A DNA stretch of 64,000 bases from Flavobacteriales bacterium (GTDB taxonomy: Bacteria > Bacteroidota > Bacteroidia > Flavobacteriales_C > GCA-002722245), in assembly GCA_038154685.1 (NCBI GenBank), contig JAYPYW010000001.1:36761-100760 (forward strand), read 5' to 3'. The translations under genes were made by a program, and so were the position numbers. Below, piece after piece: positions 1 through 64,000 of the stretch (its first letter is position 1; each line of letters begins with the position of its first letter). The notes beneath the pieces were generated by a model. The model had not been told where the DNA came from. It searched no databases and saw only the letters and a program-made list of their open reading frames with translations.

Positions 1-897
1 ATGGGAATTGTTGCTTCGTTATTATGTTCTCTTTCTACTTTCTACCCAGATTCTCAAAATCCAAACAGAACTGAGGAAGAAGTTGAATTAACTATCTACA
101 GATTATTAGCAAAGTTACCAACTATCGCTGCTTGGGCTTATAAAAACTTTGTTGGTCATCCAGTTGTTTACCCTAAGAATAACTTAGATTACAACGAGAA
201 CTTCTTAAACATGATGTTCGGATTACCATCAGAAGAATACAAGTTAGATCCAGTTATTACTGATGCGTTAAACAAATTATTAATCTTACATGCTGATCAC
301 GAGCAAAACTGTTCGGCGTCAACTGTAAGAATCGTTGGTTCTTCGCATGCTAACTTATACTCTTCAATTTCTGCTGGTGTTATCGCATTATGGGGACCAC
401 TTCATGGAGGTGCTAACCAAGCAGTAATCGAAATGTTAGAAGCTATTCACAAAGATGGTTCTCCATTAGAAGAGTGGATTGCAAAAGCAAAAGATAAGAA
501 TGATCCATTTAGATTAATGGGATTCGGACATAGAGTTTACAAAAACTTTGACCCTAGAGCAAGAATCATCAAGAAAGCTGCAGATGATGTATTAAACAAA
601 TTAGGAATCGAAGATCCATTAATTGAAATCGCTAAAGAATTAGAGCAAGTTGCTCTTAACGACGAGTACTTCAAAGCAAGAAACTTGTATCCTAACGTTG
701 ATTTCTACTCTGGAATCATTTACAAAGCATTAGGAATACCAACTGAAATGTTTACTGTAATGTTCGCATTAGGTAGATTACCAGGATGGATTGCACAATG
801 GAAAGAAATGATCGAAAACAAAGAACCAATCGGTCGTCCACGTCAGATTTACGTTGGAGAAAACGAAAGAGCTTATGTTCCTGTTGAGAACAGATAA
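1..897 (+). CDS. gltA: Citrate synthase, C-terminal ~300 aa (5'-truncated by window edge)
   Basis: Translation contains the citrate synthase motifs [14 protein letters not shown] and [13 protein letters not shown], and the ORF runs off the window start. Type II citrate synthase. Confidence 0.9.
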
Positions 898-922
898 GAT
901 CAAATCAGAATAAATTAGAAAA

Positions 923-953
923 AGAGGTTTCAATTTTGAAGCCTCTTTTTTTG
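923..953 (+). terminator. Rho-independent terminator after gltA
   Basis: AGAGGTTTCAA/TTGAAGCCTCT stem with one G-U pair, followed by TTTTTTTGTTTT, about 25 nt after the stop. Confidence 0.6.
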
Positions 954-1032
954 TTTTATAGTACTTTAAAGCCTCCAAATACCTTAATTTTATGGAACCA
1001 TTTTTTTCAAATAACGTATTTGGAAAGATGCT

Positions 1033-4000
1033 TTGGGGATGAAAAAAATTCTATTCCATCTTTTTCTATTATTATCTGGAACTTTGTTATCGCAAAGTTA
1101 CCACATGCGTACGCTTACCCAAGAGGATGACAGCTTAGCAGACAACACCGTAAATGATCTTCTTCAGGACAGAAGGGGGTTAATTTGGATGGCAACCGAT
1201 CAAGGGATTTCACAATGGAACGGTATCGAATTCTCCCAAATAATTAAAACCAAAGATCTTCCAGCTAAAGAAGTACAATGTTTATATGAGGATGTAAAAG
1301 GTCATTTGTGGATTGGTACATCAGGCGGTTTATCTGTTTATGATGGCTATAACTTAAAAAATTTCACCGAAGAAGATGGTCTTCCTTCCAATGCTATTAA
1401 ATCAATCGTTGAAGATGGATTTGGCCGTTTATGGATTGGTACTCACAGAGGTGGATTATGTACTTTAGATAACTTTTCGAATGATGGGACTAAGTTTTTA
1501 AAATATGAACTCAGATCCAGATCAATACAAAACCTTACTATAAATAAAGTAATAGAAACTCCTGACGCAAAAGTTTATGCTGGTACGGACATTGGGTTGT
1601 TTGAAATAGACAATGGAAATGATAAGTTATTTGGAGCCAGACAAGGCGTAAGAGGCCAGGTTGAAGACATAATTGAAGATGTTAATGGGGATATTTGGAT
1701 TGGAACTGATGAAGGTCTGATTCTTAAATCCAATACAAACATCAAAAAATTCCACATATCTACAGGATTTCCCATAAGAGGTGTTAAATCCTTGGAGATT
1801 GATAAATCTGATAACATATGGATTGGAACTCTTATCAACGGAGTTATCAAACTAAACATCAATACCTTCGAATACAAAGTTTACAACAATAACAACAGTA
1901 ATCTTTGTGGTAACTCAGTGAGCGCCATTCTTGAGGACGCGAATGATAATATTTGGGTCGCAGCAAGCGATATGGGTGTTTCCAAACTTACAGGAATATC
2001 ATTTTCTTATTTAAATGAAAAAAATGGTTTGCCAAATGAAAAAATCAACTCACTAATTCAGGGCCAAGATGGAAACTTCTGGTTTGGTACGGAAAGAGGA
2101 TTGATATGGTCAGATCAAAAGGATTCAATATATGTATTTAATAAATCCAATGGTTTACCAACCAATTATGTCTCAACTGTTTTCGAAGATGATGAAGATA
2201 ACATATGGGTAGGTACGATTGCGGGACTTACAAAAATCAGAAACAGAGAAATTGTTAAAACCTATGGTTTTATGGATGGATTTTCTCCTATTACATGTAT
2301 TTCCCAGGATGATGAAGGAATAGTTTGGGTAGGAACTAAAGGTGGTGGAGTTGCCCAAATTGATGGAGAAAAAATCAAATTCCTAAGAATGATCGATGGT
2401 TTGCCAAACGGAGATATTACAGCTGTTACAAAGGACCAATCTGGCAAGATTTGGATTGGAACAAGGAATACTGGTATCATTTGGTATAACGGGATTGAAT
2501 TTGCCACTATAACAGAGGAGGACGGGCTATTACCTTCCAATAAAATTAATACCATGATTAAGGGTCCAAGGAAAGAGATTTACATTGGAACTAGAAATGG
2601 TTTAACTATTTATAATGAAAGCAGACAAGGAAGTGAAACTAATATTACTACTATTACCTCAAAGAATTCAAAACTCTCCTCAGACAATATTAAATCTTTA
2701 ATTGTTGATGAAGACAATGATTTGTGGGTGGCTACGAATGCGGGCTTAGACCGTATTTCTTTTAACCCACCGCAAGTTACTCGACAAACAGGGGAATTGA
2801 TTTCAGAAATCAAGCACTTTGGAAACACACATGGAGTAATCGGAAGGAAAATTAACACCAATGCCGTTTGTGAGGATTTTGATGGTAATGTATGGTTCGG
2901 AACGACAATTGGAGCGCTTAAACATGATAGGACGGTAGATAATACTAATGATGTTGCTCCTCAGGTTTTCTTTACAGGGTTAAACCTTAATGGACAAAAA
3001 ATAGATTGGAAAAATAGAAACTTTGAAGTTGAACCTTGGAGTGGGATTCCAAAAAACCTTGTACTTCCTTATGATTCTTCTACCGTTACTTTTGAGTTTG
3101 TTGGAGTAAACCATGATAATACTTCAAACGGGACAGCTTATTATTGGTATCTGCAAGGATATGAAGAACCTAATTTCATCCCTAAATTCGAAAACGAAAT
3201 TGAGTACAAAAAAATCCCTCCTGGAGATTATACTTTCATCGTATACTCTTGTAATGGTGATGAAATTTGTAGTGATAAAACACCTGCTAAATTCTCTTTC
3301 ACTATTTCACCACCCTTTTGGCAAGAAATCTGGTTTATTTCATTGCTTGTAATTGTTGTAATTGGATCAATCATTCTTTTCATCCAGTTCAGAGAAAGAA
3401 AACTAGTTGCTGAAAGAGAATTATTGGAAGAAAAAGTAAAAGAACGTACGCAGGAGGTTGTAGATAAAAACAAACAGCTTGAATTAGTTAACCTTGAAAT
3501 GGTTGCTAAAAACAAAGAGATTGAAGAAAAAAATAACGACCTGAACTCAAGTATTAGGTATGCTTTAACAATTCAGCAAGCATCCTTCCCACCTGTTCAG
3601 GATTTAAAAGATCAAATTCCAAACTCATTTATTTACCATCTACCAAGAGACATTGTTTCTGGAGACTTTTATTGGTACAGAAAAGTTGGATCGAAATTCG
3701 TTATTGCATGTGCCGATTGTACAGGGCATGGTGTTCCAGGTGCTTTAACTAGTATGATTGGAATTGCCCTTTTAAATGAAATTGTCGGGGGTAATAAAAT
3801 AACTGATCCTGCATTAGCCCTTGCTAATCTTGATAAAGGTATTTTAAAGGCTTTCGAGAACAGTGAATCTGAAACTAATGACGGGATGGATATTAGTTTG
3901 ATTACTGTTGATATTGAAAACAAGGTTATTGAATATGCTGGTGCTTACCGACCATTAATTATGGTTAGAGATGGAGAGTTAGCAGAACACAAGGCTACTA

Positions 4001-4284
4001 AAATGTCCATTGGGTTTAAAGACGTTCCAAACAAAGTTTTTGAAAAAACTACACTTCAATTCCAAGAAGGTGATTGCTTCTACATGTTCTCAGATGGTTA
4101 CCCTGATCAATTCGGAGGAGAAAAAAATAAGAAGTTTAAAACTAAAACCATGAAAGAGATGCTAGTTCAAGCTGCATCTATTGATATGGCCTCTCAAAAA
4201 GAAATTGTTGACCAACGATTAAGAGAATGGATGGGAGATAACGAACAAGTTGATGACATACTTGTTATGGGGATAAAGTTCTAA
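1033..4284 (+). CDS. Membrane sensor protein: signal peptide, two-component-regulator beta-propeller repeats, Y_Y_Y domain, TM helix, coiled coil, C-terminal SpoIIE/PP2C-type Ser phosphatase domain
   Basis: N-terminal MKKILFHLFLLLSGTLLSQ signal peptide. Many W.GT..GL repeats of the Reg_prop type, then YYWYL...DYTF of the Y_Y_Y type. Hydrophobic segment EIWFISLLVIVVIGSIILFIQF, then a K/E-rich coiled coil. C-terminal DFYWY...CADCTGHGVPGAL...NDGMDISL matches SpoIIE/RsbU PP2C phosphatase motifs. Confidence 0.8.
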   Translation: MGMKKILFHLFLLLSGTLLSQSYHMRTLTQEDDSLADNTVNDLLQDRRGLIWMATDQGISQWNGIEFSQIIKTKDLPAKEVQCLYEDVKGHLWIGTSGGLSVYDGYNLKNFTEEDGLPSNAIKSIVEDGFGRLWIGTHRGGLCTLDNFSNDGTKFLKYELRSRSIQNLTINKVIETPDAKVYAGTDIGLFEIDNGNDKLFGARQGVRGQVEDIIEDVNGDIWIGTDEGLILKSNTNIKKFHISTGFPIRGVKSLEIDKSDNIWIGTLINGVIKLNINTFEYKVYNNNNSNLCGNSVSAILEDANDNIWVAASDMGVSKLTGISFSYLNEKNGLPNEKINSLIQGQDGNFWFGTERGLIWSDQKDSIYVFNKSNGLPTNYVSTVFEDDEDNIWVGTIAGLTKIRNREIVKTYGFMDGFSPITCISQDDEGIVWVGTKGGGVAQIDGEKIKFLRMIDGLPNGDITAVTKDQSGKIWIGTRNTGIIWYNGIEFATITEEDGLLPSNKINTMIKGPRKEIYIGTRNGLTIYNESRQGSETNITTITSKNSKLSSDNIKSLIVDEDNDLWVATNAGLDRISFNPPQVTRQTGELISEIKHFGNTHGVIGRKINTNAVCEDFDGNVWFGTTIGALKHDRTVDNTNDVAPQVFFTGLNLNGQKIDWKNRNFEVEPWSGIPKNLVLPYDSSTVTFEFVGVNHDNTSNGTAYYWYLQGYEEPNFIPKFENEIEYKKIPPGDYTFIVYSCNGDEICSDKTPAKFSFTISPPFWQEIWFISLLVIVVIGSIILFIQFRERKLVAERELLEEKVKERTQEVVDKNKQLELVNLEMVAKNKEIEEKNNDLNSSIRYALTIQQASFPPVQDLKDQIPNSFIYHLPRDIVSGDFYWYRKVGSKFVIACADCTGHGVPGALTSMIGIALLNEIVGGNKITDPALALANLDKGILKAFENSESETNDGMDISLITVDIENKVIEYAGAYRPLIMVRDGELAEHKATKMSIGFKDVPNKVFEKTTLQFQEGDCFYMFSDGYPDQFGGEKNKKFKTKTMKEMLVQAASIDMASQKEIVDQRLREWMGDNEQVDDILVMGIKF

Positions 4285-4610
4285 TTTACCGGAACAATTT
4301 CAGCCAATTCTAAGCGAAGAAAAGCAAACTCTAGTAGTTCAATACTTTCATTCATTTCCTTTCTATTTAATGCTATCATTAAATTAGAAACAGGTGTTTT
4401 CAGGAATATCTTATCGATTAATTTATTGGACTTGTCTCCATATTCTTCTAAAGTGGCCTTCAAAGCCCTTAAAAATATTTTTGCTTGATCCTTTTTGAAT
4501 TTTAATATAAGGGTTCCGATACCTATAATTAACTCATCAGATACTCCGCAGTACATTACATTACCTATTGAACTGGAAGAGATTAATTTATGACTACAAT
4601 CTTTCATCAT
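4281..4610 (-). CDS. Hypothetical small protein (109 aa), possibly the last gene of the MoxR cluster operon
   Basis: ORF only. It overlaps the stop of the convergent sensor gene by 4 nt. No recognizable motif. Confidence 0.3.
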   Translation of the reverse strand: MMKDCSHKLISSSSIGNVMYCGVSDELIIGIGTLILKFKKDQAKIFLRALKATLEEYGDKSNKLIDKIFLKTPVSNLMIALNRKEMNESIELLEFAFLRLELAEIVPVN

Positions 4611-4700
4611 TTTATTTTTAGTTTCTTTCTAAAAACAAATATGAAATATTCAAACACTTATTGCAATCGCTAAAAAAAGTGAAAAAATGATAACTATCTA

Positions 4701-5987
4701 TTAAATTAACCCTCTAGATTTTAACTCCAAGTATTTGTTAATTGTATCTACATTCAACTTTTGTGGAGTTGTTAAGATGGTATTTATACCATATTTCTGT
4801 AGCTCGGCAGCAATGGTTTGTTTTTCAATAACCGCTTTTTGGGCCATTGTTTGAACATAAATATCTTCAATGGTTTCCGCCTTCTTATTGGCTTTTTCAA
4901 CCAAACCAGTATTCTCAAAAAAGATAACTACCAATAAATGAAGCTTGCTTATTTTTCTAAGCATCGGCATTGCGCGCTCCATGGCGTATAAACTCTCGAA
5001 ATTTGAATACAAAAAGAGTAAACTTCTACCTTTTATATTTTGACGAACACCATAATAAAGCATTTCATAATTAGCATCGTTAAACCTTGTTTTTTGTCGG
5101 TAAAGATTTTCTAAAAGTTTTCTCAATTGACCGCCTAATTTCTCTGCTTTTACGTGAACCCCCAACTTATCAGAAAAGGTCATCAATCCAACTTTATCAT
5201 CTTTTCGAAGCGCAATATTTGAAATTACTAATGCAGAGTTAACGCTATGATCCAACAAAGTCATATCATCAAACGGCATCTTCATGGCTCTACTCTTATC
5301 AATAATGGAATAAACACTTTGTGAACGTTCATCCTGATATTGATTAACCATGATCTCCCCTTTCCTACTGGTTGCCTTCCAGTTTATTTTACGAAAATCA
5401 TCTCCTTGAACATAAGGTTTGATTTGCTCAAACTCCTGCGCATTTCCTAATCGTCTTACCTTCTTAACTCCGTGATTTAAATTAGAGTTAGTAAATACCT
5501 TCAATTCATATTCTCTCATTAACCTAACTGAAGGATATACCTTTGAAGCAAAATCCTGAGAGTAACGAATCCTCCTTTGGGCCACTCTTAAGGAAGTTCC
5601 TACAAATAAGTTCAGCGCACCAAATTTATACTCTCCTCTTTTAACCGGCTTTAGGTAATAATCAATTATTTCCTCCTCTCCAGGAGCCAGATTTAAAAAG
5701 CGCTTAAAATCTCTAATTTGAAACTGGTATGGCAATTCATCAATAACCTTAAGAGTAACTGGCATATTGTAATGATTCTTAACCAGTATTCTTACATGAT
5801 TGTCTTCTCCTAAATTCAATTGCTCTTTAACAATCCTTTCTGCTTCAATTTTTGTTGAGCTGCTGTATAGAATAAGTATGTCTACAAACAAATAAGCAAA
5901 AACAAGCGCCAGGAATAATTGGGCAAAAAAGAACAGCGAACTCCATAAAAAACTTGCTACAAAGAAAGCAGCAGCTATCCCTAACAA
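4701..5987 (-). CDS. DUF58 family protein (MoxR partner; two N-terminal TM helices)
   Basis: DUF58 signature region RRLGNAQEFEQIKPYVQGDDFRKINWKATSRKGEIMVNQY. Two N-terminal hydrophobic helices. Sits directly downstream of the MoxR ATPase gene. Confidence 0.8.
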   Translation of the reverse strand: MLGIAAAFFVASFLWSSLFFFAQLFLALVFAYLFVDILILYSSSTKIEAERIVKEQLNLGEDNHVRILVKNHYNMPVTLKVIDELPYQFQIRDFKRFLNLAPGEEEIIDYYLKPVKRGEYKFGALNLFVGTSLRVAQRRIRYSQDFASKVYPSVRLMREYELKVFTNSNLNHGVKKVRRLGNAQEFEQIKPYVQGDDFRKINWKATSRKGEIMVNQYQDERSQSVYSIIDKSRAMKMPFDDMTLLDHSVNSALVISNIALRKDDKVGLMTFSDKLGVHVKAEKLGGQLRKLLENLYRQKTRFNDANYEMLYYGVRQNIKGRSLLFLYSNFESLYAMERAMPMLRKISKLHLLVVIFFENTGLVEKANKKAETIEDIYVQTMAQKAVIEKQTIAAELQKYGINTILTTPQKLNVDTINKYLELKSRGLI

Positions 5988-6043
5988 AAGGAAAAACCAA
6001 TTGGTTTAATATAAGTTCGATATGAATTTATTTGTTTTCAAGA

Positions 6044-7159
6044 TTATCTAGGCACTTCAATTTTTTGTACAATTTCAGCAATTACATCCTCTGCTGAAAT
6101 CCCTTCCATTTCGGTTTCTGGCGTAAGAATTATTCTATGATTTAAAACAGGTTCACACACATATTGAATATCGTCCGGAGTAACAAAATCTCTTCCTCTA
6201 ACTGCAGCAGCTGTTTTAGCAGATCTTAAAATAGATAAGGAGGCTCTTGGAGATGCTCCTAAATATAAACGAGCATGATTTCTTGTTTCAGCGACTATTT
6301 TAGCAATGTATTCAATTAACTGATCCTCAATTTTCACCTCCTCAATTAAACCTTGAAACTCCTCAATATCAGCAGCTGTTAAAACCGAATTAATGTCATC
6401 GAAGGATACTTCCTTAATGTTGTTTTTAAACCTTTGTAAAATTGCAACCTCATCCTGAATTCCTGGATATTCTAGTTTAATTCTAAAAAGAAATCTATCC
6501 AATTGAGCTTCAGGCAAGCGATAAGTTCCTTCCTGCTCTATTGGGTTTTGGGTGGCCATTATAAAAAATGGAGGATCTAACTTAAAAGTTTCTCCATCGT
6601 TAGTTATTTGTCGCTCCTCCATTACCTCAAAAAGTGCAGCTTGAGTTTTAGCAGGCGCTCTGTTAATCTCATCAATCAACACGATATTCGAGAAAATAGG
6701 TCCTTTCTTATAAGTGAATTCCGATGTTTTAACATTAAAAACAGAAGTTCCCAGCACATCAGAAGGCATTAAATCTGGCGTAAACTGAATTCTTGAATAA
6801 TCTACCGAAAGGGTTTTAGAAACCACTTTAGACGTCATTGTTTTGGCAATTCCTGGAACCCCTTCTAGTAATACATGTCCACGAGAAAAAATTGCCAAAA
6901 TAATTTGATCAATTAGCTCATGCTGACCAATAATCATTTTCCTTGCTTCGGCTTTAACTTCTTCAATCTTATTTTGAAACTTTTGAAGCTTTAATCGTGA
7001 TTCAGGTACAAAAGGCTTTGGAGCTTCCTCAACCATCTCTTCTTTTGGATCAATTATATCCTCTGATGGCACTTGTTCACTATTTACCGGCGCTTCATTA
7101 GAAGTATTATTTACTTGCTCCTCTTGATTTTCTGACTGGTTATTTTCGTTTAATTCCAT
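6044..7159 (-). CDS. MoxR-family AAA+ ATPase (AAA_3) with acidic N-terminal extension
   Basis: Walker A reads GVPGIAKT (the GxPGxAKT MoxR form), followed by VLIDEINRAP and a C-terminal MoxR lid. About 60-aa E/Q/N-rich N-terminal tail. Confidence 0.9.
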   Translation of the reverse strand: MELNENNQSENQEEQVNNTSNEAPVNSEQVPSEDIIDPKEEMVEEAPKPFVPESRLKLQKFQNKIEEVKAEARKMIIGQHELIDQIILAIFSRGHVLLEGVPGIAKTMTSKVVSKTLSVDYSRIQFTPDLMPSDVLGTSVFNVKTSEFTYKKGPIFSNIVLIDEINRAPAKTQAALFEVMEERQITNDGETFKLDPPFFIMATQNPIEQEGTYRLPEAQLDRFLFRIKLEYPGIQDEVAILQRFKNNIKEVSFDDINSVLTAADIEEFQGLIEEVKIEDQLIEYIAKIVAETRNHARLYLGASPRASLSILRSAKTAAAVRGRDFVTPDDIQYVCEPVLNHRIILTPETEMEGISAEDVIAEIVQKIEVPR

Positions 7160-7161
7160 AT

Positions 7162-8466
7162 TTACTTCGCTTTTTTGTAAAAATCGTTTAATCTCTTGTA
7201 AAGGTTAACCAGGTATTCATCCGATACAGCGGTTATGTTTTTCCCTCCTTTAAAATGTTTTAATAAGGCTTTTATTTCTTCCTCTTCAACGCCAGATTTC
7301 TGAGCTAATCTTTTAGCATAAGATGCGTCATCATTGTAAGCAACATAGTACTTAGCACGCATCTTATTTTTAAAGATTTTCTCCATATGGACAATGAGCT
7401 TATTATGCTGATTTTGTTTTAAGTACAACCTTGCAATTGTTTCAGTAAATTCCAAGGACGAATTGTCGTTAGATTGTGTGGTTGGAATAATCTTCTGCTC
7501 TCTTTTCCCTCTGAAAATAATAAATAGAACTACTGCAAAAATGATTAATAAGTAAGCCCACCTTAATTGCATATTTGAAAGTAGGAAATTGAAAGAACTA
7601 TCACTCGATAGCCACCTTCCTGTGCTATGATTGCTATTACTGTGATCGATTTCCATTAATTCATTTTCATAAACTCCTGTTGTATAATTATCAAACAAAA
7701 TTGCACTGTTTGGAAAATATGAAAGCACTATTTCTACATATTCTCGCCCTTGATTTGTAGAAAGGTATTTATTGGTAAAAGCTTGAGGAACTGTATGTAA
7801 TAAGATCTTCCCACCACCGTATTCAAACTCAATGAAACATGGTCGGTATTTTGCTTTTCCTCTCACATTCCCATTTGTGTAAGAAATACCATAATTTACA
7901 TATCTCCAACGCCTAGTTTTCGGTTTGCCCTTTTCCCAGTTGATTAAGTTGTATTCATTAGGGAAGTTTTCGTTGTTAAAACTTAAAACAATTAAAGTAT
8001 CGCTGGTGTAATCAAAGTAATCGGCACTGTTATAATTAACAAATAAATTATCCAATAACCTTGCAGGCAAAAACTCTGCAGCAATAAAAACATTATTCCC
8101 GGCGTCTACAAAGTCAAGTAGATCCTGAACTTCAGACGGAAATAAATTCAAAGACTTCCCCACAAACATATAGGTTACCTCCTTTGCATCTAATTGTAAT
8201 TCTGTACTGTCAAAATATTCCTCTACTGAAACATCAATATCCTTAACAGTGTGATTTGGCAAGCCTTCTTGGAGTATCTCTCTAATAAAGTAGGTTCCGT
8301 AAGGATGTTTACTTTTCGAGTTATAATCTTTCTCCCAATTAATTGATTCAACTTTTCGGTCTGAAAGTTCCTTCGATTCTGCATCCTCATTCCCAACAAA
8401 ATATATCAACCCTCCCAGTCCGAAAACCAGAACAGCCATAATTAAGTATTTTACTGAGTTATTCAA
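7162..8466 (-). CDS. Membrane protein, DUF4350-like (N-terminal TM, second TM near residue 300)
   Basis: Topology and size (434 aa; TM helices at residues 9-25 and about 295-312) match the DUF4350 proteins that accompany MoxR/DUF58 in this conserved cluster. Family assignment is from memory of the cluster, not from a search. Confidence 0.5.
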   Translation of the reverse strand: MNNSVKYLIMAVLVFGLGGLIYFVGNEDAESKELSDRKVESINWEKDYNSKSKHPYGTYFIREILQEGLPNHTVKDIDVSVEEYFDSTELQLDAKEVTYMFVGKSLNLFPSEVQDLLDFVDAGNNVFIAAEFLPARLLDNLFVNYNSADYFDYTSDTLIVLSFNNENFPNEYNLINWEKGKPKTRRWRYVNYGISYTNGNVRGKAKYRPCFIEFEYGGGKILLHTVPQAFTNKYLSTNQGREYVEIVLSYFPNSAILFDNYTTGVYENELMEIDHSNSNHSTGRWLSSDSSFNFLLSNMQLRWAYLLIIFAVVLFIIFRGKREQKIIPTTQSNDNSSLEFTETIARLYLKQNQHNKLIVHMEKIFKNKMRAKYYVAYNDDASYAKRLAQKSGVEEEEIKALLKHFKGGKNITAVSDEYLVNLYKRLNDFYKKAK

Positions 8467-9465
8467 TTATTTAGTGATTGCTTCAATTAGTTTTTGAAAA
8501 TGCTTTTCCACCACTTCAAAATCGCTGGATCCAATTTCATATTTACCATACCAAATGAATTCGTAACTTTTAATGGCTTCCTTAAAATCAGCAAAGAAAG
8601 ATTGACCTTGAACTTCAATTTGGTAATGGTAATTCGTTTTCCTTTTTTTCCATTGGATAAAGCCTTTGTCGGATAATTCCTTGATCACCCAAACAAAATA
8701 AAGTCGTGTTGCACTTCGGAAATCATTATTTGATTTTGCAGCTAATATTTTCTTCTCCAATTCAGACAATTGTACCGCTTCAGGGTTCATGTCCTGGTCG
8801 TATAATATTTTATGGCCTTCTCCCTCAATTGGAGTTTTTGCAAATAACATATACCCAGCAAAACCAAGGATTCCGGCTATTAGAATAATTAAGAGTAATT
8901 TGAAAAAACTACCATTAAGGTTAGCATTAGACTGTTCATTGTACTTTTTTTCTTGTCGAGGATCACTTTTGCTTTTATCCTCTTTCCTTTTTAACCTACT
9001 TTTTTCAATAGCAGCTCGTCTGTTTTCATCCCTTTTGTATGAATTCCGTCTTTTAAATGCCTTTCTTTCGTACCTTCTTGAATCTGATTGAATACCATCA
9101 TTCGAATTTTTTTGCCCGCTTCCTCTATGATATTCTCTGGTGGTTATTGTTCCCGAAATGGAATCATATTCCCAAATAACATAAGTATCCCCCTTTTCAA
9201 CCCCATAACCTAATCCAAACTCGGAACTATCTCCCTCCAGGCGCTTTTGCTCCATTTCTTCTATTAAATCAACTTCTTTTTTAAGGCGTTCATATTCATC
9301 ATTTTTGAACGTCTTTTTCTCAACCACTTCATTATCCTCATTTAGGAAAAGAGGTAATTCTTCCTCTCCCTTTAAAAACAAAGAAGTGAACAAAAAGACG
9401 GCTATTGATATGAACCTAATAATCTCCCTCATCAGCTTGTTCGAAAAGATTATTTTTTGACCCAA
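8467..9465 (-). CDS. Membrane-anchored protein, DUF4129-like C-terminal domain, with charged coiled-coil middle region
   Basis: N-terminal hydrophobic segment and a mid TM helix (FFKLLLIILIAGILGFAGYMLF). A K/R/E-rich segment of about 80 aa. The C-terminal about 120 aa is taken as DUF4129 from its position in the cluster. Start is adjacent to the stop of the downstream gene. Confidence 0.45.
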   Translation of the reverse strand: MGQKIIFSNKLMREIIRFISIAVFLFTSLFLKGEEELPLFLNEDNEVVEKKTFKNDEYERLKKEVDLIEEMEQKRLEGDSSEFGLGYGVEKGDTYVIWEYDSISGTITTREYHRGSGQKNSNDGIQSDSRRYERKAFKRRNSYKRDENRRAAIEKSRLKRKEDKSKSDPRQEKKYNEQSNANLNGSFFKLLLIILIAGILGFAGYMLFAKTPIEGEGHKILYDQDMNPEAVQLSELEKKILAAKSNNDFRSATRLYFVWVIKELSDKGFIQWKKRKTNYHYQIEVQGQSFFADFKEAIKSYEFIWYGKYEIGSSDFEVVEKHFQKLIEAITK

Positions 9466-11317
9466 AATCCTTTAATCTCGAGTAAAGAGATTTAGCTTGA
9501 ATTCTTTCTCTAATGGAATGAAATTGAATAATCAAACCAACAACCACAAAGGATACAATTAAAGAGAAGAAGGCATAATACAATGCAAAGTTTAACGAGT
9601 TAGCTAAAGCTGAGATGTCATCAACAAATGGTTTAACATGATCCAAAATAAACTCTGATAAGAAATCAATATTAAAAGTAGCATTAACGCCAAACACCTG
9701 CGAAAAAAGATAACCCACAACAAAAACAATTAACGGGATTACCATTTGTAATAGGAACATTCCTACGGATCCAAACCATGATTTAAACACCAAGTTAAGG
9801 CCTCCCTTTAAGTTAGAAGTGTGTTTTTCATCCTCATAAAATCCAGCGTAGGAAAATTGGAATATGAATGGAACCAATAAGATTCCAAAAAATATCATGA
9901 ATGATTTAGGCCACAACTGAACCAAAAGAACGAATAATATTGTTGGCCAAAGTTTTAAAACCCCAAAAGCACTAAATTTCAAATACTCGATAATTCTAAA
10001 TTCTTGTTGTTTTCTGTATAAATAAACCGCATAATAAACGGCTAAGAATAAAGGAATCACCAATCCCAAAGATGCAAAATAATGAAACCCTGTAGCACCT
10101 TCTCCTCCCAAAACTTCTTTGATATTCACCCACCAATAAAGCTCCTGGTTATAACTTTCGTGATTAAAAAAATGGAGCGCTGGAATTAAAAGCATCAAAG
10201 GAAAACAAAAAAGCATCCAACCCTTAAAAAAATTACTAAACGATTGCCTATAAAGGTTAAGTGAATCGTTAAAAATCTCTCCAACCTCTCTTACTTTTTC
10301 TAATGCAATAGTTTTGTTTTTAACGTGTGGAATATCATCGTTAAAAACAAAATGACCTGGTTTAATTTTAGTGCGATAAAGGTAAATGGGATACGCCACG
10401 AAAAAAAAACAAATAAATGCTAAAGAACCCAAAACTATGATATACTTAAAAGCCATTGGCATTCCCGTATACCTAGTTACGCTCCCTTCGATAAACCCCG
10501 AAAAGATTAAAATGAAAACACAACTTAACGCAATTTTAAAACTTCTTTTTGCTGATATTCTTAATGATTGTAATCGGGTATATGTTCCAGGAAACAACAA
10601 ACCTCCTCCTAGGACTAACCCTGCTCCTCCCGCAATAATGATAGTTGCTATTTCCAAAACCCCATGAATCCAAATGATCCACATAGCCTCTGATAAAACT
10701 CCTTTGTGGTAGAGGTAATAATGGAAGGTCCCCAACATAATTCCGTTATGTACCATTATAATTACAGGAGGAACTCCAGCTGCAATTCCGGTAATATAAG
10801 TCCGGGATGCAACCATGGTATTATTGTAAGTAATATTAAAGCTCGACCATGCTGAATTACCATGCTGATGATAAACAGCCATTGGATCTCCATTGGCAAT
10901 ATTCTCATCTGTCATTGAAATATATCTTTCCCCCATAATTTGAGTCGCGTAATCGATATCATTAGCAGTAGATACAATTCCAACCATCATGGAGCTCATA
11001 AAAATGAAAAGTGCAAGTACCATAGCTTTCCAGCTTCTTGCAAACTCCACTGGTAAACCATGCGTCCAAAAATTAATAAACTTTTTTATCCTAACCTTTC
11101 GGTTACGGTTAACTTTTAGAAATACTAACTGGGAAAGGTAATTTAGGTAAACTCTAACTGATCTTTTTGCATAAAAAGTCCTCGAATAACTCAAGTCATC
11201 AGTGATTTCCACAAACAAATCTGTCAGTTTATCTGGATCAGCATTTTCATTTTGCTGCATCTGCTCAAACTTCTTCCAGCTTTTCTTTTTTTGTTTTATA
11301 AAAGTGGTTTCCCTCAA
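9416..11317 (-). CDS. Polytopic membrane protein, SpoIIM-like (DUF95) N-terminal half plus about 300-aa additional multi-TM C-terminal domain
   Basis: Residues about 90-330 resemble 'stage II sporulation protein M'/DUF95 (GxxxGxxxG-rich helices, RYTGM motif). 633 aa is about twice the usual size. The 3' end overlaps the next gene by 50 nt. Confidence 0.6.
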   Translation of the reverse strand: MRETTFIKQKKKSWKKFEQMQQNENADPDKLTDLFVEITDDLSYSRTFYAKRSVRVYLNYLSQLVFLKVNRNRKVRIKKFINFWTHGLPVEFARSWKAMVLALFIFMSSMMVGIVSTANDIDYATQIMGERYISMTDENIANGDPMAVYHQHGNSAWSSFNITYNNTMVASRTYITGIAAGVPPVIIMVHNGIMLGTFHYYLYHKGVLSEAMWIIWIHGVLEIATIIIAGGAGLVLGGGLLFPGTYTRLQSLRISAKRSFKIALSCVFILIFSGFIEGSVTRYTGMPMAFKYIIVLGSLAFICFFFVAYPIYLYRTKIKPGHFVFNDDIPHVKNKTIALEKVREVGEIFNDSLNLYRQSFSNFFKGWMLFCFPLMLLIPALHFFNHESYNQELYWWVNIKEVLGGEGATGFHYFASLGLVIPLFLAVYYAVYLYRKQQEFRIIEYLKFSAFGVLKLWPTILFVLLVQLWPKSFMIFFGILLVPFIFQFSYAGFYEDEKHTSNLKGGLNLVFKSWFGSVGMFLLQMVIPLIVFVVGYLFSQVFGVNATFNIDFLSEFILDHVKPFVDDISALANSLNFALYYAFFSLIVSFVVVGLIIQFHSIRERIQAKSLYSRLKDFGSKNNLFEQADEGDY

Positions 11318-11402
11318 TCCAATTTAATTAAGGGTTAAAAATCTTGTTTATCCATCGGAATGCAAAATTATTTGTATTATTTATTCTTAATTTGGCACCT
11401 AA

Positions 11403-12149
11403 ATGCGAACAATCAGTATAAATACCACTCAAAACGTAGCTATCGATTATGAATTAGCTGGTATTATGGAAAGAATCCTTGCTTTCCTGCTGGACACGGT
11501 AATTGTTGTTGCATACATAGTGATTGTTTCTACGTTCTCACTTTTAGGAGGTTTAATCAGCTTTGATGATGGAGGAATTGGCTCTTTCATTGTTTCGGTA
11601 ATATTCATTTTCCCAGTTTTTATTGCTTATCACTTATTTTGTGAAGCCTTATGGAACGGACAATCAATTGGGAAAAAGGCATTAGGAATTAAAGTAGTTA
11701 AATGTAATGGTCAGCAAATGGACATGGGCGATTACGGAAAAAGATGGATGTTTAGACTTTTAGATATCCTTTTATCTGCGGGCTCTGTTGCTGTACTAAC
11801 CATTTTAAGTAATGACTATAATCAAAGATTAGGAGATATTGTTGGAGATACATGTGTTGTAAAAACCCGACCAACAAATCAGATTTCTATTAAGGATATT
11901 CTTAAAATAAAATCGCAAGAAAATTACGAACCCAAATACGAAGGAGTTGTGCGGTTTACAGAAGAAGATATGTTGTTACTAAAAAACACACTCGATCGTG
12001 CAAAATCTACTCCTAATGATCACTACAGAAAACTACTTGCTGAACTTACAGAGAAAATTTGCAAGGAGTTAGAAATCACAAAAATCCCTAAAAAGAGAAC
12101 AGCTTTTCTTAAAACTATTTTGAACGATTACATTGTTCTTACTAGATAA
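11403..12149 (+). CDS. RDD family membrane protein
   Basis: R..D..D pattern in MERILAFLLDTVIVVAYIV...GKKALGIKVV, with three TM helices. Divergently transcribed from the MoxR cluster. Confidence 0.75.
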   Translation: MRTISINTTQNVAIDYELAGIMERILAFLLDTVIVVAYIVIVSTFSLLGGLISFDDGGIGSFIVSVIFIFPVFIAYHLFCEALWNGQSIGKKALGIKVVKCNGQQMDMGDYGKRWMFRLLDILLSAGSVAVLTILSNDYNQRLGDIVGDTCVVKTRPTNQISIKDILKIKSQENYEPKYEGVVRFTEEDMLLLKNTLDRAKSTPNDHYRKLLAELTEKICKELEITKIPKKRTAFLKTILNDYIVLTR

Positions 12150-12152
12150 AAA

Positions 12153-12295
12153 GCCGCCCGCTAATCCCAAAAATCCTTTCTTTAAAGCAAAGCTTTAATG
12201 ACCAGGGTCAAGTACTTTTAAAGTAAAACAACTTTGTAGTTTGATTAAAGATTTATGGGATTCACGGGATCTGCGGGCGACATTTTAATTTTTTC
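12153..12295 (+). other. Structured intergenic element: nested long-range stems closed by GCCGCCCGC/GCGGGCGAC and followed by a U-tract (elaborate terminator of the RDD gene or a small structured RNA)
   Basis: GCCGCCCGC (12153-12161) pairs with GCGGGCGAC (12274-12282), 8 of 9 positions. Nested AATCCCA/TGGGATT stem. Internal hairpins TTAAAGC-AAA-GCTTTAA and ACTTT/AAAGT. Followed by ATTTTAATTTTTT. Confidence 0.25.
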
Positions 12296-12448
12296 CGTAA
12301 TTTTGTCGTCCACTTATGAATGGTGTATCTCAACATATCATTGCAACAAACATTCTTTTAAGGATAAGGATGCGCAGGAGCTCTAAGGCATAATCACCTG
12401 TAAATCAAATTCATTATCCTAAAAAATCACTATTTAAAACATAAAAGA

Positions 12449-12988
12449 ATGGCAGTAGATATTCAAGTAGCAAACCAAGAACATACAAAGTACGCAAGTA
12501 AAATTGTAACTATGATTGAAGATGCTGCGCAAAAGCGCGGTACTGGAATTGCTAAAAGGAAGCCTGAATACATCGTTCAAAAAATGGAAGAAGGAAAAGC
12601 TATTATCGCTTTGGACGGGGAAACTGTTGCTGGCTTTTGCTACATAGAATCGTGGGGACATGATAAATATGTTGCTAACTCAGGATTAATTGTCAATGAG
12701 GAGTATCGTGGACAAGGTTTATCCAAAAAAATCAAGAAAACTGCTTTCGATCTTTCAAGAGAAAAATTCCCAAATGCAAAGCTTTTCGGTTTAACAACCT
12801 CTCTTCCAGTGATGAAAATCAATTCTGAATTAGGATATCGCCCAGTTACTTTTAGTGAATTAACAGACGACGAACAATTCTGGAAAGGTTGTCAGAGCTG
12901 TGTAAATTACGACATCCTCACTCGTACAGAAAAAAAGCATTGCCTTTGTACAGGGATGCTCATGGATCCCGATAAGGAAAAAAAGTAG
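12449..12988 (+). CDS. GNAT family N-acetyltransferase
   Basis: GNAT core EEYRGQGLSKKIKKTAFD (Q/RxxGxG/A acetyl-CoA site), 179 aa. May be the arg-cluster-associated GNAT of Bacteroidota, but a reverse-strand gene separates it from argG. Confidence 0.75.
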   Translation: MAVDIQVANQEHTKYASKIVTMIEDAAQKRGTGIAKRKPEYIVQKMEEGKAIIALDGETVAGFCYIESWGHDKYVANSGLIVNEEYRGQGLSKKIKKTAFDLSREKFPNAKLFGLTTSLPVMKINSELGYRPVTFSELTDDEQFWKGCQSCVNYDILTRTEKKHCLCTGMLMDPDKEKK

Positions 12989-13008
12989 GAAGATTAATAA
13001 ATTCATAT

Positions 13009-14073
13009 TCAACTCCTAGCAAAAATTACCTTGTCGCCCTTTAACCTAATTGGTGAATCAAAATTTTGCTCGAAAAGCTGTCCTGTACCTAAACCTTGAG
13101 GTAATTTAGCAATCATATTTTGCGAAAACTGAGCAATAGCGTTTAAAGCTATATTTCCTTCTAACGCAGATGTTGTCCACCAACCAATATTTAGTTTTTC
13201 AGCCAAATTAATCCACTCATTACATGATTTAATCCCACCTAATAAACTTGGTTTTAAGATGATATACTGAGGTTTAATCGACATCAAAAGTGCTTGTTTT
13301 TCTTCGTATGTTTTGATTCCTATTAGCTCTTCATCCAAAGCTATTGGAACAGGAGTTTCAGCACACAATTCGGCCATCTTTTCCTTTTGACCAGCCATTA
13401 TAGGTTGTTCGATAGAATGAATTTTTAAGTCTGCTAAAACGCTCAATTTATCCATCGAATTCTCAGGAGAAAAAGCACCATTTGCATCAACTCTTAATTC
13501 AATTTCTTCCGCGGAGAATCTACTTCTAATATTCTGCAATAACTGCTTTTCTTCTTCCCAATCGATTGCACCAATTTTTAACTTAACACAATTAAAACCT
13601 ACAGCTAATTTCTCCTCAATTTGCTGGGACATATAATCAAAATCACCCATCCAAATCAATCCATTAATCTGGATTTCGGTTTTACCCTCAGTAAACTCCC
13701 CAGGAAAAATAATCTGTTTACCTCCGTTTTGCAGATCCAACAATGCCGTTTCTAAACCAAATTGAATACTTGGATAATCTGATAATTCATTTGAAGCAAT
13801 TATCTGATCCCAACGATTAATATTAGCACATACCCAATCTAATTTTTCTGAATAAGATTCCTTAGGGTCAATACTTAAAGTCCAAAGCGGAGAACACTCC
13901 CCTATTCCAAAAGTCTCAACTTCTCCATCCGAATATCCAACTTTTAAAAGATAAGTATCCTTTGTTTTGAAGGTTTCACGAGAAGTTTTAGCTGGTCTCT
14001 TAAATATCAAATCATGCTTTTCCCACGTCGCTTTAAGTGGTTTGTTTTGTAAGGAAATTTGGGCTTCGAACAT
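13009..14073 (-). CDS. Enolase-superfamily enzyme (mandelate racemase/muconate lactonizing family; o-succinylbenzoate synthase or dipeptide epimerase-like)
   Basis: KxK catalytic pair in CVKLKIGAIDWEEE; metal-ligand acidic residues in RVDANGAF and ALDEEL. 354 aa. Confidence 0.7.
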   Translation of the reverse strand: MFEAQISLQNKPLKATWEKHDLIFKRPAKTSRETFKTKDTYLLKVGYSDGEVETFGIGECSPLWTLSIDPKESYSEKLDWVCANINRWDQIIASNELSDYPSIQFGLETALLDLQNGGKQIIFPGEFTEGKTEIQINGLIWMGDFDYMSQQIEEKLAVGFNCVKLKIGAIDWEEEKQLLQNIRSRFSAEEIELRVDANGAFSPENSMDKLSVLADLKIHSIEQPIMAGQKEKMAELCAETPVPIALDEELIGIKTYEEKQALLMSIKPQYIILKPSLLGGIKSCNEWINLAEKLNIGWWTTSALEGNIALNAIAQFSQNMIAKLPQGLGTGQLFEQNFDSPIRLKGDKVIFARS

Positions 14074-14151
14074 ATTACAAATATAATTGTGATTTACATA
14101 ACGTATCTATCTATCAAGAAATACCTCAAAATCCACTAAAATTCGGTAATT

Positions 14152-15384
14152 TTGCACCACTTAAAGCCATTTTCGTGGCGCAAAAATTATAAAATGAAAA
14201 AAGTAGTTTTAGCATACAGTGGAGGTTTAGATACAACTTACTGTGTAAAGTATTTGGGTGATTTGGGTTATGAAGTACATGCTGTGTTAGTTGATACAGG
14301 TGGATTTAGCCAAGAAGAGTTAGACTTTGTTGAAAAGAGGGCTAACACAATTGGATTAGCTTCATACAAAGCAATCAGGGTTACTCAGGAGTTTTACGAT
14401 AAGTGTATTAAGTACTTAATCTTTGGGAATATTTTAAAGAATAACACTTACCCATTATCGGTAAGTGCTGAGCGTATTTTCCAAGCTGTTGCTATTGCTC
14501 AATATGCGAAAGAATTAAAGGCTGATGCTATTGCTCACGGTTCAACTGGTGCTGGGAATGATCAAGTTCGTTTTGATATGGCTTTCCACATCATCTACCC
14601 TGAAGCAGAAATCATTACTCCAATCCGTGACAACAAATTATCACGTGAGGAAGAGATTGAATTCTTAGAGAAGCATGGTGTTGAAGGAGACTGGAGTAAA
14701 GCTGCATACTCAATTAATAAAGGAATTTGGGGAACATCTGTAGGAGGTAAAGAAACTTTAACTTCTCATGAGTTCTTACCAGAAGAAGCTTTCCCATCAC
14801 AAATTCAGAAACACGATTCTGAGGAAGTTGAGTTAACATTCAAGCAAGGTGAGGTTGTTGGAATTAATGGAGAAGAGTTAGATCCTGTTTCTGCAATTAA
14901 CAAATTAAACGAAATTGCTTGTCAGTACGGAATTGGAAGAGACGTTCACGTTGGTGATACAATTGTTGGGATTAAAGGAAGAGTTGGTTTTGAAGCTGCT
15001 GCACCATTAATTATCATCAAAGCTCACCATACTTTAGAAAAGCACACATTAGCTAAGTGGCAGTTATATTGGAAAGAACAGTTAGCTAACTGGTACGGAA
15101 ACTTATTACATGAGGGTCAATACTTAGATCCAGTAATGAGAAACATTGAGACTTTCCTTCAGGATACTCAAAAGTATGTTACTGGAACAGCTAGAATAAA
15201 ATTATCACCGAATCACTTCCAAGTTTTAGGAATTGAAAGTAAGCACGACTTGATGAACAGCTCAGCTGCTCAATATGGTGAGATGAATAAGCTTTGGGAC
15301 GGAAATGATGTTAGAGGATTCTCTAAAATCGCTGCAGTTCCAAACATTATTTTTAATGCAGTTAATGGTTCAATCCTAGACTAA
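14152..15384 (+). CDS. argG: Argininosuccinate synthase (likely true start at Met 14194, MKKVVLAYSGG)
   Basis: PP-loop AYSGGLDTT, and the ArgG pattern is conserved throughout. Confidence 0.9.
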   Translation: MHHLKPFSWRKNYKMKKVVLAYSGGLDTTYCVKYLGDLGYEVHAVLVDTGGFSQEELDFVEKRANTIGLASYKAIRVTQEFYDKCIKYLIFGNILKNNTYPLSVSAERIFQAVAIAQYAKELKADAIAHGSTGAGNDQVRFDMAFHIIYPEAEIITPIRDNKLSREEEIEFLEKHGVEGDWSKAAYSINKGIWGTSVGGKETLTSHEFLPEEAFPSQIQKHDSEEVELTFKQGEVVGINGEELDPVSAINKLNEIACQYGIGRDVHVGDTIVGIKGRVGFEAAAPLIIIKAHHTLEKHTLAKWQLYWKEQLANWYGNLLHEGQYLDPVMRNIETFLQDTQKYVTGTARIKLSPNHFQVLGIESKHDLMNSSAAQYGEMNKLWDGNDVRGFSKIAAVPNIIFNAVNGSILD

Positions 15385-15396
15385 AAACAACAAACT

Positions 15397-16374
15397 ATGA
15401 TTACAGTTGGAGTTGCCGGAGGGGCAGGATATACAGGAGGAGAATTACTTCGAATCATCATTAACCACCCTGAGGTTGATATAAAATATGTTTACAGTAC
15501 ATCTCAAGCTGGTAATCCAGTTTATGCAACTCACAAAGATTTATTAGGGGAAACTAATTTAGTTTTTACTGATAAATTAGTTGAAGTTGATGTACTTTTC
15601 TTGTGTTTACCACATGGGACGTCAAAGACTTTCTTAGAAGAGAATACAATCTCGGAAAGCACAAAAATTATTGATTTAAGTACAGATTTCCGTCACTCGA
15701 TCGAAGAGTTCGAAAGTGATAAAAGCGGATTTGTATACGGTTTACCTGAGTTCCAAAAAGAGGTTATCAAAGGAGCAACAAAAATTGCAAACCCTGGATG
15801 TTTTGCGACAGGAATTCAGTTTGCTTTATTGCCGTTAGCAAAAGCTGGATTAATTAAGGAAGATATTCATGTTAGTGCAGTAACTGGTTCTACAGGAGCT
15901 GGACGCGTACCAACTGACACTTCTCACTTCTCATGGAGAAACGGAAACATTTCTGTTTACAAGCAATTTAATCACCAACACTTAAAGGAGATTAAAGCAA
16001 CATTAAAGCATTTACAACCGTCATTTGATCAGGCAGTAAACTTCGTTCCATTTAGAGGGAATTTTACGCGTGGAATTTTAGCAAGCGTTTACACAAAGTT
16101 TGATGGGACATTAGAAGAAGCGAAGAAATTGTACGCCGATTTTTACGCTGATGCACCTTTCGTTCATTTTATAGAAAAGGGATTAGACTTAAAACAAGTA
16201 GTAAATACGAACAAATGTTTATTACAAGTTGAATTGCATGATGGGAATATATACATCCAAAGTGCGATCGATAACTTATTAAAAGGAGCATCTGGTCAGG
16301 CAGTTCAAAACATGAATTTATTATTTGGATTAGACGAGAGAACAGGATTGAGACTAAAAACAGTTGCTTTTTAA
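15397..16374 (+). CDS. argC: N-acetyl-gamma-glutamyl-phosphate reductase
   Basis: NAD-binding GVAGGAGYTGGELLR and catalytic Cys in NPGCFATG. Confidence 0.9.
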   Translation: MITVGVAGGAGYTGGELLRIIINHPEVDIKYVYSTSQAGNPVYATHKDLLGETNLVFTDKLVEVDVLFLCLPHGTSKTFLEENTISESTKIIDLSTDFRHSIEEFESDKSGFVYGLPEFQKEVIKGATKIANPGCFATGIQFALLPLAKAGLIKEDIHVSAVTGSTGAGRVPTDTSHFSWRNGNISVYKQFNHQHLKEIKATLKHLQPSFDQAVNFVPFRGNFTRGILASVYTKFDGTLEEAKKLYADFYADAPFVHFIEKGLDLKQVVNTNKCLLQVELHDGNIYIQSAIDNLLKGASGQAVQNMNLLFGLDERTGLRLKTVAF

Positions 16375-16404
16375 TTCAATCACAAACTTTTTAATTCAAC
16401 CAAA

Positions 16405-17532
16405 ATGAAATTATTTGATGTATATCCGTTATTCCCAATCGAGCCAGTAAAGGCTTCGGGAGCTTATGTATACGATAAGCACGGAACAGAATATTTAGAT
16501 TTTTATGGCGGACACGCAGTAATATCCGTAGGGCATTCACACCCAACATATGTTGAGAAGATTACTAGCCAATTAAACAATATTGGTTTTTATTCTAACT
16601 CTGTAATCAATAACCTACAAGTAAACCTAGCTGAGCAATTAGGTAGAGTTTCAGGTTATGAAGATTACAACTTATTCTTATGTAACAGTGGAGCGGAGGC
16701 AGTTGAAAATGCCTTAAAAATGGCAAGTTTTCACAACTGTAAGACGAAAATTTTAGCTTTCGAAAAAGGATTCCACGGAAGAACTTCGGGAGCGCTTCAA
16801 GTTACTGATGGACCAAAAATAAAATCTGCATTTAACGGAAGTATTACTACTGAATATCTTCCTTTAAATGAATTAGGTCCTGTAGAGGAAGCTTTGGAAG
16901 AGGGTGATGTTGCAGGAATTATAGTTGAAGGTATTCAGGGTGTTGCCGGAATTATTGAGCCAACAAATGAATTCTTGCAAGGCTTAAGAGACTTAGCGAA
17001 TAAGTTTGGAGTTGTTTTAATCTTAGATGAAGTTCAGAGTGGATTTGGACGTACTGGAGATTTCTTCGCTCATCAACACGCTGGAATCAAGGCTGATGTT
17101 ATTACAATGGCAAAAGGGATGGGTAATGGTTTCCCAATTGGTGGAATCATTTTAAGCCAGGATTTCAAAGCTAGTTATGGTTTACTAGGTACTACATTCG
17201 GTGGAAACCATTTGGCATGTGCTGCTTGTTCAGCAGTGCTTGATGTAATCGAAAATGAAAAGTTGTTGGAAAATGCTAAATCGCAAGGTGAGTACCTAAT
17301 CCAAGAGCTTTCAAAAATAGATGGTATTGAAACCATAACAGGTCGTGGATTAATGTTAGGTTTAGTGGTAAAAGGAGATGGAAAAGCGTTGCGTTCTGCT
17401 CTTCTAACTAAGCACAACATTTTCACTGGGGGTTGTGCTAATCCAAGTATTCTTCGATTATTACCTCCTATGAACATTACTCAAAAAGAGAGTAATAAAT
17501 TGATCAATGCAATCAAAGCCGAATTAGCTTAA
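16405..17532 (+). CDS. argD: Acetylornithine (or succinylornithine) aminotransferase, class III PLP aminotransferase
   Basis: LILDEVQSGFGRTG, and the PLP lysine in ITMAKGMGNGFP. Confidence 0.8.
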   Translation: MKLFDVYPLFPIEPVKASGAYVYDKHGTEYLDFYGGHAVISVGHSHPTYVEKITSQLNNIGFYSNSVINNLQVNLAEQLGRVSGYEDYNLFLCNSGAEAVENALKMASFHNCKTKILAFEKGFHGRTSGALQVTDGPKIKSAFNGSITTEYLPLNELGPVEEALEEGDVAGIIVEGIQGVAGIIEPTNEFLQGLRDLANKFGVVLILDEVQSGFGRTGDFFAHQHAGIKADVITMAKGMGNGFPIGGIILSQDFKASYGLLGTTFGGNHLACAACSAVLDVIENEKLLENAKSQGEYLIQELSKIDGIETITGRGLMLGLVVKGDGKALRSALLTKHNIFTGGCANPSILRLLPPMNITQKESNKLINAIKAELA

Positions 17533-17552
17533 TGATTCTTTAGATAAACTTT

Positions 17553-17579
17553 AAGGCACTCGAATGAGTGCCTTTTTTG
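17553..17579 (+). terminator. Rho-independent terminator after argD
   Basis: AAGGCACTC-GAAT-GAGTGCCTT hairpin followed by TTTTTTG. Confidence 0.75.
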
Positions 17580-17640
17580 TTATCAACAGATTAGACAGAA
17601 TCCTTTTTATCTTATAATCTTAATAATCCTTTGAAAAGAA

Positions 17641-17850
17641 ATGGAACAAGACGAAACTGACGGAAGATATAGGAGAAATGTTAAGTTTGGATACGAAGTA
17701 GAAATCGTACAAAAACATCATCAACGAACGGGGGAGCTAACCCAAGGAACAGTAAAGAAACTACTTACAAAATCTCAGCACCATCCCCATGGAATAAAAG
17801 TTATGTTAACAGATGGGAAAGTAGGGCGCGTTAAAAACGTATTACTTTAA
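17641..17850 (+). CDS. YwbE-like small protein (DUF2196)
   Basis: 69 aa; GYEVEIVQKHHQRTGELTQG...GIKVML.DGKVGRV pattern typical of the YwbE family. Confidence 0.6.
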   Translation: MEQDETDGRYRRNVKFGYEVEIVQKHHQRTGELTQGTVKKLLTKSQHHPHGIKVMLTDGKVGRVKNVLL

Positions 17851-18371
17851 CAACACCCACTACCAGGTGTACAAACGTTTTCAGATGAAGCTTGGATCGT
17901 TTTCAATTGAACTTTTGGCTTTTCTTCCCTAGCTGGAGGGGCGCAACATGCAGAAGCATCCTCTGAAGCATATTTAGGATCGTTAAACTCAACGTCTTCA
18001 TGGAAGTAATAAACTTCCCATTGAATTCCATCAGGATCGGTTACCCAAAATTTATCTTGAACTGCGTAACAACAGGAAGTTCCTATTTCTTCTTTAGTTG
18101 TTAACCCTAATAAATTAGCAACCTCTAATCGATCCTTCATTTCTTCATGAGTCGCAACTTGAAACCCTAAATGACCAAAATTAGATTGTACTCTTTCTGG
18201 ATTTTGAATAAAAGAAATAATCAAAGCAGGTTCGTTTAACTCATATTTAGCATATCCTTCTTTTACCTTCGATGGTAAAACCCCAAAAAAGGCGGTATAA
18301 AATTGAACCGACTTCCCTAAATCACTTACGTATAGGGAAACATGCATTCTAGGAAATTTATTCTCACTCAT
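17847..18371 (-). CDS. arsI: ArsI/CadI-family glyoxalase-fold protein (putative organoarsenical C-As lyase) with vicinal Cys pair and Cys-rich C-terminal tail
   Basis: VOC/glyoxalase fold (MHVSLYVSDL...FGHLGFQV). Vicinal cysteines in GTSCCYAVQD, as in ArsI. C-terminal ...ACCAPP...CTPGSGCC. Immediately downstream of arsR. Confidence 0.65.
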   Translation of the reverse strand: MSENKFPRMHVSLYVSDLGKSVQFYTAFFGVLPSKVKEGYAKYELNEPALIISFIQNPERVQSNFGHLGFQVATHEEMKDRLEVANLLGLTTKEEIGTSCCYAVQDKFWVTDPDGIQWEVYYFHEDVEFNDPKYASEDASACCAPPAREEKPKVQLKTIQASSENVCTPGSGCC

Positions 18372-18383
18372 CTTTCTTCACTT

Positions 18384-18719
18384 TTAACAACAATCATCGG
18401 TATTGCACTGCTGAATTGCAATTACAACGCCGCTAACAAAAACAGCTATTTCATTCAAAACATCAGGATTTATACAGTAGCATAAACTTGACCCACTTAC
18501 CTCTCCTTTTATAATTCCAACAGCCTTTAATTCACTTAAATGCTTAGAAATAGTACTTTGAGCAAGTGGCAATTCTTCAACAATATCATTACAAATACAT
18601 GAAGGGTTTTTAATCATGTACTCAATAATTGACATCCTAGCTGGGTGGCCAATAGCCTTGAACAACTCAGCTAATCTTAATGTTTCTTCCTTAAATCCTT
18701 CTACCTTTGAAATACCCAT
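18384..18719 (-). CDS. arsR: ArsR/SmtB family metalloregulator
   Basis: wHTH with As(III)-binding CxC in the DNA-recognition region (SCICNDIVEEL...STISKHL). Also a C-terminal CNTDDCC cysteine cluster. Confidence 0.85.
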   Translation of the reverse strand: MGISKVEGFKEETLRLAELFKAIGHPARMSIIEYMIKNPSCICNDIVEELPLAQSTISKHLSELKAVGIIKGEVSGSSLCYCINPDVLNEIAVFVSGVVIAIQQCNTDDCC

Positions 18720-18737
18720 ATCGTAATATTACGATAT
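18718..18737. promoter_or_regulatory. 20-bp perfect palindrome ATATCGTAATATTACGATAT overlapping the arsR start codon; candidate ArsR operator
   Basis: Perfect dyad read directly from the sequence; position spans the arsR ATG. Confidence 0.45.
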
Positions 18738-18745
18738 AAAGATAC

Positions 18746-18787
18746 ATAAAAAAAACACCTGTGCATACTTTATTACAACAGGTGTTT
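18746..18787 (-). terminator. Rho-independent terminator after PBP1A gene (reverse strand)
   Basis: AAACACCTGT...ACAGGTGTTT 10-bp stem with a T8 run on the reverse strand. Confidence 0.7.
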
Positions 18788-18822
18788 CTTTAATGACTTT
18801 TAATTACTTCTTATCAAACAGA

Positions 18823-21459
18823 TTAAAACTCATCGAAATCGACGGTTTCAGAAGTTTCAATCGCATTTGCCTTTCTCTTAGTACAATCAAACTCTTCGTT
18901 TTCGAGCGATTCAGGTACCTCAAACTCACCTTGCGAAATTTTCAATTTTGGATTCTTATAAATATCGTTCATATAATACCCCCAAATTGGTAATGCCATA
19001 TTTGTTCCCATTCCTAATTTTAACGATAAGAAATGAGCTGCACGATCTTCACAACCAGTCCATACACCAGTAACTAAATCAGGGGTAATCCCCATAAACC
19101 ATCCGTCACTCTGCATTTGAGTAGTCCCGGTTTTACCTGAGATTTTAATTGAGTATGGAAGTTTTCCATACGGACGATTTGGAGACCTTAATCTTACCCC
19201 TGTTCCGTATGTTGATTTACCTTGAACATTTGGTCCGTAATTAGCAACACCACTCAATAACTCAATCATTTTGTATGCATTCTCCTCTGTCATTGCCTCC
19301 TTTCGTTTTGCAGAAGGACGCCAAATTATAGATCCATTTTTATCTTCAATTCTTGTTATGAATTGAGGTTCAATTCTAATCCCTTTATTGGCAAATACAC
19401 AATATGCCGAAACCATATCATACAAAGAAACATCAGGCGTTCCTAAACAGATAGATGGTACTGGTTCAATTGGGGTTGTGATACCGCATCTTCTGGCAAC
19501 GTTTATTACTGCCTCTGGACCGAAATTCTTCATAATTCTGGCAGTAATTGAGTTGATTGAATTTGCTAGCGCCATTTTAAGGGTTAATGGTTGACCACTT
19601 AAATGCGATTCTCCTCCAGCATTCTTTGGTTTCCAAGGCTCCTCTAATCCATATAAGCCAGCAGGGAAAGTTACTTCTTCATTTAAATACTCTTCACAAG
19701 GATTTACACCATTCTCTATAGCTGTTGCATATACAAAAGGTTTAAATGTGGATCCAACTTGACGAGTTGCTCTTACATGATCATACTGGAAATATTTATA
19801 GTTAATTCCCCCAACCCAAGCTCTTATAAATCCAGTATGAGGATCAATAGACAATAATCCTGAACGCAGGTACCATTTATGATGGATAACTGAATCTCGA
19901 GGACTCATAACTGTGTCCTTCTCTCCTTCCCAAGTAAAGACACGCATACTAATCTTTTTATCGAACTCATCCATCATTTTTTTATCGAATGGTTCCCAAA
20001 ATTTTAGATATTCAGTACGTTTTTCTTCTAGTTCAGACTTAAAACTCTTGATCTTCTTCTTGTACTTTTTAATACTATCCTGAAAAGCTTCAATCTCTTT
20101 TCTTGCCCTTTGTTTTTCTTTTAAAATCGCTCTTGCATTAGTAGAATCACGATTTAATCTGTTTAACTCTTGTTGGACTAAATAACGCTTATCATCATTG
20201 GCTTTAACCTTATTTTTCCAGCGTTGATTTTTATATGTAGCCCTGTTGTAAGCGTAGGTAACTTTTTTAACCGAAGGGTTAGCATCTAAAGCCTTTTTAT
20301 AACGCCCGCTAGTTCTAATTCCGTTCTTAATTAGCTTTTCAACTGCATCCGCTTTTTCGTCAGCAGTATAGTCTTCAAAGTAGAATGGAGCATACTTTCT
20401 TAATCCTCTCGATTTAGATTTCCAATGCTTAAAGAAAGCTGGTTGTAGTTCCTTTCCAAGGTGAGTTTTAACAGCATTCTCAGCATACTTTTGCATGTCG
20501 TAATTTATACTTGTATAAATCTTTAACCCATCCTCATAAATATCATACTTAGTACCATCTGGTCTTTTTAATTCTTTGAAAATCTTCTTTAATTTCTTTC
20601 TTACTTCCTCCCTGAAATATGTAGCAATTCCACTTCTGTGAGATGCTCGCGTGAATCTTAACCCAAGTGGCAGGGTTTTTAAGCTGTCAAACTCTTCTTG
20701 TGTGATTTTTTCGTTTTTAAGCATCTGAGCGAAAACCACATTTCTTCTGAATAAAGTTGTATCAGGTCTTCTTAATGGATTAAATAATGATGGGTTTTTA
20801 GCCATTCCAACAAACATGGCTGCTTGTTCGATTTTTAAATCTTCGGGATTAGTATCAAAGTAAACTTGAGAGGCCGATTTTATTCCAGCCGCGTTATTAA
20901 CGAAATCCAGCGTATTGAAATACATCGTAAGGATCTCTTCCTTGGTATACTGACGTTCCAATTTAACAGCAACAACCCATTCCTTAAGTTTCTGAAATGC
21001 TCTTTCCCACTTGTTTTTTACAACCTGCTCAGTAAATAGCATTTTTGCTAACTGTTGGGTAATTGTAGATCCTCCCCCGGAACTTCCACCCTTTAGGACT
21101 GCTCTGGCTAAAGACTTACCATCAATTCCACTATGATCATAATATCGTTCATCCTCGGTACTAACAAGTGCCTCAATTAGATATGGTGATAACTCTTTGT
21201 ATTCTGCAAGCGCTCTATTCTCTTTAAAAATGGTACCTAATTGTTTACCATCCGATGATAACAACCTTGTTGCCAAAGAAGTACTTGGATTTTCGAGTTG
21301 TTGGAATGAAGGTAATTTCCCTAATAATTCATCGTTAGCAATACCATTAAAGAAGTAATAAACGGAACCTATTCCCATTAAAAAAACAATCCAAAAGGCG
21401 ATTATGAACCCTTTGTAGGAAGGCTTAACTTTTTCAGGGATGTTTGCTTCTTCAGTCAT
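18823..21459 (-). CDS. mrcA: Penicillin-binding protein 1A (bifunctional GT51 transglycosylase / transpeptidase)
   Basis: N-terminal TM. GT51 motifs EDERYYDHSGID and GGSTITQQLAK. Transpeptidase STFKPF (SxxK) and KTGT. About 150-aa coiled-coil insertion between the domains. Confidence 0.9.
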   Translation of the reverse strand: MTEEANIPEKVKPSYKGFIIAFWIVFLMGIGSVYYFFNGIANDELLGKLPSFQQLENPSTSLATRLLSSDGKQLGTIFKENRALAEYKELSPYLIEALVSTEDERYYDHSGIDGKSLARAVLKGGSSGGGSTITQQLAKMLFTEQVVKNKWERAFQKLKEWVVAVKLERQYTKEEILTMYFNTLDFVNNAAGIKSASQVYFDTNPEDLKIEQAAMFVGMAKNPSLFNPLRRPDTTLFRRNVVFAQMLKNEKITQEEFDSLKTLPLGLRFTRASHRSGIATYFREEVRKKLKKIFKELKRPDGTKYDIYEDGLKIYTSINYDMQKYAENAVKTHLGKELQPAFFKHWKSKSRGLRKYAPFYFEDYTADEKADAVEKLIKNGIRTSGRYKKALDANPSVKKVTYAYNRATYKNQRWKNKVKANDDKRYLVQQELNRLNRDSTNARAILKEKQRARKEIEAFQDSIKKYKKKIKSFKSELEEKRTEYLKFWEPFDKKMMDEFDKKISMRVFTWEGEKDTVMSPRDSVIHHKWYLRSGLLSIDPHTGFIRAWVGGINYKYFQYDHVRATRQVGSTFKPFVYATAIENGVNPCEEYLNEEVTFPAGLYGLEEPWKPKNAGGESHLSGQPLTLKMALANSINSITARIMKNFGPEAVINVARRCGITTPIEPVPSICLGTPDVSLYDMVSAYCVFANKGIRIEPQFITRIEDKNGSIIWRPSAKRKEAMTEENAYKMIELLSGVANYGPNVQGKSTYGTGVRLRSPNRPYGKLPYSIKISGKTGTTQMQSDGWFMGITPDLVTGVWTGCEDRAAHFLSLKLGMGTNMALPIWGYYMNDIYKNPKLKISQGEFEVPESLENEEFDCTKRKANAIETSETVDFDEF

Positions 21460-21551
21460 TAACGGTCAAGTTTTTGAATTCGTGCACCAACAGATACCAC
21501 CTCTTTCAAAACCTCCTCTCTCATTACCTGCTGAACTTTAATATTATAGAC

Positions 21552-21929
21552 TCACTTATAAGGGTTTTGAATTGCGTATGGATAATAAGCTACAAATTCT
21601 TTTACATCACCTCCTTCAACACCCTCTTTCCAATAGCCATCTGCAGTCATTAAGATATGATCGATAGTATCTTTAATAGGTTGATCTTTTCCCGGAATAT
21701 CTATTTCAACAAACAAATACAAATTGCGATAAGCATATGCTGTTGTATTTCGAATATTCAAACCAATAGTTACAACAGAAGGTAAATCAGTAAGGCTGTC
21801 TGTTTTAAAAGTTAGCGTTGAATCTTGATGCCAACCCTCAGCACTTAAATTATAATCTTCACCATAAATGAAGCTTCCATCACAAGATGTTAGTCCAAAT
21901 ACAATTAATATGGCGAAAATTACTCTCAT
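21552..21929 (-). CDS. gldH: Gliding-motility lipoprotein GldH-like
   Basis: Lipoprotein signal MRVIFAILIVFGLTSC, size 125 aa, NIRNTTAYAYRNLYLF motif, and a gene neighbourhood (PSP1 - gldH - PBP1A) that I recall for Flavobacterium johnsoniae gldH. Confidence 0.55.
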   Translation of the reverse strand: MRVIFAILIVFGLTSCDGSFIYGEDYNLSAEGWHQDSTLTFKTDSLTDLPSVVTIGLNIRNTTAYAYRNLYLFVEIDIPGKDQPIKDTIDHILMTADGYWKEGVEGGDVKEFVAYYPYAIQNPYK

Positions 21930-23281
21930 TAATCCTTTTTAGGAGTCTGTCCCCCTTCTGCTTTAGGTTCACCTCCCTGATTTGGTTTCCTATTTCTATT
22001 ATTTGGTCTTGGTTTACCAGACTTACCCTGAGGTTTGTTTTGGTTATTTCTTGGGCCTGAATTTTTCTTATTGTTTGGTCGGTTATTACCACCTTCCTTC
22101 TGCTGACCGCCCTCTTGTTTAGCGTTTTTCGATGGTCGGTTATTGTTGTTGCGCTTATTATTCGGACGCTTTTTCTTCTTTTTCTTATTGGCTTTATCGA
22201 AACGTGTAAGGTCATCTTGCCCTACAACATTCATGTAATCGATTTCTTTTTCCGCTTGAGTAGACTCCTTAATTTCAACCAGTTCTTCAGGATATTTCCC
22301 TTTTTTATTCATGGCTAAAACCTCTTTAACACGATCAACAGGAACAGCCACAAACTTCATTCTATCTTGCCTACAGATGTACCAATAAATTCCTTTGAAA
22401 ATATCTGTCTTGAAGTGGAAGTACTCCTCTTCATCTGTTTTCAAATTGATACTTGCATCAGGAAAATCCTTAACAGCGTCTAAGTAACTGTCTAATTCGA
22501 AATTAAGACAACATTTCAGTTTACCACATTGTCCAGCTAACTTCTGAGGGTTTAAGGATAACTGCTGATACCTAGCTGCACTAGTTGTTACAGATCTAAA
22601 ATCTGTTAACCATGAACTACAACAAAGTTCTCTACCACAAGCACCAACCCCACCTAACTTTGAGGCTTCCTGACGAGCACCAATCTGTCGCATTTCAATT
22701 CTAATTTTGAAACTTGAAGCGTAAATCTTTATAAGCTCTCTAAAGTCAACCCTTTGTTCTGCTGTATAGTAGAAAGTTGCCTTAGTTTTATCTCCTTGAT
22801 ATTCAACATCACAAATCTTCATATCAAGACCTAATTCAATAGCATGAACCCTAGCTTGGGTCATGGTAGGCTTTTCCAAACGCATTGCGTCTTGCCACTT
22901 GTCTATATCATTCTGACGAGCTTTTCTGTATATCTTAAGTATATCGTTAGACTTAATATTTTTCTTCTGAACCTGTAATCTAACAAGTTCACCAACTAAA
23001 GAAACAGTACCAATATCGTGTCCTGGGGAAGATTCAACTGCAACAACATCGCCAATACTTAGGCTTAAGTCGTCAATGTTATCAAAATATCCTTTACGTC
23101 CGTTTTTAAATCGAACCTCAACCCATTTTGGCTGGTTAGCCATGCTTGGGTTATCCATATTTGAAAGCCAATCGAAAACGTTTAGTTTATTACAACCACC
23201 GCTATCGCAGCCACCATTATTTTTACATCCACCAGGTAAATTATTGGTTCCTCTTCCTGTACTACAACCTGAACATCCCAT
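21929..23281 (-). CDS. PSP1 C-terminal domain protein (RicT/YaaT-like) with Cys-rich N-terminus and about 100-aa Lys/Asn/Arg/Pro/Gly-rich basic tail
   Basis: PSP1 core with conserved cysteines GACGRELCCSSWL and CGKLKCCLNFE. C-terminal KKKKKKRPNNKRNNNNRPSKN... low-complexity tail. Confidence 0.75.
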   Translation of the reverse strand: MGCSGCSTGRGTNNLPGGCKNNGGCDSGGCNKLNVFDWLSNMDNPSMANQPKWVEVRFKNGRKGYFDNIDDLSLSIGDVVAVESSPGHDIGTVSLVGELVRLQVQKKNIKSNDILKIYRKARQNDIDKWQDAMRLEKPTMTQARVHAIELGLDMKICDVEYQGDKTKATFYYTAEQRVDFRELIKIYASSFKIRIEMRQIGARQEASKLGGVGACGRELCCSSWLTDFRSVTTSAARYQQLSLNPQKLAGQCGKLKCCLNFELDSYLDAVKDFPDASINLKTDEEEYFHFKTDIFKGIYWYICRQDRMKFVAVPVDRVKEVLAMNKKGKYPEELVEIKESTQAEKEIDYMNVVGQDDLTRFDKANKKKKKKRPNNKRNNNNRPSKNAKQEGGQQKEGGNNRPNNKKNSGPRNNQNKPQGKSGKPRPNNRNRKPNQGGEPKAEGGQTPKKD

Positions 23282-23376
23282 AATCTATCTTAAAAAGGTA
23301 ATCTACCTCAGATAAAAATAAGGAAAAGGGAGGGAATTAAGATAAGAATAGAGGTTTAATGATAACAAAGAAATGT

Positions 23377-24210
23377 TTATTCACTAAAAATTTCTACTCT
23401 GTTTAGAGTTATAACAGAAGAAAGCTGATTTGGCATAATACCTTTGATACTTTTTCCCTCTTTGTTTTTTAAATCAATTTTTACACTGTGAGTTCCTTGT
23501 GTTAATCCGCTTATCCAGAAAGGAGCCCATTTTGTTATTTTGAATACTGACTTATCAATTGTAAGCTCAATAAAGTTACCATTCGATAGATCGACATTTT
23601 TCAGATAGAAGTCAAATAAAATCTTATTCTGAATTGTTGGCTCGTAACTTCCTCTTGGTTGAAGTAATGCTACTACTGTATCAGCCAAATTTGTTTCCGA
23701 AAAACAACCTGAAGGATCTGCATTTACTTTGAATAAAAACGAAGCATTCTTATTCTTTAAACTCAAATCGTAAGATCTACTCAAATAACATAAAAAAAGA
23801 TTTGTTCCCTTAAGAATATCTGTTTCAAAATCGCTCGAAATCACTTTAGTTACCTCTCCACTCGGAGTTAATATTCCTAAATATTGCCCTCCTTCATTTA
23901 ATCGAACATTATGCTTTTCTTCCTCAGCAGTTTTCTGTCCAAGATTGAATAACTCGTTTTTAAATTCGATTTTGTTGATCCCTAATTTGAAGGTTTGATT
24001 TTGAGATGAAATTTTAGTGGTTACATCACTAAAAGTAGGAAAATCAGTAAATTCAGTAAGTTTTATCCCACCTGTCTCTAAAATTATTGGGTTATAATTT
24101 GAAATAGCTAAAGCCTTATCAATTTCTTCTTGAGAAATATTTTCTTCGTCATCACCACCACAGGAAATGAGCAACAAACAAGCAAAAAGGTATAAAAAGA
24201 TGTTTTTCAT
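23377..24210 (-). CDS. Lipoprotein of unknown function
   Basis: Lipobox signal MKNIFLYLFACLLLISCGG; no recognizable catalytic motif. Confidence 0.5.
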   Translation of the reverse strand: MKNIFLYLFACLLLISCGGDDEENISQEEIDKALAISNYNPIILETGGIKLTEFTDFPTFSDVTTKISSQNQTFKLGINKIEFKNELFNLGQKTAEEEKHNVRLNEGGQYLGILTPSGEVTKVISSDFETDILKGTNLFLCYLSRSYDLSLKNKNASFLFKVNADPSGCFSETNLADTVVALLQPRGSYEPTIQNKILFDFYLKNVDLSNGNFIELTIDKSVFKITKWAPFWISGLTQGTHSVKIDLKNKEGKSIKGIMPNQLSSVITLNRVEIFSE

Positions 24211-24339
24211 CTACAAAATCATTTGAATCGCTAAAATAAGCGAAAATAATGAAGAGATATAGGATAAATAGAATTTCGTTAAAACAAAAAAAGGGACTAA
24301 AAAGTCCCCCAAGGCATTGTTTATTTTAGTCTTTAAGAA

Positions 24340-25179
24340 TTATAAAGTCTGGTAATCTCCAAATAATGGTGACTTGTTAATAAAGTCAGATGATGGGTTA
24401 ACCATTAAAACTGGAATCTGCGCTTCGTTTGTAATTAACTCTTCTTCTGAGTTCTTTAAGAAAGCGTTAATCGAACGGTAGTTTAAGTTTAATACCGCAA
24501 TGAAGTCAGCGTTAATACTTGCTGCGTAACGAGTAATTTGCTTAACAAAATCACCTGGTCCATCAGCTTTCTCAACTACATAATCAATTCCATGCTTGTC
24601 GAAAAACTTCTTAGTATATGCAACATTGTTCTCAATCTTCTGAGCATCAAACTTATCGTCGTCGTAATCTGCAAAAATGTGGACTTTAGCTCCTAATTTG
24701 TTAGCCATAGAAGCTGTTACTGAAATCTTTTGTTTTGTTTCCGCCTTGAAATCAATTGGGAAAACCAAATCTTTATAAGTTTCTGGAACAACCTTATCCT
24801 GAACAACAATAAATGGAATTGTTGAACTTGTGATAACTTTCATAGCGTAAGATCCAGTAATATGCTGAATTCCTTTACGACCATGAGTTCCCATGATGAT
24901 TAATCTTGCGCCCTCGTACTCTGCAACTTTATGAATATCATCAAAAATATTACCTGAAACAACCTTACCAACAGTTGGAATGTTATGTTCTTTGCTAACG
25001 TTTTCAGCGATTGGATCTAATTTTTCTCTTGCTTCTTCTGTTTTTGAATCTCTATCAACAACATGCAATAGAACGATCTCTCCTTCCATAATACTTGCGA
25101 TTTTAATTGCATGCTTTAAAGCTGTTTCTGCAACTGATGTAAAATCGGTAGGTACTAAAATTTTATAAACGTCTTTCAT
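24340..25179 (-). CDS. Universal stress protein, tandem UspA domains
   Basis: Two Usp domains with the ATP-binding G-x2-G-x9-G(S/T) pattern (MGTHGRKG...). Confidence 0.8.
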   Translation of the reverse strand: MKDVYKILVPTDFTSVAETALKHAIKIASIMEGEIVLLHVVDRDSKTEEAREKLDPIAENVSKEHNIPTVGKVVSGNIFDDIHKVAEYEGARLIIMGTHGRKGIQHITGSYAMKVITSSTIPFIVVQDKVVPETYKDLVFPIDFKAETKQKISVTASMANKLGAKVHIFADYDDDKFDAQKIENNVAYTKKFFDKHGIDYVVEKADGPGDFVKQITRYAASINADFIAVLNLNYRSINAFLKNSEEELITNEAQIPVLMVNPSSDFINKSPLFGDYQTL

Positions 25180-25326
25180 AATCTGATGTAACTTAATTAA
25201 TATAACTTCTTACTGATGCCCCCAAAATAACCATAAATTGAGCAACAACAATATCAAAATTAAAATTTTACAATAAAATCAAAGATTTTTAACCCTAGAA
25301 TCAATCAAGAATATGATTAATCTCAT

Positions 25327-25821
25327 CTATTTCTTAAAAACAGGAACAGTAGAACAAGCCTCTCCAAACATTAAACTTTTTACTACTGGTTGAAGTTTTT
25401 GAGTGATATTGATATAAGCGCTATCTGGAATTGATTCCTCTCCGCAACCTTTAATAATCACTCGTTTATCTTGATAGTCAGATTCGTTAATTGCCTCAAT
25501 GGAACGACGCAATAATGCTCCTTTTAAATGAGCTAAGTTTCCTCTAATTACCAATGAAGCATATGGTTGAAGTACAGAGGAAATCAACATATAAGCCCAT
25601 AATGGAATAATTCCTTCCGAAGAGTTTGTAACTGCTACAAAGGCATCTTGATATTCAGACCAATCCTTGTTTTTCAATTGGTCACGAAAATCTTTTTCAC
25701 GAAGGATTAAACCCTCATACATAAAGTCTTTTAGGTCTATAACAACCTGTTTACCTGATGGAATAAAATCCACTAGGTCCAATGTTATTAATCCGCTTTT
25801 CTCGACTTTATTTTCAATCAC
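25327..25821 (-). CDS. Hypothetical protein (DUF2480-like) at the distal end of the suf operon
   Basis: 164 aa with no catalytic motif. I recall this position and size from Bacteroidota suf clusters. Confidence 0.4.
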   Translation of the reverse strand: MIENKVEKSGLITLDLVDFIPSGKQVVIDLKDFMYEGLILREKDFRDQLKNKDWSEYQDAFVAVTNSSEGIIPLWAYMLISSVLQPYASLVIRGNLAHLKGALLRRSIEAINESDYQDKRVIIKGCGEESIPDSAYINITQKLQPVVKSLMFGEACSTVPVFKK

Positions 25822-25833
25822 GATGTGATAATT

Positions 25834-26154
25834 TTAAATCATTCCTAATTCAATCTGAGCTTCCTCGCTCATCATGTGGCGATCCCAAGTTGGTTCAAAT
25901 ACGATATTTACTTTACAAAATTTCACCAATTCCATTCCTCCCACTTTTCCTTCTACCTCAGCAGGTAAAGTTTCAGCTGCAGGGCAGTTTGGAGAAGTTA
26001 AAGTCATGTCAATTTTTACAATCGCATCGTCATCAATCTTGATATCATAAATCAATCCCAATTCGTAGATGTCTACTGGGATTTCTGGATCGTAAATAGT
26101 TTTAATAACTAAAACGATGTGCTCTTCTAATTCTTTCTTATCAAAATCAGCCAT
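25834..26154 (-). CDS. sufT: DUF59/MIP18-family Fe-S assembly protein (SufT-like)
   Basis: DUF59 pattern IYDPEIPV.IYELGLIY...TLTSPNCP with a conserved Cys. Lies in the suf operon. Confidence 0.7.
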   Translation of the reverse strand: MADFDKKELEEHIVLVIKTIYDPEIPVDIYELGLIYDIKIDDDAIVKIDMTLTSPNCPAAETLPAEVEGKVGGMELVKFCKVNIVFEPTWDRHMMSEEAQIELGMI

Positions 26155-26164
26155 TCTCCTCTAA

Positions 26165-26581
26165 TTATGCCTTGCTAAAAGCAAGTGCGTAAGCTTTCAT
26201 TTTCTTTATCATAGCCACCAAACCGTTACTCCTGTTTGGCGATAAGTGTTCCTTTAATCCGATTTCATCAACAAATGATAAATCATTATCAACGATGTCT
26301 TGTGCTGGCTGACCGTTAAATACTTTAACCAACAAAGCGATAATTCCTTTAGTAATGATCGCATCACTGTCAGCTTCAAAGTACACAATTCCATCTTTAT
26401 TTTCAGCTGTTAGCCATACTTGACTCTGACAACCTTTAACGATGTTATCTTCAACCTTGTCTTCAGCTTTCATGTCTGGTAAATCTTTTCCAAGGGAAAT
26501 GATATACTCATATTTGTCGGCCCAATCTTCGAAAAGATCAAAGTCTTCAACTAATTCCGCTGCTACTTTCTGTACACTCAT
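26165..26581 (-). CDS. sufE: Cysteine desulfuration protein SufE
   Basis: SufE fold with the sulfur-acceptor Cys in KGCQSQVW. Confidence 0.8.
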   Translation of the reverse strand: MSVQKVAAELVEDFDLFEDWADKYEYIISLGKDLPDMKAEDKVEDNIVKGCQSQVWLTAENKDGIVYFEADSDAIITKGIIALLVKVFNGQPAQDIVDNDLSFVDEIGLKEHLSPNRSNGLVAMIKKMKAYALAFSKA

Positions 26582-26586
26582 ATCTA

Positions 26587-27870
26587 TTATAAAAGCATAT
26601 TTAAAGCACGCTTTAAAGCGGCAATAAATACATCTACTTCTTCTTTTGTATTATAAAATGCGAACGACGCTCTGGCAGTACCAGTCACATTACATCTATG
26701 CATTAATGGCTCAGTACAATGGTGTCCTGTTCTTACTGCCACACCTAATTGATCTAGGATTGTTCCCATATCATAATGGTGTGCCTTTTCATGAACAAAA
26801 CTTAATACTCCAGCCTTATTTTTTGCTGTTCCTACGATCCTGATTCCTTCAATCTGACTGATTTGTTCAGTGGCATATTCCAATAACTCATCTTCATGAG
26901 CATGAACAGCCTCCCAATCTAGCTCATTCAAATAATCAACCGCAGCTCCAAGTCCGATTCCACCGGCAATATTAGGCGTACCAGCTTCAAACTTATGTGG
27001 TAAATCGTTGTAAGTTGTTTTCTCAAAAGAAACGGTCTTAATCATGTCGCCACCACCTTGGTAAGGAGGTAACTTATCCAACCACTCTTTCTTTCCGTAA
27101 AGGATTCCAATTCCTGTTGGTCCAAACATTTTATGACCACTGAAAGCGTAGAATTCACAGTCTAGTTCCTGAACATCTACCTTCATGTGTGGAACACTTT
27201 GCGCACCGTCAAATAAAACTGGAATATCTAAAGCATGAGCAGCTTCAACGATTTCTTTTACTGGGTTGATTGTTCCTAAAGTATTAGAAACATGAGTGAT
27301 CGCAACCAACTTTGTTTTCTCAGACAAAAGCGCTTTAAATTCTTCTAGAATCAACTCACCCTCATCCGTAATTGGAGCAACCTTTAAAGTAGCTCCAGTA
27401 TACTCACAAGCCATTTGCCAAGGCACGATGTTAGAATGGTGCTCCATAGCTGAAATCACCACCTCATCACCTTCTTTTAAGATTCCTCTTGTAAAACCAT
27501 TAGCTACAAGATTAATCCCATCTGTTGTTCCCTTAGTGTAAATTACTTCTTCTTCTAAAGGCGCATTGATGTATGCCTGAATTTTTCTTCGAGCTTCCTC
27601 ATAAGCAGCAGTTGCCTCCTGACTTAAAGTATGAACTCCTCTATGGATATTAGAGTTCTCATCTTGGTAATACTGATTAATTCTATCAATTACTACCTGA
27701 GGTTTTTGAGCAGTTGCTCCATTGTCGAAATAAACCAAATCCTTCCCATTGACCTTTCTTTTCAAAGTAGGAAAGTCATTTCTTAAATCGACTATACTTT
27801 TTTGTTCCACCATAATCATAATGTCCGAAGACAATGGGGATTTATGCTTTCGAGTTAAAGTTTGCAGCAA
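26587..27870 (-). CDS. sufS: Cysteine desulfurase SufS (class V aminotransferase, group II)
   Basis: PLP Lys in [12 protein letters not shown]; active-site Cys in RTGHHCTEP. Confidence 0.9.
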
Positions 27871-29152
27871 TTAATTTGTCCGCGTATTCACGAACTGCTT
27901 CTACTTTAATATTATCTAAAACTTCACCAATAAATGCATCTAATAATACCTTCTGAGCAGTAGATTCTTTAATCCCTCTAGCTCTCAAGTAGAATAATGC
28001 TTCATCATCAAACTGACCGATTGTACAACCGTGGCTACACTTTACGTCATCTGCATAAATCTCTAATTGAGGTTTAGCGTTTGCCTTTGCATCATCACTT
28101 AATAATATGTTTGCATTACTTTGGAATGCATTGGTCTTTTGAGCGATTTTATTAACGTAAATCTTACCGTTGAAAATTGCAGTTGATTTATCGTTAACAA
28201 CCGTTTTGTATAATTCATTCGACTCACAATTTGGCTTTGCATGGTCAACAAAAGTTTGGTTATCCACATGAATATCTCCATTCAAACAAATTGCACCGTA
28301 AAGGTTCGCCTCTGAATTTGGTCCGTCAAGGACAATGTTCAGGTTATTTCTAATCAATTTCCCGTTTGCAGGAATTGTATTTATTGTGAAAGTTGAATCC
28401 TTTGCTTGAGTAGCGAAATCAGCACCAATATGGTACGTGTTTTCGTTCTCGTTTTGGATTTTATCTAACTGAACATGTGCGCCTTCAGCTACAACAACTT
28501 CATTGATTACATTGCTTAATGCCGTTGCAGTGTCAATTGTTTCATAGGTAACAATCACTTGTGCTTCAGCCAATTTCTCAGCAACAATTAAGTTACGTGG
28601 GTATGCAGCTACTAAATCACCATCAACCAAATTGATTACATGAACTGGCTTATCTAATTGTGCTTTTGCTTTTACGTAAACAAACGCTCCATCCTGAGAG
28701 AAAGCAGAGTTTAGGTTTACAAAGAACTGATCCTTAGCTCTTGTTTGGAAACCTAAATGAGGTTCAACTAATTTGATAAAATCCTTCTTCGCTTTGTTTA
28801 AGCTCGTTACGATGAAATCTCCATCCTTATCCTCAGCAACTTCTGAGAAATTAGGCTCAAAAAATCCGTTTACGAAAACCAAAACATAAGCATCAAGGTT
28901 AGCTATTTTGTGCGCGTTAACCTTTTCAGCAATAATGTTTGTAGCTGATTGAGGACGGAATTCAGTTTTCCCAACCTCTCTCAAGCTTGTATATTTCCAA
29001 TCTTCCAACTTGTTAGTTGGAAAATCTAATTCTTTCAGGTTTTTAAGCGCGAGCTCTCTAATCTTAATGAAAGTCTTTGCTTCATGACTGAAGTCTTGCC
29101 CTTCTTGGTTGATTAAAAACCTGTCTTTATCTGTTAATGTCAATGTAGCCAT
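27842..29152 (-). CDS. sufD: Fe-S cluster assembly protein SufD
   Basis: SufB/SufD family C-terminal beta-helix. Position between sufC and sufS. Overlaps sufS by 29 nt. Confidence 0.85.
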
Positions 29153-29161
29153 GGCTATATT

Positions 29162-29917
29162 TTATGCTTCTTCAAACTCCTTGATGATCCAGTCGTAACC
29201 TTTCTCTTCAAGTTCTAATGCTAACTCTTTAGTTCCAGTCTTAATGATCTGACCGTTGTATAGTACGTGTACAAAATCAGGAACGATGTAATCTAATAAT
29301 CTTTGGTAGTGCGTTACTACAACAAATGCATTATTCTCAGACTTTAATTCGTTAACTCCGTTTGCAACGATTCTTAAAGCATCGATATCTAATCCAGAAT
29401 CAGTCTCATCTAAAACTCCCAATTTTGGCTCTAACATTGCCATTTGGAAAATCTCGTTTCTTTTCTTCTCACCTCCTGAGAAACCTTCGTTAACTGATCT
29501 GTTTGCTAATTTTCCAGAAAGCTCAACTAATTGCTGCTTTTCCTTTAAAAGCTTCATGAATTCTTTAGTCTCCAAGTTTGGTAAACCTCGGTATTCTCTT
29601 ACTTCGTTAACTGCAGTTTTGATGAAATTAATGTTTGAAACACCTGGAATTTCAACTGGGTATTGAAACGCTAAGAAAACTCCTTCACCAGCTCTTTCTT
29701 CTGGAGCTAAATCTAATAAGTCTTTTCCGTCGAAATCAACTGATCCTCCAGTTACTTCATACTCTTCTCTACCAGCTAAAACTGATGCTAAAGTAGACTT
29801 ACCTGAACCGTTAGGTCCCATGATTGCGTGAACTTCTCCTGGTTTAACTTCTAAGTTTAAACCTTTTAAGATTTGCTTTCCGTCGATTTCGGCCTCTAAA
29901 CCGTTTATTTTTAACAT
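29162..29917 (-). CDS. sufC: Fe-S cluster assembly ATPase SufC
   Basis: ABC ATPase with GPNGSGKST, LSGGEKKR and the SufC Q-loop/D-loop. Confidence 0.95.
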   Translation of the reverse strand: MLKINGLEAEIDGKQILKGLNLEVKPGEVHAIMGPNGSGKSTLASVLAGREEYEVTGGSVDFDGKDLLDLAPEERAGEGVFLAFQYPVEIPGVSNINFIKTAVNEVREYRGLPNLETKEFMKLLKEKQQLVELSGKLANRSVNEGFSGGEKKRNEIFQMAMLEPKLGVLDETDSGLDIDALRIVANGVNELKSENNAFVVVTHYQRLLDYIVPDFVHVLYNGQIIKTGTKELALELEEKGYDWIIKEFEEA

Positions 29918-29944
29918 TTTAAAATGTATTTATTGCTTAATTAA

Positions 29945-31390
29945 TTATCCTACTGATCCTTCTAAACTGATTTCTAATAATTTCTTCGCTTCAATTGCGA
30001 ACTCCATTGGCATTTGATCCATAACGTTCTTACAGAAACCGTTTACGATTAATCCAATTGCTTTATCAGTTTTAATTCCTCTTTGATTACAATAGAAAAG
30101 TTGATCTTCTCCAATTTTGGAAGTTGTTGCTTCGTGCTCAACTTTTGCTCCCTTATTTTGGCACTCAATGTATGGGAATGTATGAGCTCCACATTTTGCA
30201 CCGATTAGTAAAGAGTCACATTGACTAAAGTTTCTTGCGTTTTCAGCTCCTTTAGCAATCTTAACCAAACCTCTGTATGAGTTTTGAGATTTACCAGCCG
30301 AAATACCTTTTGAAACAATAGTACTCTTTGTATTCTTTCCTAAGTGAATCATTTTAGTACCAGTATCCGCTTGCTGCATGTTATTTGTAACAGCAACTGA
30401 GAAAAATTCTCCAATTGAGTTATCCCCTTTAAGAATACAAGATGGGTATTTCCAAGTAACTGCAGAACCTGTTTCAACCTGCGTCCAAGAAATCTTAGCG
30501 CTATCAAAACAAACTCCTCTTTTAGTTACGAAGTTGTAAATACCTCCTCTTCCTTTTTTATCTCCAGGATACCAGTTTTGAACTGTTGAGTATTTAACTT
30601 CTGCGTTATCTAAAGCAACGATTTCTACTACTGCAGCGTGCAACTGATTTTCATCTCTTTGGGGAGCAGTACATCCTTCTAAGTAAGAAACATAAGATCC
30701 TTCATCAGCAACAATTAATGTACGCTCGAACTGACCAGTGTTTGCTTCATTAATTCTGAAGTAAGTCGATAATTCCATTGGACATCTAACTCCTTTTGGA
30801 ATGTAACAGAATGAACCATCAGAGAAAACCGCTGAGTTTAATGCCGAGTAGAAGTTATCTGCTTGAGGAACTACCGAACCAATGTATTTCTTAACTAATT
30901 CCGGGTGCTCTTGAACAGCCTCCGAGAAAGAACAGAAAATAATCCCAAGTTCACTTAATTTATCTTTAAAAGTAGTGGCAACAGAAACAGAATCCATTAC
31001 AACATCAACAGCTACACCAGCTAAAGCTTTTTGCTCTTCGATTGGAACTCCTAATCTTTCAAAAGTCTTCAAAATTTCAGGATCAACCTCATCCAAGCTT
31101 TCATATTGCTTTTTAGGCTTCGGTGCTGCGTAATAAATAATGTCTTGGAAATCTGGCTTGTCGTATGAAACGTGAGCCCATTCTGGCTCTTCCATTTTCT
31201 CCCACATTCTAAATGCCTTCAATCTCCAATCTAATAACCATTCCGGCTCATTCTTTTTGTCAGAAATGAATCGAATAGTTTCTTCTGTTAAACCCTTTTG
31301 GGCTAATTCAGATTCAATATCAGAAACAAACCCGTACTTATATTCCCCGGTTGTTGCTTCTTCAATTATTTTATCCTCGTCCATGCTCAT
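29945..31390 (-). CDS. sufB: Fe-S cluster assembly scaffold SufB
   Basis: Highly conserved SufB pattern throughout the 481 aa. Confidence 0.95.
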
Positions 31391-31408
31391 AATAGAACCT
31401 CTTCTTTT

Positions 31409-31735
31409 TTAAACTGCAAAACTTTCCCCGCATCCACATGTGCGAGAAGCGTTAGGATTATTAAAACTGAATCCTTTACCATTAAGTCCTCCTTCGTATT
31501 CCAAAGTAGTACCAGCTAGGTATAGTAAACTCTTCTTTTCAACAACAACTTTTACCTCATTGTCTTCGAACTCCTGATCGTTATCTTGTAATTCGGTATC
31601 GAAACTTAAATCATATGATAAACCAGAACATCCGCCGCTTTTTACACCAACTCTAATAAAGCTGTCAGCAGGCATCTCTTCAAGCCTTTTAAGCTTTGCT
31701 ACCTGGTCTCTTGCGTTATCTGAAACTTTAATCAT
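31409..31735 (-). CDS. sufA: HesB/IscA-family A-type Fe-S carrier (SufA/ErpA)
   Basis: 108 aa; GCSGLSY...C-terminal CGCGESF three-Cys motif. Confidence 0.85.
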   Translation of the reverse strand: MIKVSDNARDQVAKLKRLEEMPADSFIRVGVKSGGCSGLSYDLSFDTELQDNDQEFEDNEVKVVVEKKSLLYLAGTTLEYEGGLNGKGFSFNNPNASRTCGCGESFAV

Positions 31736-31890
31736 AGCTTTTATTTTTATTTAGACTAATTCTAAACTAAAGACAAAAATACCCTTTTTTAGGTATTTGT
31801 CCAATCAAAATGATCGATAGTCACAAACCATTTATTGATTTTGGTTATTGACACTTAATAATCCTATGATTTAATGATAATTAGACCTTT

Positions 31891-34800
31891 TTGTTTTTTT
31901 CTAATAGTATACGCACCTTTGCCAATATGCGTGGTTTGAAGTATGTCTTACTATTATTTGTCCTTCTCTGTTTTTCGCCAGCGAAAGCTACAGATATAGA
32001 TTTACTCAAATGTGAGCAGTTCACTATTGATGATGGGCTTCCTCAAAGTTTTATTGAGAAGGTTTTCCAGGACGATAAAGGTTTTCTTTGGATTGCGACT
32101 CAAGATGGAATATCAAAATTTAATGGGTATCAATTCGAAAACTTCTTTTCAAACCCGTTTGATACAAGTACTATTGCTAGTAATTATGTGATTAATATCA
32201 ATAACTGGAATGGTGATTCGGTGTTATTCACTACTAGTATTGGACTTTCTATTTTCGATCCTGCTTCGAAAACATTTTCTAACAATGCCATTAGTTTAGA
32301 GCATAATGAAGTTGGAAATATTTCATCTTCTGTTATGCTATCTAAAGACTCCATATTTATTGGTGGAGGAAAAGGGCTATTCCAATTTGAATCCCTAAAA
32401 AACGGATATGATCTTAATCTTTTGGTTAAAAGAAATATTTCAAACACTGTATTTTTTAATCAAAAACTAACCTATAGCTCCGAAAACAAGATTTACCAGA
32501 TTATAAACGGTGAAGAAAAATTAATCCAAACATTTGATTCAAACATTCATGCTTTATTTGTTTCGAGGAATAGTTTATATGTTTCGCTTCAAAATGACTT
32601 TTTCAAACTTAAAAACAACTACGAACCAGACACAAGCTTTTGGGTTGATCACCGGGTAAACGATTTTATTATTGAAGATGGAGTTTATTGGCTTGCAACT
32701 CAAAATAATGGTGTTGTTGTTTGTGATCAGAACGTTTCGAATTCAGCCCTAAAACACCACAGCATAACTTTTTTAAGTAAAAGAATAAGCTCAATATACA
32801 AGGATAATTTTGGAGTTATTTGGATTGGGACCAACAAGGGATTAAATAAGATTGATCCTTCCAAAAAAGAGTTTTTGCAATACAAAGCATCCGCTTATCA
32901 CCCAGCATCAACCGACAATTGTTGGTCTTTCTTTGAAAACGATTCACTTTTCTTTTCTGGTTATGATAATGGTTTACAAATCAAAAAGAAAGGCTCTTCC
33001 GAATCAAAATGGATTGAATTCGATGGATTAATTCTTGATATCAACGCTGTTGATGAAAAAACGATCCTTGGAACTTCTTCTGGAGTTTATGAACTAAAAA
33101 TTGAAAATGATTCCATTTTTATTGGAGATACAAATCTCATCGATCTTGGAATAAACGGTAAACAAGATATTGTTTTCAAGTTCAAAAAATTTAAAAACAA
33201 ATTACTTGTCGGAAGTAACAACTACCTTTCTATATATGATGAAAATCTAACCCTTGTGAATAGATGGAATATTAAGGGTGTTCGAGATTTTACAATTTTT
33301 AATAACCAAATATACTTTACTGCATCTCCAACAGGAATTTACCAGCTTTACAATATTGAGGATTCAGAACTCACTAACTTTAAAAAAATAAACCTTCCAG
33401 AAGTTGAGCATTTACTGGGTTTATCGATCGCTAGTGGTAATGATCATATTTGGTTAGGTTTATATGGTGGAGGGTTAATTAAATACGATTACAAAAAGAA
33501 GAGTACTCAGCATTTCTCTACCCAAAATGGATTACCCAATAATACCATTTACTCCATTATTAATCACAAAAATTCCCTCTGGTTAAGTACGAATGGTGGT
33601 TTATCTAAACTAGACTTGAAAACAGAGGAATTTCAAAACTTTAATAATGCAGACGGAGTTCAAAGTTTAGAATTTAACTCTGGCGCAGGATTCAAAGGTA
33701 AAAATGGTAATATTTACTTCGGGGGTATTGATGGTTATAACATTGTTAATCCTAGGGTGGAAAACAGGAACTCATTCCCACCGAAAGTATACATCTCATC
33801 ATTCATGTACAAAGGGGAAAACTTATTACAAGTTGATGACAACAACAGTAACTATGATAAAGTATCCAAAACAATTACAATTCCCCACAGGAAGAATAGC
33901 TTTAAAATATTTGTGGATGCATTGCACTACTCATCACCAAATGACAATATTTTTAAAACAAAACTGGAAGGTTGGCAAAACGAATGGGTAATTAGTAAAG
34001 GAAAACCTGTTTTCCAATTTAGCAATCTAAAAGACGGAGAGTACTTTTTTGTTGTAAACGCAGCGAATTCCGATGGTGTATGGAGTTATAATGAGCAAAG
34101 GATAAAAATAATTATCAAACCCCCATTCTACTTAACTTGGTGGTTCATATCGGGTACTTCAGTAATTGTGATTGGTTTACTTGCTTTCTTAATTTATTCA
34201 AGAATAAACAGATCAAAATTCCAACGTGAAATATTAGAGCGTAAAGTAAGAGACCGCACTAGAGAAGTTGAAAATCAAAAGAAAAAACTAGAAGAAAAGA
34301 ACAAGGAACTAGAATACGAAAAAAACAAGGAAGAAGAAGTCCTTTTAAATGTTCTTCCTAGAGAAACGGCAAAAGAACTAGTATCCACTGGAAAATCTAC
34401 TCCCAAGAGTTACAAGATGGCAACAGTAATGTTCGCCGACTTTAAAAACTTCACCAAAATCACCGAAAATCTTGGTCCAAAAGAGTTAGTTGCAGAGTTG
34501 GATGATTCGTTTGCAAAGTTTGATGATATAGTTGGAAAACTAAACATCGAGAAAATCAAAACTTCCGGTGATGCTTACATGTGTGTTGGAGGAGTTCCTA
34601 TTAGAAACCAAACCAATCCTGTTGATTGTGTTTTAGCGGCTTTCCAATTCCAAAAGTATATGCACCAAAAACGTGAAATTAGGGAAGGAACTGGAAAACC
34701 TCAATGGCATTTAAGAATTGGAATGCATACCGGAGCTTTAGTTGCTGGAGTAGTAGGTAAAAAGAAATTCCTATATGATGTTTGGGGAGATACTGTAAAC

Positions 34801-35643
34801 ACTGCTGCACGAATGGAAACAAGTGCAGATGAAGGTAAGATCAACGTTTCTGGGACCACCTACGAATACATTAAAGATTACTTTGATTGTGAGTATAGAG
34901 GTAAATTACCTGTAAAAAATAAGGGCGCCATCGATATGTATTACGTAAACAGAATTAAGGCAGGTTTATGTAAAGATGAAGAAGGTCAAACACCGAATAG
35001 GAAATTCTTTGAACTACTCAACTTCAAGGTTTATACTCAGCAAAATTTCCATAACGTTCGAGATTACTTCCTAGACTTATTAGAGCAAAACGAGTTTGTT
35101 TCTAAACTCAAATACCATGGTCCCCACCATACACTAGATGTAATGGAAGCTGCCGAAAGAATTGGTCGTGCAGAAGGATTGGGAGAAGAAGAGCTAATGT
35201 TGGTTAAAGTCGCTGCCTTATTCCACGATAGTGGCTTCCTTAATAAATACCAAAATAACGAGCCTGAAGGTGCTAAATTGGCAAAGAGGGAACTTCCTCG
35301 TTATGGATTTACGGATGCTCAGGTTGAAATTGTAGAAGGAATGATTTTAGCTACTAAAATCCCTCAAGAGCCTAAAAATCATCTCGAGGAAATCCTTTGT
35401 GATGCAGATTTAGATTACTTAGGTAGAGACAAGGAAGAGTTTGATAAAATCAGTTCTTCACTTGCTCAGGAATTAATTGATATGAAGATTCTTAAATCCC
35501 TTGATGCCTGGGATCCAATACAGGTTAAATTTCTTGAGGCTCATCAATACTTCACCAAAACTTGTATTGAAACCCGAAGGCCAGGCAAAATTGAAAGATT
35601 GAGAGAAATTAGAGACCGACTGCAAGGACCTAATGAGGAGTAA
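31891..35643 (+). CDS. Membrane sensor protein: beta-propeller/Y_Y_Y periplasmic domain, TM, coiled coil, class III adenylate cyclase domain, C-terminal HD phosphohydrolase domain
   Basis: N-terminal hydrophobic segment. W.GT repeats and a Y_Y_Y region. TM LTWWFISGTSVIVIGLLAFLIYS, then a K/E coiled coil. Cyclase motifs VMFADFKNFT, KIKTSGDAYMCVGG, YDVWGDTVNTAARME, where the K/D specificity residues indicate ATP. HD motif HHTLDV...LFHDSG...DADLDYLG. Confidence 0.8.
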   Translation: MFFSNSIRTFANMRGLKYVLLLFVLLCFSPAKATDIDLLKCEQFTIDDGLPQSFIEKVFQDDKGFLWIATQDGISKFNGYQFENFFSNPFDTSTIASNYVININNWNGDSVLFTTSIGLSIFDPASKTFSNNAISLEHNEVGNISSSVMLSKDSIFIGGGKGLFQFESLKNGYDLNLLVKRNISNTVFFNQKLTYSSENKIYQIINGEEKLIQTFDSNIHALFVSRNSLYVSLQNDFFKLKNNYEPDTSFWVDHRVNDFIIEDGVYWLATQNNGVVVCDQNVSNSALKHHSITFLSKRISSIYKDNFGVIWIGTNKGLNKIDPSKKEFLQYKASAYHPASTDNCWSFFENDSLFFSGYDNGLQIKKKGSSESKWIEFDGLILDINAVDEKTILGTSSGVYELKIENDSIFIGDTNLIDLGINGKQDIVFKFKKFKNKLLVGSNNYLSIYDENLTLVNRWNIKGVRDFTIFNNQIYFTASPTGIYQLYNIEDSELTNFKKINLPEVEHLLGLSIASGNDHIWLGLYGGGLIKYDYKKKSTQHFSTQNGLPNNTIYSIINHKNSLWLSTNGGLSKLDLKTEEFQNFNNADGVQSLEFNSGAGFKGKNGNIYFGGIDGYNIVNPRVENRNSFPPKVYISSFMYKGENLLQVDDNNSNYDKVSKTITIPHRKNSFKIFVDALHYSSPNDNIFKTKLEGWQNEWVISKGKPVFQFSNLKDGEYFFVVNAANSDGVWSYNEQRIKIIIKPPFYLTWWFISGTSVIVIGLLAFLIYSRINRSKFQREILERKVRDRTREVENQKKKLEEKNKELEYEKNKEEEVLLNVLPRETAKELVSTGKSTPKSYKMATVMFADFKNFTKITENLGPKELVAELDDSFAKFDDIVGKLNIEKIKTSGDAYMCVGGVPIRNQTNPVDCVLAAFQFQKYMHQKREIREGTGKPQWHLRIGMHTGALVAGVVGKKKFLYDVWGDTVNTAARMETSADEGKINVSGTTYEYIKDYFDCEYRGKLPVKNKGAIDMYYVNRIKAGLCKDEEGQTPNRKFFELLNFKVYTQQNFHNVRDYFLDLLEQNEFVSKLKYHGPHHTLDVMEAAERIGRAEGLGEEELMLVKVAALFHDSGFLNKYQNNEPEGAKLAKRELPRYGFTDAQVEIVEGMILATKIPQEPKNHLEEILCDADLDYLGRDKEEFDKISSSLAQELIDMKILKSLDAWDPIQVKFLEAHQYFTKTCIETRRPGKIERLREIRDRLQGPNEE

Positions 35644-35664
35644 ATCTAGGACAAAAGATAAAAT

Positions 35665-35699
35665 TAAAAAAGCCCCGCATAAGCGGAGCTTTCTTTTTA
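35665..35699. terminator. Bidirectional hairpin terminator between sensor gene (+) and XRE gene (-)
   Basis: AGCCCCGC-ATAA-GCGGAGCT stem with one mismatch, flanked by A5 upstream and TTCTTTTT downstream. Confidence 0.5.
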
Positions 35700-35737
35700 T
35701 TGTATTTCGTATTCTGTCTTTCCTCTCTTGGTACCAA

Positions 35738-35965
35738 TTACACACTCACGATCTCAGACATCTTAACTTTTAATGCTTCCGAAATAATGTAGAGTGTATA
35801 AACATTTGCACTAACCTTTGCATTTTCAATTTTTTCCATGTGCTGCCTGTCCATTCCACACGCTCTAGCAAGCTGAGATTGATTTAAACCTTTCCCTTTT
35901 CTAATTCTTTTGATGTTTTCCCCAATTTTTACTGCCAAGTCCGTTTTTTCTAATTGCGCTTCCAT
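35738..35965 (-). CDS. XRE-family HTH transcriptional regulator
   Basis: 75 aa; HTH_3 pattern IRKGKGLNQSQLARACGMDRQHMEKIE. Confidence 0.8.
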   Translation of the reverse strand: MEAQLEKTDLAVKIGENIKRIRKGKGLNQSQLARACGMDRQHMEKIENAKVSANVYTLYIISEALKVKMSEIVSV

Positions 35966-36068
35966 GTTGTCTTTTTAGTAGTTTTTTCGTAATCGTTTGT
36001 ATTACGAAGTGTTAATTTACTTTTTTTTTTACAACTATTATTATCAAAGATCAACTTTTTAAATTCTT

Positions 36069-36665
36069 TTAAAGATTCATAGTTTCCTTACCTAGCTCAG
36101 GTTTTGAATGCAAGGCTATATTAATTTCTTTCGCCGTCATTATTTGATTTAAATGGTGTTCCGAATGTTTTATCGCAAAGTAAATTAACTGATATACATC
36201 CAATTTAATACCTGATAACACCTTCATATTCGCTAAATAATTATTGGCATAAAAAGCTGGTGCTTCCCTTACAAGTTTCATTAATTTTAAACTTTGAACA
36301 GCTAATTTGAATTCCAATTCTTGACAACTAAAAAATAATGGTGTAGTAAACTCTGGCAGTGTTTTCATTTTAAAAACACTTACGTTTAACATTGTTTCCA
36401 CTATTTTCAAATCAGATTCAGTGTATTCACTGTCTTCATTAACTAAACCTTCATGTAATAATTGAATGTGGTGCTCTACTTTTTCAATGATATATTTATT
36501 AACCAGATAAATATGCTCTGCGTGTCTTTTACCTGTCCATTGACTACCATCCGAAATACTGTCGTTATCATTAATAAGGCCCATTACCTTATTTAACTTT
36601 TTAGCTAAAACCTGACAGTTTGCTTTCAATAGAACTTGAGTTCTAGCGAATTCTGAATTTTCCAT
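36069..36665 (-). CDS. Hypothetical protein (possibly DinB/YfiT-like helical bundle), co-oriented with XRE regulator
   Basis: 198 aa, His-rich helical segments (HAEHIY..., VEHHIQLLHEG). Weak family guess. Confidence 0.35.
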   Translation of the reverse strand: MENSEFARTQVLLKANCQVLAKKLNKVMGLINDNDSISDGSQWTGKRHAEHIYLVNKYIIEKVEHHIQLLHEGLVNEDSEYTESDLKIVETMLNVSVFKMKTLPEFTTPLFFSCQELEFKLAVQSLKLMKLVREAPAFYANNYLANMKVLSGIKLDVYQLIYFAIKHSEHHLNQIMTAKEINIALHSKPELGKETMNL

Positions 36666-36705
36666 AATACCCTTTTTATAACACCAGATTTACTTTGGAA
36701 AAACT

Positions 36706-36733
36706 CCCTGAGAAGTTGAACGGCTTCTCAGGG
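36706..36733. promoter_or_regulatory. Perfect 10-bp inverted repeat CCCTGAGAAG-N8-CTTCTCAGGG about 40 nt upstream of the hypothetical gene start; on the reverse strand it is followed by TTTTT (leader terminator/attenuator or distal terminator of the upstream T9SS cargo gene)
   Basis: Seen directly; a GC-rich 10-bp stem is rare in this AT-rich DNA. Confidence 0.4.
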
Positions 36734-36943
36734 AATAACAATAGACACCATTTTTTTGGCGGCCAAGGTTATAAAAAGGGTTATTTATACTGGAGCGTAA
36801 TTCTTTTCTTGGCTCTTAATCTTTATTGATGCTCCAAAACCTATTTACAACCTTATTTCTTTTCCTTGGTTAACTTGGCAGTGCTAAACTATATTGGATA
36901 AAAGAGTATTTAGAATTGATTTTCCAATATGACAAATTGGATT

Positions 36944-37000
36944 TTTGCAGAAATTGCAAATTTTAACAAATAACACCTGTGTTTTTGCAAAAAATGCAAA
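36944..37000. promoter_or_regulatory. Two copies of the dyad TTTGCA-N5-TGCAAA spaced 40 bp apart (candidate dimeric-regulator operators)
   Basis: TTTGCAGAAATTGCAAA at 36944-36960 and TTTGCAAAAAATGCAAA at 36984-37000, immediately 3' of the T9SS cargo gene stop and about 280-340 bp upstream of the downstream reverse-strand gene. Confidence 0.3.
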
Positions 37001-38527
37001 TCACCTAACTATAAAAGATTTATTTACTACTCCATTATCACCACTCAATTGGGTAATATAGATGCCCGGTTTGAATGAACTTAAATTAACAGCGTAATTC
37101 TTTGCATTTACAATATGATTATTCATAACGATTTCACCATTCATATTGAATATTGAAATGCCTTCAATCTCTTTTTCGCAAACAAAATCAACAAATCCAT
37201 CTCTTTGAAAAACATAAACTTCTGATGCTTTATTATCCGGCGAAACCACAACTACTTCTGAGTAACCAAAAGTTCCATCAAAATCAATTTGTTTTAATCT
37301 GTAAAATGTTTTTTCGTGAGGAGCATAATCATCAACAAAAGTATAATCTATCATTTGCACTGCATTTCCAGCTCCTGATTCCCAGCCTATTTCTTCCCAA
37401 TTAAGCCCATCAATACTTCTTTGGATTTCAAATCCATCGTTATTTATTTCGGCTCCAGTTTTCCATTTTAAAACATTCTTACCCTCAAGATGTTCAGCCA
37501 TAAAACTCACCAAATCCACCGGTAATGCAGTGGTTGCAGTAATCCTAAAAACACTTTCTAACATTCCAAACATATCCGCTGCGCCAGAAGCTGAAAATTC
37601 GCTGGTAGAGGATAAAATTGTACCTGTACGATATTGAGCTCCTCCTGAGATACCATCTTGTTCAGAAAATCCAGTATATGTTCCACTCCCATTTGTAAGA
37701 GATGAATTATTAATGAGTGTTTGATTTGTTCCTGCAGATATCGTTCTGTCTCCAGAAGCTGCAGCCAAACTAAAAATTGCGTTATTTCCATCATTTGGTG
37801 CAGCAGAAGCGGTAGATATAGAATTACAATTACTACAATTAGCATTGCTCACATTACTCATCCCTGCGACATTTTCAAACATTAAAGCCCCAAAAATGGC
37901 ATCATCTCCAGCATTTGACGGGTTATTAAAATTAGCTGTTATATTAAAAGAGTTTGTACCGGTAGGTATATTCGCCTCCAACGTACCGTAAACCATAAGC
38001 TCTAAACTCATATCTGCATCCGATTCTGTATCGATTGCGTCATATTCATAAATCCATTGTGAACTTAAATGAGATAACGTGGTTGTAGAAATTTCAACCG
38101 TTGGCACACTACCTCCTGTTGGCGCATTACTTGCCCAGTTATCACCAGTGGCTCCAGGCGCATGATCTCTTTCTACTATCATAAAGAAAATCAACACCCT
38201 ATCCGACCCTGCTGTAGTAGTATATGATAAACTAGGAACGCCCCCTGCGCCACTCCCTGATGCCGTTGCTACATCGTAACTCCCCGATAAGTATGAAACC
38301 TGCCCTACTAACATCATGGGAAATAATAATATTGCCCAAATCCCCCTCATAATTCTATTAACGAGATTTTTAAAATAAGGTTTTACATGTAACGAAATAC
38401 GTTTTTTACCGTAGTAAATAGCTAAAAGGTTTTTAGTTATGAGAAATTTAAGGATTATAGGGGTAGTATTAGTGGGGTTGACACTAATTTCTTGTGAAAA
38501 AGACTTCGTTGAAGAAGATTTTGACAT
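37001..38527 (-). CDS. Secreted protein with type IX secretion system C-terminal sorting domain (T9SS cargo); Ser/Thr/Gly/Asn-rich central region
   Basis: C-terminal about 80 aa (GISIFNMNGEIV...PGIYITQLSGDNGVVNKSFIVR) matches the Por_Secre_tail pattern. Preceded by a conserved about 95-aa domain shared with the gene at 39967-41544. Confidence 0.7.
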   Translation of the reverse strand: MSKSSSTKSFSQEISVNPTNTTPIILKFLITKNLLAIYYGKKRISLHVKPYFKNLVNRIMRGIWAILLFPMMLVGQVSYLSGSYDVATASGSGAGGVPSLSYTTTAGSDRVLIFFMIVERDHAPGATGDNWASNAPTGGSVPTVEISTTTLSHLSSQWIYEYDAIDTESDADMSLELMVYGTLEANIPTGTNSFNITANFNNPSNAGDDAIFGALMFENVAGMSNVSNANCSNCNSISTASAAPNDGNNAIFSLAAASGDRTISAGTNQTLINNSSLTNGSGTYTGFSEQDGISGGAQYRTGTILSSTSEFSASGAADMFGMLESVFRITATTALPVDLVSFMAEHLEGKNVLKWKTGAEINNDGFEIQRSIDGLNWEEIGWESGAGNAVQMIDYTFVDDYAPHEKTFYRLKQIDFDGTFGYSEVVVVSPDNKASEVYVFQRDGFVDFVCEKEIEGISIFNMNGEIVMNNHIVNAKNYAVNLSSFKPGIYITQLSGDNGVVNKSFIVR

Positions 38528-38897
38528 TACTACAGAAAGTACAATTACAAAAGAAAAAAATACAACAAGGAAAAAAGGTGGTAAAACCCAGAAAATTGAT
38601 ATTTGCCATGGAAATGGCCATTTAATTAATGTAGGTATACCTTCAGCATTTTCACATCTAGAAAACGGCGGACAACTTATCAGTTGCGATCCAGATGAGG
38701 GGATTACATATTATGAATTAAGAGGTTATTTAAAAACCAAAGTTTTTAATGATGGAGGGAACTTTAATGATCCAACCGAGTTAGAAAACGCCTTTGAAGA
38801 CTGGTACATTAATGATTATCTAACAGGTAATTGGGATCCCGGTCAAAATAACACTGGCGGAACGGGTTCCGGAGGTATTGGAGGAGGATCTCTTTAA
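38439..38897 (+). CDS. Small lipoprotein with Gly-rich C-terminus
   Basis: Lipobox VGLTLISCEK; C-terminal GGTGSGGIGGGSL. Its start overlaps the 3' end of the convergent gene's listed ORF, so the true start of one of the two may be shorter. Confidence 0.4.
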   Translation: MRNLRIIGVVLVGLTLISCEKDFVEEDFDITTESTITKEKNTTRKKGGKTQKIDICHGNGHLINVGIPSAFSHLENGGQLISCDPDEGITYYELRGYLKTKVFNDGGNFNDPTELENAFEDWYINDYLTGNWDPGQNNTGGTGSGGIGGGSL

Positions 38898-38977
38898 AAT
38901 AAATAGTGGCTTCGGCCACTTTTTTGTTTTACAAATCATATAAAAACTGGGTTAAAATTGAAACATTTTATGTTTAA

Positions 38978-39640
38978 ATGCATAAAACGTCCATATTAGA
39001 ACGAGTAACTATGTTTAAGAAAGTAATATTAGGTGTTGGAGCATTGAGCTTAATTTTAGTTGGATGTAAACAACCTGAGTGTAATAAGGAAGCAGCTTGT
39101 CCTGAGCAGCCAACGCCAATTTCGCTGAATGAATGCAGCCCACATCTACAGAAATTAATTCAAAACCATAAAAGTCATATTAGAGGTTTAGTAGTTGGAA
39201 GCCCGGTTAGTGCTATAAGTGAAAATGATTCAAATTTTGTTTCTAAAACAAGTTTTTACTCTAGCTTTTCGCCAGACTTGGATATTAATTACTGGGCAAC
39301 AGTTGATTATTATTATAATGAGAATAACATAATTGATAAAGTAGAAACCGAAATTATTCCAGGTGGGCTTACTCCTCAAGAGAACGCTATTTTGGTTGAC
39401 TCTTTATATTTTGAATTAAGAGAATACTTATCTGGTAAATATGGGAATTCAACAACGAATACAGATTACAGATTAATCTGGAACGATGTTGATGTAAATA
39501 ATAACTCATTAACAATCTTCTCTTTAGATTATGAAGTGCCGGAAGAAGATATTTCTATTTATGTAGATGAAATTACAGGAGAAACTGATACAGTTGACAA
39601 TCCACCAACAGTTAAATATATTGTTAAATACTTAGAATAA
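38978..39640 (+). CDS. Lipoprotein of unknown function (probable start at MFKKV, 39011)
   Basis: Lipobox GALSLILVGCKQ; no other motif. Confidence 0.5.
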   Translation: MHKTSILERVTMFKKVILGVGALSLILVGCKQPECNKEAACPEQPTPISLNECSPHLQKLIQNHKSHIRGLVVGSPVSAISENDSNFVSKTSFYSSFSPDLDINYWATVDYYYNENNIIDKVETEIIPGGLTPQENAILVDSLYFELREYLSGKYGNSTTNTDYRLIWNDVDVNNNSLTIFSLDYEVPEEDISIYVDEITGETDTVDNPPTVKYIVKYLE

Positions 39641-39676
39641 AATATACTTAACCGTTATTACCAATTAACAAACTAA

Positions 39677-39698
39677 GCCGCATTAATGCGGCTTTTTT
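39677..39698 (+). terminator. Rho-independent terminator
   Basis: Perfect 16-nt palindrome GCCGCATTAATGCGGC followed by TTTTTT. Confidence 0.75.
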
Positions 39699-39966
39699 AT
39701 TATTTGATAAATAAACTAACCTATTGTATTACACAGCATCACACAATCGGTTCGGTAAGTCACCAAAATACATCGATAAAGTGCTATTTTTTCATGCAAA
39801 ATAAAAAATGTAACATTTTATTTAAATATACGTTGCGCTGTATCCTTTTTACATCTAAATTTGCACTCACTTCTAAGCCTAATAGAAGTTTTTAAAAGAT
39901 TATTTTTTTCAATCCCCCGCCTACCCTATCAGATTGAAAAAAGAATAGTCTTTAAAAAGGGGCTTT

Positions 39967-41544
39967 ATGAAAAACTTTAGTAAAATTTTATTCCCACTTC
40001 TTACGGGACTATTTTTCTTAAATATTAAATCAAGTACAGCACAGTGTTCGCAAGATCCTTGGGTTGCTTGTTTTCCTTCATGTACTTATGTTACAGGAGA
40101 TACAGTTTCTTACAGCAGTCAGGACTGGGTTGTAGGGGCAAATACAACATGGTCTTACCTCGCACCTGGTACAGATGGCGGAGGAACATGGACCGCTATT
40201 CCTGGTGCTTGTGCAGGAACTACAACTCCAATAGTATCTCCTACTGAAATAAGAGGAACCTATTGTACGACTACTTTCGGAATCGGTAATATTACTCGTA
40301 ATGGAGGAGCTGCAATTACGGCAAGAGGGCATGTTTTTAGCACCTCTCCAAATCCAACATTAACAGACGGAGTTTTAGTAGATGCCGGAAATGGTGTAGG
40401 AGATGAGTTTGAAGGATTAATTCCTGATTTAGCACCCTCAACTACGTACTACGTGCGAACATATGCTACAAACAGTCAAGGAACCAGATACGGTACCCAG
40501 GCAACACTAACTACTAAAGATGCAGTTGATTGTGCTGATTGTAATTTAGCCTGTGATGAAACGGATTCAAAATGGTTAGATCCAACCTCAGCAGAGTGGT
40601 CTACAGCTCCATTTGCAACAATCAACACAACCGATACAGTTTGTATTACACAAGATGTGACAATTGGTGGAACGATTACTTTATATGGTATGTTCAAGAT
40701 TTGTAACGGAGCAACAGTTACATTAAGTGGATCAATTGATGTACAAACTGCAACACCTACAAACCCCAATTATGAAGGACAAGTTGTATACGAAGGATGT
40801 AACGAAATTTTTGACGGTACTGGATCTTATACTGGCGAGTACTTAGTTATTGAAGCTAAAAACGATCCACTTCAAATGATCAGCTATTGCGAAACATGTA
40901 ATGAAAATGACCAATCACAGTTCTTCAAGCCAACTGTTTCTACTGCTTATTGGGCAGCTACTTGTAGACCAACTTCTACTGTTTTAACACCGCTTCCAGT
41001 TGAGCTAACTTCGTTTAGTGGACAATTAACAGAAAACGGTGTTGAGCTAAACTGGGAAACTGGTGCCGAAATAAACAATAGCCATTTCAATGTGCAAGTC
41101 TCTTACGATGGAGTTAATTGGAAAACTATTGGTGTTGTTCAGGGAGCTGGAAACTCAACGGTTAACCTAAATTACTTTTTCTTAGATAACCAAGAAGGAA
41201 CTGGTGTACAATACTACAGATTAGAGCAAGTTGATTTTGATGGAACTAATGCTTTTTCAAACGTAATTCATGTATCATTCAATGAAAAGGACATGCCAAA
41301 AGCTTTTATTGCTTTTCAAAATTCAGAAAGAAAAGTTGAAATACAAGCTAAATTTAGCGGTATGGGAGAGGCTTATTTAATGGATACTCGAGGAAGAATA
41401 GTTGATACCAAAACATTTATTAGTACAAGTAAATCTGGTACTCAATTCGAATTTGACTCTACCAATTTATCAGAGGGTGTTTACTTTGTAAAAATCAAAT
41501 CTGGTAACGCTCTACTTGGTGAGAAAGTTCAAATTACGAAGTAA
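39967..41544 (+). CDS. Secreted Cys-rich protein with T9SS C-terminal sorting domain (T9SS cargo)
   Basis: Signal peptide MKNFSKILFPLLTGLFFLNIKSSTA. C-terminal Por_Secre_tail-like domain (...LSEGVYFVKIKSGNALLGEKVQITK). Shares the LPVELTSF...NWETGAEINN...YRLEQVDFDGT domain with the gene at 37001-38527. Confidence 0.7.
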   Translation: MKNFSKILFPLLTGLFFLNIKSSTAQCSQDPWVACFPSCTYVTGDTVSYSSQDWVVGANTTWSYLAPGTDGGGTWTAIPGACAGTTTPIVSPTEIRGTYCTTTFGIGNITRNGGAAITARGHVFSTSPNPTLTDGVLVDAGNGVGDEFEGLIPDLAPSTTYYVRTYATNSQGTRYGTQATLTTKDAVDCADCNLACDETDSKWLDPTSAEWSTAPFATINTTDTVCITQDVTIGGTITLYGMFKICNGATVTLSGSIDVQTATPTNPNYEGQVVYEGCNEIFDGTGSYTGEYLVIEAKNDPLQMISYCETCNENDQSQFFKPTVSTAYWAATCRPTSTVLTPLPVELTSFSGQLTENGVELNWETGAEINNSHFNVQVSYDGVNWKTIGVVQGAGNSTVNLNYFFLDNQEGTGVQYYRLEQVDFDGTNAFSNVIHVSFNEKDMPKAFIAFQNSERKVEIQAKFSGMGEAYLMDTRGRIVDTKTFISTSKSGTQFEFDSTNLSEGVYFVKIKSGNALLGEKVQITK

Positions 41545-41566
41545 AACAATCACAAAATACTTTTAA

Positions 41567-41593
41567 GGGGAATCAAATTGATTCCCCTTTTTG
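41567..41593 (+). terminator. Rho-independent terminator
   Basis: GGGGAATCA-AAT-TGATTCCCC hairpin followed by TTTTTG. Confidence 0.8.
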
Positions 41594-41634
41594 TTTATTA
41601 ATCACTATATTTGTTGCAACAAATTTTATAAAGT

Positions 41635-42165
41635 ATGAAAAAGATAATCGCTTTCTCAGGAAGTAATAGTAAAAATTCTATTAATCAAAAATTAGCTATG
41701 GTAGCGTCTAAAATGGTTACTAAAGCTGAAGTTGAAATAATAAATCTTAGCGATTATTCTGCTCCCATTTATGGTATTGACGAAGAAACAGAGAATGGAT
41801 TTCCGCAAAGTATGATAGATTTAAAAAATAAGCTGGCAGAAGCGGATGGTTATATTATTTCAACTCCTGAGCATAATGGCTCAATTCCTGCTTTTTTCAA
41901 AAATGCAATAGATTGGCTTTCCAGACAAAGTAGATCTGTTTTAAACGACCAGCCAACTGTTTTCCTAAGCACATCACCAGGTGCCAGAGGAGGTAAAACT
42001 GCCTTAGCTCATTTGGTAAGTATCATGCCTTACCAGGGAGCAAAAGTCATTGGATCACACTCAGTGGGAAGTTTCAATGATAAAATGCTTAATGAAGACC
42101 TAATTGAAGGTGAAGATAAAACAGCAATCCTTCAATTAATTAAAGATTTAGAAAGTCAGTTATAA
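41635..42165 (+). CDS. NAD(P)H-dependent FMN reductase (flavodoxin-like fold)
   Basis: MKKIIAFSGSNSKNSINQKLA...ISTPEHNGSIPA pattern of the FMN_red family. Confidence 0.8.
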   Translation: MKKIIAFSGSNSKNSINQKLAMVASKMVTKAEVEIINLSDYSAPIYGIDEETENGFPQSMIDLKNKLAEADGYIISTPEHNGSIPAFFKNAIDWLSRQSRSVLNDQPTVFLSTSPGARGGKTALAHLVSIMPYQGAKVIGSHSVGSFNDKMLNEDLIEGEDKTAILQLIKDLESQL

Positions 42166-43089
42166 AGCTGATTCAACTAATTGTTTTAGTTCTTCTTGCG
42201 ATTGAAATTGGGCTATATTATCGTAATTCGATTTCAATTGATTTTCATCTCTGCAATGGAACCAAAGTTTTGGGTTATGCCCACTTTTTAATTGATGATG
42301 AATATCCTTAAGAAAACTACTTAGGTCCTGTATTTTAGGATAAACTGTAAAACTGGAAACATAAATTACATCTTCTAACTCGTTAAAAAGAGCTAAATTG
42401 TCTGTAGGGGTAGATTGTCCCAAGTACACAGTTTTTGCTCCTCTAATTCTTAAATAAAGATTAACGTACAACAGTCCTATTTCATGCAATTCGTAATCGG
42501 GTAAAAACAGTACAAAAACAGGTCCTTCACTCTTATAATTCTTCGGAACTTGAGCAGTACTTAAAATAAGCTTCTGTTTTACAACATTGGCTACAAAATG
42601 CTCGTGAGCCGGTGTTATTTTAGAGCTCTGCCAAAGGAGACCTACCTTATTTAAAATCGGAAAAATCACCTCCGTATAACCCAATTCAAGACCTAATCTT
42701 TCAATTATTTTATCGATTATTTTATCGATGGCCTCTTCATCAAAAGTAAGAATAGCCAGTTTTAATTGATCATTGAAATATAAATGCGACTTATCTCCAA
42801 TAATTTTTTCATTAACTAAAGTCTCTAACTGAGATTTTGGAAGACTGGCAATTTTGGAAATCTTATAACCGCTCTCCGTCAGGTAAGCTAAGTTCAACAA
42901 TCGTTTTAAAGATTCTGTTGAATATATCCTTTGATTTCCTTCCGAACGTTCAGGTTCTAACGCAGAATATCTTTGTTCCCAAACTCTTATTGTATGAGCC
43001 TTTATTTCAGATAAGTTCTCCAAATCTTTTATGGAGAATGTATTTTGTATCAATTTAGTCGCCAACTTCACTAGTATATGTGCAAGCAA
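42160..43089 (-). CDS. MerR-family regulator with C-terminal cobalamin-binding domain (CarH/LitR-like, putative light/B12-responsive)
   Basis: N-terminal MerR HTH (FSIKDLENLSEIKAHTIRVWEQRY). W-x9-EH motif (WQSSKITPAHEH) and B12 lower-ligand motif E-x-H-x-x-G (ELHEIG) within a Rossmann-like domain. Confidence 0.65.
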   Translation of the reverse strand: MLAHILVKLATKLIQNTFSIKDLENLSEIKAHTIRVWEQRYSALEPERSEGNQRIYSTESLKRLLNLAYLTESGYKISKIASLPKSQLETLVNEKIIGDKSHLYFNDQLKLAILTFDEEAIDKIIDKIIERLGLELGYTEVIFPILNKVGLLWQSSKITPAHEHFVANVVKQKLILSTAQVPKNYKSEGPVFVLFLPDYELHEIGLLYVNLYLRIRGAKTVYLGQSTPTDNLALFNELEDVIYVSSFTVYPKIQDLSSFLKDIHHQLKSGHNPKLWFHCRDENQLKSNYDNIAQFQSQEELKQLVESAL

Positions 43090-43117
43090 AATAAAAATTT
43101 TCCAAACAAAATCCTTT

Positions 43118-44161
43118 CTATTCTATAGCTTCCCACCATCGATTCGAATCAAAAGTTTCATTTATCAGTTTTTGCTGACCTAATTTAGGACAAACCCAAT
43201 AAAGGCCTTTTTCTTCAGCACTTTTAACGAAATCAATAACGGGTGTTTTCCATTTATGAGGAGCCAATGAAAAACCAGCCCAGTGAACTGGCATAATTCT
43301 TTTTACCCCAGCATCTAAAGCTGCCTGAACGCTTTCATCTGGAAACATGTGAATTTGACGCCACAATTCATGGTATTGACCACATTCCATAAATCCAAAA
43401 TCAAAAGGGCCTAGCTTCTCTCCTACCAATTTAAAATGATCGCCATAACCTCCATCTCCACTGAAGTAGATGTTTTCACTCGAACTCTTTATAGTCCAAC
43501 CACCCCAAAGGGATTTATTCCTGTCTAAAATTCCTCTTCCTGAAAAATGACGGGTAGGTGTAAATGTGATTTCTATACCCTCTAATTCAGATTTATCCCA
43601 CCAATCAAACTCTTTTACTTTCTCAGGGTAGATTCCCCAACTTTCAAAATGCCGTTTTGTACCTTTTGCTACCCAATACTTTTTTACTTTTGATTTTAGC
43701 TTATTTATGCTTGCTAAATCTAGATGATCATAGTGATCGTGACTCAACAAAAGCAAATCAATTTTGGGTAAATTATCAATTAAATCTAAAGTCCCTTTTG
43801 AAAACCTCTTAGTTTTAAATGGCGCTATTGGAGAAGCATCAGGACCTAACATTGGATCGATTACAATAATCTTTCCTTCAACATTAAGTAATACAACTGA
43901 ATGCCCAAACCAAATAAACTTCGCAGAGGAGGAGGATGATAAAAAAGAATCTTTGTCAAATTCCTCTATCGTAATCGGATTCATAGGTGATCTCCCTTTT
44001 GTTTTAAAAAAATTCTCGTAAATCATACCGGGAAAATCTTTTAGTTTAAAGTCCATTTTAGTTTCCACTAAATTCTCAAAACTCTTTCCTTTCCAATTTG
44101 ACGATTGTGCTAATTCGCGCTTTAATTGTTTAGTTATTTTCCCTCCAAATTGCTTTTTCAT
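43118..44161 (-). CDS. Metallo-beta-lactamase-fold hydrolase, NAPE-PLD-like (soluble paralog)
   Basis: FIWFGHSVVLL...IDLLLLSHDHYDHLD, then downstream His/Asp ligands. The pattern parallels N-acyl-phosphatidylethanolamine phospholipase D. Confidence 0.75.
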   Translation of the reverse strand: MKKQFGGKITKQLKRELAQSSNWKGKSFENLVETKMDFKLKDFPGMIYENFFKTKGRSPMNPITIEEFDKDSFLSSSSSAKFIWFGHSVVLLNVEGKIIVIDPMLGPDASPIAPFKTKRFSKGTLDLIDNLPKIDLLLLSHDHYDHLDLASINKLKSKVKKYWVAKGTKRHFESWGIYPEKVKEFDWWDKSELEGIEITFTPTRHFSGRGILDRNKSLWGGWTIKSSSENIYFSGDGGYGDHFKLVGEKLGPFDFGFMECGQYHELWRQIHMFPDESVQAALDAGVKRIMPVHWAGFSLAPHKWKTPVIDFVKSAEEKGLYWVCPKLGQQKLINETFDSNRWWEAIE

Positions 44162-45300
44162 TCTGCTAGCTTATCCCACCAAGGGTTATAATTTAAGTTT
44201 ATAGCATCTAATTTAATCGTCTCCCCAATTTGCGGTGTAATAATATTTACTCCAAGTGAATCTGCAGCCTTTTTTATCCTTACAGGTGGCTCAAACCAAT
44301 CATGTAAGGAAAGTGTAAAAGCTCCCCAATGAATTGGTATTCCAAATTTTGCTTTCAAATCTTTTACTGCCAAGGCTGACTCTTCTGGCTGCATATGAAT
44401 TTGCTTCCAGTTTTTATTGTACTGCCCACATTCAACCATTGCTATATCAAACGGGCCGTATTTATCCCCTATAGCTGCAAAGTGATCATCATATCCTCCA
44501 TCCCCACTAAAGAATATCTTCTGATTTTCTCCTTTAATAACCCATGAACCCCACAATGTTGAATTATGATTTAACAAACCTCTACCTGAAAAGTGTCGCG
44601 TTGGAGTAAGTGCAAAATTTAATCCATCAATCGAATCCTCATCCCACCAATTATATTCATGAATTTTATTTTCCGGGATACCCCAAGATTTAAAATGAGC
44701 TCCAACTCCGTATGGCAAAATAAATTGTTTAACCTTAGGATGAATTTGTTCTATCGTTTCATAATCCAAATGATCATAATGATCGTGAGAAATAAAAACA
44801 AAATCAATTGCTGGCAATTCTTCAATCTCAAGTGGAATATGTTTATTATATCTACTTCTCGAAAGCCATTTGATTGGAGAAGGAGCTTCGCCAAGCATAG
44901 GATCTAGCAAAATGTTTTTATTATCTAATTGAAGTAGAAACGCTGAATGGCCAAACCAAATTAGTTTGGGCTCTGAGCGAGTCTTTTCTAAAACCAAAGA
45001 ATCTTGATCTAAGAATGGTACTTCGAACAAAGGATCTCGATTAGGATTTTCTTTATAATACTCCTTTAGCGTGCTCCAAAACACATCCCATGAAAACCCG
45101 CGAGAGGTATTGTGATAGTTTTTAAATTTCCCATCTGAATAATGACCAGATTTTTCAAATTTCAAAACATCCTCTTCAGTAGGATCACCTCCAAACTCAG
45201 GGCTTACATTAACAAAAACAATCCCAATAAAAATTACTGATAGCAGCAAAAGGAAAAACCACTTAAGCAACTTCTTAAACCATTTCCACAGCAACTTCAT
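44158..45300 (-). CDS. Metallo-beta-lactamase-fold hydrolase, NAPE-PLD-like (N-terminal TM anchor paralog)
   Basis: N-terminal TM WFFLLLLSVIFIGIVFVNV, then LIWFGHSAFLL...IDFVFISHDHYDHLD. 4-nt overlap with the downstream paralog. Confidence 0.75.
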   Translation of the reverse strand: MKLLWKWFKKLLKWFFLLLLSVIFIGIVFVNVSPEFGGDPTEEDVLKFEKSGHYSDGKFKNYHNTSRGFSWDVFWSTLKEYYKENPNRDPLFEVPFLDQDSLVLEKTRSEPKLIWFGHSAFLLQLDNKNILLDPMLGEAPSPIKWLSRSRYNKHIPLEIEELPAIDFVFISHDHYDHLDYETIEQIHPKVKQFILPYGVGAHFKSWGIPENKIHEYNWWDEDSIDGLNFALTPTRHFSGRGLLNHNSTLWGSWVIKGENQKIFFSGDGGYDDHFAAIGDKYGPFDIAMVECGQYNKNWKQIHMQPEESALAVKDLKAKFGIPIHWGAFTLSLHDWFEPPVRIKKAADSLGVNIITPQIGETIKLDAINLNYNPWWDKLAE

Positions 45301-45306
45301 TAAATG

Positions 45307-45483
45307 CTATTTAAAGATCTTAAGAGAAACTAAGTTGGCTACAAAATCGGCGGAACCAAAAATTGATCTAACAAATAAATTAGACTGCTTATCCAATATT
45401 TCAGCTGAAAGCTTCCAAGTATTGAGCATCTTAAAAAATGCAATTCCAACAAGAATAGTTACGAAAGAATATACCAGTATCAT
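45307..45483 (-). CDS. Candidate 58-aa small membrane protein ORF upstream of the MBL-hydrolase operon (not in the supplied ORF track)
   Basis: My own reverse-strand translation gives MILVYSFVTILVGIAFFKMLNTWKLSAEILDKQSNLFVRSIFGSADFVANLVSLKIFK* with one TM helix. No independent support. Confidence 0.2.
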   Translation of the reverse strand: MILVYSFVTILVGIAFFKMLNTWKLSAEILDKQSNLFVRSIFGSADFVANLVSLKIFK

Positions 45484-45549
45484 TGCTTTAAGTTTCCTCT
45501 AATTTACCATTAAAGTTGCCTAAAGAATTCATTATTTGATGAACGGATC

Positions 45550-45574
45550 AAAAAAAAGGCCGAAAACCGGCCTC
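45550..45574 (-). terminator. Rho-independent terminator after the OmpA-family gene (reverse strand)
   Basis: On the reverse strand, AGGCCGG-TTTT-CGGCCT followed by T8, directly after the stop. Confidence 0.7.
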
Positions 45575-45577
45575 ACT

Positions 45578-47818
45578 TTATATTTGGATTTGTTGCTCAA
45601 TGTCTTCTTTAGAATCCGACTTTTCAAATTTTCGCAGCACAAAACTTATTCTATTCTGTTCTAAATTCTTCTTAAAATCTTCCTTTGGGATCATATAAGG
45701 ATTCATTTCATCATCAAATGCTATTAAAGCTTTCGCAAACTTTTTGCTAATCTCAAATTTGTACGGACTGTAATCCATGTAGCCATCAAATCTCATTACT
45801 CCGTTTAGCATCTCATCAAAAACATAAATAACTGCAATATCCAATTTCTTCCCGTTTTCATCTTTGTAATCTGCCACAATTAAATCAGGCTTCACTAATT
45901 GTTTTATAGCATCCGCGTTGAATGTCCCCATTGCACTCAGACTAACATTTAGCCCAGTGCCATCAAGGGCATTCTTCATTTTATCTTGTCGAGCCTGCTC
46001 CATCATATATTTATTATTTCTAAAACTACAATTTGCATACTCACTTGATAATAAGTGATTACTAATTGATGGATTAAAATTGGCTTGATCACCATCAAAT
46101 TCTCCTAACCATGCAACTTCATTTTGAGTGGTAAATTCTTTATCGAAACTAAAGCCAGCAAAAGTTGAAACATCTTTTAAAAACTGATGCTGAGTAATAA
46201 TAGCTTGCGCCTCTTCTATTTGCTTTCTTACAGGATCTAATTGAGCAGTGAGTTTATCTAACTTTTTATTAAGTTTTGCAAACGATTCTTGGTACTCATT
46301 ATATAATTCAGCGTACATGCTTAGTGCTCTTTTCCTTTTAGCAGGAGCTTTGTAAAAAGACAGCCATCCAACTGAACTAACTTTTAAATTAGGTAAGGAA
46401 TCGTTCAAAACCATGTTTGATTTGCTCCCCCTGCTCCATGTTTTATATAATAACTTGTAGGTTAAAGAAAGTTCTCCATTATTTTCCACAAGCGTCAAAT
46501 TTGTAATTTCTGATTTGTGTTTAAAAGCTGCTCTCCTATTTTTTGATCGAACTTCTTTTTTATTTACCTCAAATAGCATTTTATTAAAAGCATCCGTTTC
46601 GTCATTTCTATGGTTCTTAGATTTCCTATGCAGATTTAGTGAAAAATAGGCTTTACCATTTTTAGTGCTAACCTTTTTCAATTTATAACGATGCTCTTTG
46701 TTTTTGATCTTTACTCCAACTGCCTTTATCTTTTTTGTCAACCTAGCTTGTCTGGCAAATAATGATTTTCTTAAGCGATAAACACTATCAATATCTACTC
46801 CCTCAAGTAAGTTCAAGCTTTGCTGGTAATCAGGAGTTATTTCATTATTTGTGTATTTTGAATTCAACTTAAATGCCACCATCCCCCTTCTACAATCTGG
46901 CGTGTTTTCAAATTCTTCATCGTGGCCTAATGTGAGTGAATTCTGATTTATAGTTTGACCGTTATTCCACTCTTTGGTTTGATCATCGAAAGCATAAAAT
47001 CTTGATTCACTTTGGTTTTTCTTAAGGTTCAACTCCGTATCAATGGATTTCCCAGGAGCCAGGGATAACTCTTCATTTCCTTGTTTAGCTTCAATTCTAA
47101 ACATTCCATCAGATTGAAAAAATGCAATCCTACCATCTTGCTCTAAATTCATAGGTTCATTCGCGAAAACAAAGTCTAGCGGGTCTCTATATTCAATAAC
47201 TTCAACGGTCACGCTCCCTTCGATTAGGTTTCCATTTTTATCTACAAAAGCATCCTTAGGAATATTAAATTTACTACCTGACTTTGTTTCAATTTCAGCC
47301 CCATTAGCACAAGAAAAATTGTAAGCTTCTGCCTTCAGTTCATACCCAGCAATATTAGTAGGTTGATAATTCTTTGTTGAAATTTCTACATGAGTTCTTC
47401 GGTTAATAGCTTTACCAGCATCCGTATTATTGGAAGCCACAGGGTTATCTGAACCATAGTAATTAATCACTATTTGATCTTCTGGTATTCCCATTTCTAC
47501 TAAATAATTCTTAACAGAGGCTGCTCTCTTTTGAGATAAAATTTGATTCTTTTCTGGATCTCCAGATGCATCTGTATAACCAGATAATTTCACCTCATAA
47601 GCTTTCTTAATATTAGTAAGTTCTCCAAAGTTTTTTTTCAGTTTGCTATACTCCTCTGGCTTAAATCTACTTGAGTTAGAATCAAAAAAGACATCAAATT
47701 CCTTTACAATTTTTTGCCCGAAAAGAGTTGAATAAATAAAAAACGACAGAATTAATAATATTGAGTTTCTCATGGTGCTTGATTTTTTATTTATAACACT
47801 AAAAACTAGAAAAGACAC
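45578..47818 (-). CDS. OmpA-family protein with N-terminally placed OmpA-like domain and about 600-aa C-terminal region of unknown function
   Basis: Signal peptide (MRNSILLILSFFIYSTLFGQ is the likely start). OmpA_C-like motif LSGYTDASGDPEKNQILSQKRAASVKNYL...NRRTHVEI at residues about 60-140. The rest is K-rich and unassigned. Confidence 0.7.
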   Translation of the reverse strand: MSFLVFSVINKKSSTMRNSILLILSFFIYSTLFGQKIVKEFDVFFDSNSSRFKPEEYSKLKKNFGELTNIKKAYEVKLSGYTDASGDPEKNQILSQKRAASVKNYLVEMGIPEDQIVINYYGSDNPVASNNTDAGKAINRRTHVEISTKNYQPTNIAGYELKAEAYNFSCANGAEIETKSGSKFNIPKDAFVDKNGNLIEGSVTVEVIEYRDPLDFVFANEPMNLEQDGRIAFFQSDGMFRIEAKQGNEELSLAPGKSIDTELNLKKNQSESRFYAFDDQTKEWNNGQTINQNSLTLGHDEEFENTPDCRRGMVAFKLNSKYTNNEITPDYQQSLNLLEGVDIDSVYRLRKSLFARQARLTKKIKAVGVKIKNKEHRYKLKKVSTKNGKAYFSLNLHRKSKNHRNDETDAFNKMLFEVNKKEVRSKNRRAAFKHKSEITNLTLVENNGELSLTYKLLYKTWSRGSKSNMVLNDSLPNLKVSSVGWLSFYKAPAKRKRALSMYAELYNEYQESFAKLNKKLDKLTAQLDPVRKQIEEAQAIITQHQFLKDVSTFAGFSFDKEFTTQNEVAWLGEFDGDQANFNPSISNHLLSSEYANCSFRNNKYMMEQARQDKMKNALDGTGLNVSLSAMGTFNADAIKQLVKPDLIVADYKDENGKKLDIAVIYVFDEMLNGVMRFDGYMDYSPYKFEISKKFAKALIAFDDEMNPYMIPKEDFKKNLEQNRISFVLRKFEKSDSKEDIEQQIQI

Positions 47819-47914
47819 AGAAAAATTGTCTGGTTTATTTTTTTCATCAAGAAAACTATTCCTTTAGTGATAGAGGTCACAGCTAAAAAAAACTAGATAA
47901 ATTAGTTTCACCAA

Positions 47915-48520
47915 ATGAAATCTCATTGGGAAAATATTTATTCGAAAAAAGGTGATCAAGAAGTTAGCTGGTATCAGGAAACTCCCAGTTCTTCCTTGGA
48001 TTTAATTAACAAGAATTCTATTGATAAAGAATCCGATCTGATAGATGTTGGCGCTGGTAATTCTAACTTAATTATCGAACTAAATAAACAAGGATTTAAA
48101 AATTTGACGGCACTTGATATTTCAGGTAAAGCCCTAGAGAGAACAAAAGAAAAACTAGGCCCTAAAGCTGATGAAATAAACTGGGTTGAAACAGATATTC
48201 TAGATTTCGAGCCAGACAAAACATTTGATGTTTGGCATGATCGTGCTGTTTTCCATTTTTTAACTAATGAAAATGAAATAAAGCAATATGTTGATCTAGT
48301 TTCCAAAAATTTATCCCCTGGAGGACTTTTTATTCTTTCCACTTTCTCATCAGAAGGTCCATTAAAATGTAGCGGATTAGAAATTAGCCAATATAACGAG
48401 GCGCAACTTGTTAAACTTTTCGGAACCAGTTTTGAATTAAAAAGTTGTTTTACCAAAGATCATATTACTCCTTTTAGTACAAAGCAAAATTTTATTCACG
48501 CTGTTTTTTCCAAGAAATAG
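47915..48520 (+). CDS. Class I SAM-dependent methyltransferase
   Basis: Motif I LIDVGAGNSNL; 201 aa. Confidence 0.8.
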   Translation: MKSHWENIYSKKGDQEVSWYQETPSSSLDLINKNSIDKESDLIDVGAGNSNLIIELNKQGFKNLTALDISGKALERTKEKLGPKADEINWVETDILDFEPDKTFDVWHDRAVFHFLTNENEIKQYVDLVSKNLSPGGLFILSTFSSEGPLKCSGLEISQYNEAQLVKLFGTSFELKSCFTKDHITPFSTKQNFIHAVFSKK

Positions 48521-48773
48521 TTAAATCTAAACAAGTTTAGCCCTGCAACCTCAAAACACATCCGGTTGTAAATCAACAACTTGCCTTGTTTTAGTAATGA
48601 TTTTACATTAATTTAACGCCAAGAAATTAAGGCGGATCTTTCAAAACCTTGGCTTTTTAGAATTATTACCATTGGAAATCCGAATTGAAAAATAATATCC
48701 TTCCGCTCATAAGTATGGGGGTACTTAGAAGTTATGGTTGGATGTAAACTTGGTTCACAGAACTTAAGGTAGG

Positions 48774-48800
48774 AAAAAGGGATGCTTTGCATCCCTTTTG
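48774..48800 (-). terminator. Rho-independent terminator after the AAA+ ATPase gene (reverse strand; A-run on plus side makes it potentially bidirectional)
   Basis: AAAAA-GGGATGC-TTT-GCATCCC-TTTTGTTTT. Confidence 0.65.
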
Positions 48801-48802
48801 TT

Positions 48803-50266
48803 TTATAGTCCTCCTAAAACTGAACTGAAGTAGTCTTGGAAGGATGTACTTCTTTTTAATTGTTTTCTATCTAACAATGAGAACTCAGCTAAAGCAGTAA
48901 GCAAAAATTCTTTTAAAACTGCTTGTTCTGATTTATCCGAAGTTAACTTGTTAGTTTTTTCTTCTAATCCAGAAACAGTATCTAAACCAGACTCATATTC
49001 AGCTTGAGGCATTTCATTTAGCAAGTCTAATTTCTGACCACTCTCAAACCAACTTGTAATTGCCATGTATTGCTCTTTTAAATCTTGGGGAGCACGCTTT
49101 TGACTTAAGTGATGAATGTTTTGGAAGTATTCAGGAGCAATAGATCTAATTGCTTGTCCAATTAATCTTCTGGCCACATTTGGAGCGCCTTCTTGCTCTC
49201 CTTCATAAACCATTTCAATCTTACCAATGATTGCTGGAATAGTAGCCGTTAAATCACCTATTCTTGCAATTCCTTTTTCATCTCCATTAATCAGCATTCT
49301 ACGCTCAACAGCACTTAAAACATTTTCGTAAGCAGATATTGGTAAACGAGCTGAAACACCACTCTTAGCATCAATAAACTCACTCTCTCGAGCTTCTATT
49401 GCTATTTGTTCTATCAGTTTTTCAATCACTTCAGGAACAACAATATTCTCTTGTCCTCTTTGTTTTGAAACTTCTTGCTTGGTAATGATTCTTCCTATTT
49501 CATTTGATTCAGGATAATGCGTGTAAATCTGACTCTGAATTCTGTCTTTTAAAGGAGTAATAATAGATCCCCTATTTGTATAATCCTCAGGGTTAGAAGT
49601 AAATATAAACTGAACATCCATTGGGATTCTTAATTTATAACCTCTGATTTGTAAATCACCTTCTTGCAATAGATTAAACAAGGCAACCTGAATTCGAGGT
49701 TGTAAATCTGGCAATTCATTGATCACAAATAAACCTCTGTTGGACCTTGGAATTATCCCGTAATTAATTACTTCTTCGCTAGAAAGGCTCAACTTTAGGT
49801 TAGCCGCCTTAATTGGATCTACATCTCCAATTAAATCTGCAATATTTACATCAGGAGTGGCTAATTTTTCAGCGTACCTGCCTGATCTATGCAACCAATC
49901 TATAGGTGTTTCGTCACCCATTTCAGCCACCTTACCCTTTGAAGCTGTGGTAATTGGATGTAAAGGATCTTCATTTAACTCTGACCCTTCAATTATAGGA
50001 ATATATTCATCTAATAATTGAATTAATAACCTAGCCATTTTAGACTTTCCCTGACCTCTTAAACCTAAAAAGTTAATACTATGACCAGCTAAAACAGCCC
50101 TTTCCAATTCAGGAATAACAGTATCGTCATATCCAATTATGTTTTCAAAAACCTTTTCACCAGATCGAAGCTTTTGAGCTAAATTATCTCTTAACTCCTC
50201 CGTTACGGTTTTAAATTGGTATCCTGCAGCTTTTAAAGCTCCTAATGTTTTGATTGAAGTATCCAT
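48803..50266 (-). CDS. AAA+ ATPase, Mg-chelatase ChlI/BchI-like
   Basis: Walker A GLRGQGKSKMARLL. The segment GLFVINELPDLQPRIQVALFNLLQEGDLQIRGYKLRIPMDVQFIFTSNPEDY...PLKDRIQ parallels the ChlI sensor-1/arginine-finger region. Start overlaps the upstream VWA gene stop (TAATG). Confidence 0.6.
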   Translation of the reverse strand: MDTSIKTLGALKAAGYQFKTVTEELRDNLAQKLRSGEKVFENIIGYDDTVIPELERAVLAGHSINFLGLRGQGKSKMARLLIQLLDEYIPIIEGSELNEDPLHPITTASKGKVAEMGDETPIDWLHRSGRYAEKLATPDVNIADLIGDVDPIKAANLKLSLSSEEVINYGIIPRSNRGLFVINELPDLQPRIQVALFNLLQEGDLQIRGYKLRIPMDVQFIFTSNPEDYTNRGSIITPLKDRIQSQIYTHYPESNEIGRIITKQEVSKQRGQENIVVPEVIEKLIEQIAIEARESEFIDAKSGVSARLPISAYENVLSAVERRMLINGDEKGIARIGDLTATIPAIIGKIEMVYEGEQEGAPNVARRLIGQAIRSIAPEYFQNIHHLSQKRAPQDLKEQYMAITSWFESGQKLDLLNEMPQAEYESGLDTVSGLEEKTNKLTSDKSEQAVLKEFLLTALAEFSLLDRKQLKRSTSFQDYFSSVLGGL

Positions 50267-51360
50267 TATCTTCTCTTTTTATTTCTTTCGTAATCGGCAA
50301 AAATAAAGTTGCCTAATCCCTCTAAGCTGGCGTAAAATGCCTTTCCTCTATTAGTCTCGGTGAATTGCTCCACAAATTCCTGTAAATAAGGATCTTGAGC
50401 AATCATGAATGTGGTAACAGGAATTTTCAGCTTCCTACATTGAGCCGCCAAATTGATCGTTTTCCTTAACACTTTTGGGTCCTGCCCCATACTGTTTTTA
50501 TAATACGTTCCATCCGCATTTTTTAGGCATGTTGGCTTCCCATCAGTAATCATGAAAATCTGTTTATTTCCAGCTTTCCGCTTCCTTAATAAGTCCATTG
50601 CCAATTCCAAACCAGCTACGGTATTTGTATGATAAGGCCCAACCTGTAAATAGGGTAAATCCTTAATTTGAATTTGCCAGGCGTCATTTCCAAAAACAAT
50701 CACATCTAAATTATCCTTCGGATATTTAGTCCTGATTAATTCAGCTAAAGCCATAGCCACTTTTTTTGCGGGCGTAATTCGGTCTTCACCGTAAAGTATC
50801 ATCGAATGGGAGATATCAATCATCAAAACGGTACTCATGCTGCTTTTATGTTCATTTTCATAAACAACAAGGTCTTCATTTTGAAGATCAAAATCATCAA
50901 TACCACCCCTTATTTGGGCATTTTTTATACTCGTTTGAAAATCGATTTGCTGCAAAGAATCTCCATATTGATATGGCCTTTGATCGGGCGTAAACTCATC
51001 CCCTTTTCCAATCTTACTGGAACGATGATTTCCACCGGTATCCTTCTTTAGTTTCCCAAAAATTTGATCAAGTGATCTCTTTCGGATTAATTGCTCGGCT
51101 TTACCTGTTAATTTCTGACTTTTCCCTTGAGTGGAACTAGATAAATATCCGTTTTTTTCAAGGTCGTTTCTAAAATCTTCCAGCGTATAATCAGGAGTTG
51201 TTAATTTATGCTCCTGATCAATCATTTCCATCCATCTGAAGGTTTCTTCAACATCCCCAGAAGTATGCACCATAATCTCTAAAAAAAGCTCTAACAACTT
51301 CTCAAATGGTGAACGATTATCTTCTGGTTCTATGTATTTTTCAAATCGATGTCCAAGCAT
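50266..51360 (-). CDS. von Willebrand factor A (VWA/MIDAS) domain protein, partner of the ChlI-like ATPase
   Basis: MIDAS motif in VLMIDISHSM (DxSxS), downstream T and D ligands (FMITDGKPT), 364 aa. Confidence 0.7.
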   Translation of the reverse strand: MLGHRFEKYIEPEDNRSPFEKLLELFLEIMVHTSGDVEETFRWMEMIDQEHKLTTPDYTLEDFRNDLEKNGYLSSSTQGKSQKLTGKAEQLIRKRSLDQIFGKLKKDTGGNHRSSKIGKGDEFTPDQRPYQYGDSLQQIDFQTSIKNAQIRGGIDDFDLQNEDLVVYENEHKSSMSTVLMIDISHSMILYGEDRITPAKKVAMALAELIRTKYPKDNLDVIVFGNDAWQIQIKDLPYLQVGPYHTNTVAGLELAMDLLRKRKAGNKQIFMITDGKPTCLKNADGTYYKNSMGQDPKVLRKTINLAAQCRKLKIPVTTFMIAQDPYLQEFVEQFTETNRGKAFYASLEGLGNFIFADYERNKKRR

Positions 51361-51516
51361 AGTTTTAAGTTAACGAATTAACTCACTTGGATGCTGGATT
51401 TAACTTAATTTATGTTGATATGATGTTTGAGTGACATGATGGCTTTAAATACTCAAACGTACAATACTATCTGATAAAATAACACCGTACAATTAAGTTA
51501 GGAAACAGGATAACAG

Positions 51517-52293
51517 TTATGTTAAAGCGTAAGCATTTATTTCATTATTAATACCAGACCATAAATCAAACCTAGCATTTAATGATAATTTTGCTACCTC
51601 TTCTGATTCTTCCCATTTCTGATCACTTTCACCGCATAACTCTGAAATCATTTTCAAAGCAAGAGGACCGTGATCATCGCCATCCAACTCAATATGTCGC
51701 TCTAAATAATACCTAAGCTTTTTGTATTGATTGTTTTCAGGATCAACTGATTTGACAATCGATAAAAACATCTCTGGAATAACATCCTCTCTTCCAAATG
51801 TAAATGAAGAAGCTACTTTATGAGCAGAATTGCTATTGATAATCTTAAAAGTATTAAGAACAAACGCTTTAGTTTGATCAGCTATTTTTAAGTTTTTTAA
51901 AGCATCTTCAATAGATCCACCCTTTTGCAAATTATAAACAAAAGTTACAATTGGTTGCGTATCTGCCCCTATTTCATTCATCGCATCTAAATACATTTCA
52001 AAATGACTTCTTGGATTTCCATCAATGTCTAAGTCAGACTCTTCCCCAAGAACGATTTCGTTTATAAATCTTGATGTCAATGAATTATCAACGGGTAGCC
52101 ATGGAATTTCAACACAAGTCAATCTCTTTTGCAAACATTTTAAAAGACTCATAAAATCCCAAACCGCAAAGACATGATTTTTCATAAAAACCTTAATGTC
52201 TTCAATAGATTTTAGATTATTATAGAAATCATGCTCAGAAAGCTTTTTCTGATAAACTTCAATAGAACTCTCTAACTTTTGAATCTTATCCAT
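51517..52293 (-). CDS. Hypothetical protein, DUF3050-like
   Basis: HVFAVWDFMSLLKCLQ motif, which I recall from DUF3050 proteins (heme-oxygenase-like fold). Not verified. Confidence 0.4.
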   Translation of the reverse strand: MDKIQKLESSIEVYQKKLSEHDFYNNLKSIEDIKVFMKNHVFAVWDFMSLLKCLQKRLTCVEIPWLPVDNSLTSRFINEIVLGEESDLDIDGNPRSHFEMYLDAMNEIGADTQPIVTFVYNLQKGGSIEDALKNLKIADQTKAFVLNTFKIINSNSAHKVASSFTFGREDVIPEMFLSIVKSVDPENNQYKKLRYYLERHIELDGDDHGPLALKMISELCGESDQKWEESEEVAKLSLNARFDLWSGINNEINAYALT

Positions 52294-52331
52294 AGTGCAA
52301 AAATAGACACTTTTGATACTACAAACAACTA

Positions 52332-52991
52332 CTAAAACTTCGCAAACAAAAACACATTAAATTGGTCTCTATTGATGGCTGACATGAATTGGTTCATGTA
52401 CCCCATTTCCATTTTTAGTTTTGGATTAATTTGGTAACCTAATCCTCCGTATAATCTATTTCTGTCGAATGCTGTTTCCTTTTCAACATCCATAAATAAC
52501 TCTGTGTAACTAGAAAGGTAAACGGCTCCTGGATCCAATGTTGTTTTGTTTAATGGCACTCTTAAATTTAGGAAATACCTCAAACGCATTTTGAAATTAT
52601 CTTCGATAAATCTTTGCTCAAATCTGTAACGATGCCCCCAGAAAAATCTTCCTGCAGATTGCTTGGAAACAAATTGCTGATAAATCCTATGCTCATTTAC
52701 TCTGAACTTTTCTCCGAAAGCATCATAATTTTCGCTTCCAATGTATCCGTAACCTAAAAGCAAATTATTATTTCCTTCGGTTAAATTATAACCAATTCCT
52801 GTTCTTAATAACAATTGCTCCAAATCACCAATCGCGTTATAATTACGATATTGAACTTCGTGGTGTAGATTAAACTTATCGTTTAACTTTTTACTACCAA
52901 TGTAAATTAACCAATTTCCAAAATCACTGTCCTGAGCCGAAGCTCCAAAAGTGAAAACTGATAATAACGTTAATGCTAATGACTTTCTCAT
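52332..52991 (-). CDS. Secreted/outer-membrane protein, DUF2490-like
   Basis: Signal peptide MRKSLALTLLSVFTFGASA. Alternating hydrophobic pattern suggesting a beta-barrel and a C-terminal Phe. Family guess from memory. Confidence 0.4.
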   Translation of the reverse strand: MRKSLALTLLSVFTFGASAQDSDFGNWLIYIGSKKLNDKFNLHHEVQYRNYNAIGDLEQLLLRTGIGYNLTEGNNNLLLGYGYIGSENYDAFGEKFRVNEHRIYQQFVSKQSAGRFFWGHRYRFEQRFIEDNFKMRLRYFLNLRVPLNKTTLDPGAVYLSSYTELFMDVEKETAFDRNRLYGGLGYQINPKLKMEMGYMNQFMSAINRDQFNVFLFAKF

Positions 52992-53623
52992 AGTAAATTC
53001 AATTTATTTAAGTTCTGCTTTAATTGTTCGGCGTATTTCTTCACCATTGCTTTATCAACCTTAGGCTCTTCTTCTACCTCTAATAAAACTGGTAATTGAG
53101 TGTAGTTTAGGATATATTCTTTACCTGACTCGTTTTTTGGTCCATTAAAAACCCATCCTAACATTGATATTTCATATTGTTTTAATATCTCGTAAGTCAT
53201 TAAAGAGTGATTAATGCTTCCTAAATAATTTCTAGATACTAAAACAACCGGCACGTTTAACTTTTTAATCAAATTTGTTAAGTGTTCCTTTTCGTTTAAA
53301 GGAACTAACAAACCTCCTGCCCCCTCAATAACCAAAGGGTTTTCAGTTTCCGGTAATATAATTTTATCTAAATCTATTTTTATATTATCTAACTCTGCTG
53401 AAGTATGCGGCGAAAGCGGATTATTTAGTCTATAAACCTCATTATGAAATGTCCCACTGGTGTCCGTCCACTCTTGAACTTTATGGGTGTCTGTATAATG
53501 TAAATCTCCAGATTGAATTGGCTTTAGGTAATCCGACTGAAAAGCCTCCACGAAGATGGCTGAAATAACCGTTTTACCTACTTCTGTCCCAATCCCAGTT
53601 ATAAATATCTGCTTGTTTTTCAT
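52988..53623 (-). CDS. bioD: Dethiobiotin synthetase
   Basis: P-loop GIGTEVGKTVIS and overall BioD pattern; 211 aa. Confidence 0.85.
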   Translation of the reverse strand: MKNKQIFITGIGTEVGKTVISAIFVEAFQSDYLKPIQSGDLHYTDTHKVQEWTDTSGTFHNEVYRLNNPLSPHTSAELDNIKIDLDKIILPETENPLVIEGAGGLLVPLNEKEHLTNLIKKLNVPVVLVSRNYLGSINHSLMTYEILKQYEISMLGWVFNGPKNESGKEYILNYTQLPVLLEVEEEPKVDKAMVKKYAEQLKQNLNKLNLL

Positions 53624-53627
53624 TTTC

Positions 53628-54452
53628 TTATGGATTACAAATCTGACAATATTGTGGATCTAAATATTTTTGCTGGTGAACTGCTTCAACAATCTCCTCC
53701 TCTCCACAATGATCACAAACTTTACCATGATTTTTAGGATAGTTTGAAGGGAAGTTACAAACCTCACAAGGCAATCCAGGAATTGATTTTTTAACTGTAA
53801 AACCGGCTTTACCGCAGTTTGGACAATTTGATTGAAGCGCCGCTACCAAATTCTCTGCAGCCTTGGCAATATTTTTCATCCTTAAAGGATTATTCATGGC
53901 CCTTACATCTGTTTCTAACGTAATCTTCCCATAATTCTGTAAGGTCTGACTAACCTCTTCTTGCGACGAAACTCCTTTTAAAATAACCTTTTGATCTTCA
54001 TATGATTTTACGATGAACTTTGCTGGTTCGAAACGATTAAAAAACCTTTCCAGCTCTTCTGCTGAAGAAATTTCCTGACTAATAAAATTGGTTTCGGTTG
54101 TTCCATTTTTCGCATAAACGAACTCGCTGTTGGATTTATCAACAAACACCAACCATTCCTCATTATAAGGCAAGTAAACACTATCTGGATGATTTCCGAA
54201 TGAACCTTCACTAGCTATAGCATAATCGTATTCAGGATTTAATTTCAATCCAGACTTACATTTATCTAAAACTGTTTCCTTAGATGATTTTTCTCGCTTA
54301 ATCTCTCCTGAGAACATCCCGAACTGGTCGGTATCAAAACCTGAAACAACATCAATGTTAGCGTTAAAAGCTGCTTTAAAAACGGGAGCTATTGCCTCCT
54401 CTTTTCCATGCTTTGTAACTAATAATATGTTCTTACCAGAAAGATTAATCAT
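53628..54452 (-). CDS. Hypothetical protein with C-terminal tandem CxxC zinc-ribbon motifs
   Basis: CPNCGKAGF...CEVCNF...CDHCGEE...CQICNP gives four CxxC pairs in the last 70 aa. No alpha/beta-hydrolase motif, so not BioH/BioG. Confidence 0.4.
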   Translation of the reverse strand: MINLSGKNILLVTKHGKEEAIAPVFKAAFNANIDVVSGFDTDQFGMFSGEIKREKSSKETVLDKCKSGLKLNPEYDYAIASEGSFGNHPDSVYLPYNEEWLVFVDKSNSEFVYAKNGTTETNFISQEISSAEELERFFNRFEPAKFIVKSYEDQKVILKGVSSQEEVSQTLQNYGKITLETDVRAMNNPLRMKNIAKAAENLVAALQSNCPNCGKAGFTVKKSIPGLPCEVCNFPSNYPKNHGKVCDHCGEEEIVEAVHQQKYLDPQYCQICNP

Positions 54453-54627
54453 TTTCCGTTGGTTCTATCTCAGAGGGTAATCTCGAAGAAATAGCTTTTA
54501 AAATAGTTACTAAAAAAAACACCAATAGTACCTTGAAGAAGGTTAAAAACGATTCGTCTCCTGTTTCATTAAACAGATACAAGAAAACGTTTAAAACAAC
54601 TATTTGTACTATTAATGCAATTTTCAT
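54445..54627 (-). CDS. Small membrane protein (60 aa, two hydrophobic helices)
   Basis: ORF only, hydrophobic profile. Overlaps both neighbours by a few nt, suggesting coupling. Confidence 0.3.
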   Translation of the reverse strand: MKIALIVQIVVLNVFLYLFNETGDESFLTFFKVLLVFFLVTILKAISSRLPSEIEPTEND

Positions 54628-55979
54628 GATCGATCCTTTTCAAACATTAATCGCTTGCTATTCTTTCCTTGAATTTCAAACTCATTTTCAGCATCGTATA
54701 CCTTAGTTCCGTTCACCCAAGTCCCTAGAATTCTAGATTTAAAATCATATCCTAAGAAAGGTGACCAACCACATTTATACAGGATGTTCTTAGCGGTAAC
54801 TGTATAGTTGTCCGAAAGATCTACTAAAACAGCATCAGCGTATAAACCTTCTTTTAAATAACCTCTTTCGGTTATTCTGTATGCTTCAGAAACATTAGCA
54901 CTTGTTAATTTCACAATCCCAGGCAAGGTTAGTTTACCTTGATGGTAAAGCTCCAATACACTTAGCAAAGCATGTTGAACCAAAGGTCCTCCCGACATAC
55001 TTTTAGTGTAATCTCCCATCTTCTCATTTAATCCATGAGGGGCATGATCGGTAGCAATGAAATCAATTCTTCCATTCTTCAACCCTTCTATTAATCCTTC
55101 CTTATTGTGCTTTGCTTTAACCGCTGGATTCCACTTAATTAACGGCCCCCAAGTATCATAATCATCTGCAGTAAAATGTAAATGATGCGCACAGGCTTCG
55201 GCGGTTATTCTTTTATTTCTGACATTCATTTCGTCTGAAAAAAGATCTAATTCAGCAGCTGTTGAAACATGGTAAATATGTAAACGAGTATTGTGTCGCT
55301 TAGCTATTTCAACAACTTGCTCTGTTGCTTGGTAACAAGCCTCTTCTGATCTAATCTCGGGGTGAAACCTAAAAGGAATATCATTCCCGTATTTTTCATG
55401 ATACTTCTTAAAATTTGCAGCAATCGTATCATCGTTTTCACAATGCAATGCCACCAAAGTTTCTGTTCTGGAGAATAATTTATCTAAATACTCAGGATAA
55501 TTAGCTAAAATTCCTTTTTCATCAGAAAAATACAATCCATCATCTGTAATCCCAGGAACTTTGGTGTTATCCACTTTAAGTGCTTCCTCAAGATTGTTAT
55601 TATTAATCCCCATGAAGAAGGAGTAATTAATGAAAGATTTCTTTTCGGCTGCTGTGTATTTTTCTTCCATCAAATCTATAGTAAGTGTTGCCGGATTAGT
55701 ATTAGGCATATCCATAAAAGTGGTAATACCTCCAGCTGCAGCTGCGAAAGATTCGGAAGAAATATCAGCTTTATGACTAAAACCTGGATCTCTAAAATGA
55801 ACCTGATCATCAATCATTCCAGGTAACAAATATTTTCCTTCTCCATCTACTTCGTCAAAATTTCCATCTACCGAAATGTTCGATCCAATTTTAGCTACCT
55901 TCTCGTCCTCAAAAAGTACGTCCGTAACAGTAATACCTTTGTGAGAAACAAGGCTGATATTTTTGAATAATGTTTTCAT
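54624..55979 (-). CDS. pyrC: Dihydroorotase-type cyclic amidohydrolase
   Basis: GMIDDQVHFRDPG metal-binding HxH-region pattern, and downstream His/Asp ligands (IDFIATDHAPH). Confidence 0.75.
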   Translation of the reverse strand: MKTLFKNISLVSHKGITVTDVLFEDEKVAKIGSNISVDGNFDEVDGEGKYLLPGMIDDQVHFRDPGFSHKADISSESFAAAAGGITTFMDMPNTNPATLTIDLMEEKYTAAEKKSFINYSFFMGINNNNLEEALKVDNTKVPGITDDGLYFSDEKGILANYPEYLDKLFSRTETLVALHCENDDTIAANFKKYHEKYGNDIPFRFHPEIRSEEACYQATEQVVEIAKRHNTRLHIYHVSTAAELDLFSDEMNVRNKRITAEACAHHLHFTADDYDTWGPLIKWNPAVKAKHNKEGLIEGLKNGRIDFIATDHAPHGLNEKMGDYTKSMSGGPLVQHALLSVLELYHQGKLTLPGIVKLTSANVSEAYRITERGYLKEGLYADAVLVDLSDNYTVTAKNILYKCGWSPFLGYDFKSRILGTWVNGTKVYDAENEFEIQGKNSKRLMFEKDRS

Positions 55980-56921
55980 TTAAAAGTTTTGTGCGCGTGA
56001 TAATTTATCATGAATTGCCTTTCCAATTCCTTCATCGGGAACCTCCTCAGCCACAATAAGACCAAAATCCATATTGTCTAATTCATGTAATGTTTCATAT
56101 AGTTTTTCTGCTGCTTCCCTTAATCCATTTTCTTTGGTTAAATAAACAATATGATCCACCAAATGGGTATCATATTCTTTATCAGAAAATTGAATGAAAG
56201 CGGTTTTTGTAACAGCATGGTCTATAAACACCTTTTCCGGGTCGTTAGTGTAAATTAAATGCGTTCGCGGAGAATAGTGTTTTTTCTCCTGACCAGGCAT
56301 TATAATTTTTTCACTGTTGTATTCTGTAACAGCTTGATTTAAGCAATTAGCAATTTGTTCACCAGTAATTAATCCGTGACGATAAATAATCGCCGTATCT
56401 CCTTCAAAACCAACAATGGTTGATTCAATTCCTTCGGAGCACTGACCACCATCGATAACTGGAAAGTCATCTCCAAAAGCTTGCTTAACATGTTCTGCCT
56501 TTGTTGGGCTGATTGCCTTGTACTTATTAGCACTTGGAGCAGCCAAAGGATAATCCAATTGCTCTAATAACTCCAAGGTTAATTTATGATCAGGCATTCT
56601 AATGGCCACGGTATCTTTATTCCCAGTGGTAACATCAGGAACAGATTGCTTTTTAGGAAGAACAATAGTTAAAGGACCTGGCCAAAATTCCTGAGCCAAT
56701 TGAAAAGCTTCGTTAGGAATATTCTTAGCCAAACTGTATATATCACCTAAATCAGATACATGAACAATTAAAGGGTTGTATAAAGGACGTTGTTTAGCCT
56801 TGAAAATTTTAGTTACCGCCTCCCTATCTAAAGCGTTAGCTGCTAAACCATAAACGGTTTCTGTAGGTATCCCCACTAAACCTCCTTCGTCTAATATTTC
56901 CTTTGCCTTTGCTAAATTCAT
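55980..56921 (-). CDS. L-threonylcarbamoyladenylate synthase (Sua5/YrdC family, with Sua5 C-terminal domain)
   Basis: YrdC motif GIPTETVYGLAANALD; at 313 aa it includes the Sua5 extension. Confidence 0.9.
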   Translation of the reverse strand: MNLAKAKEILDEGGLVGIPTETVYGLAANALDREAVTKIFKAKQRPLYNPLIVHVSDLGDIYSLAKNIPNEAFQLAQEFWPGPLTIVLPKKQSVPDVTTGNKDTVAIRMPDHKLTLELLEQLDYPLAAPSANKYKAISPTKAEHVKQAFGDDFPVIDGGQCSEGIESTIVGFEGDTAIIYRHGLITGEQIANCLNQAVTEYNSEKIIMPGQEKKHYSPRTHLIYTNDPEKVFIDHAVTKTAFIQFSDKEYDTHLVDHIVYLTKENGLREAAEKLYETLHELDNMDFGLIVAEEVPDEGIGKAIHDKLSRAQNF

Positions 56922-57010
56922 TCTGCTAAGAATTCCTGCAAATATCCCAAGAAAGGTTCATAAGTAAAAATTTAAATAATTGATGTTTATTATAACTTGA
57001 TAGTAATGAC

Positions 57011-57044
57011 AAAAAAAGCCGTGCATATTGGGGGAATGCACGGC
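57011..57044 (-). terminator. Rho-independent terminator after the glutathione peroxidase gene (reverse strand)
   Basis: On the reverse strand, GCCGTGCAT-loop-ATGCACGGC followed by T7. Confidence 0.7.
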
Positions 57045-57092
57045 AACAACTAAAAGGGGCCTGAATTTTAAACAAGCCGTCGTATGAAGATT

Positions 57093-57665
57093 TTACTTAA
57101 TCAAACTCAATATTTTTTCGTCCATTGGATTTACTGAACTTTCAAAATGAGCAATCATTTTTCCGTTCTCATCAACTAAAAACTTATTAAAGTTCCAACT
57201 AACCTTAGCGTCTAAAACACCATTCTTTTCTTTTTGTGTTAACCACTGGTATAATGGATGTTGATCTTTTCCTTTAACATCCGCTTTCTCTAACATCGTG
57301 AAAGTAACTCCATAGTTTTTCTGACAAAATTCCGCGATCTTTTCATTTGATCCTGGTTCCTGACCCATAAATTGGTTGCAAGGCATTCCAACTACTTCTA
57401 CCTTATCACTGTGTTGATCATATAACTTCTGTAAGTCAGCATACTGTTTCGTGAAACCACATTTAGACGCAGTATTTACAATTAAAACTTTCTTTCCTTT
57501 AAACTTTTCAAGGGTTAAATCTTCCCCAGAAAGACTCTTTAATTTAATATCTAATATCGAAGTTGCATTCATAACTAACATGCTCATTAAGATGATGATG
57601 GCTTTCATATTATTGTTTTTCCAAGAGACGATACTGACTTTAAAAATGTGGTACACCAAAAACAT
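57093..57665 (-). CDS. Glutathione peroxidase (secreted; likely start at MKAIIILMSM)
   Basis: Active-site NTASKCGFT, and the WNFNKFLV motif. Confidence 0.9.
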   Translation of the reverse strand: MFLVYHIFKVSIVSWKNNNMKAIIILMSMLVMNATSILDIKLKSLSGEDLTLEKFKGKKVLIVNTASKCGFTKQYADLQKLYDQHSDKVEVVGMPCNQFMGQEPGSNEKIAEFCQKNYGVTFTMLEKADVKGKDQHPLYQWLTQKEKNGVLDAKVSWNFNKFLVDENGKMIAHFESSVNPMDEKILSLIK

Positions 57666-57681
57666 TTAATCTTTATTTTAC

Positions 57682-58335
57682 ATGAATTGTTTGCCCACCC
57701 AAAGGCTTCATCGTAATATTGCGATATATTTTTTTACCATGGCATTACAAACCACAATTGAGAAAGCATTAACCGAATTTGATTTAATTCCGGATGAAAG
57801 AAAGGCAGATTTACAGAAATTAAGTGATTTTGTTAAAGACAGGAATGGAATGGCAGATTTGATTTTCATTTGCACTCATAATTCAAGAAGAAGTCACTTA
57901 TCTCAGGTTTGGGCACAAGTTGCTGCTCATCATTATGGTTTGTTTGGCGTTACTTGTTATTCAGGAGGAACTGAAGCAACTGCGTTTTTCCCTTCTGCAA
58001 TCGAAGCTTTAAAACATCATGGTATAAATATCAAAGCACTATCAGCTGAGCCCAATCCAGTTTATGCTGTTAAATACGACGAAGATGTTCATCCAATTAT
58101 TTGTTTCTCGAAAACTTATGATGATTCGTTTAACGCACAAAATGATTTTGCAGCGGTAATGACCTGTGATCACGCCGATCAAAACTGCCCTTTTATCCCA
58201 ACAGCTGGTGCTAGAATTCCAGTTAGATACGAAGACCCAAAAGTTGCCGACGGTACTCCTGGACAATTAGATAAATACATCGAAAGAAGCGCGCAAATCT
58301 GCAGAGAGATGCTGTATGCGTTTTCTCTAATTTAA
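57682..58335 (+). CDS. arsC: Low-molecular-weight phosphotyrosine phosphatase family protein, ArsC-like (thioredoxin-coupled arsenate reductase type); true start probably at an internal Met
   Basis: CX5R P-loop CTHNSRRS, plus two downstream cysteines spaced C-x7-C (TCDHADQNCP), consistent with the Cys10/Cys82/Cys89 relay of Bacillus-type ArsC. Confidence 0.65.
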   Translation: MNCLPTQRLHRNIAIYFFTMALQTTIEKALTEFDLIPDERKADLQKLSDFVKDRNGMADLIFICTHNSRRSHLSQVWAQVAAHHYGLFGVTCYSGGTEATAFFPSAIEALKHHGINIKALSAEPNPVYAVKYDEDVHPIICFSKTYDDSFNAQNDFAAVMTCDHADQNCPFIPTAGARIPVRYEDPKVADGTPGQLDKYIERSAQICREMLYAFSLI

Positions 58336-58491
58336 TATTTCGATAACTCTTTTGATTAATAATTCTCCCTCAGATATTTCTATTCCTTGGATTTTAATCT
58401 GAGAAATCTGAGGGCAAATAATCGTCATCTTGTCAATAAAAAATTTTCGAGATCAATCAGATCAGCAAACGAAAAATTTATCTTTATGTGA

Positions 58492-60663
58492 ATGTCGCAA
58501 GAGATAAAACGTAGCCACGAATTCGACTTAGCTTTTAAGTTTATTACCCAAACCAATAAGAATGTATTTCTTACTGGAAAAGCAGGTACTGGTAAGACTA
58601 CGTTTTTAAAATATCTTAAGGCAAATACCCACAAAAACATTGTGACTGCTGCACCAACTGGGGTGGCAGCAATTAATGCTGGTGGTGTTACTTTGCATTC
58701 GTTATTCCAATTACCGTTTGCGCCATACGCACCAACCGAAGACCCTAATCAGAATACACTCTCAAAACATCCTTTACTTTCACAAATAAAACTCAACGCT
58801 CAAAAAAGGAAGGTCCTGAGTAACATGGATCTGCTAGTGATTGATGAAGTTAGTATGGTTGCATCCAATACACTAGATGCAATTGATATTATTTTGAAAA
58901 GTGTTCGGAAGAACTTCGATTATCCATTTGGTGGGGTGCAAGTTCTTTTCATTGGGGACTTAAGACAATTACCTCCTGTGATTAAGAATCTCTCTCCTGA
59001 GGTTTTTCAAAGGATTTACAGATCCTACTTCTTTTTTGACAGCCTAATTCTTCAACAGTATCCGCCTGTCATGGTCGAACTGAAAAAGGTTTACCGACAG
59101 GACGATGATGTTTTTGTTGATATTCTTAATGCTGTTAGGGAGAATAGCTTGAACCCAGATCATTTGGGAATTCTTAATGCTAGGTTAAATCCTAGTTTCA
59201 ATCCAAAAAATGATGATGGATATATCACCTTAACTACCCATAATTCTCAAGCTGACGAGATTAACCAAACTCAAATAAATCAGCTTAAACAAGAAGAATT
59301 CGTTTTTAAGGCGACGATAAAGGATGATTTCCCAGAATCCATGTACCCTGCAGAGGAAAGTTTGGTGCTTAAAAAAGGAGCCCAAGTAATGTTCCTGAAA
59401 AACGATACGGAAGAAAAAAAGTATTTCAACGGTAAAATTGGGATCATTGATTACTTAACCGACAATGAAATATTTGTCAAATGTGAAGGTGATGAAGGGT
59501 TAATTGAAGTCAAGAAAGAAAAGTGGGAAAACGTACATTATAAAATAGACGCTTCTACAAGAGATGTTGAGCAAGAAGTACTTGGTTCTTTCGTTCAATT
59601 CCCATTAAGGTTAGCATGGGCAATCACTATTCATAAAAGCCAGGGACTAACCTTCGACAAACTAATTGTTGATGCTCAAAAAGCTTTTGCGAACGGACAA
59701 GTTTACGTGGCTTTATCTCGAGTAAGGTCATTGGACGGCTTAGTACTTACTAGTCAAATATCAAAGCAATTTCTAGGCGCAAGTCATAACTTACAACATT
59801 GGGAAGCACATCATAATAAACCGGAAAAACTTCCAGCATTATTGGAAGATTCGAAAGTAGATTGTATTAGGACCGAATGTTTATTGATCTTCGATTGGAG
59901 TAATCCGGTAAAATTAGTTTCAGAAATAAACGGAGCTTCCAATGGAAATAAAGATAAACTAGATCCAGAAATACCAAATTGGACTTTAGCTTTACTAAAT
60001 AAAGTTATCGAATTAAACTCCGTAGCGAAGAAGTTTCAAGTTAGTATTTTCAAACTAACCTCTGATCCAGAATTTAAAGCCAATCAAGTTCAATTCCAAC
60101 AAAGATTAAAAGATGCAGCCACTTATTTCTTACCTAAAATTGAAATGGTAAAGGAAATGGTTTTACAACATCCAATTACATGCAAAACAAAGAAGTTAGC
60201 TGAGTTGTTTGATGAACCATTTGGTGAATTTGCTTCCTTCTTACACGACATTGTGCACCAAATGAAATATTTGGAGAAAGGTGAATTCGATTTAGAAGTC
60301 TACTTAAAAGATTATCGAGTAAACAAAACACCGGAATTAAAGATTAAGAAGAGTTACGTTGCTAAAAAGTCTAAATCCCAATCACTAGTTTCTGCAGCCG
60401 AAATTGAGCACATCAATCTTTACCAGCAAATAGCATTATACAGAAAAGGACAATCCGAGAAAAAGAAAACACCTATCTACAAGATATTCTCCAATAAAGC
60501 CGTTAAAGAAATGTGCGAGTTCCTACCAAAAACGGAAGAAGCATTATTGATGGTAAATGGAATGGGGCCTAAAACAGTAGAGCAATATGGCGAAGACCTA
60601 ATCATGATAATCAAGCAATATTGCGAAGACAACAAGATTCAACCTAAGAGTTTGTTTGGATGA
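58492..60663 (+). CDS. PIF1/RecD-like superfamily-1 DNA helicase with C-terminal HRDC-like domain
   Basis: Walker A LTGKAGTGKTT, DEVSM (Walker B) and ITIHKSQGLTFD (motif VI region). The C-terminal IYKIFSNKAVKEMCEFLPKTEEALLMVNGMGPKTVEQYG resembles HRDC. Confidence 0.8.
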   Translation: MSQEIKRSHEFDLAFKFITQTNKNVFLTGKAGTGKTTFLKYLKANTHKNIVTAAPTGVAAINAGGVTLHSLFQLPFAPYAPTEDPNQNTLSKHPLLSQIKLNAQKRKVLSNMDLLVIDEVSMVASNTLDAIDIILKSVRKNFDYPFGGVQVLFIGDLRQLPPVIKNLSPEVFQRIYRSYFFFDSLILQQYPPVMVELKKVYRQDDDVFVDILNAVRENSLNPDHLGILNARLNPSFNPKNDDGYITLTTHNSQADEINQTQINQLKQEEFVFKATIKDDFPESMYPAEESLVLKKGAQVMFLKNDTEEKKYFNGKIGIIDYLTDNEIFVKCEGDEGLIEVKKEKWENVHYKIDASTRDVEQEVLGSFVQFPLRLAWAITIHKSQGLTFDKLIVDAQKAFANGQVYVALSRVRSLDGLVLTSQISKQFLGASHNLQHWEAHHNKPEKLPALLEDSKVDCIRTECLLIFDWSNPVKLVSEINGASNGNKDKLDPEIPNWTLALLNKVIELNSVAKKFQVSIFKLTSDPEFKANQVQFQQRLKDAATYFLPKIEMVKEMVLQHPITCKTKKLAELFDEPFGEFASFLHDIVHQMKYLEKGEFDLEVYLKDYRVNKTPELKIKKSYVAKKSKSQSLVSAAEIEHINLYQQIALYRKGQSEKKKTPIYKIFSNKAVKEMCEFLPKTEEALLMVNGMGPKTVEQYGEDLIMIIKQYCEDNKIQPKSLFG

Positions 60664-61778
60664 TAAAGTCTAGCGACAAATATTATTTACCCAATCTACA
60701 TGGGTTAAGATTTATTGCCGCCTTTTTAATCATTATTCAACACATCGAACAAGTTAAATACTTGTTTGGCATTAGTTCCAACTGGATCGAATATTCTTTT
60801 TTACCTCAAATTGGAGAGCTTGCAGTGGTTTTCTTTTTTGTGCTTAGTGGGTTTCTTATCACTCACTTATTAATCAAAGAAGAAAAAGAAAACGGAGTCA
60901 TAGGTATTAAAAAGTTTTACATCAGACGTTTTTTAAGGATAGCTCCGCTATACTTTCTAATTGTTGCCATTGCTTTTACTGTTCTTTTATATTTTAATAT
61001 TTTCCATATACCTGGCTCCTCTCCGGATTCTACATCAAACAATCTCTGGGGAAAGTTATTATTTTACGCATTGTTTTTATCTAATGCAGTAATGCCAGTT
61101 TTTGGAGTTGTTCCTTATGCCGCGCCTACATGGTCTATTGGAACTGAGGAGCAGTTTTACTTAATATGGCCAGTACTCATTAAGAGAATAAGAAGGCGGC
61201 GAATTCAACTAATATCGTCAGTAATAGGTGTTTATATTCTTATTAAACTTTTGTTGTACTCGCCTCTATTTACCGAATCGGAATGGGTGAATAAAACATT
61301 AAATATTTGGAATGCATTTAAAATTGATTGCTTAGGAATTGGAGCTTTAGTTGCTGTTTTATTGGCGGAAAACAAACAATTAATCAAACGTTTTTTAAAT
61401 ATAAAACTGTTCTATTTAACTGCCTTCCTCATTCCTGTTTTAGTTCTTTCTGGTTTTGAGATCCCTTATTTAAATCAGGACTTTTACAGTATTCTGTTCA
61501 CTGTTATAATCCTCAACCTTGCCCTAAACAACGGCATAAAAATTTCACTAGAAAATAAGATCTTAAATTACCTAGGAAAGATCTCTTATGGATTGTACCT
61601 ATACCATATGATTGCTGTAGTATTTACCATTAAACTTTGTTTAGCTTTTGAAATTTATTCGAGTTGGGTTATTTATCCTCTATCCATTTTAATGTCTATT
61701 TTGGTTTCAAGTATATCTTTCGAATATTTTGAGGGTCATTTTTTAGGCCTCAAAAAGAAATTTGATTTTAGAGAATAA
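60660..61778 (+). CDS. Acyltransferase family 3 (OafA-like) polytopic membrane protein
   Basis: About 10 TM helices and an N-terminal LHGLRFIAAFLIIIQH pattern typical of acyltransferase_3. 4-nt overlap with the helicase gene. Confidence 0.8.
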   Translation: MIKSSDKYYLPNLHGLRFIAAFLIIIQHIEQVKYLFGISSNWIEYSFLPQIGELAVVFFFVLSGFLITHLLIKEEKENGVIGIKKFYIRRFLRIAPLYFLIVAIAFTVLLYFNIFHIPGSSPDSTSNNLWGKLLFYALFLSNAVMPVFGVVPYAAPTWSIGTEEQFYLIWPVLIKRIRRRRIQLISSVIGVYILIKLLLYSPLFTESEWVNKTLNIWNAFKIDCLGIGALVAVLLAENKQLIKRFLNIKLFYLTAFLIPVLVLSGFEIPYLNQDFYSILFTVIILNLALNNGIKISLENKILNYLGKISYGLYLYHMIAVVFTIKLCLAFEIYSSWVIYPLSILMSILVSSISFEYFEGHFLGLKKKFDFRE

Positions 61779-61809
61779 CAAAAAAGCCACACCAAAGTTG
61801 GAATGTTAA

Positions 61810-62691
61810 TTATTTAAAACAATCTTCATCAATATCAATAACAAATGTTTTTGAAGTTCCCATTGGACAACCTTCACCTTCGAATCCAATTTCAATTGTG
61901 TATGATTCTGCATGTTTAGGATCCCAATCAAATCCTTTATGACCACTAGCAACTAATTCTCCATCTACCTTCATATATGCATTATCAACGTTAGTCATAA
62001 AAGTGAAACTGTTACAAGAATGCTGAGTTTTCTCAACAGCAAAGCTTTCGCAATCAACCTCTTCATCTTTCTTAAAACACTCCTCATCAACATCGATTAC
62101 AAAAGTTCTTGATGTTCCACCTGGACAACCTTCACTTTCATGGGCAATTTTTACTTCATATCTACCTGGTTCTTTAGGATCCCAGTCATATGCCTTATTA
62201 CCACTAGCGACTAACTCTCCATCAACATACATTGCTGTAGCCTCGGAATTTGCCGTAAAAGTATAACTACTACATGAATGTTCTGTTTTCTCAACAGCAA
62301 AGCTTTCGCACTCAACCTCTACATCCTTTTTAAAACACTCCTCATCTACATCAACATCAAAACCAACAGTCACTGGCTCATCGCATAAATCACTTTTATA
62401 TACAGCTTCAACAGTATAATTCCCTGCTTCAGTTGGATTAAACTCAAAAGCACTAGAATCATTACCAAAATGCACTGGAGTAGGATTTGGATGTGTATAT
62501 ACATACCAATCTGGGTTAGGATCTACTTTACTTACGTTGGATGTAAATGTATAACTGCTGCATGAATTTTCAGTTCTTTCAACTCCAAACTCTTCACAGT
62601 CAGTAATGTGATCTGTAGTTACTTCTTTTTCACATGCAGCAAAGGAAGCTGCGAATAACACTAGTAAACTTGTTTTTTTTAAAAAATTCAT
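61810..62691 (-). CDS. Lipoprotein composed of three tandem about 86-aa Cys4 repeats
   Basis: Lipobox LFAASFAACEK. Repeats begin with CE(E/S)F(G/A)VE(R/K)TE(N/H)SC.SYTFT and end with GCPGGTS.TFVIDVDEECFKKD. Confidence 0.6.
   Translation of the reverse strand: MNFLKKTSLLVLFAASFAACEKEVTTDHITDCEEFGVERTENSCSSYTFTSNVSKVDPNPDWYVYTHPNPTPVHFGNDSSAFEFNPTEAGNYTVEAVYKSDLCDEPVTVGFDVDVDEECFKKDVEVECESFAVEKTEHSCSSYTFTANSEATAMYVDGELVASGNKAYDWDPKEPGRYEVKIAHESEGCPGGTSRTFVIDVDEECFKKDEEVDCESFAVEKTQHSCNSFTFMTNVDNAYMKVDGELVASGHKGFDWDPKHAESYTIEIGFEGEGCPMGTSKTFVIDIDEDCFK
61813..62598. repeat. Tandem about 260-bp intragenic DNA repeats (three copies; the two distal copies are near-identical over stretches)
   Basis: For example, 62026-62100 and 62288-62364 share TTCTCAACAGCAAAGCTTTCGCA.TCAACCTCT.CATC.TT..TAAAACACTCCTCATC.ACATC. 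Confidence 0.6.
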
Positions 62692-62786
62692 AATTCTTAG
62701 TTTAAGTTCTTAATAACCTCAATAGCGAGGGGTTTTGTAATAAGAGAAACTACCTTAAAAAAGGTTGGGTGAAGAATGAAAAAAAA

Positions 62787-63917
62787 TTAAAATTTATAAA
62801 AAAATCCGCTGTAAACCCTAATAGAATAAGGGTTAAATTGAAATTCAGAATTTTTAGAAAATCCGCTAGTTTGATAATTTAAACTCGGTAATAAAGTAAT
62901 TCCTAGTCCATTTATTAAGTCAATTTGTGTACCTAAACCGAAAGAACTAGAAAAGTTTAAACTCGCAATTTGAGCATGATTTTCCGTTGTAGCTGTTTCT
63001 GATAAAAAGGTTATAGATACTTCCGAAGAAGAATTAGTCATGATATTAAATTCGCCTCCTAATTTAATTAATGGTTTTATCCATTTATTACCCGGCACCC
63101 ATTTAACATCAAATGGAATATTAATCGAAGTATAGACTAACTTTTCATTGTAGGTTATCTCTTTATTAAACAAGAACTCATTTAAATCAGTTCCCTCAGG
63201 AGCCATTTTAATTTCAATTAAGTCTGGGCTTTGGGTATTTCCAAATAGTCCGTTTATTTCAACTATGCCAGATGGATAGCTGGCCTTTATTACAGGTAAG
63301 TTATTTATACCATCCACTGTTTTTTCATAATCATAGTTGAATTTACTTGCACTAAATCCAAATCCAATTTGGAATTGGTTTTTGATTGTATAACTGGCTC
63401 CGATTTCAAATAACCAAGTGAAATTGGAAGTTAAAAGAGAATCGAAGAAATGATTATTAGAACCGTTTTTGGTAACCCTTTGATATTGATACTCAGGAAC
63501 AGCATAAGCTGTTATCATCCATTTTCTAGTCGAATCATTCTTCAATTTTTTCTTTTGTTCCCTTTCGCTTGGTTTTACTTTACTAGTATCGGAAATAACA
63601 GCCAAATTAGAATCTAATGTAGTATCAGGTGAGTTAAAATTATTAGTATCAAGAATTGAACTATTCAATGCTAATGTAGAGTCTTGAGTAGAATTTAAAC
63701 TATCTGTATTGATCTCTGAACTTGTATTTAATGAACTTGATGTCTCTCCTTTATTATCTAGATTTTGAACCGTTGTTCTCAATGGTTTACTCGTAACAAG
63801 TTCATCCGACTTATTTTCTAAAGATGCTTTTAATGAATCCGATGAAGGTTGAGTTTTTTGAATGCCATTTTGAACTAATTCAGCACCTTTTTCTGAGGTA
63901 GATTTTTTAGTACCCAA
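62787..63917 (-). CDS. Hypothetical protein: Ser/Thr/Asn-rich disordered N-terminal about 120 aa plus beta-rich C-terminal domain ending in Phe (possible outer-membrane beta-barrel)
   Basis: Low-complexity S/T/N/D region. The C-terminal half has alternating hydrophobic residues and a terminal ...SGFFYKF. No clear signal peptide at the listed start, so the start is uncertain. Confidence 0.35.
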   Translation of the reverse strand: MGTKKSTSEKGAELVQNGIQKTQPSSDSLKASLENKSDELVTSKPLRTTVQNLDNKGETSSSLNTSSEINTDSLNSTQDSTLALNSSILDTNNFNSPDTTLDSNLAVISDTSKVKPSEREQKKKLKNDSTRKWMITAYAVPEYQYQRVTKNGSNNHFFDSLLTSNFTWLFEIGASYTIKNQFQIGFGFSASKFNYDYEKTVDGINNLPVIKASYPSGIVEINGLFGNTQSPDLIEIKMAPEGTDLNEFLFNKEITYNEKLVYTSINIPFDVKWVPGNKWIKPLIKLGGEFNIMTNSSSEVSITFLSETATTENHAQIASLNFSSSFGLGTQIDLINGLGITLLPSLNYQTSGFSKNSEFQFNPYSIRVYSGFFYKF

Positions 63918-64000
63918 ATCAATTAAATCTGTTTCAGAATCTTGACCTTTAAGATTTTGACTAACTGATTTTCTATTAATTAATTTTTGTCTGGTTCCTA

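Follow-up and report, generated by a model that had tools for sequence, protein, structure and literature searches.

The two genes at 48803-51360 on the minus strand of the 64-kb stretch of DNA analysed here (the window) are assigned by homology to the Rv0958/Rv0959-type AAA+/VWA family. The explanation that we favour, with a probability of roughly 60%, is that their products form a self-contained, chromosomally inherited AAA+/VWA machine of this family that remodels a client encoded elsewhere. According to this proposal, the ATPase would presumably form a hexameric ring, by analogy with ChlI and BchI, and the VWA protein would dock on this ring, either via an unstructured, invariant loop (residues 104-122) or via the beta-hairpin that follows its TDG motif, at about residues 278-288. 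The MIDAS metal ion of the VWA protein would capture a carboxylate of the client, and the nucleotide cycle of the ring would remodel the client, for example by insertion or extraction of a metal or cofactor or by release of a bound factor. The client gene would lie elsewhere in the genome.

The proposal is modelled on ChlI-ChlD, NorQ-NorD and CbbQ-CbbO, and it is from these systems that we infer a ring, a docked VWA protein and a client held by the MIDAS. The ChlI/ChlD part of the analogy reportedly goes back to the work of Fodje et al. in 2001. The analogy for docking and capture also draws on the published mechanism of NorQ/NorD (PMC9976466, PMC13036017).

Organization of the gene pair

The VWA/MIDAS partner gene (50266-51360, minus strand) is an open reading frame of 364 aa, and the ChlI/BchI-clade AAA+ ATPase gene (48803-50266, minus strand) is one of 487 aa. 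Homologues of the ATPase reach an E value of 0 and those of the VWA protein about 1e-230, and therefore both genes are considered real rather than chance open reading frames. The two genes meet at a TAATG junction (50264-50268, minus strand; ...AGA TAATG GAT), in which the VWA stop codon (TAA, 50268-50266) and the ATPase start codon (ATG, 50266-50264) share one base. A reading of the DNA made from the sequence alone (the sequence-only reading) had described this overlap, and both open reading frames were found exactly where it had placed them.

Directly 3' of the ATPase stop codon lies a palindromic, GC-rich hairpin with T-runs on both strands (48775-48799, not assigned to a strand), which is likely a bidirectional terminator that closes both the pair and a convergent methyltransferase gene. 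The intergenic region 5' of the VWA gene (51361-51516, minus strand) is 156 nt long. A pattern scan identified within it a candidate Bacteroidota -7 promoter element, TACGTTTG, at 51454-51461 on the minus strand, which fits TAnnTTTG, a motif that is rarer than expected across the whole window (58 found vs 92 expected). A sigma-70 promoter scan, with a model unsuited to Bacteroidota, returned 23 sites vs 26 expected by chance. Judged from the candidate promoter at its 5' end, the TAATG coupling and the predicted terminator right after the ATPase gene, the pair is a unit of its own in the window. The GC content is even across the window (0.33-0.37), and Rfam and tRNA searches of the window gave no matches.

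Sequence features of the two proteins

Both the sequence profile and the fold of the ATPase placed ChlI/BchI as its nearest family, in agreement with the sequence-only reading, which had described its sensor region as of the ChlI/BchI type and not the MoxR type. Three Pfam families were matched, each only slightly over its gathering score: Mg_chelatase (24.8 bits vs 20.3, with no single stretch passing alone), Sigma54_activat (24.9 bits vs 20.2, over residues 169-226 only) and AAA_5 (24.0 bits vs a cutoff of 22). None of the NCBIfam ChlI/BchI equivalog models was matched by the ATPase, and the BchD-ChlD model gave 8.3e-7, with 28 bits vs a cutoff of 499.

In comparison with the MoxR/VWA pairs NorQ/NorD, CbbQ/CbbO, RavA/ViaA and CoxD/CoxE, the ATPase is not of the MoxR class. 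It matched neither AAA_3 nor AAA_lid_2 in Pfam, whereas the MoxR protein encoded in the window at 6044-7159, which is part of a true MoxR cluster, matched both (2.3e-62 and 1.1e-25, respectively); BLASTP between these two ATPases gave E=0.02. MoxR proteins were absent from the PDB profile matches of the ATPase, and its fold Z scores to them were lower. The likeness to CoxD/CoxE that had been proposed was thus not borne out, because the ATPase is not of the MoxR/CoxD type and VWA_CoxE was not matched. The other models that the sequence-only reading had named for scanning, Mg_chelatase, Sigma54_activat, AAA_5 and VWA, were all matched.

The Walker A motif of the ATPase is GLRGQGKS (residues 68-75; 50042-50065, minus strand; family consensus GLRGQ[AG]K[ST]), which is canonical (GxxxxGK[ST]) in the window protein, whereas most family members have an alanine before the lysine. 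The Walker B motif, LFVINE (residues 179-184; 49715-49732, minus strand), is atypical in that Asn183 replaces the canonical aspartate. It lies on strand 178-183 of the structure model and aligns with VDE of ChlI, and the asparagine is present in 246 of the 248 family members that have a recognisable motif. This family signature had been overlooked in the sequence-only reading.

The P-loop lysine, the Walker B glutamate, the sensor-1 asparagine and the sensor-2 arginine are retained, as are two conserved arginines in a ChlI-type 'NPE...R...DR' segment; the alignment shows no variation across phyla at Glu184, sensor-1, both arginines or sensor-2. From the family-wide Asp-to-Asn change, hydrolysis would be expected to be slow or tightly gated. 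Compared with ChlI/BchI, the ATPase carries NE rather than DE at Walker B and is extended at its C terminus by about 160 aa that are specific to the family; neither the asparagine nor the extension aligns to ChlI.

In the VWA protein, the AlphaFold secondary structure indicates an N-terminal helical region (residues 1-170; 50851-51360, minus strand) that precedes the VWA domain (residues 175-364; 50269-50838, minus strand). Only VWA_2 (2.8e-8) and VWA matched it in Pfam at E<=0.01, and no AAA+ module was detected in it by Pfam. The MIDAS stretches are DISHS (residues 182-186), HTNT (244-247) and TDG (272-274), of which the DxSxS motif D182-I-S184-H-S186 is encoded at 50803-50817 on the minus strand. 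The five metal-coordinating residues (D182, S184, S186, T245 and D273) are unchanged throughout a cross-phylum alignment. The complete DxSxS...T...D MIDAS that had been read from the sequence was thus confirmed, and the protein has a VWA-MIDAS domain with the full set of metal-coordinating residues, for which metal binding is predicted.

Within the N-terminal region, which also has a (Y/F)GD motif at residues 132-134, G110, H112, G118, G133 and D134 are invariant across phyla. The loop at residues 104-122 is conserved, yet has a pLDDT of <50 in the AlphaFold model; the VWA structure model as a whole has a pLDDT of 74, probably limited by the lower diversity of the input sequences. Neither protein of the pair has hydrophobic segments, and therefore both are considered to be cytoplasmic. 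TIGR02442 (putative cobaltochelatase) gave weak matches to both proteins, at 3.5e-7 for the VWA protein over the pre-VWA linker and the VWA domain.

Distribution and genomic linkage of the family

More than 8000 homologues were found for each protein. Identities are 54-70% within Bacteroidota, across classes, and 41-45% to Actinomycetota and Thermomicrobium; the family is also present in Ignavibacteria, Planctomycetota, Deltaproteobacteria and Thermomicrobia, at least six phyla in all. The pair is thus a member of a large, chromosomal family, and the degree of conservation is consistent with vertical inheritance and with a core gene pair.

The ATPase matched the Tsukamurella gene at the position of Rv0958 in BLASTP, with 41% identity over 462 of 487 residues (E=3e-106), and it is through this gene that it is assigned as an Rv0958 homologue. 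The VWA protein is homologous to the C-terminal half of Rv0959 and aligned with the C-terminal 305 residues of the 659-aa Tsukamurella protein at the Rv0959 position (27%, E=7e-29). The order in Tsukamurella is purN-purH-ATPase-VWA, which we take to be the arrangement of M. tuberculosis Rv0956-Rv0959.

Both window proteins fall in the same family as Rv0958/Rv0959 (PF27098 'Rv0959_3rd', PF27532 'Mb0984_helical'; MSMEG_5512 in M. smegmatis), a homology that the sequence-only reading had missed. For VWA homologues with 90-93% identity to the window protein, the precomputed Pfam annotations are PF27098 and PF13519, and the Tsukamurella proteins share the MIDAS and the Walker B asparagine with the window pair. 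The Bacteroidota VWA partner is shorter, at about 365 aa, than the 528-699-aa forms found elsewhere, whose N-terminal helical domains it does not have. Literature searches for Rv0958, Rv0959, MSMEG_5512, MMAR_4541, COG4867 and the annotation names returned screen hits and no functional study, and the searched literature held no experimentally established function for the family, the mycobacterial proteins included.

The VWA gene lies upstream of the ATPase gene on the same strand in 64 of the 74 informative Bacteroidota/Ignavibacteria genome loci. All-against-all clustering of 935 open reading frames placed it in 67 of 83 loci, whereas the next cluster was present in 11, and the ATPase gene has no conserved neighbour other than the VWA gene. 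ComM/YifB and Lon-like identities, which had been set against the proposed pairing together with an unlinked VWA gene, were not found for the ATPase. The gene order is VWA-ATPase in Bacteroidota and ATPase-VWA in Actinomycetota, Thermomicrobium, Planctomycetota and Deltaproteobacteria, and the reversed pair was found adjacent in Planctomycetota, Deltaproteobacteria, Thermomicrobium, Tsukamurella and one further lineage. Because the linkage outlasts the change of gene order, the two genes are considered a functional pair.

In about ten of the 74 Bacteroidota loci and in some divergent members, no VWA gene was found within 6-8 kb of the ATPase gene; therefore, the ATPase may function by itself, or the machine could do without the partner. 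These loci count against the machine that we propose.

The genes flanking the pair vary between genomes, and those in the window are housekeeping genes. The sequence-only reading had also proposed the genes 5' of the pair, which matched DUF3050 (5.5e-98) and DUF2490 (4.7e-52) in Pfam, as partners, and this was not supported, since each was found in none of 86 related loci. Ten window neighbours, among them DUF3050, DUF2490, BioD, DUF6671, the methyltransferase, an OmpA-like protein and two MBL proteins, were searched against these 86 loci by tblastn, and no co-occurrence was observed; a single OmpA-domain match was all that the flanking genes gave. In seven further neighbourhoods, taken from distant lineages, no third gene recurred. 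A conserved third partner was rejected, as the tblastn searches, the clustering of open reading frames and the distant neighbourhoods were all negative. NorQ/NorD, CbbQ/CbbO, RavA/ViaA and CoxD/CoxE usually adjoin the gene of their client, whereas the window pair does not.

Alternative functions and wider implications

It is possible, although unlikely, that the pair works not as a motor but as a nucleotide-gated switch or scaffold. The Walker B asparagine would then keep ATP bound, and the ring or oligomer of the ATPase would serve as a long-lived platform. Together with the VWA/MIDAS protein, this platform would associate with some universal machine (RNA polymerase or the ribosome, for example), with a logic like that of Rea1/midasin. 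The near-universal asparagine of the family is in line with this, and together with the frequent GxxGxAK[ST] P-loop it may indicate that hydrolysis is weak or absent, and this would speak against a motor. The identities of 54-70% within Bacteroidota and of 41-45% to Actinomycetota and Thermomicrobium, without a linked client, fit a conserved, unlinked and perhaps universal partner.

MSMEG_5512 was a high-confidence protein in an AP-MS screen for nucleic acid-associated proteins in M. smegmatis, in which its association with DNA was undetectable (PMC7092591). However, this evidence comes from one crosslinking screen, done in a distant phylum, and clustering of the 83 loci indicated no consistent linkage to ribosome or RNA polymerase genes. 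Furthermore, the invariance of Glu184, sensor-1, both arginines and sensor-2 is that of a hydrolysing enzyme.

The window pair resembles eukaryotic Rea1/Midasin in the proposed coupling of an AAA+ ring to a MIDAS domain by which a protein ligand is gripped, and also in the proposed action on a large, conserved machine encoded elsewhere. A wider claim, which we regard as improbable, is that the Rv0958/Rv0959 family represents a housekeeping machine that spans phyla and has so far gone unrecognised. In it, a ChlI-clade ring with Asn-attenuated hydrolysis and a MIDAS adaptor would act on a client that is universal and unlinked, for example RNA polymerase, the ribosome or a respiratory metalloenzyme. 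If true, the family would be a bacterial equivalent of the Rea1/midasin or NorQD principle, and the ChlI lineage would have a third functional branch that is unrelated to tetrapyrroles. The locus in the window is ordinary, one more instance of a gene pair that is very common in Bacteroidota, and the family is of more interest than the locus, since it is strongly conserved in at least six phyla, M. tuberculosis included. A ChlI-type ring with a MIDAS adaptor, a Walker B asparagine and no linked client constitutes a well-defined target in the search for a new AAA+/VWA client.

There is little probability that the pair is the I/D motor of a tetrapyrrole (Mg- or Co-) chelatase whose large ChlH/CobN subunit is encoded elsewhere. 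ChlI/BchI is the top match of the ATPase in sequence and fold, and the weak BchD-ChlD and TIGR02442 matches point in the same direction, but their scores are far under the equivalog cutoffs (28 vs 499 and 29 vs 779 bits). In a B12-resistance screen, a transposon insertion was recovered 49 bp upstream of the M. marinum orthologue (PMC11237697).

The partner, however, lacks the AAA+ half that defines the D subunit (ChlD/BchD), and the C-terminal extension and Walker B asparagine of the ATPase have no equivalent in the alignment to ChlI. The family is common in non-phototrophic Bacteroidota, and M. tuberculosis encodes a distinct ChlI-ChlD fusion (Rv2850c), which would be the one to serve CobN. 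No ChlH/CobN was present among the large open reading frames of the 64-kb window, in which the only ones of >1000 aa encode signalling proteins, and no cluster with members in more than 11 of the 83 related loci represented it. The sequence-only reading was therefore correct in describing a split I/D-like pair with no H subunit or tetrapyrrole genes nearby.

The same reading had linked such orphan pairs sporadically to stress or defence islands. That the pair is a stress or anti-phage defence module in a variable island is, however, very doubtful. AAA+/VWA (MoxR-vWA) modules are known from conflict systems (PMC7159879), and the flanking genes of the pair differ between genomes. On the other hand, PADLOC gave no significant match for either protein (none for the VWA protein; for the ATPase, a best E of 0.0064 with 13.7 bits, to a sigma-54-type AAA module). 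Phage searches gave no matches to the pair, and plasmid searches gave four, on non-mobilizable megaplasmids or chromids. The uniform GC content of the window and the housekeeping neighbours are also at odds with an island, and the 54-70% identity across whole classes is as expected for vertical descent in a large family.

The chance that the ATPase is a sigma-54-dependent transcriptional activator, the name that NCBI PGAP gives to homologues in this family, is close to nil. The Sigma54_activat match exceeds its gathering score, but it spans only the generic core from Walker B to sensor-1; no GAFTGA-like or ESELFGH motif is present, and no HTH or DNA-binding domain was detected by Pfam. The family is carried by Actinomycetota, which are not known to have sigma-54. 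The undetectable DNA association of MSMEG_5512 (PMC7092591) also argues against this role.

Annotations within the family are inconsistent and include 'sigma-54-interacting regulator', 'magnesium chelatase' and 'Ca-activated chloride channel'; their correction would prevent false chelatase or sigma-54 inferences in non-phototrophs.

The two genes and the class of the ATPase

Two minus-strand ORFs coincided exactly with the coordinates proposed for the pair from sequence alone: a gene of 364 aa for the VWA partner (50266-51360) and a gene of 487 aa for the ATPase (48803-50266). They meet at AGA-TAATG-GAT, where the TAA stop of the VWA gene (50268-50266) and the ATG of the ATPase gene (50266-50264) share one base. 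Every particular of the anatomy described in the sequence-only reading, including the TAATG overlap, the MIDAS and the upstream DUF3050-like and DUF2490-like genes (Pfam, 5.5e-98 and 4.7e-52), was confirmed by ORFs, junction, Pfam and alignments. Neither protein contains a hydrophobic segment and both are acidic to neutral, so a cytoplasmic location is expected.

The ATPase passed three Pfam gathering scores by small margins, those of Mg_chelatase (24.8 bits, cutoff 20.3), Sigma54_activat (24.9 bits, cutoff 20.2) and AAA_5 (24.0 bits, cutoff 22). A single-sequence search of the PDB returned ChlI (7.6e-5) and then BchI (4.1e-4) as top matches, and a family profile of 20 cross-phylum members ranked ChlI first (7e-13), ahead of archaeal LonB (3e-11) and BchI (2.3e-9); sigma-54 activators and MCM came lower, at 1e-5 or weaker, and MoxR proteins were absent at E<=0.01. 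The ChlI alignment takes in not only the Walker motifs but also the NPE...R...DR segment and the insert characteristic of ChlI that follows the Walker A helix (IPVV...DP...P). This ranking and the extent of the alignment support the earlier assignment of the ATPase to the ChlI/BchI type rather than the MoxR type, and the ComM/YifB or Lon-like identity considered at that stage was not found. The MoxR protein encoded in the same window, used as an internal control, is barely similar to the ATPase (BLASTP E=0.02). The PGAP name, sigma-54 activator, was rejected: the Sigma54_activat match is confined to residues 169-226, the GAFTGA and ESELFGH motifs are absent from the ATPase, and no DNA-binding domain was detected in it by Pfam.

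Residues invariant or nearly so across the ATPase family include Walker A G68, G71, Q72 and K74, Glu184, the sensor 1 Asn225 (within NPEDY), the ChlI-type Arg232 and Arg242, and the sensor 2 Arg307 (within GVSAR). Walker B is atypical, LFVINE at residues 179-184 (49715-49732, minus strand), and was aligned to the VDE of ChlI; among 248 family sequences in which the motif could be recognised, Asn stands in place of the Walker B Asp (hhhhNE) in 246, with Q in one and D in one. This Asn is a signature that defines the family, and it may slow ATP hydrolysis. In the P-loop, Ala, not Gly, precedes the lysine in most members (GLRGQAKT; GxxGxAK[ST]), while the window protein shows the canonical Gly.

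The VWA partner matched VWA_2 (2.8e-8) and VWA (3.4e-5), and none of the five residues of its MIDAS (D182-x-S184-x-S186, T245 and D273) varies in alignments to which Planctomycetota, Deltaproteobacteria and Ignavibacteria contribute sequences. Within a conserved loop of low confidence (residues 104-122; 50995-51051, minus strand), G110, H112 and G118 are invariant across phyla despite a pLDDT below 50; G133 and D134 of the (Y/F)GD motif that follows the loop (residues 132-134) are likewise invariant. Such a pattern would be expected of an interaction element that is ordered only in a complex, and the loop may be the element that docks on the presumed ATPase ring.

A tetrapyrrole chelatase was rejected, since no ChlH/CobN was found in the window or linked to the pair in related loci, the NCBIfam chelatase equivalogs were missed by hundreds of bits, and the VWA partner, unlike a chelatase D subunit, is without an AAA+ half. 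The lack of chelatase context reported earlier was upheld. The two ORFs >1000 aa in the window are Reg_prop/Y_Y_Y beta-propeller signalling proteins, one of 1083 aa with a SpoIIE-type phosphatase output (1033-4284) and one of 1250 aa with an adenylate/guanylate cyclase and HD output (31891-35643), and no third gene family, of the kind that a linked ChlH/CobN would form, recurred in the clustering of flanking ORFs from related loci. The resemblance to a split I/D pair is genuine as distant homology, because a weak match of the VWA partner to TIGR02442 (residues 68-278 against model positions 368-585) reaches the pre-VWA linker.

Family membership, linkage and gene order

The description of the pair as an orphan was not borne out. 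More than 8000 database homologues were found for the ATPase and likewise for the VWA partner, with 54-70% identity over Flavobacteriales, Cytophagales, Sphingobacteriales, Chitinophagales and Saprospiraceae, and when representatives at 50% identity were searched exhaustively, 553 clusters fell below 1e-30 and 1944 below 1e-10. Planctomycetota and Deltaproteobacteria labels occur among the members. No phage matches were obtained by tblastn, and the only four plasmid matches were to non-mobilizable megaplasmids or chromids of Thermomicrobium, Tsukamurella, Nonomuraea and Nocardia.

PF27098 'Rv0959_3rd' is present in close homologues of the VWA partner. The Tsukamurella gene order is purN-purH-...-ATPase-VWA, which we take to match that of Rv0956-Rv0959 in M. 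tuberculosis. Over 462 residues including the C-terminal extension, the window ATPase shares 41% identity with its Tsukamurella counterpart (E=3e-106), and the window VWA protein aligns with the C-terminal 305 residues of the adjacent 659-aa protein (E=7e-29). The pair is therefore, with near certainty, a member of the Rv0958/Rv0959 family with a short partner and reversed order. In Bacteroidota and Ignavibacteria the VWA gene precedes the ATPase gene, whereas in Planctomycetota, Deltaproteobacteria, Thermomicrobium and Mycobacteriales (five loci) the ATPase gene comes first, and in several of these lineages the partner is far longer, at 528-699 aa, and carries additional helical domains at its N-terminus, for example PF27532 'Mb0984_helical'.

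The genome scan yielded 80 loci, every one from Bacteroidota or Ignavibacteria/Melioribacteraceae, six of which had upstream sequence too short to judge. The VWA gene lay upstream on the same strand in 64 of the remaining 74, and 10 had none within 6 kb of the ATPase. Among 67 loci with both ORFs called, six metagenome loci included, the spacing was 39 nt or less (overlaps included) in 37, 50-235 nt in 23 and 500 nt or more in seven; tight coupling is therefore common yet not universal. An ATPase without a VWA gene within 6-8 kb was seen in ~14% of sampled Bacteroidota genomes and in three divergent ATPase members, and the pair was still adjacent in two other Saprospiraceae genomes.

None of the window's other neighbour genes recurred in the 86 related loci, and clustering of 935 flanking ORFs revealed no third conserved family, beyond the VWA gene, in >11 loci. 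The DUF3050 and DUF2490 genes, previously proposed as partners, are therefore accidental neighbours.

Proposed function

A conserved two-gene module is thus present, in which a ChlI-clade AAA+ protein keeping the catalytic Glu, sensors and arginines is joined to a partner with an intact MIDAS, and no client gene is linked to it. Conservation this strong, together with the lack of a linked client gene, points to a conserved target in the cell. For NorQ/NorD, a 'finger' of the VWA protein is described as sitting in the pore of the ring, client carboxylates as being recognised in a MIDAS-dependent way, and a linker as being remodelled (PMC9976466, PMC13036017). By analogy with NorQ/NorD and ChlI/ChlD, the ATPase would form a ring, the VWA protein would dock on it, the MIDAS would grip an acidic residue in a client whose gene lies elsewhere, and that client would be remodelled as nucleotide is turned over; we give this mechanism a probability of about 0.5-0.6. 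Given the Walker B Asn, the ring could also be a slow, gated switch and not a processive motor.

The searched literature held no functional study of the family, and mentions of Rv0959 there were confined to tables of antigens and of Tn-seq results. MSMEG_5512, the M. smegmatis orthologue, came up when proteins associated with nucleic acids were screened for by AP-MS, but its association with DNA was not detectable (PMC7092591), and it was listed among ClpC1 interactors (PMC10433963); a B12-resistance screen recovered a transposon insertion lying 49 bp upstream of the M. marinum orthologue and did not pursue it (PMC11237697).

Genomic surroundings

The pair consists of ordinary core genes from a family already catalogued, and is neither orphan nor island-borne. 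The suggested link to stress or defence islands was rejected: GC content is uniform over the whole window, the neighbours are housekeeping genes, and PADLOC returned nothing significant for the pair.

The pair is bounded on both sides within the window. A strong palindromic terminator is predicted directly after the ATPase stop codon (48775-48799), shared with a convergent methyltransferase gene, and between it and the methyltransferase stop (48520) lies an ORF-free gap of ~255 nt; Rfam detected no RNA family in 48521-48799 at the gathering threshold. The 156-nt intergenic region upstream of the VWA gene contains a TAnnTTTG element, TACGTTTG (51454-51461), and another copy lies upstream of the DUF3050 gene (52298-52305). 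This Bacteroidota -7 promoter motif is depleted across the window (58 copies vs 92 +/- 9 expected from shuffles), which would fit selection against spurious promoters. Further upstream is a tightly packed run, DUF6671, BioD-like (AAA_26), DUF2490 and DUF3050 (51517-54452), in which the bioD-like and DUF2490 genes overlap by 4 nt; none of the four occurs close to the pair in the 86 related loci.

A canonical MoxR cluster, mostly on the minus strand, is located elsewhere in the window (4701-12149). Its minus-strand genes encode DUF58 (4701-5987), MoxR (6044-7159; AAA_3, 2.3e-62), DUF4350 (7162-8466), an unmatched ORF of 332 aa (8467-9465) and a SpoIIM-like protein of 633 aa (9416-11317), and a divergent RDD-family gene adjoins it on the plus strand (11403-12149). 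Two distinct AAA+ remodeller systems are therefore encoded in the window. A regulator of the MerR family that has a B12-binding domain (42160-43089) and is read as CarH-like adjoins two metallo-beta-lactamase-fold paralogues in tandem (43118-44161 and 44158-45300), with a 4-nt overlap between their ORFs.
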